Assembly: GCA_031373235.1 (NCBI GenBank)
Contig: JANMMK010000077.1
Span: 1 to 43,224 of the forward strand
Length of the DNA: 43,224 bases
Direction of reading: 5' to 3'
Source: a bacterium
GTDB lineage: Bacteria > Patescibacteriota > Minisyncoccia > Phycocordibacterales > CAIRYW01
Positions 1 through 43,224 of the stretch are shown here, one piece after another. Each line of letters starts with the position of its first letter. The stretch's first letter is position 1. Below the pieces are notes generated by a model that made no database searches, had not been told where the DNA came from, and saw only the letters and a list, made by a program, of their open reading frames with translations. Both the position numbers and the translations under genes were made by a program.

Positions 1-17
1 AAATATTATTTAATTAA

Positions 18-704
18 TTATCTTTTTTCTGAAATATCATTTCTAAGTTTTTCAATAACTCCCGCAGCAGCAGTTTGTCCTCCAAGCCCAAACGCAAGTC
101 CCACTGCAATAGAGAGTGCTACTACCACTCCCGTAAAGAGAGTTTGAATAATATCTCCGGCGATACCAAGCTGTGCAAGAGATGCGAGTATTCCAACAAT
201 AGATACTACCCACTTCACAACACTACCAATAAAGTTAGCATGTTTAAGTTCTGCTGCTTTTGCAGAAGAAGATACCACTCGCCCAACCGCGTCCGCAATA
301 ACAATAGCGATGAGTAAAATAAGTGCCGCTGCAATGACTCTTGGTAAGTACACCACCACAACTCCTTTTAGAAATGAGTTAACTTCAGTTAAGTGAAGTA
401 CGTCAAATGATGCAATAAGGAAAACAACAATGACAAACCATTTCACCAGTCCTGCAATAAATTTTCCTGAATCAAGTACAAGTCCTGCCTTGGCAAGAGT
501 TTCGTCAATACCAGTTTTCTTTAGTAGTCCATCTACTTTTGCTGCCTTAAAAAGACTTACCACCGCCCTGGCGATAAGAGACGCGCACACCAAACCAACC
601 ACAAAAATAACTATTGCAATAATGAGATTTGGAATAAATCCGATAATTCCATCCCAAAGATTTGAAAATGAACTTACGATAACATTTCCTGATTCTTGTA
701 ACAT
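18..704 (-). CDS. Multi-pass membrane protein with repeated conserved TM-helix segments (TM-helix-repeat / MscS-N-terminal-like)
   Basis: 228-aa ORF with about six hydrophobic helices separated by short K/D-rich loops. The helix pattern repeats (IVIFVVGLV..., FVIVVFLIA..., ILLIAIVIAD..., VVSIVGILA...). The family call is from memory and was not searched. Confidence 0.5.
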   Translation of the reverse strand: MLQESGNVIVSSFSNLWDGIIGFIPNLIIAIVIFVVGLVCASLIARAVVSLFKAAKVDGLLKKTGIDETLAKAGLVLDSGKFIAGLVKWFVIVVFLIASFDVLHLTEVNSFLKGVVVVYLPRVIAAALILLIAIVIADAVGRVVSSSAKAAELKHANFIGSVVKWVVSIVGILASLAQLGIAGDIIQTLFTGVVVALSIAVGLAFGLGGQTAAAGVIEKLRNDISEKR

Positions 705-760
705 AAAAAAATTATTAAATACTAGTAAATAACCCGACTTTCTAATTATACCATTTTCTC

Positions 761-1351
761 TTAGCCCACAAGACCAGTCTTGTTGAATACTATCCTATGG
801 GGATATTCTAGAATATCCCGAATAAGTTTATCTCCTACACCGATCCGATAAGCAAAATCTTCAGTATCCAAAAGCACATATCTTAATTCTTTCCCGAACT
901 CACTTTCAATACGAGCAAGTGATTTTGTAAATTCTGGTTTTTTTACCCTGTCACCAACAACCATAATATCAGTTCGACTTTCTAGCTCATTTATAAAGAC
1001 TCCTGAAACCACAATAAGTTTCACTCGAAGCGCTTTTACAAACCGTTCTGTTATTTCTTCATCAGACAAAGGTGACATACTCATAAAAAAATCCTTAAGC
1101 GCCGTAAGGTGCACAAACTCCGCCCGAAGTCCAAACCCTTTTACTTTTCGTCCCTGCTCATTTTTTACTTCTCGAGATTTTATCAATTTCATTTTTTCCA
1201 AATTTTGTATTTCCCTTTTTACTTCTTTTAAAGAAGCTTTTAGTTTTTTTTCAAGAAGTGAAGTGTGAAAAACTTCATCTGGATTAAAGATAAACACCTT
1301 CATCAACTTTACTTTTATTTCACTGCCGAATAATCTTTTTAGTAATTCCAT
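761..1351 (-). CDS. Hypothetical protein with an N-terminal winged-helix-like segment
   Basis: 196-aa ORF lying 12 nt downstream of the preceding gene on the same strand. The N-terminal 70 aa look wHTH-like (K/E-rich helix, then a beta-hairpin KSREVKNEQGRKVKGF). No catalytic motif recognised. Confidence 0.45.
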   Translation of the reverse strand: MELLKRLFGSEIKVKLMKVFIFNPDEVFHTSLLEKKLKASLKEVKREIQNLEKMKLIKSREVKNEQGRKVKGFGLRAEFVHLTALKDFFMSMSPLSDEEITERFVKALRVKLIVVSGVFINELESRTDIMVVGDRVKKPEFTKSLARIESEFGKELRYVLLDTEDFAYRIGVGDKLIRDILEYPHRIVFNKTGLVG

Positions 1352-1363
1352 AACAATAACAAT

Positions 1364-2644
1364 TTACGCTTTTATCTTTCTAATATACACCACAATAAGA
1401 AAAGCTATAAATAAGACCAGTAAGACCAGTACTCCATTAAAAATAATTGGGTACTGTTCGGTAAACGAAATCTTTTTTTCTATTTTCTTAAACTGCTCAT
1501 TTTTTACCGGAGAAAGCAATGTTGCCTCCGGAGCAGTAATTGTAAGGTTTTGCTTTAAGCTCGACAAATCATAAACAGGATACGCACTCTCTCCTCTTGC
1601 ATATAAAGTGTACTGACCTAAACCATATTCAGCACGTAAAAGTAATGGAACTTTTAGTGTCGAAACTTGGACAAGCGGACCATACTCGAGCGGCACATCG
1701 TTATTATCAACAATAGTAAACTCTATTTTCTTTGCCTGCACACTTCGATTAAATACAAACTCTTTTTTTATTTTAGAAAAATTGTCTTTTGAAAAAGCAT
1801 ACACATATGCACCACTGAAAGACTCTTTGGTACCATCTACCTTTTCTACCTCCGCAACCACGCGTCGATTAAAGATACTATTCTTAATGTCGAAAGAAAC
1901 TCGTTCGACCGTTTGAGGTAATTCTCCAAAGTCCAAGAGGAGTTTAGATAAGCCCTTTTCCTTATCAGCTGAAACAGAAACCTTGTAGGTCAAAGTTTCA
2001 TATTCTTTAGGAACACCCAAGGTTTTGTTTGATGTCAACACTTGTTCTATTTTTGTTAGCTGACCTTCAAAAGGCACAACCTCTATCTTTAAGTAACGCG
2101 CAATTCTACTCGGAATAGTAATTGCTGTTTCAGATGATTCAACTCCAATCGTCTTATCAAAAAAGTTGTAGATATAGTTAGTATCATCAAGTAACCCCCA
2201 TCTATCACTCTGCTCTCCTACCAAAACATCACTACCGTACACATACACTCTTGCCTTAAAGTTTTTTGCGCCAACCCTAAGATCAAAGATGTTATTTTTT
2301 GTCAGTCCTTCACCCGTATCAACGACAGCAATACTTTTTCCATCTCTCAGTGAACTTTCTAAAATTTTGACATTGTCTCCAAAAACAGAAACCTCTTCTT
2401 GCTCCAACTGTACATACGGAACCTCGACTCCTTTAGGATCAATAATTCTTACATTCGGACGAGCAGGATCAGAAACCAAAGACAACACTTCCCCACCAAC
2501 GTAGAGTGTTGCTGTCTTCTCAGAAGAAAGTTCATCGATACGAAGTGGCACCTTATACTCCCAACTTGAAACATCAAAGACAGCGGCCAACAAACAAACT
2601 GGAAAAAGAACGAGTCCGGCTAGAGTTAGTTTTTTCATATACAT
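1364..2644 (-). CDS. Exported protein with a C-terminal membrane anchor (DUF3999-like architecture)
   Basis: 426-aa ORF with an N-terminal signal peptide (MKKLTLAGLVLFPVCLLAA) and a C-terminal TM helix followed by RKIKA. Its start abuts the stop of the DUF2339-like gene (2644/2645). The size and the pairing match the DUF3999/DUF2339 pairs known from other phyla. Confidence 0.45.
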   Translation of the reverse strand: MYMKKLTLAGLVLFPVCLLAAVFDVSSWEYKVPLRIDELSSEKTATLYVGGEVLSLVSDPARPNVRIIDPKGVEVPYVQLEQEEVSVFGDNVKILESSLRDGKSIAVVDTGEGLTKNNIFDLRVGAKNFKARVYVYGSDVLVGEQSDRWGLLDDTNYIYNFFDKTIGVESSETAITIPSRIARYLKIEVVPFEGQLTKIEQVLTSNKTLGVPKEYETLTYKVSVSADKEKGLSKLLLDFGELPQTVERVSFDIKNSIFNRRVVAEVEKVDGTKESFSGAYVYAFSKDNFSKIKKEFVFNRSVQAKKIEFTIVDNNDVPLEYGPLVQVSTLKVPLLLRAEYGLGQYTLYARGESAYPVYDLSSLKQNLTITAPEATLLSPVKNEQFKKIEKKISFTEQYPIIFNGVLVLLVLFIAFLIVVYIRKIKA

Positions 2645-4519
2645 TTATTTCGTGAACACATCATTAATTCTATCTTTATACTTCGCGTACAGGAATGATC
2701 CCGCAAGTGCCAACACACCAAATACAATAGAAGAAATAATTCGATACAACTGTCCAAGACTCCAAATATCCACAAACACTTTGAGTGCAGTGATGATGAA
2801 CAAGACCAAGCCCGCAACCCGTGCAACTTTTTTTCTCAAGGCGAAACCAAGGATGGTTAAGAGTGTTGCATACAGAGTCCAGAATACAGATATCGCAGTA
2901 TTTTTTGCCTGTGAATTCTGTCGTGAGAAAGAATAATCTCTATCACAAGGCACTCCCACTTCCTGACCATACAAAGCAATACATTGCTCATAAGAAGCTT
3001 GAGCTTCCTTGTTTGCCAACTCCATCTTATGTCCGAAATAAAGACCAATCTCTCTTGTCCCAGCAAACAACACTAAAACTTGTGCACCAAGTACAAAAGC
3101 AAATATAAGCCCCGGAACAAAAGTAAGACTTCGGTCTTCATTTTTTACTTTTGAAAGTATAAACGCCATCACCAGAGCGATAATTGTTGCTATGCCAAGG
3201 ATAACAAAACTCTGATTAAAGATAATAGAAAAATCTGTCTCTCGATACGCATAACTATCTATATCTTCAAATAAAAATCTAAGTAGTCCAATGACATACA
3301 CTACAAGTCCATAAACATATAATCTTTTCCCTTTGACCGAGTAAGCAATAAAATACATGAGAAGGGCCTGTATCATCCATGCCAGAGAAATCCATACACC
3401 TTTAAAATGAAGTGGCACAGCAACAGTAAGGCACACGACTGAAATAGCAGGAATAACAAGATTTAAGTATTTATCTTCCCTATTTGAGATGTATACAATA
3501 TATCCAATAATAAAATACACCACCGCCAACAGCACCATGAGATATCCGGTAAAATCTGGAATTACTTTTTCAAGCAGTGCAAGTAATCCAAATCCCAAGA
3601 AACCAGCATTACACATAACAAGAAAACCATCTGCTCCTGTAGACTTTTCTTTTCGTACGACGTGATGAAGTACTGTCGTAACCATAAATACCAACCAAAA
3701 CAAAATAAGAAAGAATAGAGAAATTCCTCTAAAATTTTCTATCAAATAATAACTAGACCATCCATGGAAAGTTAGCACTGTTCCAAAAAATGCTACATAC
3801 ACAAGTGGCAACCATCGATAAAAATATGCGACTGTAAGCACTCCGATATCGAGGATAAGTAAATAACTCCACAAAGATACTGGGTCCTTCAAACTAAACG
3901 AAATAAGAAAAGGTGTAAGGAACCCTCCAATAACCCCGAGCCGTACAACAGTCTGTGTTTTTTCTATGACGCTGATTACTATAGAAAGTGCAGTCACCAC
4001 AATCATCAGTGCATATGCCACCGGAGCACCAAATAGTCCGTAAAAAATATGCGCCGCGTATATAGTAAGATAAAAAACTCCAATACCAAGTCCTATAAGC
4101 AAGTCAGAATATCCTGCATATTTTTTTCGAAGCAATTGTCCAAGAGAGACGGCAACAATTCCTGAAATAAATCCTAAAATAATTCTTCCTGTCACTCCGA
4201 TAATACCGTTATCAAATGCATACTTTAAGAAAAACGAAATTCCTGCGAGTACGAAAATCACTCCGATTTTACCAAGCCACTTTCCACTCTGATCTTCAGT
4301 GTGTAGAGGAGTAGTATTGTTTGAAGGCATCGCTGACCAAGTTGGCATCGCAAGAGGACTTGGTATTTGTCCTGGTACGAGAGGAGGAAGCACAGAGTCA
4401 CTTTGTTCCACTTTTTGGAATACAGTTTGACCAACTCCTCTTTGTTCCAATTTAGAAATTCTAGAAGAAAGAAGTGCGTACCCTACTATACCCGCAACAA
4501 TCGTAATAAAAAGAATCAT
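2645..4519 (-). CDS. Large polytopic membrane protein (DUF2339-like)
   Basis: 624-aa ORF. It has an N-terminal TM helix, a short linker, then more than 15 predicted TM helices. The architecture is typical of DUF2339 proteins; this was not verified by search. Confidence 0.5.
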   Translation of the reverse strand: MILFITIVAGIVGYALLSSRISKLEQRGVGQTVFQKVEQSDSVLPPLVPGQIPSPLAMPTWSAMPSNNTTPLHTEDQSGKWLGKIGVIFVLAGISFFLKYAFDNGIIGVTGRIILGFISGIVAVSLGQLLRKKYAGYSDLLIGLGIGVFYLTIYAAHIFYGLFGAPVAYALMIVVTALSIVISVIEKTQTVVRLGVIGGFLTPFLISFSLKDPVSLWSYLLILDIGVLTVAYFYRWLPLVYVAFFGTVLTFHGWSSYYLIENFRGISLFFLILFWLVFMVTTVLHHVVRKEKSTGADGFLVMCNAGFLGFGLLALLEKVIPDFTGYLMVLLAVVYFIIGYIVYISNREDKYLNLVIPAISVVCLTVAVPLHFKGVWISLAWMIQALLMYFIAYSVKGKRLYVYGLVVYVIGLLRFLFEDIDSYAYRETDFSIIFNQSFVILGIATIIALVMAFILSKVKNEDRSLTFVPGLIFAFVLGAQVLVLFAGTREIGLYFGHKMELANKEAQASYEQCIALYGQEVGVPCDRDYSFSRQNSQAKNTAISVFWTLYATLLTILGFALRKKVARVAGLVLFIITALKVFVDIWSLGQLYRIISSIVFGVLALAGSFLYAKYKDRINDVFTK

Positions 4520-4565
4520 GTGTGTGTTGTTATAATAATAGATTTATTATAGCAAAATTTTATAC

Positions 4566-4605
4566 AAAAAAATCAGCCGACTCCTCCTTTCGAAAGAGCC
4601 GGCTG
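4566..4605 (-). terminator. Rho-independent terminator of the GC-rich operon
   Basis: On the minus strand: CAGCCGGCTC-loop-GAGTCGGCTG followed by AUUUUUUU. The single non-Watson-Crick pair is G.U on the minus-strand RNA but A.C on the plus strand, which supports a minus orientation. Confidence 0.75.
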
Positions 4606-4635
4606 GTTGATTCTCAATACCTTTCGCTCAGAGGA

Positions 4636-5721
4636 CTATCCCCGGAAACCATTCTCCGAGACCCACACACTGAACTCCACATCTTCTTGCCCGTCGTCAG
4701 GGACGATGCTCAAGATTAGCGAGTCCTGTCCTACCGGCAGGTCAAGTTCAATACGGTGTCCATTCCACTGATTCGGCGTCGAGTGGATTGGTGGAACGAC
4801 ATCTGGCATTTCGCCAGATGTAGTCGGACTCTGAACATGAAGAGTTCCTTTGATTCCCGAGACTTCAAAAACCAAACGATGCCGTTTGAGGGTTGTCGTC
4901 ATGAAGGTCTGTACCCTCGTTGTCTTTCCGCCGATGGTGGTCTGCCCGTTTAGGCGTTGCTTTTCGAAGTAGAAAAAACTGTTCCCTGTGAAAGGAAGGT
5001 CGACCACTCCGCCCGCGTATCTGATATTGACCACTGACCCCGGGTCATTCGTGCTTTGGTCTTCGCCAAACGGGTCGATTGTCCCCCGCTGGTAGACAAC
5101 CTTGCTGAAGCGGTTTCGAACTTCGTAGCTCGGAGTTGTCAGCAGGTTGACCCCGACGACGAATCCTCCAAGTCCGAAGTTGTAGTATCCTTGCATCCAA
5201 CCGTCGGTTATTATCTCGACATCGCCAGCAGAAACTCCCGCCGGCAACTTGAAAGGTACGAGCACGTCCATATTCGCAGGCAACATTGTCACTTCGACAG
5301 AGTCGCCGTCGCGAATACCTGTTTGTGAATATGCATCACCCCAAGAGACGTAACTCCCTCCTTGCATTCCACTTAAGGATATCTGGAAGTAATCCGCTCC
5401 CCCCGCAGGAATCGGAAGCGCGCCAAGTGGCTCTTCTCCTTCGCTGAGGATTGGCAGATTGTTGATCCAGAGAGATGCGATGCGTCCGTCGAGGAGCATC
5501 TTCCCCTCGAGAGAGTCGTATCGGTAGTCACCGTCAGGTTTCTGACCGAACTGCATGTAAGCCCTGAAGCTGTAGGAATCCGCAGGCCGAAGTGCCAGTG
5601 CTCGCGCAACAAGGCGCGAGTCAACCGACTGTTCGTCACCAGGCGTCACGATGACGCCGGCGAATGATTGTTGGAGCAAGGTCAAAAGGCCGAGCAGTAA
5701 GAGTGCGATGTTTTTTTTCAT
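4636..5721 (-). CDS. Secreted hypothetical protein encoded by a GC-rich island
   Basis: 361-aa ORF with signal peptide MKKNIALLLLGLLTLLQQSFAG. Codons are mostly G/C-ending and a sample line is about 57% G+C, unlike the neighbouring genes. No family recognised. Confidence 0.7.
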   Translation of the reverse strand: MKKNIALLLLGLLTLLQQSFAGVIVTPGDEQSVDSRLVARALALRPADSYSFRAYMQFGQKPDGDYRYDSLEGKMLLDGRIASLWINNLPILSEGEEPLGALPIPAGGADYFQISLSGMQGGSYVSWGDAYSQTGIRDGDSVEVTMLPANMDVLVPFKLPAGVSAGDVEIITDGWMQGYYNFGLGGFVVGVNLLTTPSYEVRNRFSKVVYQRGTIDPFGEDQSTNDPGSVVNIRYAGGVVDLPFTGNSFFYFEKQRLNGQTTIGGKTTRVQTFMTTTLKRHRLVFEVSGIKGTLHVQSPTTSGEMPDVVPPIHSTPNQWNGHRIELDLPVGQDSLILSIVPDDGQEDVEFSVWVSENGFRG

Positions 5722-5749
5722 TTTCTAATTTAGGTTGTTGGTGTGTTGT

Positions 5750-5986
5750 TTACTTGGCCGAGACTTTCGCCCAGCCGGTGTAGCCTAATTCCCGCAAGCG
5801 CATTTGCGCCGGCGAGAGGTTTTCAGTCTGTGTTGTGTTTGTGTTGTTGTTTGTTGACTGGACCAGAGTGACCGGACCAGTTTTTTTGGTTTCGTCGGTA
5901 GGCGTCATGATGATGCCGATCGACACGAGTATTGCCGTGATGGCAAGAGTTGCGATGTATTTCATTTGTTTTTTTTGCGTGTACAA
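5750..5986 (-). CDS. Small membrane-anchored protein (GC-rich island)
   Basis: 78-aa ORF; the start may instead be the internal MKYIATL at 5964. It has one TM helix followed by a T/N/Q-rich tail. It lies 28 nt upstream of the 361-aa gene on the same strand. Confidence 0.45.
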   Translation of the reverse strand: MYTQKKQMKYIATLAITAILVSIGIIMTPTDETKKTGPVTLVQSTNNNTNTTQTENLSPAQMRLRELGYTGWAKVSAK

Positions 5987-6039
5987 ACACTCTTCTCCAC
6001 ACCAATTCCTAGAAAGGTACTGAGTTGTAAAAGAGCATT

Positions 6040-6061
6040 AAAAAAAGGGTCTTTCGACCCT
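6040..6061 (-). terminator. Rho-independent terminator
   Basis: On the minus strand: GGGTC-GAAA-GACCC followed by a U run. It sits about 80 nt downstream of the stop of the 158-aa gene. Confidence 0.6.
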
Positions 6062-6139
6062 ATTTCGTACTTTTGTATAATAACACACTTTCGTTATAAA
6101 ATCAAGCAATGTAAAAGTTATCCCGCGAAAACCCCTTGA

Positions 6140-6616
6140 CTACTCAGCATTATCTACCCTATGGTATTCATGCCCGTCAGTAGCTAAATAATATACAATT
6201 TTATACTTTCTACACATATCTAAAAATGTCTTTTCGATAAGTCTTACTTGTTCACTATAGAAAACATTCTGATTAGATTGATTTAACCGCATAACCTCCT
6301 CCTTATATCTTTCATCGTACTCTTCTATTTCTTTTAATGCTTGGTCACTTTTCATTTCAGGGGTTTCTAATGACCTCATCAAAAGATATTTTTTAGTTTT
6401 CGTAAACACAAAACCAGCCTCATGAGAGAATTTACCTTCATTAATAAGTGGCATAAAATCAGTTGGTGAAGGAGGCGTGTCAATAATACCGTGAGTATGC
6501 ATAAGCAACGCAAGTCTTTCTGATAAGGTATATCTAATATCACCTCCAGTTCTCCTAAAAATAGGTTCGGGTTTAACACGTTTTGTATCACCGATACCAA
6601 TACGAGAACTAATCAC
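6140..6616 (-). CDS. Hypothetical protein
   Basis: 158-aa ORF with a GTG start that overlaps the upstream stop (GTGA at 6613-6616). No motif recognised. Confidence 0.5.
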   Translation of the reverse strand: MISSRIGIGDTKRVKPEPIFRRTGGDIRYTLSERLALLMHTHGIIDTPPSPTDFMPLINEGKFSHEAGFVFTKTKKYLLMRSLETPEMKSDQALKEIEEYDERYKEEVMRLNQSNQNVFYSEQVRLIEKTFLDMCRKYKIVYYLATDGHEYHRVDNAE

Positions 6617-6863
6617 GAGTCTCCCTTTAATATCAATCTTACCGTCAACAACCCTTTCTTCTCCGGATCAGCAAAAGTTTCAGCGATCAACTTATCTGAA
6701 GTCTCAGCAATAACACCATCTATTCTAATGACATCAGGAAACTGTTCAAACGGGCGCGAATGTTTGTCACTGGCACACTCTACTTCCTCAATAAAACGAG
6801 CTCCACTCCAAAATGTTTTTGGATTTTCTAAATGCACAATATCTTCAGGTCTTTCCATATTCA
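6613..6863 (-). CDS. Hypothetical small protein
   Basis: The ORF-track entry is 6613..7005, but its first about 47 codons overlap the 3' end of csaA. The internal start MNMERPED (6863) lies just after the csaA stop (6869). The product is acidic and about 83 aa. Confidence 0.4.
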
Positions 6864-6868
6864 TATAT

Positions 6869-7204
6869 TTAAAATAATTTTGTACCGTTTGGTACCTTAT
6901 GAGTTGTAGTCGCAAGAACCACATTCCCCGCTTCGTCAGCAAACCCAGTAGTAAGTACCTCAGAAATAAACGGCCCGACTTGTTTTGGTGGAAAGTTAAG
7001 TACACAAATGACCTGCATTCCTTTTAATTGCTCCTTCGTATAAAGAGCAACAATCTGAGCACTTGATTGTTTAATTCCTAAAACACCAAAATCTACTTTT
7101 AATTTAAAAGCTGGTTTCCTCGCTTCTGGAAAATCAAGCACTTCAATGATAGTGCCCGCCCGAAGCTCAACTTTTTCAAACTCATTCCAAGATATATTTT
7201 CCAT
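6869..7204 (-). CDS. csaA: Stand-alone tRNA-binding protein (CsaA/Trbp111, MetRS C-terminal-domain-like)
   Basis: 111 aa that aligns along its whole length with remembered B. subtilis CsaA: F..V.LR.GTI......PEARKPA.KL.VDFG..GIKQSSAQI...Y......G.QV..V.NFPP....G..SEVL ... VPNGTK. Confidence 0.8.
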   Translation of the reverse strand: MENISWNEFEKVELRAGTIIEVLDFPEARKPAFKLKVDFGVLGIKQSSAQIVALYTKEQLKGMQVICVLNFPPKQVGPFISEVLTTGFADEAGNVVLATTTHKVPNGTKLF

Positions 7205-7224
7205 GCCTACATAATAGCAAAAAT

Positions 7225-7256
7225 AAAAAATCCCTGCGATATGCGGGGATTTTTTG
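7225..7256 (-). terminator. Hairpin with flanking A/T runs after rplL
   Basis: AAAAAATCCCTGC-gatat-GCGGGGATTTTTT. The 8-bp stem has one mismatch on the minus-strand RNA (a wobble on the plus strand). It lies 40 nt downstream of the rplL stop. Confidence 0.5.
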
Positions 7257-7295
7257 AAAACTAAGTAAGAGATTACTTAATTATCATCTTGTTAC

Positions 7296-7700
7296 TTATT
7301 TAAGAGTAACTTTTGCTCCTTGAGCTTCAAGATCAGCTTTAAGTTTGTCTGCTTCTTCTTTCTTCATACCTTCCTTAAGCATTTTTGGAGCAGCATCAAC
7401 GATAGCTTTAGCTTCAGCGAGTCCAAGTGCAAGAACTTCTTTTACTATTTTGATGATAGCAATCTTGTTTGGTCCAACATCTGTAAGCTCAACATTAAAC
7501 ATTGACTTCTCTTCTGCTGCAGGTCCAGCTGCAGGTCCAGCGACAGCAACCGCAGCTGCTGATACACCGAACTTCTTTTCGAAGAACTTCACGAGTTCGT
7601 TAAGTTCTAATACTGACATCTTTTCGATTTTTTCAACGATATCTTTGAATTTTGCAGGAGTTTCAATAACTTCTGCTGTGTTTGTTGTTTCTTCTGACAT
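7296..7700 (-). CDS. rplL: 50S ribosomal protein L7/L12
   Basis: 134 aa with an N-terminal dimerisation helix, an Ala/Pro-rich hinge ([18 protein letters not shown]) and the C-terminal domain ...[40 protein letters not shown]. Confidence 0.95.
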
Positions 7701-7723
7701 AGGTTTATTTTTAGAGTTAATAA

Positions 7724-8215
7724 TTAAGCACTTTTCTTTTCTCCGATGGCATTAAGTGCGACAACCATACCTTGAATTGGAGAGTTGATAACATTGACGA
7801 ACATACCAAGTAAAGTTTCTCTTGAAGGAATAGACGCGATCACAGTCATTGCAACCTTGTCTTTGTACTCCCCTTCGAACACTCCTCCGATCAAAGAAAT
7901 CTTCTTATCGAATTTCTTTTCGAATTCTGCAATACTTTGTGCGGGAGCAATTTGGTCTTTTCCCCATGCAATCGCAAGTTCACCTGGAAGCTCTGGAAGA
8001 GTTCCTGTGTATCCTCTTGATGCAAGAGCTCTCTTCAAGAGAGTCTTCTTTGCTACCATGAAAGAAACTTGTTTGTCTCGAAGTCCTTTTCGAAGTGCTG
8101 TAGTTTCAAGAGCAGAAAGCCCGTGAAAGTTTGCAAAAACAACAGTTTCTGCAGCACTGAGTTGTCCATCGATAACTCCAAGAATTTCTTCTTTTTTGTG
8201 TTTTGATATAGGCAT
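7724..8215 (-). CDS. rplJ: 50S ribosomal protein L10
   Basis: 163 aa located immediately upstream of rplL. It has the L10-like pattern (K.E.......L......V.....GL....T.LR..LR......V.KKTL.). Confidence 0.9.
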
Positions 8216-8416
8216 TGTGTGTTTTGTAAGTTTAGGTTTTGATCCCTAAAAAGTAAAATCGACCTTTAATTAATAAAAGGCCGTTTCAATAGAAACTAAA
8301 AACAGTATGCTGTTTTTTGCCTCGAGAGGATGCTTTTTACGGCTTTTGAGACTTTCGTCTCCCCTTGTCTTTGGCCTTTACATATACTAGATTACTGATT
8401 TTTTGAGAGATGTCAA
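8216..8416 (-). promoter_or_regulatory. Putative rplJ promoter plus a structured leader of about 165 nt (L10-leader-like)
   Basis: On the minus strand: TTGACA (8416-8411), a 16-nt spacer, then TAATCT (8394-8389). The leader contains a GAGAC-GAAA-GTCTC hairpin (8348-8361) and a weak AAACAG-cata-CUGUUU hairpin followed by a U run. There is no ORF. Confidence 0.35.
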
Positions 8417-8424
8417 TCAGGAAA

Positions 8425-8676
8425 TTAAATCCAAGAATTACCCATTATGTTAAATTTATCTAGGTTAAAAAATAAAATTACCAAAGAAACATAAAATATT
8501 AATAGTGAAAAAATATGTCCTGATATTTTGCTTTTAAGACAAAGATACAGAAATAAATTAATAAGTAGAGGAAATACTAAGACTGGAATAAGAAGATTAT
8601 CTAAAAAACTAATTTGAAAAAACCAAGACAGAAAAGCGACTAAAAAATTTAAAAGTATGAGAAAAAATAAAATCAT
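8425..8676 (-). CDS. Small three-helix membrane protein
   Basis: 83-aa, very hydrophobic ORF. Its start overlaps the stop of the 1135-aa gene (ATGA at 8673-8676). Confidence 0.5.
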   Translation of the reverse strand: MILFFLILLNFLVAFLSWFFQISFLDNLLIPVLVFPLLINLFLYLCLKSKISGHIFSLLIFYVSLVILFFNLDKFNIMGNSWI

Positions 8677-11600
8677 CTTAATATTAATTTATTATCGTTA
8701 TTAATTACAAAATATTTATTAATCTTTCCGGTCAAAACCTCTCGCTTCACTCGCTTTCCATTACTTGTATATAGTATAACTGTTTGATTCTTTTTTACAG
8801 AGTAAGAAATACTAATAGAGTCAGTCCCGTACTTAAAAGACTTACTATGACTCGTATCATCTCCTGTCTTCTTATCCACCCCGACATTTAATACTTCTCT
8901 ACCGTAGTTTTTAAGTAAAGGAACTCCATTAATAGCAATAATGTCAATACTTCTCTTGTTTAGGACAGGAGGATAAAATCGTATCTCGATACTACTCTGC
9001 TTTCCAAACACATCAGTAAACTGATACAGAGTTGTTTGATACTTAACTTTAGTACCGTAGATTTTTGTACTGGTAGAAACTGTTGTCGAAGAGACATCTA
9101 CGGGAAAAACTTTAATAACTCTTCCCTCGAAATCAGCATCGAAACCAAACATCGGAGCATTAAGATCTATACCGATAATTTCTTGTTTTACTTTCTCAAT
9201 ATTACCGACCTTATCAACTGACCTGTAATAAAATACATGAGTACCGTCTGTTTCTATCACTACTTCGTTCGTATATTTTTGCCAACTAGTTCCGTCAAAA
9301 GAATATTCGCTTTGAAGTAACCCGCTTTCTCCATCAACTGAGTTAAGCGTAACTGAAACAGGACCAACATAGGCTCCAAAAAGACTTTTATCACCAACAA
9401 GAGAAATAGTTGTTGTCGGGGTATGTTGATCTAAAAGCATTGCCTGATCGAGTGATGCGACTGGAGTCAACTCTACTGTGGTTGTAGCACCAACTGTATC
9501 TACTATAGTCAAAACAGATTCTCCTTCTAGATCTAACTCTGCTTTGGTATCGTCTCCATGGACTGGGAGATTATAGAAATAATCTGTTTTTGTTGTCTCG
9601 CCATTTTCAACATCACTCACTCTTACGTTAAACGTTCCCTCGTCTGTGCCAACCATCTTGACCTCATATTCTCCGTCGTCTGGTATAAAGACAAATTTAT
9701 TATCTTCGACCGTCTCGTACGCAATTCCAGGAATGTCATTTTGTATATCACCTTTCTTATCAGGACCACTATGTCTTCCTTCTCTATCGTAGATATGTAT
9801 ATCAACGGGACTATGGACACTCACTACTTTACCCTTTGGAATACCGCAAACTGCTGTTGAAGTAGAGACTCCACCTAAAATTCCAATTTCGCTATTAGTC
9901 AAAATATTTCCAACAAGTTCCTTCACTCCATTTCTACTTGGCATCGTGGCATGTTCTGCCTCTTTAATGTAATACACTGCTCCTGCAGAAATTGCTTCCG
10001 CACTCATTAGAGGGACAGTGCCATCACCATCTATAAAAGCAAGGTCGTATTCATACTCTCCATTTTCTTTTTTGTTTCTAATCGAGATATTGCCGAGTGT
10101 TGGTGTGCCACAACCGACGATATTCACTACTTCATCTACATAGTTTTTAGGATCAAGTGTATCAAGGGTATCATGTAACTTCTCTGCACTTTCAAGAAGT
10201 CCACTATTTCTTCCGGTGTTCTGGAGTAAGTTTTTTGTTCCAGCATAATTTAGTTCACCGGTAACTTGATTATTATCGATATCAAGCACATCTCGAATTA
10301 CATGTTTATAATCTGTGTACCTATCGTCATAATAATTTTTACTTGGTATCAAAGCGTAGATTGAAGGAAAATTTTGCGAAATTTCTTTTATTTTTTTTGG
10401 AGAAACGACATCTTTACCTAAAAGATCAGACCCAATATTATCTCCAAAAATAAGAGTTTTAGGGGCAAAAGGTGAACCCAAATGAGGAGTAGCGATATCA
10501 ATAAATTTTCTTATATTGTTGTTTTCTTCTCCAAAGTGGTTTAGGTATGACTTCACTAGTAATCCTCCCATACTATGAGCAACAATATCTACTTTTTCTG
10601 AACCAGTTTTTACTCTTACTTCATTTATATACTCAGCAAGTGTCTTGGTAGTACTTGAAACTCCTTTCCACGCCAAATTATCAACATCTTGTCTCCAATC
10701 ATATCCAAAGAAAAAGAGACTATCTTTTTCTTTAAAACCATTTAGACCAAGAGACTCTTCCAAGTCGGCAAAATAGTTGGCAAACAAAGTCTTCTTTAAA
10801 ACACCTTTGGTAAATAAATTTTTTAGATCTAGTAAAACATCTAACTGCCCGTCATCTTTGTTCAGTAAAAGGTTGCCTGCACTCGGCCACACCTCCGTAC
10901 CCTTCTTATCATTTTTATTCAAATAACTCCCCATAATTCCAGGAATAATAATTACCGGAACTTTTTCAGAAGAATTCTCTGGTGAAAGTAACCACGGTTT
11001 AAAGTTTTTTGTTCCAAACACAGAATCTCCCAGACTAACCGTGTTACCAATATGAAAAGGTCCGCTCGCACTTCCCCACCAGTTATTCTTTATATCCACC
11101 TTTCTAATGCCGTTCGTAGCAGAATCATAAACTCTCACACCATCACCGTTTCCACTTACGGAAGAACGACTCACAACCAAACTTCCTGTGCTACTCAGAT
11201 AAAAATATGTATCAATGCCCCTATTATTATTTTCTATCTTTGAGTTGGTCACTGTAAGATTGGCGTTGTAATTTTGAACTCCCGTATCTGACATATTTTT
11301 TATATTCGTCTTATCAACAGAGGCAACAGAAGTTAATCCAGTAGATGCATAGGCTTCAAGTGCAGAATCAGTACCTCCAGAAAAATTTGCTCGTTTCATG
11401 TATAAAGTAGAGTCAAATACACCAACACCTTTCGTAAACAAAAACTTAAAATTAACATTAAACAAATGAAGTAAAGATTTATCAAACAGGGCAATCCCAA
11501 AACTACCCGAACCACCACCCGAAGTTTCAATACTTCCGTCTAAAAAAGATGCGCTCGAAGCATCATAAAGTGCAAGAGCATCACTTTCACCTTCAAAAAT

Positions 11601-12080
11601 ATAATTTGAAATATCTACTCTACTGCTGTAAAACAGACGAAAACCTTTTTCTGCTTCCCTACTATCAAAATTCTCAACATCAACTTCTGAATCAAACAAA
11701 CTTACATTACGAACACCCTTCGCACGAATATTTTTAAGAGTACTCTCATTTGATTCAAAGAAGTTAATCCACCACTTTTGATTTAGCGGATCACTCATAT
11801 CCATATACACAGGGTCATCAACACTACCCTCAACTTTCAAATCACCAAAAATGTTCAAAGAAGAACCCGATGTGAAATATATCCTTGTACCCGTGTCGAT
11901 ACTTAAAGCCTTTCCTAACACAACATCGATAGATCCATCAACTATGTAGGGACCTTGCTCTTTAGTCCATGTAGTATTCTCAGTAATCGGTGAAGTAACA
12001 TTCGTATCCGCTTTTATACCTACAGGTAAAAGAACTAAAAGTACAAAGGTAAAGAAATTAATTAAAGTTTTGTTTTTCAT
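8673..12080 (-). CDS. Giant exported protein: N-terminal parallel beta-helix, central LCAT-like alpha/beta-hydrolase (lipase/phospholipase), C-terminal Ig-like beta-sandwich repeats
   Basis: 1135 aa with a signal peptide. Beta-helix signature: ITENTTWTKEQGPYIVDGSIDV..G..L.I..GT.IYF. Lipase motifs: VPVIIIPGIMGSYLN (oxyanion region, about aa 380), AHSMGG (nucleophile Ser, about aa 503), DGDGTVP (Asp) and EHATM (His, about aa 710). Confidence 0.8.
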   Translation of the reverse strand: MKNKTLINFFTFVLLVLLPVGIKADTNVTSPITENTTWTKEQGPYIVDGSIDVVLGKALSIDTGTRIYFTSGSSLNIFGDLKVEGSVDDPVYMDMSDPLNQKWWINFFESNESTLKNIRAKGVRNVSLFDSEVDVENFDSREAEKGFRLFYSSRVDISNYIFEGESDALALYDASSASFLDGSIETSGGGSGSFGIALFDKSLLHLFNVNFKFLFTKGVGVFDSTLYMKRANFSGGTDSALEAYASTGLTSVASVDKTNIKNMSDTGVQNYNANLTVTNSKIENNNRGIDTYFYLSSTGSLVVSRSSVSGNGDGVRVYDSATNGIRKVDIKNNWWGSASGPFHIGNTVSLGDSVFGTKNFKPWLLSPENSSEKVPVIIIPGIMGSYLNKNDKKGTEVWPSAGNLLLNKDDGQLDVLLDLKNLFTKGVLKKTLFANYFADLEESLGLNGFKEKDSLFFFGYDWRQDVDNLAWKGVSSTTKTLAEYINEVRVKTGSEKVDIVAHSMGGLLVKSYLNHFGEENNNIRKFIDIATPHLGSPFAPKTLIFGDNIGSDLLGKDVVSPKKIKEISQNFPSIYALIPSKNYYDDRYTDYKHVIRDVLDIDNNQVTGELNYAGTKNLLQNTGRNSGLLESAEKLHDTLDTLDPKNYVDEVVNIVGCGTPTLGNISIRNKKENGEYEYDLAFIDGDGTVPLMSAEAISAGAVYYIKEAEHATMPSRNGVKELVGNILTNSEIGILGGVSTSTAVCGIPKGKVVSVHSPVDIHIYDREGRHSGPDKKGDIQNDIPGIAYETVEDNKFVFIPDDGEYEVKMVGTDEGTFNVRVSDVENGETTKTDYFYNLPVHGDDTKAELDLEGESVLTIVDTVGATTTVELTPVASLDQAMLLDQHTPTTTISLVGDKSLFGAYVGPVSVTLNSVDGESGLLQSEYSFDGTSWQKYTNEVVIETDGTHVFYYRSVDKVGNIEKVKQEIIGIDLNAPMFGFDADFEGRVIKVFPVDVSSTTVSTSTKIYGTKVKYQTTLYQFTDVFGKQSSIEIRFYPPVLNKRSIDIIAINGVPLLKNYGREVLNVGVDKKTGDDTSHSKSFKYGTDSISISYSVKKNQTVILYTSNGKRVKREVLTGKINKYFVINNDNKLILR

Positions 12081-12082
12081 AC

Positions 12083-13426
12083 TTACTCTCCGAATAACAT
12101 TGATTTGATTTTTCTAAATATCTTACCTGGATACGCAAGCATCGAATCCTCTTTTTTCTCTGCAACATATGTATCAATCAAAATCTGATTAGGAGCGTTC
12201 GAAGCTGTTGTGGTTGATTTCTTTTCCTCATCTTTTATACTCAGAGTTACGGGTGGTAAAATTTCTTTTTGAACAACATACTCCTGCCTCCTTCGTAGAC
12301 CTTCTTCCAAAACAGCAAGCTCCTTAGTAAGCGAAGCAAGTTCTTCAGTCATTGGAGAGAATTTTGAAATCACTATCTTGTTTGGATATAGCAATTTAAC
12401 TTCTTCGTCCTCAAAAGATTTATTAAACGCAAAAGGCACTTTAAGAGTTGTACCCTTGTCTACTATGGTATCTTGAGGAAAAGTAAAAGAAATTTTTCCA
12501 TAAAAAACCATCCACCCGTCCAGATTAACTTCTGCCGAAGTATTGTTCTTAATAGTTACAAAACCACCTTTTCCAAAAGAAACATCCTCAACAGAGACTC
12601 TTGGCTCGAAAACTTTTACCTTTGTTTTTGAAACCGCACTAGACTCCCCCATTTCGACAGTTAAAAGCACATTGTATTCTCCAGGAAAAAGATAAGTATG
12701 AGTAACATCTTTTCCTTTTTTAGAAGACCCATCGCCAAAAGACCAAAAATACTTTGCACCAATTCCTTTTGGTGCTTCTGCAATTTTTGCATTAAATGTA
12801 ATTGGACTATTTACAGAAACCACCCTTTTTCTGCCCGCATCTACCTTAAAATCAAAGTCATCTTTTATATCACTAAGTGGTGCACTTGAAGAATGCGAAG
12901 ACTCGTCAGAAAAACTACTTCCCACCCCAGACTCACTAGTTTGGGTTCCCGTAGTCTGCCCTCCCTCTTCGTCTTTTTTGTCTTCTTCCAAAACACCGCC
13001 TCCTCCACCACTTCCAACACTAACCTTTTGACTAGCGCCAAATGTTTTACCGGTGTCCCTACCTTTTATTAGTACCGAAATTGTATACACCCCTTCAGTG
13101 GTGTCACGATAGTAAAAAGTTTTCGATGCCGTATTTTTAGACATATAAGTAGTGACAGGTTTTCCAGTACTTCCTAAAAATTCGCCCGTAGCAGAAGTTG
13201 AGGAAAAGGTCACATCATTGGTCTCATCTATCTTTTCTGAAGCACCACTGTCATTTTGAGTTTGGATAGTGAGCGCTTCAGATAAAACCCCTACACCCAC
13301 AGTCTGCCCTGAGGTTGTAAACACAAGAGTTTTTATTTTAGAACTATCTGCAATAGCATTGTTTCCTAGCAAAACAAAAGTTACTAAAAAACACGAAAAC
13401 CATCTCAAAACATTTTTATAGCTCAT
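12083..13426 (-). CDS. Exported protein with an Ig-like region, Gly/acidic linker, PKD domain and lamin-tail-like (LTD) domain
   Basis: Likely start is MSYKNVLRW at 13426; the ORF-track start at 13444 is GTG and lies inside a terminator hairpin. PKD signature: FWSFGDGSSKKGKDVTHTYLFPGEYNVLLTV. LTD-like segment: FVTIKNNTSAEVNLDGWMV. It ends 2 nt before the 1135-aa gene. Confidence 0.7.
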   Translation of the reverse strand: MSYKNVLRWFSCFLVTFVLLGNNAIADSSKIKTLVFTTSGQTVGVGVLSEALTIQTQNDSGASEKIDETNDVTFSSTSATGEFLGSTGKPVTTYMSKNTASKTFYYRDTTEGVYTISVLIKGRDTGKTFGASQKVSVGSGGGGGVLEEDKKDEEGGQTTGTQTSESGVGSSFSDESSHSSSAPLSDIKDDFDFKVDAGRKRVVSVNSPITFNAKIAEAPKGIGAKYFWSFGDGSSKKGKDVTHTYLFPGEYNVLLTVEMGESSAVSKTKVKVFEPRVSVEDVSFGKGGFVTIKNNTSAEVNLDGWMVFYGKISFTFPQDTIVDKGTTLKVPFAFNKSFEDEEVKLLYPNKIVISKFSPMTEELASLTKELAVLEEGLRRRQEYVVQKEILPPVTLSIKDEEKKSTTTASNAPNQILIDTYVAEKKEDSMLAYPGKIFRKIKSMLFGE

Positions 13427-13430
13427 GTTA

Positions 13431-13462
13431 CAAAAAAAACACACGAATTAGTTCGTGTGTTT
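13431..13462 (-). terminator. Bidirectional-looking terminator hairpin
   Basis: AAACACACGAA-ttag-TTCGTGTGTTT (11-bp stem) with an A run on one side and a T run on the other. It lies between the transposase gene and the PKD gene. Confidence 0.55.
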
Positions 13463-13597
13463 GGCTTTTTTATATTCTAAATTTGTAAATATAGATGAAA
13501 ATAGTCCTCTACGCAGACTATTGTTTTCCAAACCTTTTTGTCTCCTCTTTTTCTCCATACACCAATATTATAAACTTCCTCTTTTTTTTAATATAGA

Positions 13598-13635
13598 TGT
13601 GGATAACTCATTTAGGCTAGGTTTAGCCTAGCCTA
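13598..13635 (+). repeat. Repeat R1: TGTGGATAA head plus 9-bp palindrome
   Basis: TGTGGATAActcatt-TAGGCTAGG-tttag-CCTAGCCTA. It overlaps the stop codon of the transposase gene. Confidence 0.8.
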
Positions 13636-14302
13636 AAATTTCACCAGAAAAGTTTATCCACTCTTTTATCATTAAGTTAAACTCGGCTGAATTTTTAAAA
13701 TATTCTGGAAAGTCTTCCTTACTCAAGATTAATTTCTCCACTCTCTCTTTCTCTTGGTAATCAAAAAAACTCGAAAAAGTATACCCCTCAAGAAACTTCT
13801 TCGCCTTATCCTTATCCTCAATTTTTTTCTGCTTCCAACCTTTATCAATAATTCCAATCGGATTAAGGTGAATATAGGTATATAGATACTTTAAGTACAT
13901 ATCCGTATCGACATGCTCAGCTTTAAATGTACCCTCGAACAAAGCGCCGGTTCTTTGATTTTTTTTATTAAAAAAACCAGTATAACCTGTTTGTAGTTTC
14001 TGCATAAACACTGAGATGCCTCCTGGGGTAATTTCTTTTACGAGTAAATGAAAGTGATTTGGCATAAGGCAATAAGCACCAATGGCAACAACAGGATCAC
14101 CTCTCTCGACTAAGGACTGAAAATCAAAAGACTTCGTCTTGCGGTTTCTCTTTTCTATATTGAAATGTTTTTTTGAATTTGAAAGTAACAAAGAGCTTAA
14201 AAATCTTTCATAATCATTTTGATCTAAAAACACAGTTCTCTTATCAACACCTCGATTATATATGTGATAAAATTCTCCTTCTGCAAATTTAATCTTTCGC
14301 AT
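13628..14302 (-). CDS. Y1 HUH transposase, IS200-like / REP-associated (RayT, COG1943-type)
   Basis: 224 aa. Motifs: FYHIYNRG, HUH motif CLMPNHFHLLV, and the catalytic Tyr region YTYIHLNPI. Confidence 0.8.
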   Translation of the reverse strand: MRKIKFAEGEFYHIYNRGVDKRTVFLDQNDYERFLSSLLLSNSKKHFNIEKRNRKTKSFDFQSLVERGDPVVAIGAYCLMPNHFHLLVKEITPGGISVFMQKLQTGYTGFFNKKNQRTGALFEGTFKAEHVDTDMYLKYLYTYIHLNPIGIIDKGWKQKKIEDKDKAKKFLEGYTFSSFFDYQEKERVEKLILSKEDFPEYFKNSAEFNLMIKEWINFSGEILG

Positions 14303-14347
14303 AAAAGTAATTATAATAGCGAAACAAAAAAAGACTTGCCAAAAAAA

Positions 14348-14384
14348 TGTTGATAAGTAAGATTTTGGCTAGACTAAGCCTAGC
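14348..14384 (+). repeat. Repeat R2: TGTTGATAA head plus GGCTAG...CCTAGC palindrome
   Basis: TGTTGATAAgtaagatttt-GGCTAGactaagCCTAGC, located between the transposase start and the toxin gene. Confidence 0.75.
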
Positions 14385-14405
14385 ACGAATCAAGATAAAA
14401 ACCTT

Positions 14406-14684
14406 TTAGATTCGATTTAGAACATCTTTATATACTGACTTTCTATGTTGAATCATGTATATAAATACAATGTTATCTTCAACAGAAAAAACCACCCTAT
14501 AATCTCCTACTCGAAGTTTTTTAAACCCTGAAAGCTCACTTCGAAGTGGGATACCAAAAATATGTGGATTCGTGGTTAATTTATCCTCGATCGCTTTCTT
14601 TATCTTTTTTGTAGAAAAAATATCTATACCTGGTATATCACTCGTTACTACTTTGGGATGATACTTTACTGTATAGCTTTCCAT
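14406..14684 (-). CDS. Type II toxin, RelE/ParE superfamily
   Basis: 92 aa with the motifs ...L.GFKKLRVGDYRVVF.V.D..V.I..I.HRK.VY. It overlaps the upstream antitoxin ORF by 19 nt. Confidence 0.8.
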   Translation of the reverse strand: MESYTVKYHPKVVTSDIPGIDIFSTKKIKKAIEDKLTTNPHIFGIPLRSELSGFKKLRVGDYRVVFSVEDNIVFIYMIQHRKSVYKDVLNRI

Positions 14685-14899
14685 GCTTTTTCGTGACTTA
14701 CAAAATCAGACTTTTTAGTAGTTAACCTATCTTTGACTAACATACCGAGTTTTGCATCCTCCTCTATCTCAAGAGCAATTTTCAAAAGTTCAACAGCTTT
14801 TGTTGCTTGTGGAACCCGATCCTTCTCTGCACTTATCTTTAATAGATTTTCTAAGTCTAAAGAGAGGCTTATATTTAATCTTTTTTTTGTTGTAGTCAT
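14666..14899 (-). CDS. Type II antitoxin with an N-terminal ribbon-helix-helix (CopG/RelB-like)
   Basis: 77 aa with the RHH pattern KKRLNISLSLDLENLLKISAEKDRVPQATKAVELLKIAL. It is positioned directly upstream of the toxin and overlaps it. Confidence 0.65.
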   Translation of the reverse strand: MTTTKKRLNISLSLDLENLLKISAEKDRVPQATKAVELLKIALEIEEDAKLGMLVKDRLTTKKSDFVSHEKAWKAIQ

Positions 14900-14960
14900 A
14901 ATACATAAAGTGTATCAAAAGTGTATCACTTGTCAAACAAACTGAAAAAAATGGAGAATG

Positions 14961-14998
14961 TGTTGATAAATAAGGCTTTGGCTAGGCTTAGCCTCGCC
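14961..14998 (+). repeat. Repeat R3: TGTTGATAA head plus palindrome
   Basis: TGTTGATAAataaggcttt-GGCTAggctTAGCCtcgcc. It has the same orientation as R1/R2 and lies just upstream of the TA cassette. Confidence 0.75.
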
Positions 14999-15021
14999 AA
15001 AATATAATCTTTAAAAATGCT

Positions 15022-15056
15022 TGTTAAATAAGGGTTCTGGGAGGTTCGGCCTCCCC
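15022..15056 (+). repeat. Repeat R4: degenerate head plus GC palindrome
   Basis: TGTTAAATAAGGgttct-GGGAGG-ttcgg-CCTCCC, followed by the same CAAAT tail as the other copies. Confidence 0.6.
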
Positions 15057-15126
15057 AAATCTCCCCGGAACAAAACAAAAAATTGAGGGTTCTCTAGTGA
15101 AGAGGATACTTAAGGAGAATATTTTA

Positions 15127-15159
15127 TAAAAAGAAAAACCCCGCCGTGAGGCGGGGTTT
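15127..15159 (-). terminator. Strong rho-independent terminator of the surface-protein gene
   Basis: On the minus strand: AAACCCCGCC-tcac-GGCGGGGTTT followed by TTTCTTTTT, 47 nt downstream of the stop at 15206. Confidence 0.85.
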
Positions 15160-15205
15160 CGATTACCCTAGCTAAGCTAGGACATACGATTCAGAGAGGC
15201 TAAAG

Positions 15206-17107
15206 TTAGTTCTTAACTTCAACAACTGATGTTTCGTAATTTTCTTGTGGAGCTACGACCTGAGACTTTGTAGGGTCAGACGCTGCATCCGCGAAGTTTA
15301 CAGAGTAAAGTTGTACTCGGTAGTAACCTGTTGTAGCTGAATCGAAGCTTACTGTAAGCTTGAATGTAGCTGATTGACCTTCGTCAATTCTTACATAGTT
15401 TCCAGTTCTAGAACCTCCAGAAACATGTGAAAGAGCTGAAGTTGTAGTTCCAGTTGAACTTGCAACAGCAGAGTTTCCATCAGTTTCTACAAGGAAGCTA
15501 GCTCCTCGAGGATCAGCAGTAAGAGAGTTTGTTCCGCTGAAAGCTGAAAGCTCAACGTATTGTGTCTCATCAAATGCTTCTACCTTGAATTCAACTGTGT
15601 AAGTACCTTGGTCGTCAGTCGCTGTAGTATCAAGTCCTAGAGCTTGTGCAGCTGAAGTACTTGATTTTGTTACGATGATACCAGCTGTTCGTAAGTAGTG
15701 AGTGTCTCCAGTTACAGAACCCTTAAGGTTTGTAGCTGTAAGATCATCAGCACCTTCTGCGTCGATTTCATCAACGTTTGTTGTTGTAAGGTTAGCAGCT
15801 ACTGTTACTCCTTCGTTTCCAGGAACAAGTGCCTTGAATCGAACTTTAACTTCTGCTTTTACTTTCTTACCAACTTTTACAGTAACTTCGTCATCCACAT
15901 CGAATGTAGAAGAAGCTGTTGTAAGTGTTCCTCCTGAAATTGTGTAGTCAGAAATAACTTTTCCGTCAATAACAAGTTCGTAATCATCAATCAATGCGTT
16001 AACAGTTGATGATGAAACAGTAAAGTTTACTGGGATAGACTTGATTGTGATGTCATTTTCTTCAGCTTCGAGATCGAAAGCAAGAAGAGTGTACCATTCT
16101 GAAGTCGTATCGTCGTTTAGAGAAAGAGTTGTAGAGTCTGGATTAGCAGAGTTTTCTGTAATCTTTAACTCTTCGTCTTGTCCAGCATCAACAACATCGA
16201 ATGTTACTGAATCTGAATCATCTCCTGTGTAGTTGTCAATTCCCATTTGGTCAACAGCTCGAACTCCTTCATCTGGAATGAAGATATCCCATTCTGCTGG
16301 AAGATCGTCAACTCCGTTTGATGTAGATAGCTTTAGAACCATTTCTACTCTTTCTCCTTCCTTAGCGACAGATGAAAGTCCAGAGAATCGTAGTCGGTAA
16401 GTATTAGGAGTTGTGTTTCCTTCTTCTGACCAATCAGTCTTAGAGTCAACATTCTCTGAAGCAACTTCTTTTCCGTTGATCCAAAGAGTAGCTTTCTCAA
16501 ACACTTGCCAAGGATCAGTTTCTTCTGATGTAGCACCTTGAACGTGGAAGTCAACTCTTTCAATTCGAGCATCCGCGTCTTCAACATCGAATCGAGCTCG
16601 AAGAATTTTTCCTTCTCCTCCTTCTTCTATATCAGAATCGTCTCCTGAAGAAAGATCGAAGTCTTCTAGAGAAGCTTCACCTCCGTTAAGACCAACTGTT
16701 GATGTAGTAGTTGTAGTAGTTGTGGTAGTAGTAGTAACTGAACCATTTACCTTAGCTCTTGTAACAGGGCCAAAGTATCCAGCTGCTGGAGCGATTCCGT
16801 TTGCTGCTTGGTAAGCTGCAACTGCTGCCTTAGTGATAGGTCCGAAGTATCCTGTTGCTGTTCCTGAAAAGTAGCTCTTTGAAGCTAACCAGTTTTGAAG
16901 AGCAGTAACATCAGATCCTGTAGATCCTACAGTAAGGTCTCTAGTAAATGTAACCGATACAGTTGAAGATCCAGACATAGCTGCGATCTTTGCTGTAAGG
17001 TCTGCGATCATTTTTTGTAGGTCAGCAACTGACTGTGCTCCTGCTGTAGAAACTACTGCAAGAGAAAGTGCAACTGCAAAACCTGCAACCTTTGCAAATT
17101 TTTTCAT
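15206..17107 (-). CDS. Abundant-looking cell-surface protein: signal peptide, peptidoglycan-binding domain (PG_binding_1-like), poly-Thr linker and long beta-rich region
   Basis: 633 aa. Signal peptide: MKKFAKVAGFAVALSLAVVSTAGA. PG-binding motif: GSTGSDVTALQNWL....YF.G.ATGYFGPITKAAVAAYQAANGI. Thr linker: T11-S. Codon choice is restricted, and the gene has its own strong terminator. Confidence 0.8.
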   Translation of the reverse strand: MKKFAKVAGFAVALSLAVVSTAGAQSVADLQKMIADLTAKIAAMSGSSTVSVTFTRDLTVGSTGSDVTALQNWLASKSYFSGTATGYFGPITKAAVAAYQAANGIAPAAGYFGPVTRAKVNGSVTTTTTTTTTTTSTVGLNGGEASLEDFDLSSGDDSDIEEGGEGKILRARFDVEDADARIERVDFHVQGATSEETDPWQVFEKATLWINGKEVASENVDSKTDWSEEGNTTPNTYRLRFSGLSSVAKEGERVEMVLKLSTSNGVDDLPAEWDIFIPDEGVRAVDQMGIDNYTGDDSDSVTFDVVDAGQDEELKITENSANPDSTTLSLNDDTTSEWYTLLAFDLEAEENDITIKSIPVNFTVSSSTVNALIDDYELVIDGKVISDYTISGGTLTTASSTFDVDDEVTVKVGKKVKAEVKVRFKALVPGNEGVTVAANLTTTNVDEIDAEGADDLTATNLKGSVTGDTHYLRTAGIIVTKSSTSAAQALGLDTTATDDQGTYTVEFKVEAFDETQYVELSAFSGTNSLTADPRGASFLVETDGNSAVASSTGTTTSALSHVSGGSRTGNYVRIDEGQSATFKLTVSFDSATTGYYRVQLYSVNFADAASDPTKSQVVAPQENYETSVVEVKN

Positions 17108-17574
17108 ATATTAATTATTTTTTTATTTATGCTCAACCACTTAATTTTTAAGAACTAATAATTTGTGGCGTTGCATTACTTTTAACAACTCTATATATAG
17201 AGAACATTTTTCGACTGTTCTCTAAGAGAGCTGGTTACGAATGTGAAGACTAAGATATTTCGACCTTCGCCCTGCACAATCGCCTTAATATAAAAGATTG
17301 CTCTTTTATATTTATCTATCACTAATCTTAAAAAGAAAGCTTTGAGTTTTACCTCTCTGCACTCTTGATAAGAGTAGCTGGTATGGGATTTGGGTATTCA
17401 TCTTTTACTAACCTTGGTGGGATAAAGATTTTCTGTATTATTTTTTTGTCAAAGAAACAATCATTTAGAATAGGTATTTTAGCTCTATATTCTAAACGCA
17501 ACAGGAGCTTTTTTGAAGCTTTGTGTGCGTAGGTAGAATTATAGTATAAAGCACCTCTCTAGAGCAACTGTATG

Positions 17575-17599
17575 TGTGGATAAAGCCCTTATTTGGGGC
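17575..17599 (+). repeat. Repeat R5 (short copy): TGTGGATAA head plus small GC hairpin
   Basis: TGTGGATAAa-GCCC-ttatttg-GGGC followed by AAAATC. The head and tail match R1-R4. Confidence 0.5.
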
Positions 17600-17653
17600 A
17601 AAATCTACGAGGGTAATACTAGCACATTTGAGGCAGAAAGACAAGCAAAAAGA

Positions 17654-17690
17654 AGTTGATAGGTGCTAGTTTGTAGTTGGTAGTAATTAA
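17654..17690 (+). repeat. Heptad AGTTNNN array
   Basis: AGTTGAT AGGTGCT AGTTTGT AGTTGGT AGTAATT, period 7. Confidence 0.55.
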
Positions 17691-17773
17691 TAATAAAAAT
17701 ATGAATAATGACCGAAACGGTAGAAGTTTTTGTAACCATTTTCAGGAGACACTTTTAGAGTGATACTTTGATT

Positions 17774-18550
17774 TTAAATGAAGTATTTTGACCAACGACG
17801 CTCCCCTGTCTTTTTGATTGATCCTTTGTCCAAAAGTTCTATGAGCTCCCTTTGGATTGTCTTTTCGCTACAGTCTTTTATTTTTGCTGTTATGTCTTTT
17901 ATAGTCACAGGCAATGAAGATTCTTTTATTATATTTATTATTCTATTCTTTCTATCGTCTTTTGTTAAGAAATGAAGGCCTTTGTCCTTTAACTGATATC
18001 CCGACTCTGTGTTCGACTTCTTAAAATTTTGCGAATTATTTCTAAAGGACTTCTCTCTTTCATAAAGGACATTATGTGCCATTTGTCCTTTATAATTTTC
18101 CTCCGTTTTGCTCTGCAACATTGTTTCTACTTTAAAAAAATCTTGCCCGATCTCTGGGAACAAGACACCTGACTTCCCTGACATATTTTTTATTTCCAAA
18201 ACGATATTTTCTATTTCATTCTTAAGTATTTCGGAGTTCATTGTTGATATCAAAGAAGACATTACTCCGAGGTTAATCTGCCTCTCTAAAACCATAAAAA
18301 TTGGAATTAGATTCTCTGGGACAACACCTGACTTATAAGAAGAAAAGGACTCTAGTAGACCGTGGGCTATTTTTCTTAAAGACATTCTTAATGGCTCACT
18401 CGAACTTAAAAGGTCAGAAAGAAGATATAGCGCCTCGCTTACTTTACTGACTTTTTTAAATACATAGTAGTTTGAATGCTGATTTAAAAAGACAACATCA
18501 GCGATCTTCTGTGTCCTATTATCTTGGTTTGATATGATGTCTTTTTCCAT
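17774..18550 (-). CDS. Hypothetical protein with a C-terminal DeoR-like winged HTH
   Basis: 258 aa. The C-terminal segment is VTIKDITAKIKDCSEKTIQRELIELLDKGSIKKTGERRWSKY. The N-terminal region was not recognised. Confidence 0.5.
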   Translation of the reverse strand: MEKDIISNQDNRTQKIADVVFLNQHSNYYVFKKVSKVSEALYLLSDLLSSSEPLRMSLRKIAHGLLESFSSYKSGVVPENLIPIFMVLERQINLGVMSSLISTMNSEILKNEIENIVLEIKNMSGKSGVLFPEIGQDFFKVETMLQSKTEENYKGQMAHNVLYEREKSFRNNSQNFKKSNTESGYQLKDKGLHFLTKDDRKNRIINIIKESSLPVTIKDITAKIKDCSEKTIQRELIELLDKGSIKKTGERRWSKYFI

Positions 18551-18760
18551 ATAGTTTGTCTTTTATAAGATGTAGTTGTCTGATGTGTCCATGATATAAA
18601 AGACACCTTCAAATAGCAAGTGGTGCTTCGGTAAACACCTTTTACAAAGTACAGAAAAGTTCAGCTAAATTTTTATTCCTTTCGTCGCCGGTCGCTCCTC
18701 AAAGTCTTTGTAAAAGGTGTTTCCACTTCGCACTAAAAAGAAAGAAGGAAAGTTGAGAAT

Positions 18761-18810
18761 AGTTAGATAGTTAGATAGTTAGATAGTTAGATAGTTAGAT
18801 AGTTAGATAG
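18761..18810 (+). repeat. Perfect tandem octamer (AGTTAGAT) x 6.25
   Basis: Read directly from the sequence: agttagat repeated six times and then ag. It lies about 80 nt upstream of the ftsK start. Confidence 0.95.
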
Positions 18811-18892
18811 CAAATAAGAAAGAAACAAGGAAAATTATCGACAAACTTTGTGATATAATTTTCTATATATTTATATTATTTTGATTTAAAAA

Positions 18893-21115
18893 ATGGCGAA
18901 AAAATTAAAAGACGAGGAGGAAAAAAATCATACCTCTGAAAGAAGTAACCGAAAGACAAAAGTAAAAGACGAAACAATGCAGAGTATCATTGCGATACTT
19001 TTTTTTGTTCTAGCACTTATTTTTATTCTTGCGAGTTTTAATAAAGCTGGACTTATTGGCCAGAAAACCTACGACACATTCCACTACTTATTTGGTCTTG
19101 GCTACTACCTCGTCCCTATCGTACTCGTGCTCATGGGAATTGCATTTATCAGAAAACTTGAACAACGAGTTCCGCTCTTAAAACTTTTTGGAGGCCTCCT
19201 CCTCTTCCTTTCTTCTCTCTCTGCCGTTGAACTTATCCACGGCGGAAGCGGAGGAAAAATTGGTGGACTACTTGGAGTGCCACTCGTTGCTCTTTTTGAT
19301 ATTTATGGAGGGGCAATTCTACTTCTTGGACTAGTCGTAATTTCTCTTTTTATTATTTTTGATACTCATCTAAAGCGAGACTGGAGTACTCTATTCGGGA
19401 GAAAAACAGAAGAACTTCGAGAGACAGAGGAGCTTTCTTTGACAGAAAAAAAACACTTGGATATTGCAAGTGACAAACTAGAAAAATCTATACCTGAAAA
19501 AAATACCAAACAAGAAACAACCGAAGAAGATGGAGTAGAGAAACCTTCTCTCATAAAAGGCGTCTTCGGGAAAAAGAAAGTTGAAGAAGAGGAGTTTATT
19601 AGTAAAGAACAAATTATCTTTACTAGAAACAAAGCCTATACACCACCTCCAATTAACCTGCTTGAACTAGACAAAGGTAAGCCTGGTGTTGGAGACATCA
19701 AATCGAACGCAAACATTATAAAGAGAACACTGCAAAACTTCGGTATTGATGTTGAAATGGATGAAGTAACCATTGGACCAACTGTCACCCGTTACTCCCT
19801 TAAACCAGCAGAAGGTGTAAAACTTTCAAAAATAGTATCACTCCAAGACAACCTTGCTCTTGCCCTCGCAGCACAAACCATCCGTATTGAAGCGCCAATC
19901 CCTGGAAAGTCACTCGTTGGTATCGAAGTACCGAATACCTCAAAAACAACAGTGGGTCTTGGCTCTCTCATTTCTTCAAAAGAATACCAAACATCGCCAA
20001 AGCCACTTTTGACTACCATTGGTAAAGATGTTTCCGGTGCACCAAAACTAGCTGACCTCGCAAAGATGCCTCACCTGCTTATCGCTGGAACAACTGGATC
20101 AGGAAAATCTGTCACTGTGCACGCCATCCTCACTTCCCTCCTATACCGAAACTCTCCCGACATGCTTAAGTTTATTATGGTTGATGCAAAACGGGTTGAA
20201 CTCACTCTCTACAATAAAATTCCTCACCTACTTACCCCTGTAATCACAGAAGCGAAGAAAACTATCCTTGCACTAAAGTGGGCCGCAAAAGAAATGGATC
20301 GACGATACGATATTCTTGAAAAGGTATCTGTCAGAGATATTAATTCTTACCACAAAAATATAGTTGAGCCGGCACTCAAAAAAGCAGTTGAAGGAGTAGA
20401 AACTCCTGAAACAATGCCTTACATCGTTATTGTGATCGATGAGCTAGCTGACTTGATGCAGGCATACCCAAGAGAACTTGAAGCTGCGATCGTGCGGCTC
20501 GCCCAAATGTCTCGAGCGGTTGGTATACACCTTATTCTATCTACGCAACGACCTTCTGTGAACGTTATTACCGGCCTTATCAAGGCAAACATCCCTACTC
20601 GTATTGCACTTAAGGTAGGAAGTCAGATCGACTCACGGACTATTATTGATAAGGCGGGAGCAGAGAAACTTGTCGGACAAGGAGACATGCTCTTTTCGAC
20701 ACAAGACTCTCCTGAACCTGTTCGTATCCAGTCCCCTTTTATTTCTGAAAATGAGGTTAAGAAAGTTGTGAAATATATTGTTGAAGCTTACAAAGATGAA
20801 GTTCCTGAGCTCGGACTTTCACTTGGAGGCGTACAGGAAGGAGCTGAAGGTAAAAACCCTATATTCGATAGTTCGGGAGATAACGATGATGTAGACGACG
20901 ATTTATACGAGGAAGCAAAACAGACTGTTATACAAGCAGGAAAAGCTTCTACTTCTTATATCCAGAGAAAATTAAGGGTTGGTTATGCTCGCGCAGCTCG
21001 TCTTATGGATATACTTGAGGAAAAAGGTGTTATCGGCCCAGCTGACGGATCGAGACCAAGAGAAGTGATCGGTGCGGACACAAAAGGAACTAGTGTGACT
21101 GAAGGAGAAGAGTAA
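18893..21115 (+). CDS. ftsK: DNA translocase FtsK/SpoIIIE
   Basis: 740 aa with N-terminal TM helices and a charged linker. Motor domain motifs: Walker A GTTGSGKS and Walker B VIVIDELADLM. The C-terminal gamma wHTH reads ASTSYIQRKLRVGYARAARLMD.LE..G. Confidence 0.92.
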   Translation: MAKKLKDEEEKNHTSERSNRKTKVKDETMQSIIAILFFVLALIFILASFNKAGLIGQKTYDTFHYLFGLGYYLVPIVLVLMGIAFIRKLEQRVPLLKLFGGLLLFLSSLSAVELIHGGSGGKIGGLLGVPLVALFDIYGGAILLLGLVVISLFIIFDTHLKRDWSTLFGRKTEELRETEELSLTEKKHLDIASDKLEKSIPEKNTKQETTEEDGVEKPSLIKGVFGKKKVEEEEFISKEQIIFTRNKAYTPPPINLLELDKGKPGVGDIKSNANIIKRTLQNFGIDVEMDEVTIGPTVTRYSLKPAEGVKLSKIVSLQDNLALALAAQTIRIEAPIPGKSLVGIEVPNTSKTTVGLGSLISSKEYQTSPKPLLTTIGKDVSGAPKLADLAKMPHLLIAGTTGSGKSVTVHAILTSLLYRNSPDMLKFIMVDAKRVELTLYNKIPHLLTPVITEAKKTILALKWAAKEMDRRYDILEKVSVRDINSYHKNIVEPALKKAVEGVETPETMPYIVIVIDELADLMQAYPRELEAAIVRLAQMSRAVGIHLILSTQRPSVNVITGLIKANIPTRIALKVGSQIDSRTIIDKAGAEKLVGQGDMLFSTQDSPEPVRIQSPFISENEVKKVVKYIVEAYKDEVPELGLSLGGVQEGAEGKNPIFDSSGDNDDVDDDLYEEAKQTVIQAGKASTSYIQRKLRVGYARAARLMDILEEKGVIGPADGSRPREVIGADTKGTSVTEGEE

Positions 21116-21120
21116 GCTGA

Positions 21121-21150
21121 AGTTAATAGTTTATAGTTAATGGTTAATAG
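21121..21150 (+). repeat. Heptad AGTTNNN array
   Basis: AGTTAAT AGTTTAT AGTTAAT GGTTAAT AG, starting 6 nt after the ftsK stop. Confidence 0.6.
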
Positions 21151-21226
21151 TATTCAGAAAAGAGATAAATTTGATACTGCTGACATCCATAAAAGATAGA
21201 AAATAATAAACAAAGAACTTACAAAG

Positions 21227-21637
21227 ATGAAAAAATATGGAATTGTTATATTTTTGGTGCTTTTTTTGGGATACGGACTTTTTGAAATCAAAAAATTAGT
21301 CTTTGGACCGACTTTATCCATAACATCGCCCCAAAATGGAGAATCTTTTAGAGAACAGACTGTACTAATAACCGGAGCGACTTCAAACGTTTCTTTCATC
21401 AGACTTAATGACAGACAAATTTTTGTTGATAAAAAAGGCGTCTTTAGGGAACCATTAACCCTACTTTCAGGATATAATATAGTAAGAGTAGAAGTAGAAG
21501 ATAGGTTTGGCAAAAAAGTGACAAAAGAGTTAAAATTATTCCTGTACCCAGAAGGATTTCAAAAGGCGCTTAAAAACTCTTCCTCTACCCCATCAACTGC
21601 AAGTAGCACACAGGCCAGTACAACTATTAGTAACTAA
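21227..21637 (+). CDS. Membrane-anchored protein with an Ig-like domain and an S/T-rich tail
   Basis: 136 aa with an N-terminal TM helix followed by a beta-sandwich-like segment (ITSPQNGESF....VLITG......I.LN...). It is preferred over the overlapping antisense ORF 21154..21513. Confidence 0.55.
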   Translation: MKKYGIVIFLVLFLGYGLFEIKKLVFGPTLSITSPQNGESFREQTVLITGATSNVSFIRLNDRQIFVDKKGVFREPLTLLSGYNIVRVEVEDRFGKKVTKELKLFLYPEGFQKALKNSSSTPSTASSTQASTTISN

Positions 21638-21643
21638 AAAATT

Positions 21644-22708
21644 ATGGTAAAGAAAAAAGAAAAAGAACCAAAAAAAACAAGCTCAGGAATTGACGATGCG
21701 ATTCGAGCAATCAAAACAAAATTTGGAGATGAATCAATTATGAAACTTGGTGACAGTCCGAAAGTTGACGTGGGTGTCATCCCTACTGGTTCACTTGGAC
21801 TCGATAGTGCTCTTGGGATTGGTGGACTTCCAAGGGGAAGAATCATCGAAATATTTGGCCCTGAGTCATCTGGTAAAACAACACTTACTCTTCATGTCAT
21901 TGCTGAAGCACAAAAAATGGGAGGTGTTTGTGCTTTTATAGATGCAGAGCACGCAATGGATCCTGAATACTCAAAAAGAATTGGGGTAAAAACCGACGAG
22001 CTTCTTATCAGTCAACCTGACAACGGAGAACAGGCGCTCGAAATTGTTGACTCACTTGTTCGAACTGGAAAGATTGATGTGATCGTTATCGACTCGGTTG
22101 CTGCACTTACCCCAAGAGACGAAATCGAGGGAGATATGGGAGCGCACCATGTTGGTAAACAAGCGCGTCTAATGGCTCAGGCGCTTCGCAAGCTAACCGC
22201 TATCGTTGCTCGAAGCAAAACTATGGTTATCTTTATTAACCAAATACGAATGCAGATTGGAGTAATGTTTGGAAATCCAGAAACAACTCCTGGAGGAAAG
22301 GCGCTCAAGTTCTATACTTCCGTCCGACTTGATATCAGAAGAATTGCTCAAATAAAGAAAGGCGAAGAAATCATGGGAGGAAGAGTTAGAGTAAAAGTTG
22401 TTAAAAACAAAGTCGGTTCCCCTTTCAAACAAACAGAATTTGACCTTATGTATAACGAAGGAATTTCTAAAGAAGGTGAAATTATGGCTCTAGGAGAGAA
22501 AATGGGTCTCCTACAGAAAGCTGGCAACTCTTACAAATACGGAGACATGGTTTTAGGTCGTGGATATGATGCAACAAGACAATTTCTTAGAGAAAATACT
22601 AAAGTGTCAGAAGAATTACTCGGCAAGATTCGTAAGTTTATGAAAGAAGGCGGATTTAATGCTATCCCTACCCCAGCTGACTTGAGTGAAGAGAAGCCGG
22701 AGGAATAG
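21644..22708 (+). CDS. recA: Recombinase RecA
   Basis: 354 aa. Motifs: [32 protein letters not shown] (Walker A), [20 protein letters not shown] and FINQIR. Confidence 0.97.
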
Positions 22709-22745
22709 TTTTGGAAGTTAAGAGTTACTAGTTAAAAGTTGATAG
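22707..22745 (+). repeat. Heptad AGTTNNN array
   Basis: AGTTTTGGA AGTTAAG AGTTACT AGTTAAA AGTTGAT AG. It begins inside the recA stop codon and fills the spacer up to the next ORF. Confidence 0.6.
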
Positions 22746-23132
22746 ATGGAAGAAACAAAAGGAGAAACTTCAAGGAGAATTAACTACAAAAGTCTTTTAT
22801 TTACTATTGGACTCGGAGTGACACTCATACTACCCTCTTTTTCTAAAGACAACAGAATAAACTTCTTTAGTATCTATGAAAATTTTTCTATGCTTTTTTT
22901 TCTATTACTACTTATGGGATTTTTTTTTAGTTTTTCGAAGATAAGTTCAAACGCTGGTAAAATTTTTGAATTAAACATAGGTTTATTATTTCTGGTTCAT
23001 TTAACTTTCTCTTTAGCAATTTTATTTTTAAGAAGTGAAGCTGGTTTTGGTTTACTTATTTTTTACCCAGTAATTGGAATACTAGTCACCTCGAGCATGG
23101 TTTCATTCTTTGTAGCTTTAGCAAAAAAATAG
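22746..23132 (+). CDS. Hypothetical four-helix membrane protein
   Basis: 128-aa hydrophobic ORF directly after recA. Confidence 0.5.
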   Translation: MEETKGETSRRINYKSLLFTIGLGVTLILPSFSKDNRINFFSIYENFSMLFFLLLLMGFFFSFSKISSNAGKIFELNIGLLFLVHLTFSLAILFLRSEAGFGLLIFYPVIGILVTSSMVSFFVALAKK

Positions 23133-23394
23133 CTTTAAAGCTCCACCTGACTTACAGTACCGCGTTCCTAAAGCACGCACAGTCTTAACCTAAGCCCAGT
23201 AAGTTCGATCTTCTCTTAGACCTCGAAACTTTTTGACTAATACTTAACAATTTAGTTATGCACACCTTGTCCACCTCTGAGCTTGAAAGTTTATTGTTTA
23301 TAAATAGAATGGAACTAAAGGTCCACTTACTAATTGCTTACTAACTAATCCCCTGCCAATCACTTTAGACTGAAAAGAATCTAAAAAAAATAAT

Positions 23395-23643
23395 ATGGAT
23401 ACTACAAAAAAAGATTACAAGATTTTGGTTATCTGGGTTTTACTTATCGCCCTTATTGTTCTAACTATCTTGTATGTAAGAGAAATTAAAAAACCAGACT
23501 CGCTCACTACATTTCGAGATTTACTAATTCAAAAAAGCCAGAATTTGAGTGAAGAATGTAAAGACATAAAGACAACTAAAGGAAAAGAACGCTGTGTAGA
23601 AGCACTTCAAAGCACTAACGAAGCAATGGAAACCATAAAATAG
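23395..23643 (+). CDS. Small membrane-anchored hypothetical protein
   Basis: 82 aa with one N-terminal TM helix, followed by a strong terminator. Confidence 0.45.
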   Translation: MDTTKKDYKILVIWVLLIALIVLTILYVREIKKPDSLTTFRDLLIQKSQNLSEECKDIKTTKGKERCVEALQSTNEAMETIK

Positions 23644-23665
23644 GTTTATTCTTGTTAAAAAAATC

Positions 23666-23702
23666 AGCCTGGGATTGCTTTGCAATCCCAGGCTTTTTTT
23701 TC
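23666..23702. terminator. Bidirectional rho-independent terminator between convergent genes
   Basis: AGCCTGGGATTGC-ttt-GCAATCCCAGGCT (13-bp perfect stem) with an A run upstream and a T run downstream. Confidence 0.88.
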
Positions 23703-23722
23703 ACCACACTTTTTCGAGGAAA

Positions 23723-24103
23723 CTACTCCCCTAAAGACAACACCACCTTAACCCTTTTCCCGACTTTAGTCTGGAGAAAGCCTTCGGCTCCGTTCACGTA
23801 AGAAGGAGGAATGGCACCACCTTCACTTTGATAAATGCACCCTGTCGGACGAGGAGAAGTGGCTGACTCCGCCATTCTTGCTTCGATATCGAAGACCCAC
23901 CCAACTCCAGCGTGGTAAGTAACCCGTTTTGGCCGAAGCATTGATTCTCTGGCCTTTTTGTTTGCAGGTTTCCAATTACCGAATGTATTCTTGGGGTAGC
24001 GCGCCCAGCCCACATCCCCTGCTTTCGGATTTGAAGCCAAACACTCGAGACGATGGTTGGTAAACGCAACAATCTCACTTCTCTTAACCTGTACCGTATT
24101 CAT
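23723..24103 (-). CDS. Hypothetical cytoplasmic protein (GC-rich orphan)
   Basis: 126-aa ORF. A sample line is about 53% G+C, against AT-rich flanks. There is no signal peptide and no recognised motif. Confidence 0.45.
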   Translation of the reverse strand: MNTVQVKRSEIVAFTNHRLECLASNPKAGDVGWARYPKNTFGNWKPANKKARESMLRPKRVTYHAGVGWVFDIEARMAESATSPRPTGCIYQSEGGAIPPSYVNGAEGFLQTKVGKRVKVVLSLGE

Positions 24104-24159
24104 GATATTTTTTGTGTAAGTGACAATGTGCTTTCGTCTTATCTGTCACAAAGATAAAA

Positions 24160-24195
24160 CAAAACGAGCCCCCGTATTGAGGACTCGTTTTTGTT
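24160..24195 (-). terminator. Possible terminator downstream of efp
   Basis: ACGAGCC...GGaCTCGT, an imperfect stem with T/A runs on both sides. Confidence 0.4.
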
Positions 24196-24306
24196 TATTG
24201 TTTTAAAAATTATTTAAAGCGACATAAGCAAAAACCAACCCTCAATTGTGTTGAAGTTTTAGTTGTCCGCGTTGTGTTATTAAATAGATTGTATTTCATT
24301 TTTTTA

Positions 24307-24873
24307 TTATGCTCTTTCTGCGTACTCGCCTGTTTCTGTATTTATTCGAAGAATATCTCCTTCGTTGATAAACATTGGCACATTGAGTGTCGCACCTGTC
24401 TCAAGAGTCACAAGTTTGTTACCACCCTTTGCTGTATCCCCTTTCACCGCTGGGTGCGCTTCTGTTACCTTGAGTTCAACTTTGATTGGAAGCTTCACTC
24501 CGATAACAAGCTCACCAAACATAAGTAAGTCAACCACTGAGTTTGTTTTGATAAATTTCATCCCGTCTCCAAGAGTCACCTCACTAATCTTAAACCTATT
24601 TGCAGGATTTTTTACATCACAAAACCAAAACTCTCCTTTATTTGTATACAGATACTTCGCTTCTTTCTTTTCTATTTCTGCTTCTGGCACCTTATCTGAA
24701 GCATGGAAAGTCATTTCTGTAACTCTCCCCGAGATCATATTCTTAAGCTTTGTCTTGTTCTGTGGTTTTCTTTGTTGCATACGAAAAATATGCGCATCAA
24801 TCACCTCGTAAGGTTCCTTATCAACAATAATATATTTCCGAGTTAATATTTCGTTGTAGTCGAGCATTGACAT
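24307..24873 (-). CDS. efp: Elongation factor P
   Basis: 188 aa that aligns without gaps to remembered E. coli EF-P through domain I. C-terminal motifs: HPAVKGDTA.GG.K..TLETGA...VP.FI..GD.I...T..GEY..R. Confidence 0.92.
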   Translation of the reverse strand: MSMLDYNEILTRKYIIVDKEPYEVIDAHIFRMQQRKPQNKTKLKNMISGRVTEMTFHASDKVPEAEIEKKEAKYLYTNKGEFWFCDVKNPANRFKISEVTLGDGMKFIKTNSVVDLLMFGELVIGVKLPIKVELKVTEAHPAVKGDTAKGGNKLVTLETGATLNVPMFINEGDILRINTETGEYAERA

Positions 24874-24876
24874 AAA

Positions 24877-24907
24877 TAGTTGGTAGTTAGTAGTTTATAG
24901 TTGGTAG
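24877..24907 (+). repeat. Heptad TAGTTNN array
   Basis: TAGTTGG TAGTTAG TAGTTTA TAGTTGG TAG, in the spacer between rpsR and efp (both minus-strand genes). Confidence 0.6.
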
Positions 24908-24922
24908 AAAAATACCAAAAGA

Positions 24923-25129
24923 CTATCGAGAGAGATATGGAATAAGAGCCATGAAACGAGCTCGCTTGATTGCAAGTGCTAGCTTTCTTTGGTTCTTAGA
25001 ACAAACACCAGTTCTTTTTTTTGAAAGAATTCTAGCGCTTGGATTTAGAAATTTCTTAAGGATTTCTGTATCTTTGTAATCTACTTCTGGAATATTATTT
25101 TGCTTAAAAAAGCATTGTTTACTGTTCAT
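24923..25129 (-). CDS. rpsR: 30S ribosomal protein S18
   Basis: 68 aa. Motifs: IDYKD...LK.F......I...R.TG.C...QR.LA.AIKRAR..AL.PY. Confidence 0.9.
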   Translation of the reverse strand: MNSKQCFFKQNNIPEVDYKDTEILKKFLNPSARILSKKRTGVCSKNQRKLALAIKRARFMALIPYLSR

Positions 25130-25177
25130 ACTATGTAATGTTAAATTTTAAATTCTTAGATATCGCTTTGAGAGAGA

Positions 25178-25642
25178 TTAAAATGGAATGTCTTCGATAT
25201 TTATTTCTTCTTCAGGATATTGTATCTCACTTGGAGCACCTGCATCTTTCGAGGTAGATTTTGGAGCGCTGTCAGATGGACCTCTTGATTCAAAGTTTCC
25301 ACCAGTACTTCCTCCTGTCTTTGGACCAAACTGAAAGTTTTCTGCAATAATTTCTGTCCGATATTTTTTGCTTCCATCGGTCGCATCCCAACTTCTTGTT
25401 TGTAGTCTTCCTTCAATAAAGATAGGGTTTCCTTTCCTCATATATTGATCAACGAGCTCCGCCTGTTTCCCAAACACCACTACATTGTGATACTCAACAG
25501 CTTCTTTCTTGCTTCCATCTTTGTCTCGCCACACCCTGTTAGTTGCAACAGATAGATTGGCTACCTTTATACCGGAAGGAAGAGCTTTTACCTCAGGATC
25601 CCTTGTAAGATTTCCGTAGATTTGAGCTTTGTTGATATACAT
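25178..25642 (-). CDS. ssb: Single-stranded DNA-binding protein
   Basis: 154 aa with an OB fold (N...I.GNLTRDPE........V....VATNR.W.D......E...H.VV.FG..AE) and a Gly-rich tail ending in the acidic tip EDIPF. Confidence 0.93.
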   Translation of the reverse strand: MYINKAQIYGNLTRDPEVKALPSGIKVANLSVATNRVWRDKDGSKKEAVEYHNVVVFGKQAELVDQYMRKGNPIFIEGRLQTRSWDATDGSKKYRTEIIAENFQFGPKTGGSTGGNFESRGPSDSAPKSTSKDAGAPSEIQYPEEEINIEDIPF

Positions 25643-25644
25643 TT

Positions 25645-25675
25645 TAGTTAATAGTTATGAGTTAATTGTTACTAG
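25645..25675 (+). repeat. Heptad TAGTTNN array
   Basis: TAGTTAA TAGTTAT GAGTTAA TTGTTAC TAG, in the spacer between rpsF and ssb. Confidence 0.55.
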
Positions 25676-25700
25676 GAGTGAGTAAACACCCTTCTAGCAA

Positions 25701-26177
25701 TTATACCACGAGCTCTTCGATTGCTTTATCAACCTCTGCTTCGTTTACCTCAACCTTCTCTCCCTCCTTAGCATCCTCTTTCTTTGGAGCTCCTGTCATT
25801 TTTTCCTTTTGAATGAACTTCTGTGTATAGAGTGTGTTCTCTCTAATAGTCTTTACTACGAGAAATCGCACAATATTTTCTAGTTTCTCAACCCCCTTCG
25901 TAAATGTAGCGATACTTTCAGCATCTGCTTCGAACTTAATCCATCCAAAATAGCACTCTTTAAAGATCTTCTTAGATCCTTTGATCACCTTTGAAAGTGA
26001 ATACGCAAGAGGACGCAACTTTGGAAAGTCTTCAGAAATCACTTCACCCTTGATTTTCTCAATGAGTGCTTTGATTCCTTCAACTTCGTGAGAGATATTG
26101 TCTTCTCCCACAAACGGAGCAACATGGAAGCCTATTTCGTAGACCTTCACATTGTCCTTAGTAGCGGTTTCTGTCAT
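25701..26177 (-). CDS. rpsF: 30S ribosomal protein S6 with a charged C-terminal extension
   Basis: 158 aa. It holds the conserved rpsF-ssb-rpsR position and has the S6-like pattern YEI.F...P.........I.......I...GG.I.....L.....AY...K......Y...F.A......F........IVRFLVVK. Confidence 0.75.
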   Translation of the reverse strand: MTETATKDNVKVYEIGFHVAPFVGEDNISHEVEGIKALIEKIKGEVISEDFPKLRPLAYSLSKVIKGSKKIFKECYFGWIKFEADAESIATFTKGVEKLENIVRFLVVKTIRENTLYTQKFIQKEKMTGAPKKEDAKEGEKVEVNEAEVDKAIEELVV

Positions 26178-26307
26178 GTGTTTATATATATTAATAATAA
26201 AAAGCCGTCTAAACGGCAGATACTAAAGTAACATAAAAGATATGACTTAACAAGAACACCGCCTTCAATTTCTAGCTACTTTTTTAAATTACTCTTAAAA
26301 TCAAAAA

Positions 26308-26336
26308 TTGACAAAATACCGTCATTCTATTTTAAT
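26308..26336 (+). promoter_or_regulatory. Sigma70-like promoter
   Basis: TTGACA, a 17-nt spacer, then TTTAAT, ending 9 nt before the ATG at 26346. Confidence 0.4.
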
Positions 26337-26345
26337 TAAGAAAAT

Positions 26346-26627
26346 ATGATACAGACAATACTCACCCTGCTCTTTACATGGGCCCTTATTAACATCGAGA
26401 ACTCAAGTAACTGGTGGTTAATCTTCGGTTTTTTTATTGGTCTTTTTTGGACGCACCAACAGAAAAAAATTGAAAGAAGATACCAACAAGAACTTCTACC
26501 CAGTGACTGTCCGGTAAACAGAACTACAGAAAAGATCTACTGCTCGAGATCAGTCTTCTTGTTTTTAATAATAGTGGTTACTATGATAATTTTTTGGGGT
26601 GCTCTCCATTACTTTCACGAGGCCTAG
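26346..26627 (+). CDS. Hypothetical three-helix membrane protein
   Basis: 93-aa hydrophobic ORF with its own promoter-like element. Confidence 0.45.
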   Translation: MIQTILTLLFTWALINIENSSNWWLIFGFFIGLFWTHQQKKIERRYQQELLPSDCPVNRTTEKIYCSRSVFLFLIIVVTMIIFWGALHYFHEA

Positions 26628-26653
26628 TCAATTTGATTCGGCCTTGGATTTTT

Positions 26654-27427
26654 TTATATCATCCACAAGTTTTTACTATTTTTTAGAAACTGAAAAGAAA
26701 CTTCCTCGAAGGACAAACCTTTTAATTCCGCCGTCTTTTTTATAACTTCAATAACATAGACAGGTTCACACCTATTTCCCCGATGTGGCTTTGGTGCAAC
26801 ATACGGACTATCTGTTTCTGAAAGCAGTCGATCAAGTGGAATACTCTTGACCAACTCGTCGTATTGATTAGCAAAGGTAACAACACCAGTAAAAGAAATA
26901 TAAAAACCTAAATCTAAAAATTCTTTTGCATCTTCCAAAGATCCTGCAAAGAAATGTGCCTCTCCTTTTGAAACAGAATACTCTTTCAATACTCGAAGAG
27001 TTTCTTTATATGCGTCCGTACCGTTACCACTTCTTATATGAAGCATCAGTGGTTTACCAAACTTGAGCGCCAGTTCTATTTGTCCACGAAAAGCAATCTC
27101 CTGTATCTCTTTCGTATCAGGAGTATGGTGAAAAAAATCAAAGCCACACTCCCCTACACCAACCACCTTTGGGTGAGTAATAATTTTTTCAAAAAAATCT
27201 TTGTCGAACGTTTCTTCGATTGAATAAATAGGATGAAGCCCAACAATGGCATAGATGTGTTCATGTCCTTCTGATAATTCTACCGCCTCAGTCGAGGTCT
27301 TCTGACCAGTTCCCACGGTGATAAAAACAACTCCTGCTTCTTTAGCACGGGCAATGACATCGTCTCTGTCCGCATCAAACTCTTTGAAGTTTATGTGGGA
27401 GTGGTTGTCTATGTATTTTATTTCCAT
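26654..27427 (-). CDS. tatD: TatD-family metal-dependent hydrolase
   Basis: 257 aa. Motifs: IDNHSHI, VVGVGECGFDF, PLMLHIR, EAHFFAGS and LLSETDSPY. It has the classic position downstream of metG. Confidence 0.85.
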   Translation of the reverse strand: MEIKYIDNHSHINFKEFDADRDDVIARAKEAGVVFITVGTGQKTSTEAVELSEGHEHIYAIVGLHPIYSIEETFDKDFFEKIITHPKVVGVGECGFDFFHHTPDTKEIQEIAFRGQIELALKFGKPLMLHIRSGNGTDAYKETLRVLKEYSVSKGEAHFFAGSLEDAKEFLDLGFYISFTGVVTFANQYDELVKSIPLDRLLSETDSPYVAPKPHRGNRCEPVYVIEVIKKTAELKGLSFEEVSFQFLKNSKNLWMI

Positions 27428-27434
27428 AGTTATA

Positions 27435-28877
27435 TTAGTCTTTTCTTAGAAAAAGAGGTTTTTCTGGGGCTTTGTTTTCTTTAATAAGATTTTTTATTTT
27501 ATCTGAGGTTTCAGGAAGAAAAGGTTGCAGCTTTTCTGCCACAACAAAAAGCATTCGGACAAAATCTGAAATTAACTTCTTACCTTTTTCATAATCTGTT
27601 TTAATCACTTTAAATGGTTGCTCTGTTTGAATGAGGTTATCTATACTCGCAACATAAGCCCATAAAATATTTAAAGCACCCTGTAGATTAAAAGAATCTA
27701 CTTCTTTTTCGTAATCAAAATTAGGATACACATCTTTAAAAGAAGTTACTGGTCCAGTAAGGTTCGTCTCTGCCATCTTCATAATTCTTGAAGTAAGGTT
27801 CCCGATACCGTTCGCAAGATTCGCATTGTAACTCTCCTTTAGTTTCTCTTTTGAAACAGCAGTATCTTCGAATGGATGAAATTCCCGTAAGACAAAATAC
27901 CGAAGTGCATCTGTGCCATACTCAGCTACCAGTTCAAGTGGATCAATTGTATTACCAAGTGACTTAGACATTTTCACTCCTCCGTCACCTAAAATAAATC
28001 CATTCACAACTATTTGCTTTGTATTTTGGTATCCAGCAGCCATGAGCATTGCTTGCCACATAACACCCTGAAATCTAGTGTTATCTTTACCACAATACTG
28101 GGTAGGAGTTCCGCTATTCCAATATTTTTCAATACCCTCTTCATCATCCAGCGTAGAAAGGTAGTCCGTAAGCGCATCAAACCACACATACATAACATGC
28201 CCTCCGTCACCCGGCACCTCTATTCCCCATGGCATTTTTGATTTTAATCTTGAAATAGAAAAGTCATGAAGTCCTCGCTTAATAAACTCTCGCATTTCAT
28301 TCATTCGAGAATTCGGAATTATAAAATCTGGATTCCCATCATAAAATTTCAAAAGTCTTTCTCCAAAACCACTAAACTTAAAAAAATAATTTTCTTCCTC
28401 GATGATTTCTGGTGCTTTTCTGTGTTCCGGACAAAGTCCTTCCACCAACTCTGAATCTGTTTTTTCTTCTTCGCAACCAACACAATATTTTGTTTTATAA
28501 TTTTTTTTATATATAAAACCATTCTGTAAACATTTGTTCCAGAAGTCTTTAGCAAATGCGATATGCTTTTCGTCTGTTGTTCTAATGAAGTGTATTCCTT
28601 CACCCTCTTTAAGCACTCCAAATTTCTCTAATGTTTCTTTATATAATCGGGCATACTCATCAACATACTCCTTAACTTCTACTCCAGCCTTTTGTGCTGA
28701 CTCAAGAATCTTTTTACCATGTTCATCCGTTCCTGTATTAAAAAACACATCGAAGCCTTGGAGTTTTTTTGCACGCGCAATAGCATCAGCTCTAATTATT
28801 TCTGTGGCATGACCCAAGTGAAGTGGTGCATTCACATACGGCAATGTCGTAGTAATGTAAAAAGGTTTCTGTGACAT
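27435..28877 (-). CDS. metG: Methionyl-tRNA synthetase, short form without a C-terminal tRNA-binding domain
   Basis: 480 aa. Motifs: HLGH (HIGH motif), the Zn knuckle CVGCEEE...CPEH, and KMSKSLGN. Confidence 0.93.
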   Translation of the reverse strand: MSQKPFYITTTLPYVNAPLHLGHATEIIRADAIARAKKLQGFDVFFNTGTDEHGKKILESAQKAGVEVKEYVDEYARLYKETLEKFGVLKEGEGIHFIRTTDEKHIAFAKDFWNKCLQNGFIYKKNYKTKYCVGCEEEKTDSELVEGLCPEHRKAPEIIEEENYFFKFSGFGERLLKFYDGNPDFIIPNSRMNEMREFIKRGLHDFSISRLKSKMPWGIEVPGDGGHVMYVWFDALTDYLSTLDDEEGIEKYWNSGTPTQYCGKDNTRFQGVMWQAMLMAAGYQNTKQIVVNGFILGDGGVKMSKSLGNTIDPLELVAEYGTDALRYFVLREFHPFEDTAVSKEKLKESYNANLANGIGNLTSRIMKMAETNLTGPVTSFKDVYPNFDYEKEVDSFNLQGALNILWAYVASIDNLIQTEQPFKVIKTDYEKGKKLISDFVRMLFVVAEKLQPFLPETSDKIKNLIKENKAPEKPLFLRKD

Positions 28878-28878
28878 G

Positions 28879-29943
28879 CTATTTACTTACACTAGTATGA
28901 TGGTGACTTTTTCTTTTATCGACATCTTCAAGATATTCAACCAAAAGTACTGAAGCAGGAATAGCTAAGATAACACCGACAACCCCTCCAAGCTTTGCTC
29001 CGATAACTAAAGCCAAAATGACAAGAAGCGGAGAAATTCCAACCAACTTCTTTACCACCTGAGGATAAAATAAATGATTTTCGAATTGTTGAATAACCAA
29101 ATAAATAAGCACCACTGTAAGTGCCGTAGTAAAACCACCTTGGTTAAATCCAACAAAAACCGCAGGTATTGCAGCTAGTGTAGAGCCGAAAAGTGGAATA
29201 AGTTCAAACACTCCAGCAAGAACACCGAGAAGAAGCGCGTGTTTGATTTTAAAAATACTTAAAAACAAAAACGTAAGCGTACCCACCAACACCCCTAACA
29301 CTAATTGCCCCTGCATCCATGCTCCAATTTTCTTTTGGGTTCGTGCCCACAAATCAATCACATAGACCTCATGTCTTTGTGGGGTAATAATCTGTAAAAA
29401 ACTTTTTACTCCATCTTTTGTAACAGAAAAGTAAAAAGACAGAACCACTACCAAAATAAAACTGAGTAACCCACCGAAAATAGTACTGGCTGTTTGAAGC
29501 GGATTACTTGAAGCCCCCCCAACCTTATCAGTTAGCTCTTTTGTAACACCAGAAAAAGAAATGTTTTTAAAAAATGGAAGATATGGCTCAATTATTGTTC
29601 CTGTAAAAGCTTTCACCACTGCATCCGAGTTACCGGCACCCTGTGTTGCCTTTTCAAGTACCGTTGAAAAGTCCGTAATAAGAGTCGGAAGGACAAAAAG
29701 CACAATTGACATAAAAGCCAGCGCGACGCCAGCATAAATAGTAATCACCCCAACTCCTCGAGGAATTTTACGTGACACAAACCATTCAACCCCTGGGTTA
29801 ATGGCGGAAGCAATAACAATAGAGGTCAGTGCAATGAGCACAATGTCACCCAAAACATACAAAAGTACTGCGCAAAGAATGCACAAAATAACCTTTATAA
29901 CACTTGCAGTGCTTAGATGTACTACATTATGTCCTGGTTCCAT
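28879..29943 (-). CDS. AI-2E family transporter (PerM/UPF0118)
   Basis: 354 aa with about eight TM helices. Characteristic segment: GVLAGVFELIPLFGSTLAAIPAVFVGF. Confidence 0.78.
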   Translation of the reverse strand: MEPGHNVVHLSTASVIKVILCILCAVLLYVLGDIVLIALTSIVIASAINPGVEWFVSRKIPRGVGVITIYAGVALAFMSIVLFVLPTLITDFSTVLEKATQGAGNSDAVVKAFTGTIIEPYLPFFKNISFSGVTKELTDKVGGASSNPLQTASTIFGGLLSFILVVVLSFYFSVTKDGVKSFLQIITPQRHEVYVIDLWARTQKKIGAWMQGQLVLGVLVGTLTFLFLSIFKIKHALLLGVLAGVFELIPLFGSTLAAIPAVFVGFNQGGFTTALTVVLIYLVIQQFENHLFYPQVVKKLVGISPLLVILALVIGAKLGGVVGVILAIPASVLLVEYLEDVDKRKSHHHTSVSK

Positions 29944-29981
29944 ATATAAAGCATATCACACCTCTCTACCACCTCAACACA

Positions 29982-31256
29982 CTAGACACTAAAAGTAAGT
30001 AATTCTTTGAATTCGTCCTCATTTTTGTATGGCCCAACAATCGACAAGTTCAAATTTCTATCAACAAAAAGTTTCCGAGCTACTTCTCGTATTTCTTTTG
30101 CAGTAACTGTTTGAAGCTTCTTAGCTTTTTCTTCAGGAGATTTTATCTTAAGTCCATATAATTCCTGACTTGAATAGAAATCAGCAAATGCATCGGAAGT
30201 TTCAAGAGATAAATACATATTTCCGATTCTAAATTCTTTTGCCTTTTTTAATTCCTCTTCGGAAACCAACTCTTCGGTGAGACGCTTCATTTCTACCAAA
30301 ATTGCTTTCAGCGCATCTTTTACTTTGTCTTTTGCAACTCCAGAAGCAACCCCAAAATACCCTCGATCAAGTGCTGTGTCGTTATCTGCTCTGACGTAAT
30401 AACAAAGACCGAGGTCATCTCGAAGCTTCCTAAAAAGCCTTGAGCTCATCCCTTTACCTAAAATAGTTTCAAGCAAGGTAATCTTATGATTGTCTTTATC
30501 AGAAACATTGTAAGAACGAACCCCTACCACAATATGCGCTTGGTCAGTTTCTTTATACACTACTTTTATTTGAGGAGTTTTTTGAGACTCTTTTGTTCGC
30601 AGTTTATTTTCTTTTTTTGATTTTGAAATCGGCATAAATGCTTCCTTCACCAATTTTTCAACTTGAGCTGGATTCACGCCACCAGACACAACTACCAAAG
30701 TGTTCTTAGCAACATAATGTTTTTTACGATACGCGACAAGTTTTTCTTGTGTGAGGGCCCTAACATTTTCCTCTGTACCAATAATAGAACGTCCAGCTGG
30801 TTGATCACCGTAGAGAAGTGCTTCAAATGCTTCTGGTGCTTTTGTGTGTGGCATATCTTCATACATACGCATTTCTTCTATAACTACCCCCTTCTCTCGT
30901 TCCATGGCATCAATATTAAAAGTAGAGTTCTGATAAATATCAGAAACAATCTCAACCAACTTAGGAAAGTGTTTTTTTTCTGCCTTGGCCCAGTAACCAG
31001 TAAACTCTTTACTGGTAAATGCGTTACTTTGTGCACCAAGACTATCAAGCTCCCTAGAAATATCTCCCGTGTTTGGACGCTTCACTGTTCCTTGGAAACA
31101 CATGTGTTCAAGAAAATGAGAAAGTCCGTTTATATCTTTTGTTTCGTAGTCACTTCCCGCTCCAACGAGCACCATAACAGTTACTGCCTTTGAAGCTTTG
31201 AGAGGCACAGAGATAATTCGAAGTCCATTAGATAATATTTTTTTGTGATAATTCAT
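29982..31256 (-). CDS. M16-family zinc peptidase (pitrilysin/insulinase-like)
   Basis: 424 aa with the inverted zinc motif HFLEHMCFQGT (HxxEH) and a downstream Glu region. Confidence 0.85.
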   Translation of the reverse strand: MNYHKKILSNGLRIISVPLKASKAVTVMVLVGAGSDYETKDINGLSHFLEHMCFQGTVKRPNTGDISRELDSLGAQSNAFTSKEFTGYWAKAEKKHFPKLVEIVSDIYQNSTFNIDAMEREKGVVIEEMRMYEDMPHTKAPEAFEALLYGDQPAGRSIIGTEENVRALTQEKLVAYRKKHYVAKNTLVVVSGGVNPAQVEKLVKEAFMPISKSKKENKLRTKESQKTPQIKVVYKETDQAHIVVGVRSYNVSDKDNHKITLLETILGKGMSSRLFRKLRDDLGLCYYVRADNDTALDRGYFGVASGVAKDKVKDALKAILVEMKRLTEELVSEEELKKAKEFRIGNMYLSLETSDAFADFYSSQELYGLKIKSPEEKAKKLQTVTAKEIREVARKLFVDRNLNLSIVGPYKNEDEFKELLTFSV

Positions 31257-31319
31257 AGATATAAAGATAACAGAAAAAAGCGGAAGTTAAAAACTATTTT
31301 TAAGAAATTTGTATAGCTC

Positions 31320-31348
31320 TTTACAATACATAGAATATATGCTATAAT
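31320..31348 (+). promoter_or_regulatory. Sigma70-like promoter of the PEP-CTERM gene
   Basis: TTTACA, a 17-nt spacer, then TATAAT. It is followed by a leader of about 85 nt that contains a GTACTT-cgt-AAGTAC hairpin. Confidence 0.55.
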
Positions 31349-31438
31349 ACATATAAATCAGGACACATTGCTCAAGGGGTAACAAACAATCCACCAAAGC
31401 ATCTGTACTTCGTAAGTACGGTACACCTGAAAAAACCT

Positions 31439-32140
31439 ATGAAGAAACTCTTCTTCTTACTGCTCGTTAACATGTTCAGTTTGGCCACCTACGGCCAGCT
31501 CACCGTCACTCCAGCCACAGAAGGATACTTAATGCAGGCCGTTTCGACGGACCTCATCTGGTATTCCGAGGTAGTGTTCCCCACTCCAGAGAACAACACC
31601 TCGACACTGAGTGTTGTGTCACCAGAAGTGGACACTACGCTCCCCGTCACGATCTCCGGATCGGTATCGGGTTCAACAACCACAAGGCGAATCAACTGGC
31701 ACTTCACTGTCGAAGCGACAGGAAGTGCGAGCATAAGTATCCGCGACCGCATCGGTGGAGGCACCGCGGTTGTGGATGGAGATCTTTCTGGATGGGCAAA
31801 CCCCTCGCAAGAAATCATCTTCGCACCCTTTGCAATCGGTGGCTCATCGGGATACGCCTCGATGTGGAACATCAAAGTCACAAGTGGAGGAGTTGAAGTG
31901 CCGATCTCTGGCACTTTCACCTCGCACTTCAATGGCTCACCGGACGAAGTGACTGCGTTCTCGATCGACCCCGGGTGGAGTTATCCTCTCGACATCGAGG
32001 GATGGACAGAGACCACTGTCACCACCGGAGAGACGGACCACATCCGGTCGGTTGGAGTATACGGAGTAGTACCTGAGCCTGGCTCAGGAGCACTGCTTCT
32101 TCTCGGAGGACTGTCGGTACTCGCAAAGCGCCGGAGGTAA
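31439..32140 (+). CDS. Exported protein with a C-terminal PEP-CTERM sorting signal (GC-rich)
   Basis: 233 aa. Signal peptide: MKKLFFLLLVNMFSLATYGQ. C-terminus: VVPEP-GSGALLLLGGLSVLA-KRRR, i.e. PEP motif, TM helix and Arg cluster. A sample line is about 55% G+C. Confidence 0.75.
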   Translation: MKKLFFLLLVNMFSLATYGQLTVTPATEGYLMQAVSTDLIWYSEVVFPTPENNTSTLSVVSPEVDTTLPVTISGSVSGSTTTRRINWHFTVEATGSASISIRDRIGGGTAVVDGDLSGWANPSQEIIFAPFAIGGSSGYASMWNIKVTSGGVEVPISGTFTSHFNGSPDEVTAFSIDPGWSYPLDIEGWTETTVTTGETDHIRSVGVYGVVPEPGSGALLLLGGLSVLAKRRR

Positions 32141-32162
32141 AGAAACTGAACATAAAAACAAC

Positions 32163-32206
32163 AAACGCCATTTTGGGAAACCGGAAAGGCGTTTTGTTTT
32201 TTGTTG
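32163..32206 (+). terminator. Probable terminator
   Basis: AAACGCC, a loop of about 18 nt, GGCGTTT, then TGTTTTTTGTTGATTTTTT. Confidence 0.5.
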
Positions 32207-32239
32207 ATTTTTTAAATTATTAGTATAAGATTTTTTGAA

Positions 32240-32386
32240 ATGAAAGTACTATGCGGATCTTTGGTGGTGATCGGGGCCTGTGGAGGTTACTTCACAGGAA
32301 ATATTCCTGGAGCTCTTTTTGGCGGTGTTACTGCCATCAACTTATCCCTCCAGCTCTGGTGCCGATCCTTCACTAGAAAAAACTAA
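32240..32386 (+). CDS. Small Gly-rich membrane peptide (48 aa, below the ORF-track cutoff)
   Basis: My own translation: MKVLCGSLVVIGACGGYFTGNIPGALFGGVTAINLSLQLWCRSFTRKN*. It is followed by its own terminator. Confidence 0.4.
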   Translation: MKVLCGSLVVIGACGGYFTGNIPGALFGGVTAINLSLQLWCRSFTRKN

Positions 32387-32393
32387 TCTCTAA

Positions 32394-32419
32394 CACCACT
32401 TCCCCGTGGTGATTTTTTT
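32394..32419 (+). terminator. Rho-independent terminator
   Basis: CACCAC-ttcccc-GTGGTG-ATTTTTTT, preceded by CTCTAAC as in the 41830/42650 repeat. Confidence 0.7.
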
Positions 32420-32445
32420 ATTCTTGATGTAGAGTTAATATAAAT

Positions 32446-32643
32446 ATGATATTTGCATTTATACTCCTTGGAGGTCTTGTTGGACTTGGTATTGGTGGTC
32501 TCGTTGACTACCTATCTAGTTCAAACTATCAGACAGCACTGTCTGTGATCGGTTTGTGTCTTGGTGCCCTTACCTACTTCTACCTTGATACCAAATCAAT
32601 GGAAGAAGCTGATCTTAATCAGGACGACCACTATAGAGAATAG
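32446..32643 (+). CDS. Small Gly-zipper membrane protein
   Basis: 65 aa with two hydrophobic Gly-rich helices (LLGGLVGLGIGGLV; VIGLCLGALTYF) and an acidic tail. Confidence 0.5.
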   Translation: MIFAFILLGGLVGLGIGGLVDYLSSSNYQTALSVIGLCLGALTYFYLDTKSMEEADLNQDDHYRE

Positions 32644-32670
32644 CTCTCGGCAATGCCCGAGAGATTTTTT
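32644..32670 (+). terminator. Rho-independent terminator
   Basis: CTCTCGG-caatgc-CCGAGAG-ATTTTTT, immediately after the stop codon. Confidence 0.75.
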
Positions 32671-32745
32671 AATCTCTCACTTTAGCTTCCTCGGTTAGGA
32701 AATACAAAAGATCACTTTTGTATCTCACTCACTCTACGTCGCTAA

Positions 32746-32772
32746 TAAAAAAATCGCAGGAATTTATCCTGC
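32746..32772 (-). terminator. Rho-independent terminator of the 122-aa gene
   Basis: On the minus strand: GCAGGA-taaat-TCCTGC followed by GATTTTTTT. Confidence 0.6.
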
Positions 32773-32789
32773 GCGCTAGTCATGTGAAC

Positions 32790-33158
32790 TTACGTTCCAA
32801 GTGGCGAGACCCTGTGGGCCACGTGAATCCGCCCAACAGCTTTACCCTCAACCCAGACATCCAGAATGCGCCAATGATCCTTTCCATCAACAACGCGCGC
32901 TCCAAGACCTTCAAGTTCCTTGGTGACCGCATCTGTCATCGGCTTTTCGATTCGAATCGGTAAGTGGTCTGATTCTTTGGAACCAAGGTTTGCTGCACGT
33001 TTGATCTTATAAACATGCCCCAGGATTTCGGCCACAACATAGCCCTCTCCCGAAGACTTCTTGATTGCACCGAGGTGTTTTTGAAGCCACAGAAAGAATT
33101 TTTCTGGGTCAGTTGAGATGAGGTTGCCTGCGTAATCGTAGAAGAATATTGTAAGCAT
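32790..33158 (-). CDS. Hypothetical cytoplasmic protein (GC-rich orphan)
   Basis: 122-aa ORF. A sample line is about 53% G+C. No motif recognised. Confidence 0.45.
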   Translation of the reverse strand: MLTIFFYDYAGNLISTDPEKFFLWLQKHLGAIKKSSGEGYVVAEILGHVYKIKRAANLGSKESDHLPIRIEKPMTDAVTKELEGLGARVVDGKDHWRILDVWVEGKAVGRIHVAHRVSPLGT

Positions 33159-33294
33159 TTAATGTTCTGTATCCAAAAGTTCGTCTTGCCAAAGGATTAC
33201 TATTTTGAATGGTTTTTGTTGCGAAGCAAGTTAGAGGTTGTTTTGGCAACTTGTTTTCAAATGTATTTATACCTCAAAAGAAATCCTCGTCAAT

Positions 33295-33732
33295 CTATTC
33301 GATACTTCCCAGTACACTCACTTCCCTTTTATTTACTAATTCAATTAATTCTTCGAGAGTCCAGGACAGTGGCGCATCGATACCTCCCGCATGAATACGC
33401 GTGCCATTAAAAAACAAAACGAGTTGCTCTTTTGCATGGACACCCTTATCTGGAACACCTCTTTCCATTTGGATAATAGTTCCATTTTTAATACCTAGTA
33501 TATTTTCAGGAACTTCTGGAATATCCGCTTCCTGAAGCATCTGCTTAAAAGAGCTCCGCCACACACCCTCGAAGTCAGCCATGTCTGTATGTTTGCCCGG
33601 TAGTATTTCTACATTAGGAGGTAACGCACCAAAAACAGCATCACCGAGATAGATAGTAGATGCATCTACTTCTGGTTTTTCTTCTCCAAAAAAAGGAAAC
33701 TGAATAATTTTATCTTCCGGGTTGTTACCCAT
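33295..33732 (-). CDS. Hypothetical protein downstream of glyQS
   Basis: 145-aa ORF starting 3 nt after the glyQS stop. It is acidic and has no recognised motif. Confidence 0.5.
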   Translation of the reverse strand: MGNNPEDKIIQFPFFGEEKPEVDASTIYLGDAVFGALPPNVEILPGKHTDMADFEGVWRSSFKQMLQEADIPEVPENILGIKNGTIIQMERGVPDKGVHAKEQLVLFFNGTRIHAGGIDAPLSWTLEELIELVNKREVSVLGSIE

Positions 33733-33735
33733 ACC

Positions 33736-35112
33736 TTATATCTTTGATTGAATAAAGTTTTTTAGATCTTCTATTTTTATTCTTTCTTGAGTTCCTGTAT
33801 CCCGGTCACGAACAGTCACCATGTTGTCTGTGAGGGTGTCGAAGTCAACTGTCGCACAAAATGGTGTACCGATCTCATCTTGTCTTCGATATCGTTTTCC
33901 TATGTTTCCATTGTCGTCATAGACAACATTTCCAAATTCTTTTTTAAGCATACTAAATACCTCACGGGCCTTTGTTTGAAGTTCTGGTTTGTTTTTTAGT
34001 AGAGGAGAAACACAAGCAATATATGGAGCAATACCTGCTGGAAATTTCAAATACACTCGAATATCATCCTCCATTTTTTCTTCACTATATGCAGAAACCA
34101 AAAGGGCTAAAATCGCACGATCAACACTAACTGTAGGCTCTAAAACATGTGGAAGATATTTTTCTTTTGTTTCCTCATCAAAAATCTCAAGTGATTTTTG
34201 AGAAAACTTCTGATGTTGAGAGAGGTCGTAGTTTCCTCTGTGAGCAAGACCGGTTAGTTCTTTCGTACCGAAAGGATACTCAAATTCTAGATCAACTGTT
34301 TTTTTGCTGTAATGAGCCCGAGCAGTATCTGGATGTGTCAGTGGATGAAGTTTTTTGGTGTCTACCCCAATACTTCCAAGCCATTTCTTTTGTTCTTCTA
34401 AAAACTGGTCGAACAACTCTTCCCAATTGGCAGAAGGATGAATAAAGTATTCAAATTCCATAATTTCAAACTCCCTCAAACGATAGGTAAAATCACGAGG
34501 AGTTATTTCATTTCTAAAAGCTTTTCCAATCTGGGCAATACCGAAAGGAATTTTTGGTGAAAGTGAGTCAAGAATATTCTTAAAATTTACAAACATACTC
34601 TGCGCCTCTTCTGGACGTAAATAGGTCGTAAGTGCAGTTTCTTCAACAGCACCCATTTTTGTTTCAAGCATAAGATTAAACTTTCTAACATCAGATAAAG
34701 GATTTCCCTCAGGACTCTTGAGTCCAAGTTCTTTTATTTTTGCATCCATTTCTGGTACCGTTAACTTTTCAGCATCGACACCAGCCTCTTCAAGTAAGTG
34801 GTCGGCACGATATCTTTTTTTAGTCTTTAAGTCATCAACAAGAGGATCAATAAATTCTGTTGTATGTCCTGATGCTTCCCACACTTTTGGATGCATGAGA
34901 ATTGGTGTATCAATAAGATACATATTATCTTTTGATGTTACAAAAAACTTAAGCCACGACTCTTCTATATTTCTCTTTAAAAGTGAACCGAGTGGCCCAT
35001 AATCCCATGTACCTGCAAGTCCACCATATATTTCTGATCCTTGATAAATAAACCCCCTTCGTTTACAGAGTGAAACTATCTTTTCCATTACATTATTTTC
35101 TTCTTTTGGCAT
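33736..35112 (-). CDS. glyQS: Glycyl-tRNA synthetase, single-chain (alpha2) type
   Basis: 458 aa. Motifs: RRGFIYQGSEIYGGLAGTWDYGPLG..LK.NI...W, FRNEITPR, and the class II motif 3 region. Confidence 0.93.
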   Translation of the reverse strand: MPKEENNVMEKIVSLCKRRGFIYQGSEIYGGLAGTWDYGPLGSLLKRNIEESWLKFFVTSKDNMYLIDTPILMHPKVWEASGHTTEFIDPLVDDLKTKKRYRADHLLEEAGVDAEKLTVPEMDAKIKELGLKSPEGNPLSDVRKFNLMLETKMGAVEETALTTYLRPEEAQSMFVNFKNILDSLSPKIPFGIAQIGKAFRNEITPRDFTYRLREFEIMEFEYFIHPSANWEELFDQFLEEQKKWLGSIGVDTKKLHPLTHPDTARAHYSKKTVDLEFEYPFGTKELTGLAHRGNYDLSQHQKFSQKSLEIFDEETKEKYLPHVLEPTVSVDRAILALLVSAYSEEKMEDDIRVYLKFPAGIAPYIACVSPLLKNKPELQTKAREVFSMLKKEFGNVVYDDNGNIGKRYRRQDEIGTPFCATVDFDTLTDNMVTVRDRDTGTQERIKIEDLKNFIQSKI

Positions 35113-35121
35113 ATTATTTAT

Positions 35122-37035
35122 TTATTCAACCACCTTATCATCATTAAAAAGAAAACTTGGATCCGAAGGCATGGTTGTTGTAAGGTCTTTATTTATAACC
35201 GGAGTCGCCTGTCCTGTAAAGGAATCAACTCCCGAAAGCACAGGTGCTTTTACTAATACAGGAATATTGCGAAGAAGACTGTGAGGGGCATTTAACGAAA
35301 CCTGAAATGACACCGTTCTCGGTGCCTCCACGCTAGACACACCAAGTGTGCCGATGTCCCACATAACTTCTCTCGTATTTTTATTGAAACTTATTTTTTC
35401 TGATTCAGGCACCTTGATATCAGTCCACTCGACATACACAGGTAGTACTCCGGTGACTTTCGCACCGGTCACCTCGTTTAGGTTATTAAGTACACTCCAG
35501 ATAATGGTATACGTCGTTGGGATGCCAACTTTAGGAGGAACACTACCACTGTTTTCAATTGACCCGATAGTGCGCACAACCTTAGCATCAAGTGAAAAAT
35601 CTGTTTTGATTTTTAATTTTTTTGTTACTGTTGAAGTTAATTCTTCTGGCACATTCCTCTCTGACAAACGATTTCCTTTGACATTGATATCAATTGTAAT
35701 GTCCTGATTCTTTTTTCCTTTTGGTATAAGAGGATTCTCAATTACTCGAAATACAAAAGGAAGTTTCGTTGTCTCTCCTCGAGAAAATGCTTTGAGCACT
35801 TCGTTATCAAACTTAGTCCACCGTATCGTGTTATTTTCTATACGGTAGACACCGTTAGTCGAAGATATGCTTTTAGTATCTACTAGTGCACCAGTTATCT
35901 TGGCCTCAACTTCGATATCACTCACCACTACTGGCAAATTATTTTCTAATGCAATTTCTATTGCATACTTTTCGTTTGTTTTAAGTAGGTATCCATCAAT
36001 AGGATTACGCTCTATCGTAAGTGCGCTTGAGATAAAAGGTTTTTGAATAGCAACTGCATGTGTCGCATACACGAAAGGAGCATCGGTGGTACCGGGATTT
36101 TTATCTGACTCAATACCAAGGGAAAATTTAAAAAACCTATCTTCATTTCTCTCGCCACTCACTTTTCCTTTGAGCACCACAGTACGTTTTCCGCCCTCTG
36201 GAATATCTCCCAACTTCCAAGTCTTTCCATTTTCCTGTGGCAAAGGAGTTGCCGAAGTCACTTCAAAACCAAAAGGTAATTCTGCGAACAACAAAACTCC
36301 TTTAGTGATTTCTTTTGCATTTGAACGTATGAGAATTTCGAGAGTAATTTCTTGTCCTGAAGTAATTTCAGAAACACCTTTGACCGTAAGCTCTACAGGA
36401 GCAGATCCCATAGTCACTGTGTAATCCCCTTCTTTACTAAAAACACTGTTCGAATTTGGAATACGGTACTCAAGTACGTAGTGAATTTTTTGTGTTGTTC
36501 CTTCCTCCCCAAACAAAACAGCTTTAATACTTTTTCTAACACTTTGACCTTGAGAAACATCGCCGAAAATAACTCGGTCTCTTTGTAGTGCTAAAGTTTT
36601 ATCTTCCACACTCTTTGTACCCTTTGGATATTCAAGAACCAAGTCAACAATTTCGAGATTCACAGCATTGTTATTTACCAATCCAATATCCAATGAAAAT
36701 TCTTCTCCGGAAGGATGAAGTGTCTGTCCGATAAATGACAATTCTATCTTATCTCCCGAAACAACATTTCCACCTTTTATTACCACGTAAGTCGCAATTC
36801 CAACAGAAAGAAAAAAGAGTGCCACTGTCCCCAAGAAAATCTTTGTTAAAAGCTTGTTTTTTTTAGGTTCATCTTTAAATAAATCCACTTCCTCAGTGTC
36901 TTCTTTTTGCCACCTATCCCCAACTACTGAGCCGTGGGGTTTTAGATCCAGCACGCGGTCATCAAACGCTATCCCTTTTCTTGAATAAAGAGTTTTTTTT
37001 AGTTGCTCAATTTTACTTTTATCTTGCTCAGCCAT
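35122..37035 (-). CDS. Single-pass membrane protein with a large extracytoplasmic array of Ig/CARDB-like beta-sandwich domains
   Basis: 637 aa with a charged N-terminus, one TM helix (LLTKIFLGTVALFFLSVGIATYVVI), and then repetitive beta-rich segments of about 100 aa. Confidence 0.65.
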   Translation of the reverse strand: MAEQDKSKIEQLKKTLYSRKGIAFDDRVLDLKPHGSVVGDRWQKEDTEEVDLFKDEPKKNKLLTKIFLGTVALFFLSVGIATYVVIKGGNVVSGDKIELSFIGQTLHPSGEEFSLDIGLVNNNAVNLEIVDLVLEYPKGTKSVEDKTLALQRDRVIFGDVSQGQSVRKSIKAVLFGEEGTTQKIHYVLEYRIPNSNSVFSKEGDYTVTMGSAPVELTVKGVSEITSGQEITLEILIRSNAKEITKGVLLFAELPFGFEVTSATPLPQENGKTWKLGDIPEGGKRTVVLKGKVSGERNEDRFFKFSLGIESDKNPGTTDAPFVYATHAVAIQKPFISSALTIERNPIDGYLLKTNEKYAIEIALENNLPVVVSDIEVEAKITGALVDTKSISSTNGVYRIENNTIRWTKFDNEVLKAFSRGETTKLPFVFRVIENPLIPKGKKNQDITIDINVKGNRLSERNVPEELTSTVTKKLKIKTDFSLDAKVVRTIGSIENSGSVPPKVGIPTTYTIIWSVLNNLNEVTGAKVTGVLPVYVEWTDIKVPESEKISFNKNTREVMWDIGTLGVSSVEAPRTVSFQVSLNAPHSLLRNIPVLVKAPVLSGVDSFTGQATPVINKDLTTTMPSDPSFLFNDDKVVE

Positions 37036-37082
37036 TAGTCTCCTTATTATACCTCTTCATATCAAAAAAAATAACCAATGAA

Positions 37083-37649
37083 TTATGTTTGTTTTCGAAG
37101 TTGTGACGAAGCGAGTGCATTATTTATGAGTGAAATAATCTTTTTTTTGTTTTTAGTGCTTGAGGTTTCAGAAAAAGGCCTGATTAGAAGTTCAAAATCT
37201 TCGTCATCACTTCCATACCCAAGAGCATGCAGGACGTTTACTACAGACCAGAGCTCGAAGTCTTCTTCTGAGAGTGAAGCTGGATTTTCTAGAAAGAAAC
37301 TTTCCACTACCTTAAAGAGTTCCGTATTTTTTTCTTGTCCTTGAACCAATTCAGCCAGGAGTAAACAAGTTTTGGCTAAGTTTTGTTCTTTAATTTTTTC
37401 TAAACGAAGAGAAAGACACTCTGCATCCGTAAGGCGCCAAACATCCTTTCCTTTTATAAGGGTAACCACCAGCATCCTAAAAATCTTTAAGGAAGGTTTG
37501 AGTTTTGACTTCAAGAGTCTCACCCCCTTAGCAATAACAAAGACAAGTCCAAACTCTTCAGTATAAAGAGTAAATAACTTATCGGCTTCGCCGAAATTCT
37601 TTTCTTTTATGATGACAGCTTGTGTCCGATATTTTTCGTAGGATGACAT
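37083..37649 (-). CDS. recO: DNA repair protein RecO (short form)
   Basis: 188 aa. N-terminal OB-fold pattern: T.AVIIKEKNFGEADKLFTLYTEEFGLV.VIAKGVR..KSKL. The gene neighbours glyQS, as in many Gram-positive bacteria. Confidence 0.7.
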   Translation of the reverse strand: MSSYEKYRTQAVIIKEKNFGEADKLFTLYTEEFGLVFVIAKGVRLLKSKLKPSLKIFRMLVVTLIKGKDVWRLTDAECLSLRLEKIKEQNLAKTCLLLAELVQGQEKNTELFKVVESFFLENPASLSEEDFELWSVVNVLHALGYGSDDEDFELLIRPFSETSSTKNKKKIISLINNALASSQLRKQT

Positions 37650-37695
37650 AAAATACCAACAAATCTTAACACTTTAGAAAAGTTATATACTAGCA

Positions 37696-37724
37696 TTTAC
37701 AAAAACACTAAAGATTGGTATAGT
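37696..37724 (+). promoter_or_regulatory. Sigma70-like promoter of the candidate sRNA
   Basis: TTTACA, a 17-nt spacer, then TATAGT. Confidence 0.45.
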
Positions 37725-37730
37725 TTTATC

Positions 37731-37910
37731 GATGAAACGACAACCATTCGTGACCTTCGTCGTCATCGGATTCCATGCTGGATTCCGTATGCTCCGAGCC
37801 GAAGGTCGGCTCTTTTGGGATGGTCCCTTTGGACCAACCCTGCTCGGGTAGCCCCGGGCAACTTCACAAATGCGCAGTCTGGTCACCACCTTACTGCGCA
37901 TTTCGTTTTT
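37731..37910 (+). ncRNA. Candidate structured sRNA of unknown family (about 180 nt)
   Basis: A sample line is about 63% G+C. There are five consecutive hairpins: 37731-37767, 37796-37812, 37817-37840, 37842-37859, and an 11-bp terminator stem at 37868-37903 followed by CGTTTTTT. One U.G pair exists only on the plus strand. The ORFs here look spurious. Confidence 0.45.
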
Positions 37911-40900
37911 TATATCTTCTCTACAACAACCCCCACCTCCCCTTCTTCAAAAGAGACTGCATCCGCTTGGGCTACTTTTGTTATAAGACTTTTCCACTCT
38001 GTTTTTTCAAACAAGTTACGCGATTGATCACCGTAAACTTTTACTTTTATTCTGTCTTTCGGAGTAAGATTTTTTTCTTTTCTTTGTTCTTGGACTTCAC
38101 GGATAACATCACGCACAACACCTTCTTCTTTAAGCTCAAGAGTTAATACCGTGTCGAGCAATACTTCTTCTACTAAAGTAGCGTCACAAAAAACTTCTTT
38201 TACATTGAGCTCGTCTTTTATTATCTCAAGGTATTCACTCTTAAGATCTTGCTTGATAGTAAGTTTTTGAAGTGGTTGCCTTACTTTTATATTAACTTTT
38301 TGTCTTTGTTCGAGTCCTAAAGAAACAATCTTTCTTACCTCTTTCATTTCTTTAATAATCTCTTCACTATTAACTCTCAACTCTTCACCACTGACTACTT
38401 CAGGCCATCCTTCTAAATGAACACTCTCTTCATCATTTTGTATTCTAAGTTTCTGGAAAAGATGTTCTGCAAAGAATGGAGCAAATGGAGCCATATACTT
38501 ACTTAAAGTTTTAAGAACAAAATACAATGTTTTCTTTGCATCTACATCTTCCTCTTTCAGTCTTTCCCTTGATCTTCTGACGTACCAAGTTGATAAGTCA
38601 TCGACAAATTCTTTAAGTAATCGCACTGGTTCAAAAAGTTTAAACTCATCAAGATACTTTGTTCCAGAAGAAAGCATTTCATTGAGGCGAGACAAGATCC
38701 ATATATCTAAAACATTTTCTGATGTCGGCATGTCATTACTTTCAAGTGAAATATCTCGGTAGAGATCATAGAAACTGTGCACATTAGAAACAAGATTAAA
38801 TATCTTCTTCACTATTTCATCAACAGTTTTTTCATCAAAGTTTTTACTCTCTCCTGGTTGATTCACGCTGTACATCCATAGACGAAGTGCATCTACTCCA
38901 TATTTATCAATCATCTCCCAAGGGTTCACAATATTTCCAAGACTCTTACTCATCTTCTTTCCTTCTTTATCAAGAATGTGTCCGAGACAAATTACATTTT
39001 TATACGCTCTCCCCTTGCCCATAAGTACACCTACTGCATGAAGTGTATAAAACCATCCACGAGTTTGGTCTATCGCTTCACTAATAAAGTCAGCAGGAAA
39101 AGCAACTTCCTTGGTAGAGAAAGGATAATTATCTTGTGCAAAAGGCATCGCTCCCGAATCAAACCACACGTCCATTACTTCTTTTGTTCGCTTGAGTATA
39201 CTGCCGTTTTCACCAACCAGTTCGACGGTGTCTATGTATGGTCGATGTAAATCGAGCCGATACTCTTCATCGTGAGGAAGTGGTGCAAAGACTAATTCTT
39301 TGTAATGTCCTGGTTCGATAAAATTTACTCCTGGTGTATAGATTTTTTCTATTTCACTATCGAGTGCCCCTTCAGCCACACACTTCATAAGCTTTGCAGG
39401 TCCATCATGTGTCACCATCAAAATATTTTTACCTTCATACTTGCTTTCGGTTTCGTAGAGAAACTCGCCCACTCTTCTTTTTACTTCCATTAAGGTTTCA
39501 GCGCTATCAAATTTCTTAAAAATACGATCCTTAAATGTTGGATATATTTTTTCAAACTCACTCCATGGTTTTCCGGAGAGCACTCCAAACCGCTCTTCGT
39601 GAAGACGGTCATCGACAACTGCTTCCACACCAAGCACTTCAGAGGCAATACTTGCTGTTTCTGCTGTCCTTAAAATTGGAGAATGGATAATGAGATCAAT
39701 ATTTTCTTTTTTTAGTAGCCCTGCATTTTCTCTGACTAGTGCCCTACCCTTTTCTGTAAGCGGATGAACAGCTTCTTCGTCACTACTTAAAACTCCAGCC
39801 ACATTATGACTCGCTTCTCCATGTCGCATCAAAAAATATTTGTTGCCAGATTTTTTGGTTTTTTCTTTGAGAGTTTTTATTGAATCAAGAATGAATCTTT
39901 CTTTACCGTCAGCACTTTCCCATACCGGAAGTGGTGTCCCCCAATATCGCTCCCTTGAAATCGCCCAGTCTTTCACTTCTTTAAGCCACTCACCAAATCG
40001 TCCATCTTTAATATAAGACGGCTCCCAATTTATTTTCTGGTTTTCTTCCATGAGAGAATCCCTGAGACTAGACATTTTTATATACCAAGAATCTCTCGCA
40101 TAATAGATAAGTGGAGTTTTACACCGCCAACAATGTGGATATGAGTGTTCGTATTTTTCTTTCTTAAAGAGCAGTCCTCTGTGTGCAAGGTCTTTGATGA
40201 CATCAATAGCAACGGCTTCATCTTTTACAAATCGTCCAGAAAACTCTCCACACCATTCTTTAAAAGTTCCATCCTCATTTACCGTGTGCATTTTTGGAAG
40301 TCCGACTTTTGTCCCAAGCGCAAAGTCATCTTGTCCATACATAACAGCGGTGTGCACGATTCCTGTTCCATCTGTTGTAGTAACAAAGTCAGCTCCATAT
40401 ACTCTAAAGGCTTTTGAAGCATCAATTCCTTTTTTCTCTAATTCATTTTTAAGAAATGGATAAAGTGGTTCATATTCTAAACCAACCAAGTCTTTTCCCT
40501 TAACCTCTTTGTAAGTAAAAGCCACCGAATGTTCGGCCTGCTCGTCACCTTGATCATGAGGAAGTATATGTTTAAGCATTTCCTCCATTCTTGATTTCGC
40601 AAAAATCAAAGTCTCTTTTTCGAATTTTACTTTCACATACTCAATCTCAGTCCCTACAGCCAGTGCAACATTCCCCGGTAAAGTCCACGGGGTTGTAGTC
40701 CATGCAAGAAAATAAGTCGGTAAGTCGTCAGTTGGTAAGTTAGTAAGTTTAAACTTCGCGTACACCGACAAATCTTTTACATCTTGATATCCTTGTGCGA
40801 GTTCGTGAGAAGAAAGTCCTGTCCCGCATCTTGGACACCATGGCACCACCTTGTAGTCCTTATATAGTAAATTTTTGTCTGCAACTGTCTTCACGATATT

Positions 40901-41386
40901 CCAGAGAGACTCGATGTAAGAATTGTGAAAAGTAAAATATGCATTTTCTTGATCAACCCAATATCCGATTCTTTTTGTAAATCTTCCCCAATCTTCAAGA
41001 TAGGTAAATACACTTTCTTTACACTTTTTGTTAAACTCAGCAACACCAAACTTTTCGATGTCTTTCTTTGAGGTAAGTTTGAGTTCTTTTTCTACTTGAA
41101 GCTCCACTGGAAGTCCATGCGTATCCCATCCACCTTTTCTTCTGACATGAAATCCTTGCATGGTTTTGAAACGAGGAATAGCGTCCTTAAATGCTCTTGC
41201 TTCAAGATGGTGAATTCCTGGCTTTCCATTTGCTGTTGGAGGACCTTCAAAAAACACAAACTCACCTTTTGGCGAATCTTTTTTGAGTGTTTCTGCAAAA
41301 ATATTCTTTTCCTCCCAAAACTTCAAGACCTCTTCTTCACGAAGTGCATGTGGGCTTTTTTCTGAATTTTTTTCTTGTTCTACCAT
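37910..41386 (-). CDS. ileS: Isoleucyl-tRNA synthetase (type 2) with an inserted histidine-phosphatase domain
   Basis: 1158 aa. IleRS motifs: PPTANGKPGIHH, the WCPRCGT editing/CP1 region, WGTPLPVW, DLHRPYID, VWFDSG and KMSKSLGN. The insertion of about 220 aa spans residues W489 to D712. Confidence 0.95.
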   Translation of the reverse strand: MVEQEKNSEKSPHALREEEVLKFWEEKNIFAETLKKDSPKGEFVFFEGPPTANGKPGIHHLEARAFKDAIPRFKTMQGFHVRRKGGWDTHGLPVELQVEKELKLTSKKDIEKFGVAEFNKKCKESVFTYLEDWGRFTKRIGYWVDQENAYFTFHNSYIESLWNIVKTVADKNLLYKDYKVVPWCPRCGTGLSSHELAQGYQDVKDLSVYAKFKLTNLPTDDLPTYFLAWTTTPWTLPGNVALAVGTEIEYVKVKFEKETLIFAKSRMEEMLKHILPHDQGDEQAEHSVAFTYKEVKGKDLVGLEYEPLYPFLKNELEKKGIDASKAFRVYGADFVTTTDGTGIVHTAVMYGQDDFALGTKVGLPKMHTVNEDGTFKEWCGEFSGRFVKDEAVAIDVIKDLAHRGLLFKKEKYEHSYPHCWRCKTPLIYYARDSWYIKMSSLRDSLMEENQKINWEPSYIKDGRFGEWLKEVKDWAISRERYWGTPLPVWESADGKERFILDSIKTLKEKTKKSGNKYFLMRHGEASHNVAGVLSSDEEAVHPLTEKGRALVRENAGLLKKENIDLIIHSPILRTAETASIASEVLGVEAVVDDRLHEERFGVLSGKPWSEFEKIYPTFKDRIFKKFDSAETLMEVKRRVGEFLYETESKYEGKNILMVTHDGPAKLMKCVAEGALDSEIEKIYTPGVNFIEPGHYKELVFAPLPHDEEYRLDLHRPYIDTVELVGENGSILKRTKEVMDVWFDSGAMPFAQDNYPFSTKEVAFPADFISEAIDQTRGWFYTLHAVGVLMGKGRAYKNVICLGHILDKEGKKMSKSLGNIVNPWEMIDKYGVDALRLWMYSVNQPGESKNFDEKTVDEIVKKIFNLVSNVHSFYDLYRDISLESNDMPTSENVLDIWILSRLNEMLSSGTKYLDEFKLFEPVRLLKEFVDDLSTWYVRRSRERLKEEDVDAKKTLYFVLKTLSKYMAPFAPFFAEHLFQKLRIQNDEESVHLEGWPEVVSGEELRVNSEEIIKEMKEVRKIVSLGLEQRQKVNIKVRQPLQKLTIKQDLKSEYLEIIKDELNVKEVFCDATLVEEVLLDTVLTLELKEEGVVRDVIREVQEQRKEKNLTPKDRIKVKVYGDQSRNLFEKTEWKSLITKVAQADAVSFEEGEVGVVVEKI

Positions 41387-41487
41387 AGATAAATAGATAC
41401 TAGCATTTTTTCGGAAATGGATAAATGTTCTTCCTTGCTTTCCTTTGCTTATACGGTAGAGTTAATTTTTGAAACATCTCCATACTT

Positions 41488-41835
41488 ATGCCTCATATCT
41501 CTCTCGAGTTCCTTGATACTAATGGGAACCAACACCCTTACGGAAATCTTATTCTACTTGCAAAAGACCTCATTTCTGCAGTAGAAGGAATAACTGAACT
41601 TAACATCGACAAAGACGCTGTGTCCTGTTCTCAAATCCAATCAACTTCACTCACCCCAACAAATAGGATAATTGCAAAAGTGTCCTGTCTATTGGCAAAA
41701 AAAGGTCGTGATGACTCAACCGTCGCTAAAGTTGCTAAAGTCGTAGCCGAAACGATAAAGAAGTACTTTCCAAAGTTTACTATTGAAGTGGTTGTTGAAC
41801 CCTTAGTTCCCATGTCCTACATTATCACTCTCTAA
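41488..41835 (+). CDS. Hypothetical protein (possible tautomerase-superfamily member, Pro-1)
   Basis: 115 aa that begins MPHISLEF. The size and the N-terminal Pro are reminiscent of MIF/tautomerase folds, which is a weak inference only. Confidence 0.35.
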   Translation: MPHISLEFLDTNGNQHPYGNLILLAKDLISAVEGITELNIDKDAVSCSQIQSTSLTPTNRIIAKVSCLLAKKGRDDSTVAKVAKVVAETIKKYFPKFTIEVVVEPLVPMSYIITL

Positions 41836-41891
41836 CGCCAGGCTTGTCCTCGGCGATTTTTATTTACCTACCAATATTGACTTTTTATATA
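41830..41891 (+). repeat. Terminator-promoter cassette, copy A
   Basis: The 32-mer CTCTAACGCCAGGCTTGTCCTCGGCGATTTTT is a bulged 7-bp hairpin plus T run. After a variable spacer comes the 16-mer ATTGACTTTTTATATA, which holds the -35 box TTGACT. A -10 box TATAAA follows 16 nt later. Confidence 0.8.
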
Positions 41892-41913
41892 GATATGATA
41901 TAAATTTTTTTGA

Positions 41914-42639
41914 ATGAACACGTCACACAACCAAATGTGGGTAACGAGTGGAACTCGTTTACCTTTAACCGCAGTGAGGAATGCTGCATCACTACTAACA
42001 ATCCTGCTCTTCGTACTCACAACGATAAGCTACGGACAATACACCGGCTTCTCCTACTCCACCGGCCCCGACCGTTGGAGCTATATCGCTCAGGGTTCAG
42101 GACTAGAGCTGCCAGAAAACGGCACTCAATTCTTTGCGCCCTATACGCGATACCCGGCCAGCCAAAACTACTCAAACAGCCTGGAGTTGAGCATCTACAC
42201 CCCCGCCGGACCAATCATCCCACCATTTCAGTTTCCCACTCCCGACAGTGACTGGAACATCAACCTCCATGCACCAAACAATGGGTTACTTGAAGAAGGG
42301 GTCTTCATCGCAACGAGATACCCATTTAACAGCCCTGATGTTATGGGGTTCACATGGTATGGAAACGGAAGAGGGCTAAACATCTCCACATCTTGGGTTG
42401 AGATATTGGAAGTCGAATACATCGGTGTTGGAGGACCACCAAGCAAACTAGCCTTTGACTTCGTGCAGTTTGAGGAAATCTCCCCTGCACAAAACCCAAC
42501 ACTTGAAACATCAAGATGGTCATTTGGCTCCTACCGGTACAACTCGAGCGTACCACTGAATGTTGTGCCGGAACCAAGCACCTCCATACTTGGGATGCTG
42601 GGAATGCTCCTTATAGCAAGACGAAAACGTCAAAGCTAA
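41914..42639 (+). CDS. Exported protein with a C-terminal PEP-CTERM sorting signal (GC-rich)
   Basis: 241 aa. Signal peptide: ...AASLLTILLFVLTTISYGQ. C-terminus: VVPEP-STSILGMLGMLLIA-RRKRQS. A sample line is about 58% G+C. Confidence 0.75.
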   Translation: MNTSHNQMWVTSGTRLPLTAVRNAASLLTILLFVLTTISYGQYTGFSYSTGPDRWSYIAQGSGLELPENGTQFFAPYTRYPASQNYSNSLELSIYTPAGPIIPPFQFPTPDSDWNINLHAPNNGLLEEGVFIATRYPFNSPDVMGFTWYGNGRGLNISTSWVEILEVEYIGVGGPPSKLAFDFVQFEEISPAQNPTLETSRWSFGSYRYNSSVPLNVVPEPSTSILGMLGMLLIARRKRQS

Positions 42640-42649
42640 TAACTACCAA

Positions 42650-42711
42650 CTCTAACGCCAGGCTTGTCCTCGGCGATTTTTTATATTTAAGCACTATTGA
42701 CTTTTTATATA
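42650..42711 (+). repeat. Terminator-promoter cassette, copy B
   Basis: The 32-mer and 16-mer are identical to copy A and occur in the same order. The -10 box TAATAT lies 16 nt after TTGACT. Confidence 0.8.
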
Positions 42712-42782
42712 TTTATGTTAATATAGTAAAAAATACCCTCAGAAATCACAGAAACTCAACCAAGTCAAAAACTACCGAAATC

Positions 42783-43224
42783 ATGAAAACAATCATCTCG
42801 CTCTTTACAGCGATCATCATCACCGCAGTCCTTTCGGGCTGCACAGGATCAGTCGACGGACGCATCACTGCATCCATCGGCTCAAACCGCCAAGGCAACC
42901 ACGGAGGTGGACCAGTTTACAACGGGCTCCCCACCCCAACCATCCAGAGTCTCCGCTCCAGTGGCAGAGACGCCTCAGGAGTTGCCCGTTGGGCAATGGA
43001 GAACGGATATCGGCTCCAGGAGTCGAACGTTGTCAGGGAAGCCCGTCACTGTGGACCCTCTTGCGCGGTAACGCGAAAGAGTGTCCTTCAGAGGACTTGG
43101 GTTCGAACGACCCCTGTCCCTATGGCAACGCCCCCGCAATATCTTCGGGCGCCAAGTCCGGCGGACCAACTCTACCAGAGGCCAATCGGGGTAGACTGCT
43201 ATAGTCCGATCTACCCGCCACAGT
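42783..43224 (+). CDS. Putative lipoprotein, 3'-truncated by the window end (GC-rich)
   Basis: My own translation is open from the ATG at 42783 to the window end: MKTIISLFTAIIITAVLSGC|TGSVDG..., with lipobox LSGC. It is absent from the ORF track because no stop codon is reached. Confidence 0.55.
   Translation, partial: MKTIISLFTAIIITAVLSGCTGSVDGRITASIGSNRQGNHGGGPVYNGLPTPTIQSLRSSGRDASGVARWAMENGYRLQESNVVREARHCGPSCAVTRKSVLQRTWVRTTPVPMATPPQYLRAPSPADQLYQRPIGVDCYSPIYPPQ

Follow-up and report, generated by a model that had tools for sequence, protein, structure and literature searches.

Putative PEP-CTERM surface proteins in variable islets of a Paceibacteria genome

Two mutually unrelated secreted proteins, termed PEP1 and PEP2, are encoded within 43 kb of Paceibacteria DNA, and very probably they are real PEP-CTERM-class proteins that have long been resident in a CPR lineage. 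The window, i.e. the whole stretch of DNA analysed, is a contig of 43,224 nt (JANMMK010000077.1). The explanation leaned towards here, with some reserve, is that these are long-resident Paceibacteria surface proteins whose C-terminal tag is read by a sorting enzyme; the chances that such an enzyme does process the tag are judged about even. Both genes belong to the flexible Paceibacteria genome, each forms its own transcription unit, and both sit in variable islets amid conserved housekeeping genes.

The PEP1 gene (positions 31439..32140, + strand) encodes 233 aa and the PEP2 gene (41914..42639, + strand) 241 aa; both open reading frames were confirmed. The PEP1 signal peptide comprises aa 1-20 (31439-31498, + strand). 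The PEP-CTERM domains comprise aa 211-233 of PEP1 (32069-32137, + strand) and aa 218-240 of PEP2 (42565-42633, + strand). PEP1 begins with MKKLFFLLLVNMFSLATYG, followed by Q, and ends with VVPEPGSGALLLLGGLSVLAKRRR; the N-terminal part of PEP2 has ...RNAASLLTILLFVLTTISYG, followed by Q, and its C-terminus is VVPEPSTSILGMLGMLLIARRKRQS. In both tails VPEP is followed by a hydrophobic helix and then by RRR/RRKR. The initial annotation had called these tails canonical, and the TIGR02595 model, with a curated cut-off of 16 bits, bears this out (PEP1 21.8 bits, PEP2 17.8 bits). With PF07589 (cut-off 20.7 bits) PEP2 passes at 22.0 bits, and PEP1 is slightly under at 18.2 bits. The N-terminal signal peptides, also claimed for both proteins, are present by inspection, and by the same criterion their layout is common to PEP1, PEP2 and all homologues. 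The mature part of PEP1 is predicted to contain many beta strands. AlphaFold2 models have pLDDT values of 31 (PEP1) and 52 (PEP2), and a Foldseek comparison of the PEP2 model with the PDB gave no match at E <= 0.001; the low confidence of the models makes fold assignment impossible for either ectodomain. A Pfam match of PEP1 to DUF6299 (E 0.0099) was rejected as sub-threshold (16.1 bits vs 26.8).

The tail signature extends to the homologues. Those designated P0002, P0003, P0006, P0007 and P0008 pass TIGR02595, as does the protein of contig L087; P0012 scores 14.4 bits, under the cut-off. Among NCBIfam models, those of PEP-CTERM type alone are above or near threshold, and GPS-CTERM and MYXO-CTERM are far under their cut-offs. 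Models for Firmicu-CTERM, PGF-CTERM and LPXTG gave no match to homologues up to E = 1 or to the proteins of the window up to E = 10, a limit to be read with the fact that HMMER filters discard most matches above E ~0.1. A protein of the same window with a generic C-terminal helix and basic tail (1364-2644) has no TIGR02595 match. When 1.36 Mb of sequence from 80 other Paceibacteria species was scanned for the motif, no further PEP-CTERM-like tail came to light, which argues that two in 43 kb are not a product of chance. Nor were further targets found in ~10 kb of extra sequence from a sister MAG.

The best matches of the M16 peptidase encoded beside PEP1 are all from Paceibacteria/Parcubacteria MAGs, and the 23S rRNA of the sister MAG has two group I introns; the first impression of a CPR-like genome thus proved correct, and the taxonomy rules out an ordinary diderm organism. 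No outer-membrane genes were found in the window, and CPR bacteria are regarded as having no outer membrane. According to published surveys, the PEP-CTERM domain is limited to outer-membrane bacteria and always occurs with an exosortase (PMC3237569). A literature search found no paper tying PEP-CTERM or exosortase to CPR. The present findings would extend the PEP-CTERM signal to Paceibacteria, within the largest bacterial radiation regarded as lacking an outer membrane. This raises the questions of whether CPR bacteria have an exosortase/archaeosortase-like or a new enzyme, and what the role of such a system might be where there is no outer membrane.

The promoter-like site of PEP1 (31320..31348, + strand; TTTACA, a 17 nt spacer and TG-TATAAT) agrees with the consensus at 11 of 12 positions, and its -10 element is of the extended type. 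It sits in an A+T-rich spacer, from which the M16 peptidase gene diverges. Downstream is a probable terminator read from the sequence (32163..32203, + strand), a hairpin of AAACGCC ... GGCGTTT followed by a T-run, which a scan did not call because its loop is long. The islet, between the genes for the M16 peptidase and GlyRS, also contains a variable 122-aa ORF (32790..33158, - strand; GC 0.485); in the same-species NCBI MAG (L001) this ORF is replaced by a non-homologous sequence with a 107-aa gene.

PEP1 is found at the same M16-peptidase/GlyRS junction in L001, in a Logan assembly (L002) and in a forest-soil contig from ENA (L088), and wherever flanking sequence exists its homologues are at this junction. 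L088 represents a distant Paceibacteria relative, in which the PEP1 protein is 29% identical, GlyRS 54% and IleRS 42%; the family has therefore long been at this junction, across lineages that differ to this extent. Among 5.8 billion plus 1.84 billion proteins, PEP1 homologues occur on Paceibacteria contigs only; the PEP1 family comprises four close sequences and one remote. An exhaustive HMMER search of the 1.84 billion representatives yielded none outside Paceibacteria, and no phage match was found for PEP1. An exact look-up in public assemblies gave no record of either PEP1 or PEP2.

Allelic comparisons show that PEP1 is under purifying selection, with dN/dS of 0.087-0.096 for each of the three pairs. 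The distances between these close alleles are roughly equal (dS 0.70, 0.80 and 0.87), whereas the dS of the flanks is ~0.1 vs L001 and above 1.8 vs L002. The tract that diverges from L001 spans ~31400-32140, with flanks 97-100% identical, and the signal-peptide segment of L001 has 90% identity to L002 vs 68% to the window. The genealogies of PEP1 and of its flanks are thus decoupled, a pattern suggesting that alleles have been exchanged between lineages. Being surface-exposed and fast-evolving, with alleles apparently exchanged, PEP1 and PEP2 are candidates for factors by which epibiotic CPR cells make contact with a host or with the environment. Very few surface molecules of such cells are known.

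Base composition sets both genes apart, as had been pointed out initially. PEP1 has a GC of 0.548 and a GC3 of 0.607, and PEP2 has values of 0.494 and 0.525, whereas 22 core genes have a GC3 of 0.296 +/- 0.040 with a maximum of 0.41; the two genes are thus 5.7 to 7.8 standard deviations over the core. The G+C steps are sharp at gene borders, as might be expected if the G+C-rich segments were assembly or binning artefacts from another organism. This is extremely improbable, however, as Paceibacteria housekeeping genes lie on both sides of PEP1 in one contig, there is no break between the gene and its A+T-rich promoter and terminator, and the same arrangement is present in three other assemblies of separate origin (NCBI MAG, Logan and ENA).

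The initial annotation had also proposed that the genes might be recent imports from a diderm, possibly a host. With a G+C-richer donor of this kind, the tails would be non-functional relics of its exosortase system. The GC3 deviation is in keeping with such an import, as is the setting in variable islets, with the M16-peptidase/GlyRS junction an insertion hot spot across Paceibacteria. Nevertheless, this origin is quite unlikely, and for PEP1 the proposal gained no support. Its homologues are confined to Paceibacteria contexts, the same locus is occupied in a relative at 29% protein identity, and a dN/dS of ~0.09 also speaks against an import; such wide divergence excludes a recent import of PEP1. 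In addition, PEP1 homologues have kept a high GC3 (0.60-0.64) in every background, unlike what a recent, un-ameliorated transfer would show, and a high GC3 that persists despite saturated synonymous sites in the flanks is the opposite of the amelioration expected for an old import.

An import is less improbable for PEP2 than for PEP1. A 71-nt direct repeat flanks the gene, which is a point in favour of import: copy 1 (41830..41900, + strand) is directly upstream of PEP2, and copy 2 (42650..42720, + strand) is directly upstream of a lipoprotein gene. These two copies constitute repeat family D2 and are 83% identical, with the first 32 nt the same in both (0 expected by chance); each consists of a hairpin and T-run, then a TTGACT promoter-like box. 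The core domain of PEP2 also has a weak, tail-less relative on a conjugative Simkania plasmid, the sole plasmid match of PEP2 and a further point for import. On the other side, three remote PEP2 homologues are on contigs low in G+C (core GC3 0.16-0.26). The first 215 nt of PEP2 are ~98% identical in the sister MAG. The PEP2 family has five members, including P0006-P0008 and the L087 protein; a metagenome scan with the family found one extra contig of 1.2 kb, and IMG/VR had no relatives.

In the alignment of PEP1 with P0012, no 14-column window is better conserved than the motif region, where 11 columns are identical against ~28-29% overall, and the longest stretch conserved between PEP1 and the 29%-identical Paceibacteria protein is GVYGV..VPEPGS. 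P-E-P is invariant in four members of the PEP2 family that are 40-46% identical, and also in the L087 protein, although with families this tiny the statistics of motif conservation are thin. The tag has been retained in the lineage for long, so that the lineage probably has an enzyme able to read it. The earlier suggestion of an unrecognised sorting system gains indirect support from the invariance of the PEP motif in both small families.

The initial annotation saw no exosortase in the 43 kb, and this is confirmed: the four polytopic membrane proteins of the window are an MscS-like channel, a DUF2339 protein, FtsK and an AI-2E transporter, and none is exosortase-like. The 43-kb contig yielded no member of the PF09721/TIGR04178 family, and neither did L085, L088, L083 or the ~10 kb of extra sister-MAG sequence. 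Polytopic proteins encoded in 1.4 Mb of Paceibacteria loci formed 12 clusters, none of them an exosortase: those scanned were PrsW, EamA, a histidine kinase, MFS, SecY and a lycopene-cyclase-like protein, the others were AI-2E, MscS, DUF2339 and FtsW, and two proteins had no family match. No polysaccharide-synthesis genes adjoin PEP1 or PEP2. The sister MAG has a GT2 glycosyltransferase and an unassigned polytopic protein with 10 predicted membrane helices ~8 kb past the left end of the window.

Perhaps the tails are plain type I C-terminal membrane anchors, a use also suggested in the initial annotation, in a cell that has no exosortase-family enzyme, with PEP as inherited baggage or a helix cap. 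This alternative is possible but rather doubtful. It draws on the failure to find an exosortase in any sequence reached, and it would suit CPR genomes, which are small and reduced. Where there is no outer membrane, anchoring by a helix is enough for surface display, and an unprocessed PEP-CTERM domain has been described as a tether to the cytoplasmic membrane (PMC12188702). However, the exosortase search covers a small fraction of the genome. A plain anchor also needs no PEP, as is seen with the protein at 1364-2644 of the same genome, whose C-terminal anchor has no such motif, and it would leave unexplained why the motif region is the best conserved part of PEP1 and why P-E-P does not vary among PEP2 homologues.

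Under the preferred explanation, that a sorting enzyme reads the tag, PEP1 and PEP2 would be exported by Sec and their signal peptides cut after ..YG, before Q. The C-terminal helix and the cytoplasmic Arg/Lys cluster would then hold the ectodomain outside the single membrane. A sorting enzyme acting within the membrane, its gene located in another part of the genome, may read the conserved PEP motif next to the helix; the exosortase/archaeosortase family is the most plausible candidate. Such an enzyme would cut the helix, and then re-anchor or release the protein.

Comparison with known systems helps to place these proteins. They share with PEP-CTERM/exosortase systems (XrtA/EpsH, XrtB and the cyanoexosortases) a signal peptide and a tripartite tail that passes TIGR02595; they are small, Ser/Thr/Gly-rich and without homology to enzymes; and the tail behaves like a suffix, since its domain can occur tail-less, as in the Simkania relative of PEP2. 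Genomes with these systems have many unrelated targets, often 20 or more, and the systems are linked to EPS biosynthesis loci. Here, in contrast, the organism is a CPR/Paceibacteria bacterium, no exosortase or EPS locus was found nearby, and the two targets seen are G+C outliers in a flexible islet.

In Haloferax and other archaea, ArtA cleaves PGF-CTERM proteins and attaches a lipid (bioRxiv 10.1101/2023.06.07.544157). The likenesses are a tripartite signal and a single membrane, with cleavage coupled to lipid re-anchoring, and by analogy ArtA/PGF-CTERM would be the most plausible model of how such a system works where an outer membrane is lacking. It differs in that the motif here is PEP and not PGF, models of PGF-CTERM and of other archaeosortase targets gave no hit, the organism is bacterial and no sortase gene has been seen. 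The XrtG/Firmicu-CTERM system of Lactiplantibacillus shows that an exosortase-family enzyme with C-terminal targets can occur in monoderms (PMC12854382). XrtG systems are compact cassettes, however, in which the sortase and glycosyltransferases are adjacent, and none is found here. In monoderms, sortase A/LPXTG also displays proteins at the surface, with a motif, a helix and a basic tail at the C-terminus. PEP1 and PEP2 have no LPXTG, and the LPXTG enzyme family is unrelated; in addition, their motif abuts the helix without a spacer, which is typical of signals for intramembrane enzymes.

It is improbable that the genome has no exosortase/archaeosortase homologue and that something else reads and maintains the PEP motif. 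The reader could then be a new, non-homologous family of sorting enzymes in CPR bacteria, or a diderm host could supply the exosortase, acting where epibiont and host are in contact. If a host exosortase reads the tag, PEP1 and PEP2 would be host-interface factors that borrow the sorting machinery of the host, and their persistently G+C-rich, host-like codon usage would be consistent with a gene pool in common with the host interface or adapted to it.

Accessory genes for secreted proteins keep a GC3 near 0.6 inside genomes near 0.3, a contrast of possible relevance to recombination-driven G+C evolution or to the origin of CPR flexible genes. Three further G+C-rich genes in the window were overlooked by the initial annotation. 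The first, in a third G+C-rich islet (4636..5721, - strand; GC 0.533, GC3 0.59), is that of a secreted protein of 361 aa. This protein has a signal peptide and no PEP-CTERM tail, and no frameshifted tail follows the gene in any frame; there is no Pfam or NCBIfam family match and no plasmid match, and the sister MAG has an orthologue. Upstream of it is an ORF for a membrane-anchored protein of 71 aa (5750..5965, - strand; GC3 0.65). The third is the lipoprotein gene next to PEP2 (42783..43224, + strand; GC 0.585, GC3 0.61), which has an LSGC lipobox and is truncated at the contig end.

Two open reading frames on the + strand, PEP1 (31439–32140, 233 aa) and PEP2 (41914–42639, 241 aa), encode proteins with a signal peptide, a beta-rich ectodomain and a tripartite tail; structure models of both ectodomains are poor. 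PEP1 has the N-terminus MKKLFFLLLVNMFSLATYG|Q and the C-terminus VVPEPGSGALLLLGGLSVLAKRRR, and PEP2 has an N-terminal hydrophobic segment ending ISYG|Q and the C-terminus VVPEPSTSILGMLGMLLIARRKRQS. The initial annotation regarded the tails as PEP-CTERM sorting signals, and these prove to be real. The NCBIfam model TIGR02595 (PEP_CTERM) is matched over its full length by the last 23 residues, with 21.8 bits for PEP1 and 17.8 bits for PEP2 (curated cut-off, 16 bits). With Pfam PF07589 (cut-off 20.7 bits), PEP2 scores 22.0 bits, and PEP1, at 18.2 bits, is slightly under the cut-off. The 426-aa protein encoded at 1364–2644 has a helix and a basic tail, yet shows no TIGR02595 match, and thus the model detects more than this combination. 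No further PEP-CTERM-like tails emerged when 1.36 Mb of sequence from 80 other Paceibacteria species was scanned for the motif.

The genome had been described as CPR-like, which was a correct guess in view of two findings. In the GTDB species set, 588 relatives of the M16 peptidase adjoining PEP1 turn up. The names attached to the best 80 of these 588 (46–54% identity) are nearly all Paceibacteria, Parcubacteria, Patescibacteria or one of their candidate phyla, including Zambryskibacteria, Nomurabacteria, Yonathbacteria and Taylorbacteria; some entries are named simply ‘bacterium’, ‘uncultured bacterium’ or ‘uncultured Candidatus Saccharibacteria bacterium’. Immediately past the window's left end, the sister MAG has a 23S rRNA gene of 3985 nt with two group I introns (L085, 11459–15443). 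Group I introns in 23S rRNA are a CPR hallmark. A tRNA and then a 5S rRNA come after this gene. This sister MAG, GCA_031429715.1, is of the same species and carries the window's genes at 95–100% nucleotide identity, with an identical RecA. CPR cells are generally regarded as having no outer membrane, and no outer-membrane genes were found in the window, which makes up the whole of its 43,224-bp contig.

PEP1 has Paceibacteria housekeeping genes on either side on one contig, in the order M16 peptidase, PEP1, small ORFs, GlyRS, DUF11 protein, RecO and IleRS. This order is recovered in three other independent assemblies: L001 (the same-species NCBI MAG), L002 (a Logan assembly of SRR25018350) and L088 (an ENA forest-soil contig from a distant Paceibacteria relative). 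A chimera is thereby excluded. GlyRS, the M16 peptidase and an AI-2E transporter form a conserved Paceibacteria cluster (window 31257–33735; around position 10000 in loci L003–L082). PEP1 has a terminator-like hairpin and a promoter-like site in which 11 of the 12 consensus positions agree and the −10 element is extended; both PEP genes are taken to have promoters of their own.

Among 5.8 billion proteins, a word-indexed search detected no more than three close PEP1 homologues, at 86–88% identity. One further homologue, remote but full-length, came from an exhaustive HMMER pass over 1.84 billion representatives: P0012 (237 aa, 29% identity, with a signal peptide and the C-terminus QVPEPGSALLGIMGGSVILLRRKR), which is situated in L088 at the M16|GlyRS junction, as is PEP1. 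Neither search found PEP1 homologues in any other context. Identities between L088 and the window are 54.5% for GlyRS, 41.5% for IleRS, 35% for RecO and 29% for the DUF11 protein; the PEP1 family has thus diverged, in the same place, as much as other fast-evolving genes of this pair. Recent import from a diderm, one of the possibilities initially considered, is therefore contradicted for PEP1. The M16|GlyRS junction itself is an insertion hot spot. GlyRS and the M16 peptidase are usually 0–100 bp apart (65 Paceibacteria species), and about 30 species carry unrelated small cargo between the two genes (such as toxin-antitoxin-like, NUDIX-like and small ORFs). That PEP1 occurs in only some lineages might be due to loss, or to old transfers within Paceibacteria.

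The base composition of the two genes is indeed unusual, as had been claimed: GC3 is 0.607 in PEP1 and 0.525 in PEP2 (GC 0.548 and 0.494), vs 0.296 ± 0.040 in 22 core genes, with a maximum of 0.41. The enrichment extends to other secreted-protein genes of the window, which had been overlooked. These are the genes for a 361-aa secreted protein (4636–5721, − strand, GC3 0.59), a 71-aa membrane protein (5750–5965, − strand, 0.65) and a lipoprotein with an LSGC lipobox (42783 to the contig end at 43224, + strand, 0.61), and, to a lesser degree, a 122-aa ORF (32790–33158, − strand). Accessory genes of the variable islets are all G+C-enriched (GC3 0.45–0.65 vs about 0.3 in the A+T-rich core), and their products are mostly secreted or membrane proteins. 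Such genes are also seen in L088 (8814–9521) and in L083 (several genes), a contig with a PEP2 homologue.

The dN/dS values of PEP1 (0.093 against L001, 0.096 against L002, and 0.087 between these two) point to clear purifying selection. Around PEP1, divergence from L001 is limited to about 31400–32140 (84% nucleotide identity), the flanks being 97–100% identical. PEP1 itself has a dS of 0.70 against L001, compared with 0.08 (M16 peptidase) and 0.10 (GlyRS) for its neighbours. L002 is much more distant: there the flanks are saturated (dS 1.8–2.2), but PEP1 reaches only 0.87. The three alleles are thus about equally far from one another, irrespective of genome distance. In its signal-peptide segment, moreover, L001 shares 90% identity with L002 and only 68% with the window. 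Such a pattern would be expected for recombinational exchange among lineages. Same-species comparisons (with L085 and L001) also reveal mosaic tracts at 8673–10715 and 26654–28877, amid neighbours of 97–100% identity. In the same-species pair, identity drops to 85% in the 3′ two-thirds of the gene for a 1135-aa LCAT-like (esterase-like) secreted protein and to 87% in TatD and MetRS, which look like recombination tracts, and the 122-aa ORF has undergone a non-homologous swap. All three fit the picture of PEP1 allele exchange.

All four PEP1-family genes have a GC3 of 0.60–0.64 on backgrounds of 0.25–0.39, and recent transfer fails as the cause because the high value is kept in every background. 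Candidate explanations are a recombination hot spot with G+C-biased gene conversion, selection favouring rare codons that end in G or C, and repeated replacement from an unseen G+C-richer pool.

A 71-nt direct repeat, consisting of a hairpin with a T-run followed by a TTGACT promoter-like box, precedes both PEP2 (41830–41900, starting with the last codons of a 115-aa gene) and the lipoprotein gene (42650–42720). The copies are 83% identical overall, and identical in the first 32 nt. This arrangement suggests tandem cassettes or cassette insertion, or else a spacer duplicated during an insertion. In the sister MAG, PEP2 is present over at least its first 215 nt, with about 98% identity. In L088, a different G+C-rich membrane-protein gene is found directly past IleRS, roughly at PEP2's place in the window. 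The contigs with PEP2 homologues, L083 and L084, have a very A+T-rich backbone (core GC3 0.16–0.26) with G+C-richer accessory genes interspersed, the PEP-CTERM gene among them, as in the window. A weak relative of the PEP2 core domain that has no tail (37% identity over 102 aa, E 4e-4) is encoded on the conjugative plasmid pSn of Simkania negevensis; this 194-aa secreted hypothetical protein (WP_013935016.1, L089 2773–3357) has a recombinase and a group II intron as neighbours. Its lack of a tail agrees with the description of PEP-CTERM as a ‘suffix’ (PMC3237569).

The best-conserved 14-column window of the PEP1/P0012 alignment is GVYGV---VPEPGS, with 11 identities and three gap columns, vs 28% identical columns overall. 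PEP2 has three remote homologues (38–42% BLASTP identity; 40–46% in a four-sequence alignment), and a fourth, at 32%, came from a metagenome scan. In the four-sequence alignment, P-E-P is among only 42 invariant columns; the fifth member has VPEP, and all members of the family score above the TIGR02595 cut-off. As a plain membrane anchor would not need the PEP motif, we infer indirectly, from small samples, that some factor recognizes it.

No exosortase-like protein was found in the window, in agreement with the initial annotation, nor in a further 10 kb from the sister MAG, in L088 or L083, or among 12 clusters into which the polytopic proteins of all retrieved loci fall. Those seen are AI-2E, MscS, DUF2339, FtsW, FtsK, PrsW, EamA, MFS, SecY, a histidine kinase, a lycopene-cyclase-like protein and two without an assigned family. 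This negative result is weak evidence, because the sequence searched amounts to much less than a fifth of one genome, and exosortases are usually encoded at sites remote from their targets.

PEP1 and PEP2 would be exported by Sec, and their C-terminal helix would hold them in the single membrane, the Arg/Lys cluster facing inward; an intramembrane sorting enzyme may then recognize PEP, remove the helix and re-anchor or release the protein. Chemistry of this kind does not depend on an outer membrane: archaeal ArtA removes the PGF-CTERM helix and adds a lipid (bioRxiv 10.1101/2023.06.07.544157), and an XrtG/Firmicu-CTERM system is known in a Firmicute (PMC12854382). If there is no sorting enzyme, the tail would still serve as a type I anchor. 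The PEP-CTERM domain itself is of a known kind. Published surveys confine it to outer-membrane-bearing bacteria, where an exosortase invariably accompanies it (PMC3237569), and a literature search found no paper tying PEP-CTERM or exosortase to CPR. What is new is a conserved PEP-CTERM family in a lineage regarded as having no outer membrane, together with the decoupled, G+C-rich evolution of the PEP1 gene.

Other features of the window may be mentioned. The 1158-aa isoleucyl-tRNA synthetase (37910–41386, − strand) has a His_Phos_1 (histidine-phosphatase, phosphoglycerate-mutase-like) domain inserted mid-enzyme, as does that of L088. A 41-nt repeat element, D1, with AGTTAATAGTT-like units of about 10–11 nt period, is present in five intergenic copies (17654, 21121, 22716, 24871 and 25646). 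ARAGORN predicts a tRNA-Thr(CGT) at 23797–23881 (− strand), with the anticodon at position 31; its 85 nt exceed the usual length of a tRNA-Thr, and a spurious 126-aa ORF overlaps it.

What the first reader, a model, noticed from the sequence alone, without database searches (positions are those of the whole stretch)
39254..39919. Histidine-phosphatase (PGM-like) domain inserted inside isoleucyl-tRNA synthetase
The IleRS is colinear with type-2 IleRS. From my memory of the E. coli and human enzymes, only a few tens of residues normally separate WGTPLPVW (W489) from DLHRPYID (D712). Here that gap holds about 220 aa. The insert carries the full motif set of branch-1 histidine phosphatases. These are FLMRHGEASHN (RHG, His522), SPILRTAETA (phosphate-binding Arg), LHEERFG (Glu region) and ILMVTHDG (second catalytic His660, a PhoE/cofactor-independent-like spacing). 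The reading frame is continuous and the motifs are intact, so the domain looks functional rather than decayed. I do not know of any described aminoacyl-tRNA synthetase with an embedded phosphatase. Possible roles are pure speculation: removal of tRNA 3'-end or 2',3'-cyclic phosphates, hydrolysis of phosphorylated by-products or alarmones, or hydrolysis of a phosphorylated antibiotic mimic.
Basis: partly seen in the sequence, partly recalled or inferred. Interest (0 to 1): 0.8.

Follow-up and report, generated by a model that had tools for sequence, protein, structure and literature searches.

The report
Phosphatase domain nested inside isoleucyl-tRNA synthetase
The gene for the enzyme that loads isoleucine onto tRNA carries a complete, apparently active phosphatase domain spliced into its catalytic core; this is a real and undescribed but lineage-wide feature of Patescibacteria (CPR bacteria), and relatives that lack the insert keep the same phosphatase as a separate gene right next to the synthetase gene.

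Summary
Window 37910-41386 (-) encodes a 1158-aa type-2 IleRS. About 196 residues (aa 509-704, nt 39275-39862) are a full branch-1 histidine-phosphatase (HP) domain (PF00300, E=3e-30), nested in the CP3 subdomain. The domain folds confidently on its own (pLDDT 94). Its closest structures are small phosphatases (PspA, HFP, PhoE, CobC), not mutases.

The catalytic Arg-His...Arg...Glu...His set is invariant in 121 homologues, while the domain surface varies freely. It is neither a chimera nor a singleton:
- All 120 best database homologues carry the insert, and so do at least 80 GTDB species (Paceibacteria/Parcubacteria).
- Some relatives have 2-4 HP copies, or HP at other sites in IleRS.

New here: in 6 of 6 free-standing relatives examined, the HP gene lies next to an insert-less ileS, usually 1-9 bp upstream in an argS-HP-ileS-recO order. 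Loci with the nested form keep argS-ileS-recO and have no free HP.

The best reading is a bifunctional IleRS/phosphatase whose phosphatase works alongside IleRS. The substrate is unknown. Pyrophosphate clearance is the most interesting untested candidate. I found no paper describing this, and databases call it "class I tRNA ligase family protein". It is a new variant of a known kind.

The parts
37910..41386 (-). ileS: type-2 isoleucyl-tRNA synthetase with nested phosphatase, 1158 aa plus stop
   Evidence: ORF. TIGR00392 scores 873.7 bits against a cut-off of 621.4. The full-length AF2 model has pLDDT 87.8 and pTM 0.78. The best Foldseek and PDB match is P. megaterium IleRS2 8c8w, TMt 0.78.
41207..41218 (-). 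Class I signature motif in its non-canonical GXHH form (G57-I58-H59-H60)
   Evidence: Codons checked. The best PDB hit is the engineered GVHH mutant 8c8w. GXHH is linked to mupirocin hyper-resistance in IleRS2 (PMC10485003).
39938..41386 (-). First Rossmann half, CP core, CP1 editing domain, CP2 and the CP2-CP3 linker (aa 1-483, ending in VKDWAISRERYWG)
   Evidence: Pfam PF00133 stretch 20-516. The WTTTPWT editing motif and H345/D354 are invariant. The linker is homologous to yeast 453-ARDWNVSRNRYWG-465, which lines the tRNA-CCA/reveromycin pocket (PMC7955072).
39863..39937 (-). N-terminal part of the native CP3 subdomain (aa 484-508): beta-hairpin and short helix
   Evidence: DSSP of the model gives E488-491, E497-499 and H503-509. 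CP3 is defined in C. albicans IleRS as residues 473-534 (PMC7191050), and query 510 corresponds to about Ca 499. In 40/121 homologues this hairpin carries a CxxC.
39275..39862 (-). Nested histidine-phosphatase (branch 1) domain, aa 509-704, including the conserved linkers TKKSGN and PLP
   Evidence: PF00300 E=3.4e-30. The insert boundaries come from the 8c8w alignment. The stand-alone AF2 model has pLDDT 94.1 and pTM 0.91. Foldseek top hits are PspA 4ij5/4ij6, HFP 9mmh, PhoE 1h2e and CobC 6nru. The domain is colinear end to end with the free-standing 189-196-aa relatives.
39818..39826 (-). RHG motif: R521, nucleophile H522, G523
   Evidence: Invariant in 121 homologues. R and H are present in all aligned embedded and free copies (125/125 and 50/50, gaps excluded). 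Aligned to the catalytic His of PspA and HFP.
39668..39670 (-). R573, second phosphate-binding arginine (SPxxRTxET motif)
   Evidence: Invariant.
39596..39598 (-). E597, predicted general acid
   Evidence: 98% conserved in the 121 homologues. E or D in 125/127 embedded copies.
39407..39409 (-). H660, second active-site histidine (VTHxGP motif)
   Evidence: Invariant. 127/127 embedded copies.
38717..39274 (-). C-terminal part of CP3, second Rossmann half with KMSKS (38942-38956) and the stem-contact fold (aa 705-890)
   Evidence: 8c8w alignment of query 705-1107 to chain 480-886. KMSKS codons checked. LDLHRPYID was the pattern that retrieved at least 578 GTDB relatives.
37913..38716 (-). Anticodon-binding domain and type-2 C-terminal domain (PF08264, PF19302/DUF5915), aa 891-1158
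   Evidence: Pfam.
37083..37649 (-). recO-like gene downstream of ileS. It is part of the conserved ileS-recO-DUF11-class II aaRS order that is shared with loci where HP is a separate gene
   Evidence: Pfam RecO_N. The same order is seen in L081, L083, L085 and L090.

Best explanation
The segment is a complete, catalytically competent branch-1 histidine phosphatase. It is of the small PhoE/PspA/CobC-like phosphatase type, not a mutase. It is nested inside the CP3 subdomain of a type-2 (GXHH) IleRS, between the two hairpins that form a zinc knuckle in many relatives. The protein is therefore bifunctional.

Shown:
- domain identity and fold;
- the insertion point;
- invariance of the catalytic residues against a variable surface;
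- lineage-wide distribution in Paceibacteria/Parcubacteria;
- the existence of the same phosphatase as a free gene abutting an insert-less ileS in sister lineages;
- extra copies and extra insertion sites within IleRS in some relatives.

Inferred:
- The domain hydrolyses a phosphate ester or anhydride through a phospho-His522 intermediate. R521, R573 and H660 bind the phosphate and E597 protonates the leaving group.
- It does so as a partner of IleRS, either co-translated or covalently tethered next to the synthetic site. It is not an unrelated passenger.

My best guess for the job is removal of a small phosphorylated product or inhibitor of the adenylation step, with pyrophosphate as the leading candidate. 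This last step is speculation.

Approximate probabilities: real nested HP domain 0.97; active phosphatase 0.8; functionally tied to IleRS 0.55; substrate is PPi 0.2. The overall confidence given (0.55) refers to the claim 'active phosphatase that works as a partner of IleRS'.
For: Identity and fold:
- PF00300 E=3.4e-30.
- The AF2 model of the insert alone has pLDDT 94.1. In the full-length model the insert scores pLDDT 85-97.
- Foldseek matches PspA, HFP, PhoE and CobC at TM about 0.75.

Site:
- The 8c8w alignment places the insert between chain residues 476 and 480.
- This lies within CP3 as defined in PMC7191050.
- 40/121 homologues have CxxC before the insert and CxC/CxxC after it.

Selection:
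- R521, H522, R573 and H660 are invariant and E597 is 98% conserved. Mean column conservation of the insert is only 0.55, against about 0.8 for the synthetase core.
- Every copy in the 2- to 4-copy relatives keeps the catalytic set.

Spread:
- All 120 best homologues (57-97% identical) carry PF00133 plus PF00300.
- 92 of the top 145 50%-identity cluster representatives are IleRS-embedded.
- The best 80 GTDB species loci all span the insert. Taxa include Adler-, Nomura-, Taylor-, Zambryski- and Colwellbacteria.

Coupling to IleRS:
- 6/6 free-standing relatives (36-45% identical, colinear with the whole insert) are adjacent to an insert-less ileS. Five are co-oriented upstream with 1-119 bp gaps, and argS lies further upstream wherever the contig reaches that far.
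- About 50 of the 80 nested loci keep argS directly upstream of ileS, and none has a free HP gene.
- HP occurs at two further sites in the IleRS catalytic body and as tandem copies.
- The linkers are highly conserved: K511 0.93, S513 0.99, G514 0.97, N515 1.0, P704 0.95, H705 0.99.

PPi idea:
- Close HP relatives are also fused to TsaC/Sua5 (4 clusters, Patescibacteria) and to ATP sulfurylase. Like IleRS, both make an adenylate plus PPi and are strongly PPi-inhibited (PMC6004061).
- The substrate-cap region aa 598-629 is poorly conserved. That fits a substrate recognised mainly through its phosphates.
Against: - No enzymology exists, and no substrate can be read from the sequence.
- All specific NCBIfam phosphatase and mutase models score far below their cut-offs.
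- Gene fusion is promiscuous in Patescibacteria. TsaC is fused to MGMT, TruB, 2H phosphoesterase, Nudix, GNAT and a DNA glycosylase as well as to HP. IleRS relatives also carry GNAT and an IS200-like domain. Fusion alone is therefore weak evidence of mechanistic coupling.
- MetRS and a class II aaRS in the same window have no HP. A PPi-clearing role would not explain why only IleRS is decorated.
- Branch-1 HPs are not known to me as pyrophosphatases (own knowledge).
- The ATP-sulfurylase-fused copy has Gln in place of the acid Glu.
- Whether these genomes lack a conventional pyrophosphatase could not be tested.
Confidence: 0.55

Rival explanations
1. Passenger enzyme. The HP is an ordinary housekeeping small-molecule phosphatase (for example of phospho-amino acids, sugar phosphates or vitamin intermediates). 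Its chemistry has nothing to do with aminoacylation. It sat next to ileS by chance and became nested through the fusion-prone, compacting genome dynamics of CPR bacteria. Nesting only guarantees co-expression.
For: - The closest solved relatives are metabolite phosphatases: PspA phosphoserine phosphatase, the riboflavin-pathway HFP 9mmh, PhoE, CobC and GpgP.
- Patescibacterial TsaC is fused to many functionally unrelated domains.
- IleRS relatives also host GNAT and IS200-like domains.
- The insert's surface and cap evolve fast.
- Other aaRSs in the window lack the insert.
Against: - A simple read-through fusion of an upstream gene would give an N-terminal fusion. None was seen among 92 embedded representatives.
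- Instead, HP recurs at three internal sites, all in or next to the catalytic body, and in 2-4 copies.
- Free and nested states are mutually exclusive in otherwise conserved synteny.
- The linkers are as conserved as the catalytic residues.
Confidence: 0.3
2. RNA-end phosphatase. The HP removes a 2'- or 3'-terminal phosphate from tRNA(Ile), for example after nuclease damage or cyclic-phosphate opening. This would make the acceptor end chargeable again, directly at the enzyme that uses it.
For: - The insert follows, by about 25 residues, the CP2-CP3 linker that lines the tRNA CCA pocket.
- HP relatives are fused to TsaC, a tRNA-modification enzyme. TsaC in the same phylum is also fused to 2H cyclic phosphodiesterase domains.
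- NCBIfam lists a bifunctional RNase H/acid phosphatase among the better hits, at 80 bits.
Against: - I know of no branch-1 HP with RNA-end phosphatase activity (own knowledge).
- The cap region that would have to recognise a nucleotide is poorly conserved.
- No basic RNA-binding surface has been demonstrated.
- There is no reason why only tRNA(Ile) would need this.
Confidence: 0.12
3. Protein phosphatase or regulatory module. The HP dephosphorylates IleRS itself or a partner, for example to reverse an inactivating phosphorylation by a kinase toxin.
For: - The HP superfamily includes protein phosphatases (SixA, PGAM5, Sts; own knowledge).
- SixA appears among the weak NCBIfam hits, at 33.6 bits.
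- Several copies per polypeptide exist.
Against: - The SixA score is far below its cut-off of 74.5.
- The nearest structures are small-molecule phosphatases.
- No kinase gene is linked in any of the loci examined.
Confidence: 0.05
4. Non-catalytic spacer or artefact. The segment is a structural insertion, a decaying relic, an intein-like mobile element or an assembly chimera.
For: CPR proteins often carry lineage-specific insertions (own knowledge). The insert's average conservation is lower than that of the synthetase core.
Against: - The catalytic residues are invariant in 121 homologues and in all extra copies.
- The same architecture appears in hundreds of independent assemblies from NCBI, JGI, ENA and Logan.
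- GC and GC3 match the host gene.
- Pfam finds no Hint/intein domain, and there is no Cys/Ser/Thr after the C-terminal junction.
Confidence: 0.03

Closest known systems
Type-2 (eukaryote-like) bacterial IleRS, e.g. Priestia megaterium IleRS2 (PDB 8c8u-8c9d) and Thermus thermophilus IleRS (1ILE)
   Same: - Colinear over the whole length apart from the insert (E=1.7e-234; Foldseek TMt 0.78-0.89).
- KMSKS is present, the CP1 editing motifs are intact, and the DUF5915 C-terminal domain is present.
- Carries the natural GXHH signature variant described for hyper-resistant IleRS2.
   Different: - About 196 extra residues form an independent enzyme domain inside CP3.
- In T. thermophilus-like enzymes CP3 is a small zinc-binding subdomain. 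Here, and in 81/121 close homologues, the zinc cysteines are lost.
Small branch-1 histidine phosphatases: PspA phosphoserine phosphatase (4ij5), HFP of riboflavin biosynthesis (9mmh), PhoE (1h2e), CobC (6nru)
   Same: - Same size (about 190-210 aa) and fold (TM about 0.75, probability 1.0).
- Same RHG...R...E...H catalytic set and the same DxRLxE and GGES motifs.
   Different: - Only 23-28% identity.
- It scores well below every curated equivalog cut-off, so the substrate cannot be transferred.
- This clade has an invariant N-x-Y just before strand 1.
- It occurs nested in, or adjacent to, ileS.
NCBIfam NF040702 'isoleucine--tRNA ligase, N-acetyltransferase domain-containing' (ileS_w_GNAT)
   Same: It is a curated precedent for an IleRS that carries an extra, unrelated enzyme domain. 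One HP-bearing relative (P0269) also has a GNAT domain.
   Different: The passenger domain differs (GNAT, not HP). The window protein scores 326.7 bits against a cut-off of 1999. No curated model exists for the HP-bearing form.
CP1 editing domain of class Ia synthetases
   Same: It is a hydrolytic domain nested as a 'connective peptide' in the Rossmann fold of the same enzyme. This shows that the architecture tolerates, and can exploit, inserted catalytic modules.
   Different: CP1 is universal, ancient and acts on aminoacyl esters. The HP is confined to one bacterial radiation, sits in CP3, and uses phosphoryl-transfer chemistry.
Bifunctional RNase H/acid phosphatase (Rv2228c type, NF005567)
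   Same: A CobC/PhoE-like HP domain is fused to an enzyme of nucleic-acid metabolism. It is among the better NCBIfam hits for the insert, at 80 bits.
   Different: It is an end-to-end fusion, not a nested domain. The score is far below the cut-off of 326, and the partner enzyme is different.

Membership tests
Histidine phosphatase superfamily, branch 1 (PF00300) | Profile match above the curated threshold | tested here: met
   105.6 bits against a cut-off of 21.7, E=3.4e-30, profile positions 2-169 of 194.
Histidine phosphatase superfamily, branch 1 (PF00300) | RHG motif with the nucleophilic His, plus a second Arg, a second His and an acidic proton donor | tested here: met
   R521-H522-G523, R573, H660 and E597 are present. 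They are invariant or 98% conserved in 121 homologues and align to the catalytic residues of 9mmh and 4ij5.
Histidine phosphatase superfamily, branch 1 (PF00300) | Alpha/beta dPGM-like fold | tested here: met
   The AF2 model has pLDDT 94.1. Foldseek gives probability 1.0 and TM 0.73-0.77 to PspA, HFP, PhoE, CobC and GpgP.
Histidine phosphatase superfamily, branch 1 (PF00300) | Phosphoryl-transfer activity through a phospho-histidine intermediate | not testable with these tools
   This needs enzymology.
Cofactor-dependent phosphoglycerate mutase (TIGR01258 / NF038349 dPGM_arch) | Score above the curated equivalog or subfamily cut-off | tested here: not met
   TIGR01258 gives 17.5 bits against 81.7. 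dPGM_arch gives 92.4 bits against 225 and covers only profile positions 3-143. The positions after E597 and after H660 are variable or GGP-like, not the ERHYG / HGNSLR pattern I recall for E. coli dPGM (plus own knowledge).
Specific small HP phosphatases (PspA NF045917, CobC TIGR03162, SixA TIGR00249) | Score above the curated cut-off | tested here: not met
   PspA 64.3 against 350; CobC 69.4 against 162.9; SixA 33.6 against 74.5.
Isoleucyl-tRNA synthetase (TIGR00392), type 2 | Equivalog score, class I signature motifs, CP1 editing motif, type-2 C-terminal domain | tested here: met
   873.7 bits against 621.4. GIHH (the GXHH variant) and KMSKS are present. WTTTPWT is invariant. PF19302 is present. 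The best structures are IleRS2 8c8w and 1ILE.
Acquired mupirocin-resistance IleRS (MupA NF000257 / MupB NF000258) | Score above the exception-model cut-off | tested here: not met
   About 761-764 bits against a cut-off of 1900.
ileS_w_GNAT (NF040702) | Score above the cut-off; GNAT domain present | tested here: not met
   326.7 bits against 1999, and no acetyltransferase Pfam hit.
Intein / mobile protein-splicing element | Hint domain; Cys/Ser/Thr at the N-junction; His-Asn followed by Cys/Ser/Thr at the C-junction | tested here: not met
   There is no Hint-type Pfam hit on the full protein. The junctions read ...KEK|TKKSGN... and ...PLPHD|EEY..., with no nucleophile after the C-junction.

The most novel reading that the evidence does not exclude
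This histidine-phosphatase clade may be a dedicated, tethered product-clearing enzyme for adenylate-forming enzymes in Patescibacteria. The most likely version is an unconventional inorganic pyrophosphatase that pulls the reversible Ile + ATP -> Ile-AMP + PPi step. The same clade is also fused to TsaC/Sua5 and ATP sulfurylase, two notoriously PPi-limited adenylate formers. It may substitute for, or supplement, a canonical pyrophosphatase in these minimal cells. If so, it would be a new catalytic activity for branch-1 histidine phosphatases and a new kind of built-in thermodynamic 'pull' in an aminoacyl-tRNA synthetase.
Probability: 0.18. Interest if true: 0.85.

Novelty: new variant of a known kind. 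Interest (0 to 1): 0.62.

Why it matters
Aminoacyl-tRNA synthetases are among the most studied enzymes. Apart from their editing domains, inserted catalytic domains are very rare in bacterial synthetases.

Here a second, apparently active enzyme sits inside the catalytic core of an essential synthetase across a large part of the Candidate Phyla Radiation. Copy number and insertion site vary, and a free-gene version stays glued to ileS. That pattern points to an unrecognised accessory activity in isoleucine charging, or at least to obligate co-production with IleRS, in organisms with minimal genomes.

Practical points:
- Databases name these proteins generically ("class I tRNA ligase family protein", or even "histidine phosphatase family protein, partial").
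- The embedded domain could be mis-scored as a phosphoglycerate mutase-type enzyme in metabolic reconstructions of CPR genomes.
- The natural split/nested pairs give a ready-made experimental system: free HP plus insert-less IleRS against the nested form.

Tried and rejected
- **Assembly chimera:** rejected. The same architecture occurs in all 120 best homologues from independent sources and in at least 80 GTDB species.
- **Recent horizontal insertion:** rejected. GC and GC3 equal those of the host gene.
- **Intein:** rejected. There is no Hint domain and no splice-junction residues.
- **Phosphoglycerate mutase, PspA, CobC or SixA membership:** all are below their curated cut-offs.
- **Direction of evolution (free to nested, or the reverse):** unresolved. 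NJ trees of the HP domains and of IleRS with HP removed interleave free and nested forms. L081 and L083 fall inside the nested FATG-type clade, while L085 and L090 form a separate deep clade. The trees have no support values and long branches, so I only conclude that there was probably more than one transition.
- **3D geometry of the HP active site relative to the synthetic and editing sites:** not possible.
- **Co-occurrence with canonical pyrophosphatase genes:** not testable. Only about 4-10 kb flanks could be fetched, and two papers mentioning PPase in CPR gave no usable statement.
- **Literature:** ten searches and targeted reads of IleRS evolution papers found no description of a phosphatase in any synthetase.
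- **RNA leader or T-box upstream of ileS:** no Rfam match in 41300-43224.
- **Length filter:** the first protein search, with the 262-aa segment, returned only fragments up to 457 aa, seemingly because of a length filter. The full-length query was needed to see the complete proteins.
Full report
**1. Observation**

The minus-strand ORF 37910-41386 encodes a 1158-aa protein with no interruption.
- Pfam finds the class I synthetase catalytic domain (PF00133) split into two stretches. It also finds the anticodon-binding domain, the type-2 C-terminal domain PF19302 and, between the two PF00133 stretches, PF00300 (His_Phos_1) at aa 518-682. That hit has E=3.4e-30 and 105.6 bits against a gathering score of 21.7.
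- NCBIfam calls the protein ileS (TIGR00392, 873.7 bits against 621.4).
- Against solved structures the best match is the type-2 IleRS of Priestia megaterium (8c8w, E=1.7e-234). Query 14-508 aligns to chain 11-476 and query 705-1107 to chain 480-886, so about 196 residues replace three.
The insert proper is aa 509-704, nt 39275-39862.
- All motif residues sit at the stated codons. GC and GC3 of the insert are the same as in the rest of the gene.

**2. What the insert is**

- Predicted with an alignment of 57 homologues, the 204-aa segment folds on its own with pLDDT 94.1 and pTM 0.91.
- In the full-length model (pLDDT 87.8, pTM 0.78) the same residues score 85-97.
- Foldseek places it among small branch-1 histidine phosphatases of about 200 aa, at TM about 0.75 and probability 1.0. 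These are PspA phosphoserine phosphatase (4ij5/4ij6), the riboflavin-pathway HFP (9mmh), PhoE (1h2e), CobC (6nru, 6e4b) and GpgP (4qih). True mutases follow.
- Sequence search of the PDB gives the same set. It aligns the RHG histidine and the second histidine with their catalytic counterparts.
- No curated phosphatase or mutase model reaches its cut-off: dPGM_arch 92 against 225, CobC 69 against 163, PspA 64 against 350, SixA 34 against 75, pgm_1 17.5 against 81.7.

It is therefore a member of the superfamily, but of no characterised specificity.

**3. Where it sits**

- The insertion point falls in the CP3 subdomain. CP3 is residues 473-534 in C. albicans IleRS (PMC7191050), and query 510 aligns to about Ca 499.
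- CP3 follows the CP2-CP3 linker, which here reads VKDWAISRERYWG. In yeast IleRS the homologous ARDWNVSRNRYWG forms part of the tRNA-CCA/reveromycin pocket (PMC7955072).
- In the model the order is beta-hairpin 488-499, helix 503-509, the phosphatase, then strand 695-698.
- In 40 of 121 close homologues a CxxC precedes the insert and a CxC/CxxC follows it. The phosphatase is thus nested between the two halves of the CP3 zinc knuckle known from T. thermophilus IleRS. The window protein has lost these cysteines.

**4. Is it functional?**

- Across the window protein and 120 homologues (57-97% identical overall), the insert is the most variable part of the catalytic half. Its mean top-residue frequency is 0.55, against about 0.8 for the synthetase core.
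- Even so, R521, H522, R573 and H660 are invariant. G523, N528 and E597 are at least 98% conserved. S569, T577, G547, E630 and R638 are invariant or nearly so.
- The linkers are as conserved as the active site: K511, S513, G514, N515, Y517 on one side and F700, P704, H705 on the other.
- The cap region 598-629, which usually shapes specificity in this fold, is poorly conserved.

This is the signature of an active enzyme domain held in a defined position. Its substrate is probably recognised mainly through the phosphate.

**5. Distribution**

- All 120 best hits in a 5.8-billion-protein collection carry PF00133 plus PF00300. They are named only 'class I tRNA ligase family protein' (Patescibacteria, Paceibacterota) or 'isoleucyl-tRNA synthetase'. 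Fragments are even named 'histidine phosphatase family protein, partial'.
- An exhaustive phmmer search of 1.84 billion cluster representatives with the insert found 928 hits at E<=1e-10. Of the top 145, 92 are IleRS-embedded and 48 are free proteins of about 190 aa.
- A scan of one genome per GTDB species found at least 578 relatives through the flanking LDLHRPYID motif. The best 80 all span the insert. Labels include Adler-, Nomura-, Taylor-, Zambryski-, Colwellbacteria and Paceibacterota.
- The insert occurs in both deep IleRS2 lineages present in these organisms, the GXHH type (as here) and the FATGxPHYGH type.

So it is neither a chimera nor a singleton. It is old and lineage-wide.

**6. 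Variants**

- Some relatives carry tandem HP-HP at CP3 (P0236, P0311, P0317).
- Some carry a second HP at another site, between the stem-contact fold and the anticodon-binding domain (after window aa about 879: P0200, P0210, P0249, P0262).
- One carries a second HP at about aa 766, just before the DQTRGW strand (P0209).
- One fragment has four HP domains (P0182).
- Every copy keeps the catalytic residues.
- One relative (P0269) also has an IS200-like Y1 transposase domain inside CP1 and a GNAT domain. NCBIfam already curates an 'ileS_w_GNAT' family.

**7. The key new evidence: synteny**

I looked up six free-standing relatives (36-45% identical to the insert).
- They are colinear with the insert from the N-x-Y just before strand 1 to the last strand.
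- In all six the gene is adjacent to an ileS that lacks the insert (931-984 aa).
- Five are immediately upstream on the same strand, with gaps of 1-9 bp in four and 119 bp in one. One is convergent.
- argS lies further upstream wherever the contig reaches that far. In the four loci with enough downstream sequence, recO (and in three a DUF11-like gene) lies downstream, as in the window.
- Conversely, in about 50 of the 80 nested loci argS lies directly upstream of ileS. In none of them is there a free HP gene within 4 kb.

The phosphatase is thus tied to ileS in two mutually exclusive forms, neighbour gene or nested domain.
- A plain read-through fusion would give an N-terminal fusion, and none was seen.
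- NJ trees suggest more than one free/nested transition, but they are not robust.

**8. Mechanism**

Shown: a bifunctional polypeptide with an intact IleRS (signature motifs, editing motifs, anticodon and C-terminal domains) and an intact phosphatase core.

Inferred from the family's established chemistry: His522 attacks a terminal phosphoryl group held by R521, R573 and H660. E597 protonates the leaving group, and the phospho-enzyme is then hydrolysed.

That it acts as a partner of IleRS is inferred from four things:
- the synteny;
- the repeated insertion into the catalytic body;
- the copy-number expansion;
- the conserved linkers.

The substrate is unknown.

One lead: close relatives of this HP clade are also fused to TsaC/Sua5 (four clusters, Patescibacteria). 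They are also fused to ATP sulfurylase next to a sulfotransferase.
- IleRS, TsaC and ATP sulfurylase all form an adenylate and release PPi.
- TC-AMP synthesis is energetically unfavourable, reversed by nanomolar PPi and strongly stimulated by pyrophosphatase (PMC6004061).
- A tethered PPi-clearing activity would fit.

Strong caveats apply:
- Patescibacterial TsaC is fused to many unrelated domains: MGMT, TruB, 2H phosphoesterase, Nudix, GNAT and a glycosylase.
- MetRS and a class II synthetase in the same window have no HP.
- I know of no branch-1 HP that is a pyrophosphatase.

I rate the steps as follows: active phosphatase 0.8; functionally tied to IleRS 0.55; PPi as substrate about 0.2. Rivals are an unrelated housekeeping phosphatase riding on IleRS (0.3), a tRNA-end phosphatase (0.12), a protein phosphatase (0.05), and a non-catalytic insert or artefact (0.03).

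**9. Comparison with what is known, and novelty**

- The host is an ordinary type-2 IleRS of the GXHH kind. That motif is linked to mupirocin hyper-resistance (PMC10485003).
- The guest is an ordinary small histidine phosphatase.
- The combination is what is unusual: a phosphatase nested in CP3 of a synthetase, with its split-gene counterpart.
- I could not find it in ten full-text searches, nor in two papers on IleRS evolution. No curated family model covers it.
- The closest precedents are the universal CP1 editing domain and the curated GNAT-bearing IleRS.

I class it as a new variant of a known kind. It is moderately to highly interesting to synthetase and CPR specialists. It is directly testable with recombinant protein and the natural split/nested pairs.

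Noticed in passing
window 41207-41218 (-), aa 57-60: The class I HIGH signature is the swapped GXHH form (GIHH). This form confers mupirocin hyper-resistance in IleRS2 (PMC10485003). The whole 'PGIHH' clade of HP-bearing IleRS shares it.
   Followed up: partly
relatives P0200, P0210, P0249, P0262, P0209, P0236, P0311, P0317, P0182 (not in the window): IleRS relatives carry 2-4 histidine-phosphatase domains. Some are tandem at CP3. Others sit at two additional sites, after window-equivalent aa about 879 and about 766. All copies are catalytically intact.
   Followed up: partly
relative P0269 (1066-aa fragment): This IleRS carries, besides HP at CP3, an in-frame IS200-like Y1 transposase domain inside the CP1 editing region and a GNAT acetyltransferase domain. 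NCBIfam curates a separate 'ileS_w_GNAT' family.
   Followed up: no
P0247, P0328-P0330 and other hits; L088: In Patescibacteria the TsaC/YrdC (TC-AMP synthase) domain is fused to a striking variety of partners. These are this HP clade (4 clusters), MGMT (PF01035, the commonest), TruB, 2H/cyclic phosphodiesterase, Nudix, GNAT and methylpurine glycosylase.
   Followed up: partly
L087 8001-9707 and neighbours: An HP-PUA_2-ATP sulfurylase fusion (P0309, with Gln at the acid-Glu position) lies directly upstream of a sulfotransferase, in a glycosyltransferase/Asn-synthase-like cluster. No APS kinase is visible within 8 kb.
   Followed up: no
window 41830-41900 and 42650-42720; ORF 41914-42639 (+); 42750-43224: A 71-nt direct repeat (83% identical) consists of a hairpin plus T-run followed by a TTGACT promoter-like box. 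It flanks a 241-aa ORF with a PEP-CTERM sorting signal (PF07589, 22 bits). From about 42000 to the window end, GC rises from about 0.38 to 0.5-0.6, and a lipoprotein-like ORF starts at 42784. This may be a foreign island or a contig-end join.
   Followed up: partly
window 39863-39937 and 39190-39274 (-): The CP3 zinc-knuckle cysteines (CxxC ... CxC/CxxC) that bracket the insert in 40/121 homologues are absent from the window protein.
   Followed up: yes
window 13628-14302 (-): A 224-aa ORF has a weak IS200-like Y1 transposase match (PF01797, 28 bits).
   Followed up: no
window 23797-23881 (-): ARAGORN calls a tRNA-Thr(CGT) of 85 nt with the anticodon at position 31. That is unusually long for tRNA-Thr, and it overlaps a 126-aa ORF at 23723-24103.
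   Followed up: no
window 27435-28877 (-) and 33736-35112 (-): MetRS (480 aa) and a class II synthetase (458 aa, tRNA-synt_2b plus HGTP_anticodon) in the same window carry no phosphatase domain.
   Followed up: yes

Follow-up and report, generated by a model that had tools for sequence, protein, structure and literature searches.

Layout of the locus and its genes

The window analysed here, 43,224 nt in length, is one whole contig of a 758-kb metagenome-assembled genome (MAG; 91% complete, 37.6% GC) from an uncultured CPR/Patescibacteria bacterium. The end of this contig holds the gene hyp115, a short module consisting of a terminator-type hairpin (block T) and a promoter-type sequence (T-P), a PEP-CTERM protein gene, a second T-P module, and a lipoprotein gene inside which the window ends (Table 1). 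The same gene order and both modules are found on a 75.6-kb NCBI contig of a sister strain (95.5% identity over 10 kb), which together with Logan contigs extends the order through a terminator to a rhodanese gene; the gap between the IleRS and rhodanese genes that holds the locus is variable across the family. We believe that the contig ends where it does because the lipoprotein gene is hypervariable.

Table 1. Coordinates of the genes and of the predicted signals, counted from the first letter of the window.
Feature	Position	Strand	Remarks
Possible distant third T-P module	32384-32445	+	TCTCTAAC, 6-bp hairpin, T7, TTGATG...TAATAT; between two small ORFs; unproven relation to copies A and B
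hyp115, orphan ORF of 115 aa	41488-41835	+	GC3 0.36, native composition; TAA stop inside block T of copy A
Copy A, block T	41830-41861	+	CTCTAAC, hairpin 41836-41855, A+TTTTT; intrinsic-terminator type, predicted
Copy A, spacer (14 nt)	41862-41875	+	ATTTACCTACCAAT; unrelated to copy B spacer; identical in sister-strain orthologue
Copy A, predicted promoter	41876-41905	+	-35 at 41877-41882, 16-nt gap, extended -10 at 41896-41904
PEP-CTERM protein gene, 241 aa from ATG 41914	41914-42639	+	PF07589 and TIGR02595 matches; GC3 0.53
Copy B, block T	42650-42681	+	same 32-mer, hairpin 42656-42675, then A+T6; identical in 3/3 strains
Copy B, spacer (14 nt)	42682-42695	+	TATATTTAAGCACT; identical in 3/3 strains
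Copy B, predicted promoter	42696-42724	+	-35 at 42697-42702, 16-nt gap, extended -10 at 42716-42724
Lipoprotein gene, 147 of about 200-207 codons (contig end)	42783-43223	+	lipobox LSGC, conserved blocks; GC3 0.61

In searches of Pfam and NCBIfam the PEP-CTERM tag was the sole match at the locus, and Rfam gave no match within it. The gene preceding copy A had been described as AT-rich and native-looking, and its third-position GC agrees with this, housekeeping genes having GC3 values of 0.25-0.33. For hyp115 we found no homologue among 40 relatives and no Pfam or NCBIfam match; against the sister strain its dN/dS is 2.8. The PEP-CTERM protein has four homologues (37-42% identity), and since these lack ~20 aa at the N-terminal end, translation may in fact begin at GTG 41974. 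The lipoprotein gene has a leader of ~52 nt without a Shine-Dalgarno sequence, and its product is 68-75% identical in amino acids to P0005 and P0006. AlphaFold models were too poor for fold searches (pLDDT 51.5 for the PEP-CTERM protein and 34.8 for the lipoprotein).

The two genes that follow the modules are GC-elevated, code for different exported proteins, as had been predicted, and are not paralogues: the best BLASTP match between them has E 0.11 over 24 residues, which rules out a tandem duplication of one ancestral gene. The further proposal that they are foreign cargo is not supported. While their composition is atypical, 5/5 members of the PEP-CTERM family lie on AT-rich CPR-like contigs, with a dN/dS of 0.11 for the PEP-CTERM gene; lipoprotein alleles of different strains (dS 0.70-0.90, dN/dS 0.25, indels in-frame only) hold a GC3 of 0.54-0.61 over this divergence. 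A recent acquisition from GC-rich donors finds no support in these data, and both genes are, judging from family distribution and substitution patterns, apparently old CPR genes under purifying selection and not fresh imports. Both are lineage-restricted. An alignment-based scan of viral contigs revealed no viral relatives of the PEP-CTERM protein, a scan of metagenome and viral contigs with the lipoprotein alignment found no related loci, and small GC-rich secreted ORFs occupying the same gap in two other genera have no detectable homology to the lipoprotein. Several of these genes also combine a persistently high GC content with strong mRNA folding, which is a separate signal.

The duplicated terminator-promoter module

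The two modules were originally noticed as identical blocks in identical order, and this description is confirmed to the letter. The 32-nt block T (CTCTAACGCCAGGCTTGTCCTCGGCGATTTTT) occurs twice on the forward strand with 0 mismatches, and each copy is followed, after a gap of exactly 14 nt, by the 16-nt block P (ATTGACTTTTTATATA; 41876-41891 and 42696-42711, both forward strand), again with 0 mismatches. The spacers, as also noticed then, differ, with only 5/14 positions in common; the chance that all 9 differences among the 62 aligned positions would land in the spacer is p ~1e-7. Neither block was found elsewhere in the 758-kb genome, in 40 relatives or in three public collections (metagenome, genome and viral contigs); a third block T site is absent from the genome even when 3-4 mismatches are allowed (0 matches in 100 shuffles), an exact scan of the three contig collections for the hairpin gave no match, and a DNA search of the 40 relatives returned only short promoter-like matches. 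The blocks are thus restricted to this locus, contrary to the idea of a reused element.

In both copies a hairpin of terminator type comes first and a block of promoter type second, in line with the original description. The hairpin of block T, CGCCAGG-CTTGT-CC(T)CGGCG, combines a 7-bp stem, interrupted by a single bulge, with a loop of 5 nt (-8.7 kcal/mol), and A+T5-6 comes directly after it; the opposite strand has no T-run. A GC-rich stem-loop with a U-tract is what characterizes an intrinsic (Rho-independent) terminator, and block T is accordingly a good candidate for one. The predicted promoters combine a -35 TTGACT with a 16-nt gap and an extended -10 (TGaTATAAA for copy A, TGtTAATAT for copy B), so that both copies have the 16-18 nt spacing of putative sigma-70-type promoters; as matches to the -35/-10 consensus are equally common in the region and in shuffled sequence, this indicates compatibility with a promoter and is no proof.

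The distribution of the differences speaks against a simple duplication alone, as T (32/32) and P (16/16) match without a mismatch and the spacers of 14 nt are essentially unrelated; in addition, the spacer must have been replaced in an event of its own, or conversion must have run in two separate tracts.

Strain comparison suggests short-tract gene conversion

Three strains could be compared at the locus (this strain, the sister strain and L012), and copy A is seen outside this strain only in the sister strain. The perfect identity of the 16-mer turned out to be peculiar to this strain: block P of copy B reads ATTGACTTTTATAATT in both L012 and the sister strain, and copy A's version of it is present only here. 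Outside this strain the P similarity between copies drops to ~10 nt of near-consensus -35, for which reason the promoter may be no part of the original duplication. In copy A of the sister strain the stem is intact (-9.8 kcal/mol), the loop has two substitutions, and an additional A immediately precedes the stem; these three hairpin differences fall within 12 nt, amid ~200 nt that are otherwise almost identical. In this small sample, structure rather than sequence seems to be kept in block T between relatives.

The paralogous copies of the module within this strain are more alike than orthologous copies between strains, and the 3' segment of the PEP-CTERM gene of this strain is 98.8% identical to L012 vs 94.5% to the sister strain. 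That the letter-perfect identity of the copies is partly strain-specific suggests gene conversion over short tracts, the polarity of which is insecure because only three strains, in a mosaic recombining region, are at hand. Presence/absence polymorphism of the two downstream genes was not observed: every strain seen has both the PEP-CTERM and the lipoprotein gene, and there is no empty site among the three.

Replacement boundaries and other terminator-promoter loci

The divergence of the lipoprotein alleles extends from just after the -10 of copy B to the gene's own terminator. Within ~30 nt past this -10 the strains go from 94-99% to 70-76% identity, with a recovery at the terminator, which demonstrates an allele change bounded by the two predicted signals. 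A second case lies at 32760-33259, where a gene has been swapped for an unrelated one, with a conserved -10 and a conserved terminator base as the exact limits. Look-ups of exact proteins for a third strain at this 32.8-kb slot, and for the unit on contig C45 described below, gave nothing new.

A related terminator was said to close the small ORF at 32240-32386. A terminator does exist there, at 32388-32418 (TCTCTAAC, a 6-bp hairpin and T7), and it is the sole combination of CTCTAAC, hairpin and T-run besides copies A and B (3/64 CTCTAAC sites; with 64 observed vs ~95 expected, this heptamer is not enriched genome-wide). The claimed relationship is at most a possible one: the 32-kb module matches copy A at 68% over 73 nt (E 0.007), equal to ordinary AT-rich background matches. 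The module is 99-100% conserved in the sister strain. Likewise, the likeness of modules M1 (32163-32245) and M2 (32384-32450) to copies A and B, on which a common family would rest, was inseparable from the AT-rich background.

Other co-directional terminator-promoter modules in the genome, including those at GC-rich genes, are unrelated in sequence. On contig C45 we observed a P-orf-T-P-orf-T arrangement with its own duplicated promoter and terminator blocks around two non-homologous small ORFs; these blocks are unrelated to copies A and B, and contig C105 has the same P as C45 joined to a different downstream unit. A second duplicated P/T locus hints at a recurrent process and not a one-off event.

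Comparison with known systems

The closest analogues of the T-P module are the PeSL cassettes in the hyperplastic regions of the T4-type phages RB49 and phi1 (Arbiol et al. 2010, PMC2839356). A PeSL module (<=100 nt) has a strong sigma-70-type promoter and a terminator stem-loop; each phage genome has ~50 copies, which occupy intergenic positions ahead of orphan or variable genes where plasticity is greatest, their recombination with one another has been proposed to move promoter-gene-terminator units, and in one subclass the stem-loop is located upstream of the -35 (PMC2839356). What is shared here is a short intergenic module of (predicted) promoter and terminator stem-loop before orphan or variable genes. 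The differences are that our module is in a CPR chromosome and has no Shine-Dalgarno part, that two copies at one locus take the place of many copies dispersed over plastic regions, and that the three strains have no insertion or deletion difference, while the boundary of the lipoprotein allele does fall at copy B.

Flexible ('replacement') genomic islets lie between conserved core genes, and naturally transformable bacteria exchange them through homologous recombination. The variable IleRS-rhodanese gap, with diverged or unrelated alleles between near-identical flanks and no dedicated recombinase, is similar; the arms here, however, can be no larger than a promoter and a terminator, exchange affects one transcribed region, and the arm is present in duplicate. 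Gene conversion is also known, as a general process, to make short duplicated regulatory sequences evolve in concert, and this is resembled by the greater likeness of paralogous copies within this strain described above, although the tracts are very short here (16-32 nt) and their polarity comes from three strains only.

Origin and maintenance of the module

We suggest that the locus probably goes back to a one-time local duplication of the T-P module, followed by short-tract conversion, with the module serving as a homology patch for replacement of the downstream gene, and that dispersed or enzyme-driven cassettes had no part in it. The module would begin with a hairpin acting as Rho-independent terminator and continue, 14 nt on, with a sigma-70-type promoter with extended -10. 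A single duplication at the locus, older than the split between the three sampled strains, would most likely have accompanied the arrival of the PEP-CTERM gene between hyp115 and the lipoprotein gene, and would have resulted in three insulated single-gene transcription units for hyp115, the PEP-CTERM and the lipoprotein genes. Constraint acting on stem and -35, together with occasional short-tract conversion from one copy to the other, may then have kept the two alike, and we attribute the letter-perfect copies in this strain to such conversion on the basis of the strain comparison. Finally, the conserved module could double as the homology patch at which recombination replaces the downstream gene.

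A rather unlikely, if possible, alternative is a shuffling of the kind proposed for PeSL cassettes, in which promoter-gene-terminator units are inserted and excised by RecA-type recombination between T-P modules, for example through a Campbell-type mini-circle. Either side would then end up with a T-spacer-P, the two differing in their junction spacers, which would directly explain identical T and P blocks next to unrelated spacers; RecA is encoded in the window at 21644-22708 (Pfam RecA_N match on the orthologue), and 32 nt comes close to the shortest length that recombination can use. The exact gene replacement at 32760-33259, the similarly bounded lipoprotein allele, the array on C45 and the shared P of C105 all fit as well, and the mechanism is documented in T4-type phages (PMC2839356). 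Against it stand the number of copies (two, with none elsewhere), the presence of both genes in the same order in 3/3 strains with no empty site or circle seen, the unrelated sequences of the modules at other GC-rich genes, and the equal spacer length of 14 nt, which shuffling does not predict.

The remaining explanations are less probable still. That the gene between the two copies is a hairpin-bounded passenger of the IS200/IS605 or REP type, moved in trans by a Y1 transposase-like gene, we consider very unlikely. Two direct imperfect hairpins with a bulged base do flank one gene, and a Y1_Tnp-domain gene lies 28 kb away (13628-14302) with hairpin repeats of its own (13.6-15.1 kb), one of which has AGGCTTnnCCTCG in common with block T (15/21 positions matching). 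The Y1-associated repeats nevertheless differ from block T in head (TGTTGATAA), tail, hairpin and polarity of the A/T-run; block T is not part of a hairpin family with a conserved head as found with IS200/IS605 or REP/RAYT and their Y1 transposase, it has no further copy, no strain has an empty site, and the T-run and downstream -35 give its hairpin an ordinary terminator reading. An integron-like array with block T as attC is more improbable again. As with integron cassettes, single small genes on the same strand are each followed by a short imperfect palindrome; block T begins right after a stop codon, and CTCTAAC fits what we take to be the consensus of the integron inverse core (RYYYAAC) at 6/7 positions. 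An attC, however, has paired R''-L''/L'-R' arms that span 57-141 nt, its boundary carries a GTTRRRY core, and the promoterless cassettes are read from a common Pc, while the fold here is only a 20-nt hairpin of terminator type with neither an R'/L' partner arm nor a downstream GTTRRRY, and each gene has a predicted -35/-10 of its own. A visible integrase was said to be missing, and indeed the tyrosine recombinase family PF00589 gave no match in this 91%-complete genome, while 14/14 control genomes were matched. The integron reading was rejected on the missing IntI, the missing paired arms and the per-gene predicted promoters. Just as hard to credit is an assembly artefact or chimera, be it a collapsed or mis-joined repeat or GC-rich DNA of another organism. 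The position within 1.4 kb of the end of a MAG contig and the GC-rich genes in a 37.6% GC genome could raise this suspicion, and misassembly had been named as grounds for refuting the slot; both copies are however found in the same order, and are distinguishable there, on the 75.6-kb contig of another assembly, and independent Logan contigs from three runs agree in layout and contain the modules. One Logan contig ends within the 32-mer, as is inevitable for a k=31 graph at a repeat. Misassembly was rejected on this agreement.

The duplication is thus real, old and confined to this locus, and is not a mobile cassette system. The original interpretation of a modular slot reused for cargo genes is partly supported. 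As neither an integrase nor an attC-like structure turned up, and neither additional copies nor an empty site, the evidence falls short of a 'reusable mobile slot'; occurrence at one locus only was named, along with diverged paralogues downstream, as an argument against such a slot, and the first of these was found while the downstream genes are not paralogues. The wider idea of exchange between a fixed promoter and terminator does have support from the replacement boundaries seen between strains and from the variability of the IleRS-rhodanese gap.

Implications for CPR genomes

Taken alone, the repeat amounts to a small regulatory duplication, and its value is in the context. In a streamlined genome of 0.76 Mb with no detectable integrase, accessory exported-protein genes appear to be organized as self-contained promoter-gene-terminator units, and the comparison of strains shows that replacement can affect the transcribed part and leave the control sequences in place. 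We tentatively speculate, well aware that this goes further than we would expect to hold, that CPR bacteria might have an integrase-free cassette economy, a cellular counterpart of the hyperplastic regions of phages, in which GC-rich, often tightly mRNA-folded single-gene units for exported proteins are exchanged, stacked or replaced by RecA-type recombination with promoter and terminator as homology arms; the T-P module would then be the scar and the hinge of one stacking event. If true, the phage PeSL concept would extend to cellular genomes, and if T-P modules are recombination handles, this would explain how surface proteins diversify in ultra-small episymbiotic bacteria without mobile-element machinery.

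Sequence and architecture of the duplicated blocks

Two blocks, a 32-nt hairpin followed by a T-run (block T) and a 16-nt promoter block with a -35 element (block P), occur twice in identical order, as the original prediction had held; they lie 14 nt apart both times, and neither block pair was regenerated in any shuffled sequence. The module before the PEP-CTERM gene is called copy A here, and the one before the lipoprotein gene copy B. The spacers do differ between the copies, as also foreseen, with 5 of 14 positions in common. All nine differences over 62 aligned positions fall within the spacer (chance ~1e-7), so that conservation of the two copies is mosaic and non-uniform. The proposed terminator-type and promoter-type nature of the blocks agrees with sequence features: block T is predicted to fold into the hairpin CGCCAGG-CTTGT-CC(T)CGGCG (-8.7 kcal/mol), followed by A+T5-6, with no T-run on the complementary strand, while block P contains a perfect TTGACT -35, and sixteen nt downstream an extended -10 can be read as TGaTATAAA in copy A vs TGtTAATAT in copy B. 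A REP-like hairpin at 14979-14997, adjoining a Y1 transposase-like gene, has AGGCTTnnCCTCG in common with block T (41836-41855; 15/21 positions), a likeness that may be due to chance.

Features of the duplicated modules and of associated genes and alleles (window positions unless a contig, C, or fetched locus, L, is named)
Feature	Location	Strand	dS	dN/dS	Remarks
Block T, copy A	41830-41861	+			CTCTAACGCCAGGCTTGTCCTCGGCGATTTTT; exact repeat
Block T, copy B	42650-42681	+			CTCTAACGCCAGGCTTGTCCTCGGCGATTTTT; exact repeat
Block P, copy A	41876-41891	+			ATTGACTTTTTATATA; exact repeat
Block P, copy B	42696-42711	+			ATTGACTTTTTATATA; exact repeat
hyp115	41488-41835	+			Native composition, GC3 0.36; TAA stop inside block T
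PEP-CTERM gene	41914-42639	+	0.05-0.14	0.11-0.12	GC3 0.53; PF07589, TIGR02595 matches
Lipoprotein gene	42783 onward, cut by contig end	+	0.70-0.90	~0.25	GC3 0.61; lipobox LSGC; dS and dN/dS between alleles
Other PEP-CTERM gene	31439-32140		0.70	0.09	
Flanking housekeeping genes			0.04-0.20		
Diverged lipoprotein and leader allele	42730-43224; L009 9950-10680; L012 430-1110				
5'-leader stem-loop of PEP-CTERM homologues	L013 ~940-1000; L047 ~1700-1760				
Strongly folded GC-rich exported-protein genes	31350-32205; 4636-5721; 42783-43223; C84 5408-5896; C46 10215-10691				z -3.5 to -9.6

Strain comparison and possible gene conversion

A 75.6-kb NCBI contig of the sister strain (JANPAC010000041.1; GCA_031429715.1) is 95.5% identical to the window over 10 kb, and carries the order GlyRS, 637-aa gene, RecO, IleRS, hyp115, T-P, PEP-CTERM, T-P, lipoprotein (207 aa), a strong terminator and a convergent rhodanese gene. 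The same layout is found in Logan contigs of three runs; together with the 75.6-kb contig, these rule out an assembly artefact. One Logan contig breaks off inside the 32-mer, where a k=31 graph must stop because the repeat is exact. The duplication is real and local, and it predates the divergence of the strains.

In the sister strain, block T of copy A reads CTCTAAACGCCAGGTTTATCCTCGGCG, with one additional A and two loop changes; the hairpin is predicted to keep an intact stem (-9.8 kcal/mol). All three differences are clustered within 12 nt, and the sequence around them is almost unchanged, a pattern suggestive of conversion or of a multi-base event. Copy B has the same block T as the window, while its block P is ATTGACTTTTATAATT, a variant common to the sister strain and a third strain (L012, run ERR14949457); the letter-perfect 16-mer is therefore a strain feature, and the ancestral similarity of the P blocks may have extended little beyond ATTGACTTTT. 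Since orthologous copies of the 14-nt spacers are identical across strains, the difference between the A and B spacers is older than the strains. The window is close to the third strain in the 3' segment of the PEP-CTERM gene (98.8% identity, vs 94.5% to the sister strain), but at the copy B promoter only the window has copy A's version. The simplest reading of these sequences is a short conversion tract, in which copy A would have overwritten copy B in the window's lineage, although this polarity is suggestive and unproven because the region is mosaic.

Genes flanked by the modules

The genes flanked by the modules are non-paralogous and under purifying selection. The PEP-CTERM protein and the lipoprotein show no similarity to each other, and that between the window's two PEP-CTERM proteins is limited to the tag. 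In the sister strain the PEP-CTERM gene (L009 9133-9860) has a 1-nt insertion causing a frameshift, seen also in a second assembly (L040); outside the frameshift, dN/dS is still ~0.1. Upstream of copy A, hyp115 has no family match and no homologue among 40 relatives, nor any outside the genus. Relative to its orthologue, 9 amino acids are changed with almost no synonymous change (dN/dS 2.8), and it may be a young gene or perhaps not a real gene.

Housekeeping genes have a GC3 of 0.25-0.33. The proposal that the GC-rich genes are foreign cargo from a GC-rich donor was nonetheless not borne out: all five members of the PEP-CTERM family are found on CPR-like contigs that are AT-rich (GC of the locus 0.36-0.40 in the three measured), with gene GC well above background in two members and slightly raised in a third, and three lipoprotein alleles have all retained their GC (0.56-0.59; GC3 0.54-0.61), with in-frame indels only. 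Both genes appear to be accessory genes of long residence. Between strains, the other PEP-CTERM gene has likewise diverged as an allele, most strongly in the signal-peptide region; its promoter and most of its leader are conserved. PEP-CTERM homologues of two other CPR lineages have a common long 5'-leader stem-loop, TGGTTGCA...TGCAACCA.

Several GC-rich exported-protein genes, unlike native genes, are predicted to fold far more stably as mRNA than shuffled sequences. Compared with dinucleotide shuffles, full transcripts gave folding z values of -9.6 for the PEP-CTERM gene at 31.4 kb, -6.4 for the sister-strain allele of the lipoprotein, -2.7 for the PEP-CTERM gene between the modules and -0.4 for a native gene. 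In a survey of the first 600 nt of coding sequences, 16 GC-rich genes had a mean z of -2.0 vs -0.6 for 12 native ones (one-sided Mann-Whitney p = 0.024), and z <= -3.5 was reached by 5/16 and 0/12, respectively. The folding excess of GC-rich genes was also seen against synonymous-codon shuffles.

Allele boundaries at control elements

Identity between strains is 94-99% up to copy B, falls to 70-76% from ~11 nt past the copy B -10 through the leader and lipoprotein gene, and recovers at the lipoprotein terminator, whose stem shows compensatory changes. An allele boundary is thus located at copy B, and the contig probably ends at the lipoprotein gene due to strain variation.

On the minus strand at 32760-33259, the window encodes a 122-aa GC-rich ORF, in whose place the sister strain has a 107-aa ORF that is unrelated to it and weakly resembles the glyoxalase family. 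The strains are identical through TTGACG-16-TATAAATAC and unrelated thereafter, until identity returns at the terminator stem's outer 5 bp (CGCAG/CTGCG) and T-run: promoter and terminator have stayed in place while the transcribed unit between them was exchanged. Such an exchange is of the kind that the original prediction envisaged, but it lies at a different site, which lacks the repeated blocks.

Other irregularities were observed. The stretch 32680-32749, adjoining the swapped unit, belongs to a ~70-nt dispersed repeat family also present on contigs C51, C69, C111 and C13; a second, GC-rich family (AAGCCGGAGCGCGACGGCGCGAGG...) is on at least 8 contigs, and a look-alike lies upstream of a GC-rich ORF in relative G005. 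A ~220-nt patch (27523-27746) in the C-terminal part of cysteinyl-tRNA synthetase cannot be aligned with the sister strain, the gene being otherwise ~97% identical. Left of FtsK (window 1-18782 vs L044 1-5388) the strains are non-collinear: the window encodes a peptidoglycan-binding protein and has a Y1 transposase-like gene accompanied by hairpin repeats, and the sister strain has GroEL/GroES gene fragments and other genes.

Related arrangements and distribution of the blocks

Elsewhere in the same genome, on contig C45 (1-1100; L048), ORFs of 182 and 71 aa, in that order, are arranged as P-orf-T-P-orf-T. The terminator-like sequence repeated there is 40 nt long (97.5% identical) and the repeated promoter sequence ~30 nt, TTGACTACGCTATATATATATTGTA; neither is related in sequence to blocks T and P, and no homology links the two ORFs. 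At the terminus of contig C105 (L049), the C45 promoter and its upstream context are joined to a different downstream unit, which may reflect a strain-level insertion/deletion bounded by promoter copies.

Nine relatives (L030-L038) share the synteny GlyRS-637aa-RecO-IleRS-[gap]-rhodanese-DoxX-ArgRS-Tmk-SHMT, with a gap of 257 to 2351 bp. Six of them (five of one genus, and G002) have there a membrane protein gene of ~280-360 aa, of native composition and on the other strand. In two other genera the gap carries small GC-rich ORFs: one of 110 aa with a signal peptide in G007 (GC3 0.62), and one of 115 aa in G005 (GC3 0.72) that is lipoprotein-like, shares the gap with a pilin-like gene and matches the window lipoprotein gene in position and orientation. 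Both small ORFs have their own predicted extended -10 promoter and terminator; homology of either to the window lipoprotein is undetectable.

The window is the complete contig C74 of a genome that gene content and relatives place in the Patescibacteria/CPR. No further copy of the blocks was found in this host genome (758 kb, 111 contigs, 37.6% GC, 91% complete) with up to 4 mismatches allowed. Block T is missing from 40/40 relatives, where short matches cover the generic promoter part only; exact scans of metagenome, genome and viral collections gave zero matches, and no Rfam family matches at the locus. Single-locus occurrence and paralogy of the downstream genes had together been named as the signature of simple tandem gene duplication: the blocks are indeed nowhere else, but the downstream genes are unrelated. 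Genome-wide, ~10 of ~390 terminator-like sites precede a co-directional -35/-10 within 60 nt, 3 of them in the window's two GC-rich islets. The absence of a visible integrase was confirmed, with no tyrosine recombinase (Phage_integrase family, which would include XerC/D) detected in the 91%-complete genome; nor was an exosortase detected there, though two PEP-CTERM proteins are encoded.

Origin of the duplicated module

Integron, Y1-transposon and artefact readings fail on the tested features. Active shuffling resembling that of the promoter-early stem-loop (PeSL) cassettes has a precedent with experimental support in T4-type phages (PMC2839356): a circle of promoter, gene, terminator and junction would recombine into a resident T-spacer-P. 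This route yields different spacers naturally, whereas a single duplication would explain the unrelated spacers only with the help of a further event. However, no empty site and no further block copy were found, and for this reason we rank active shuffling second, as rather unlikely, behind a local duplication of the terminator-promoter module, which we regard as the probable explanation. Local duplication would have arisen as one gene was stacked beside the other, and gene conversion would since have held copies A and B identical. The module itself would serve to insulate the upstream unit and restart transcription downstream.
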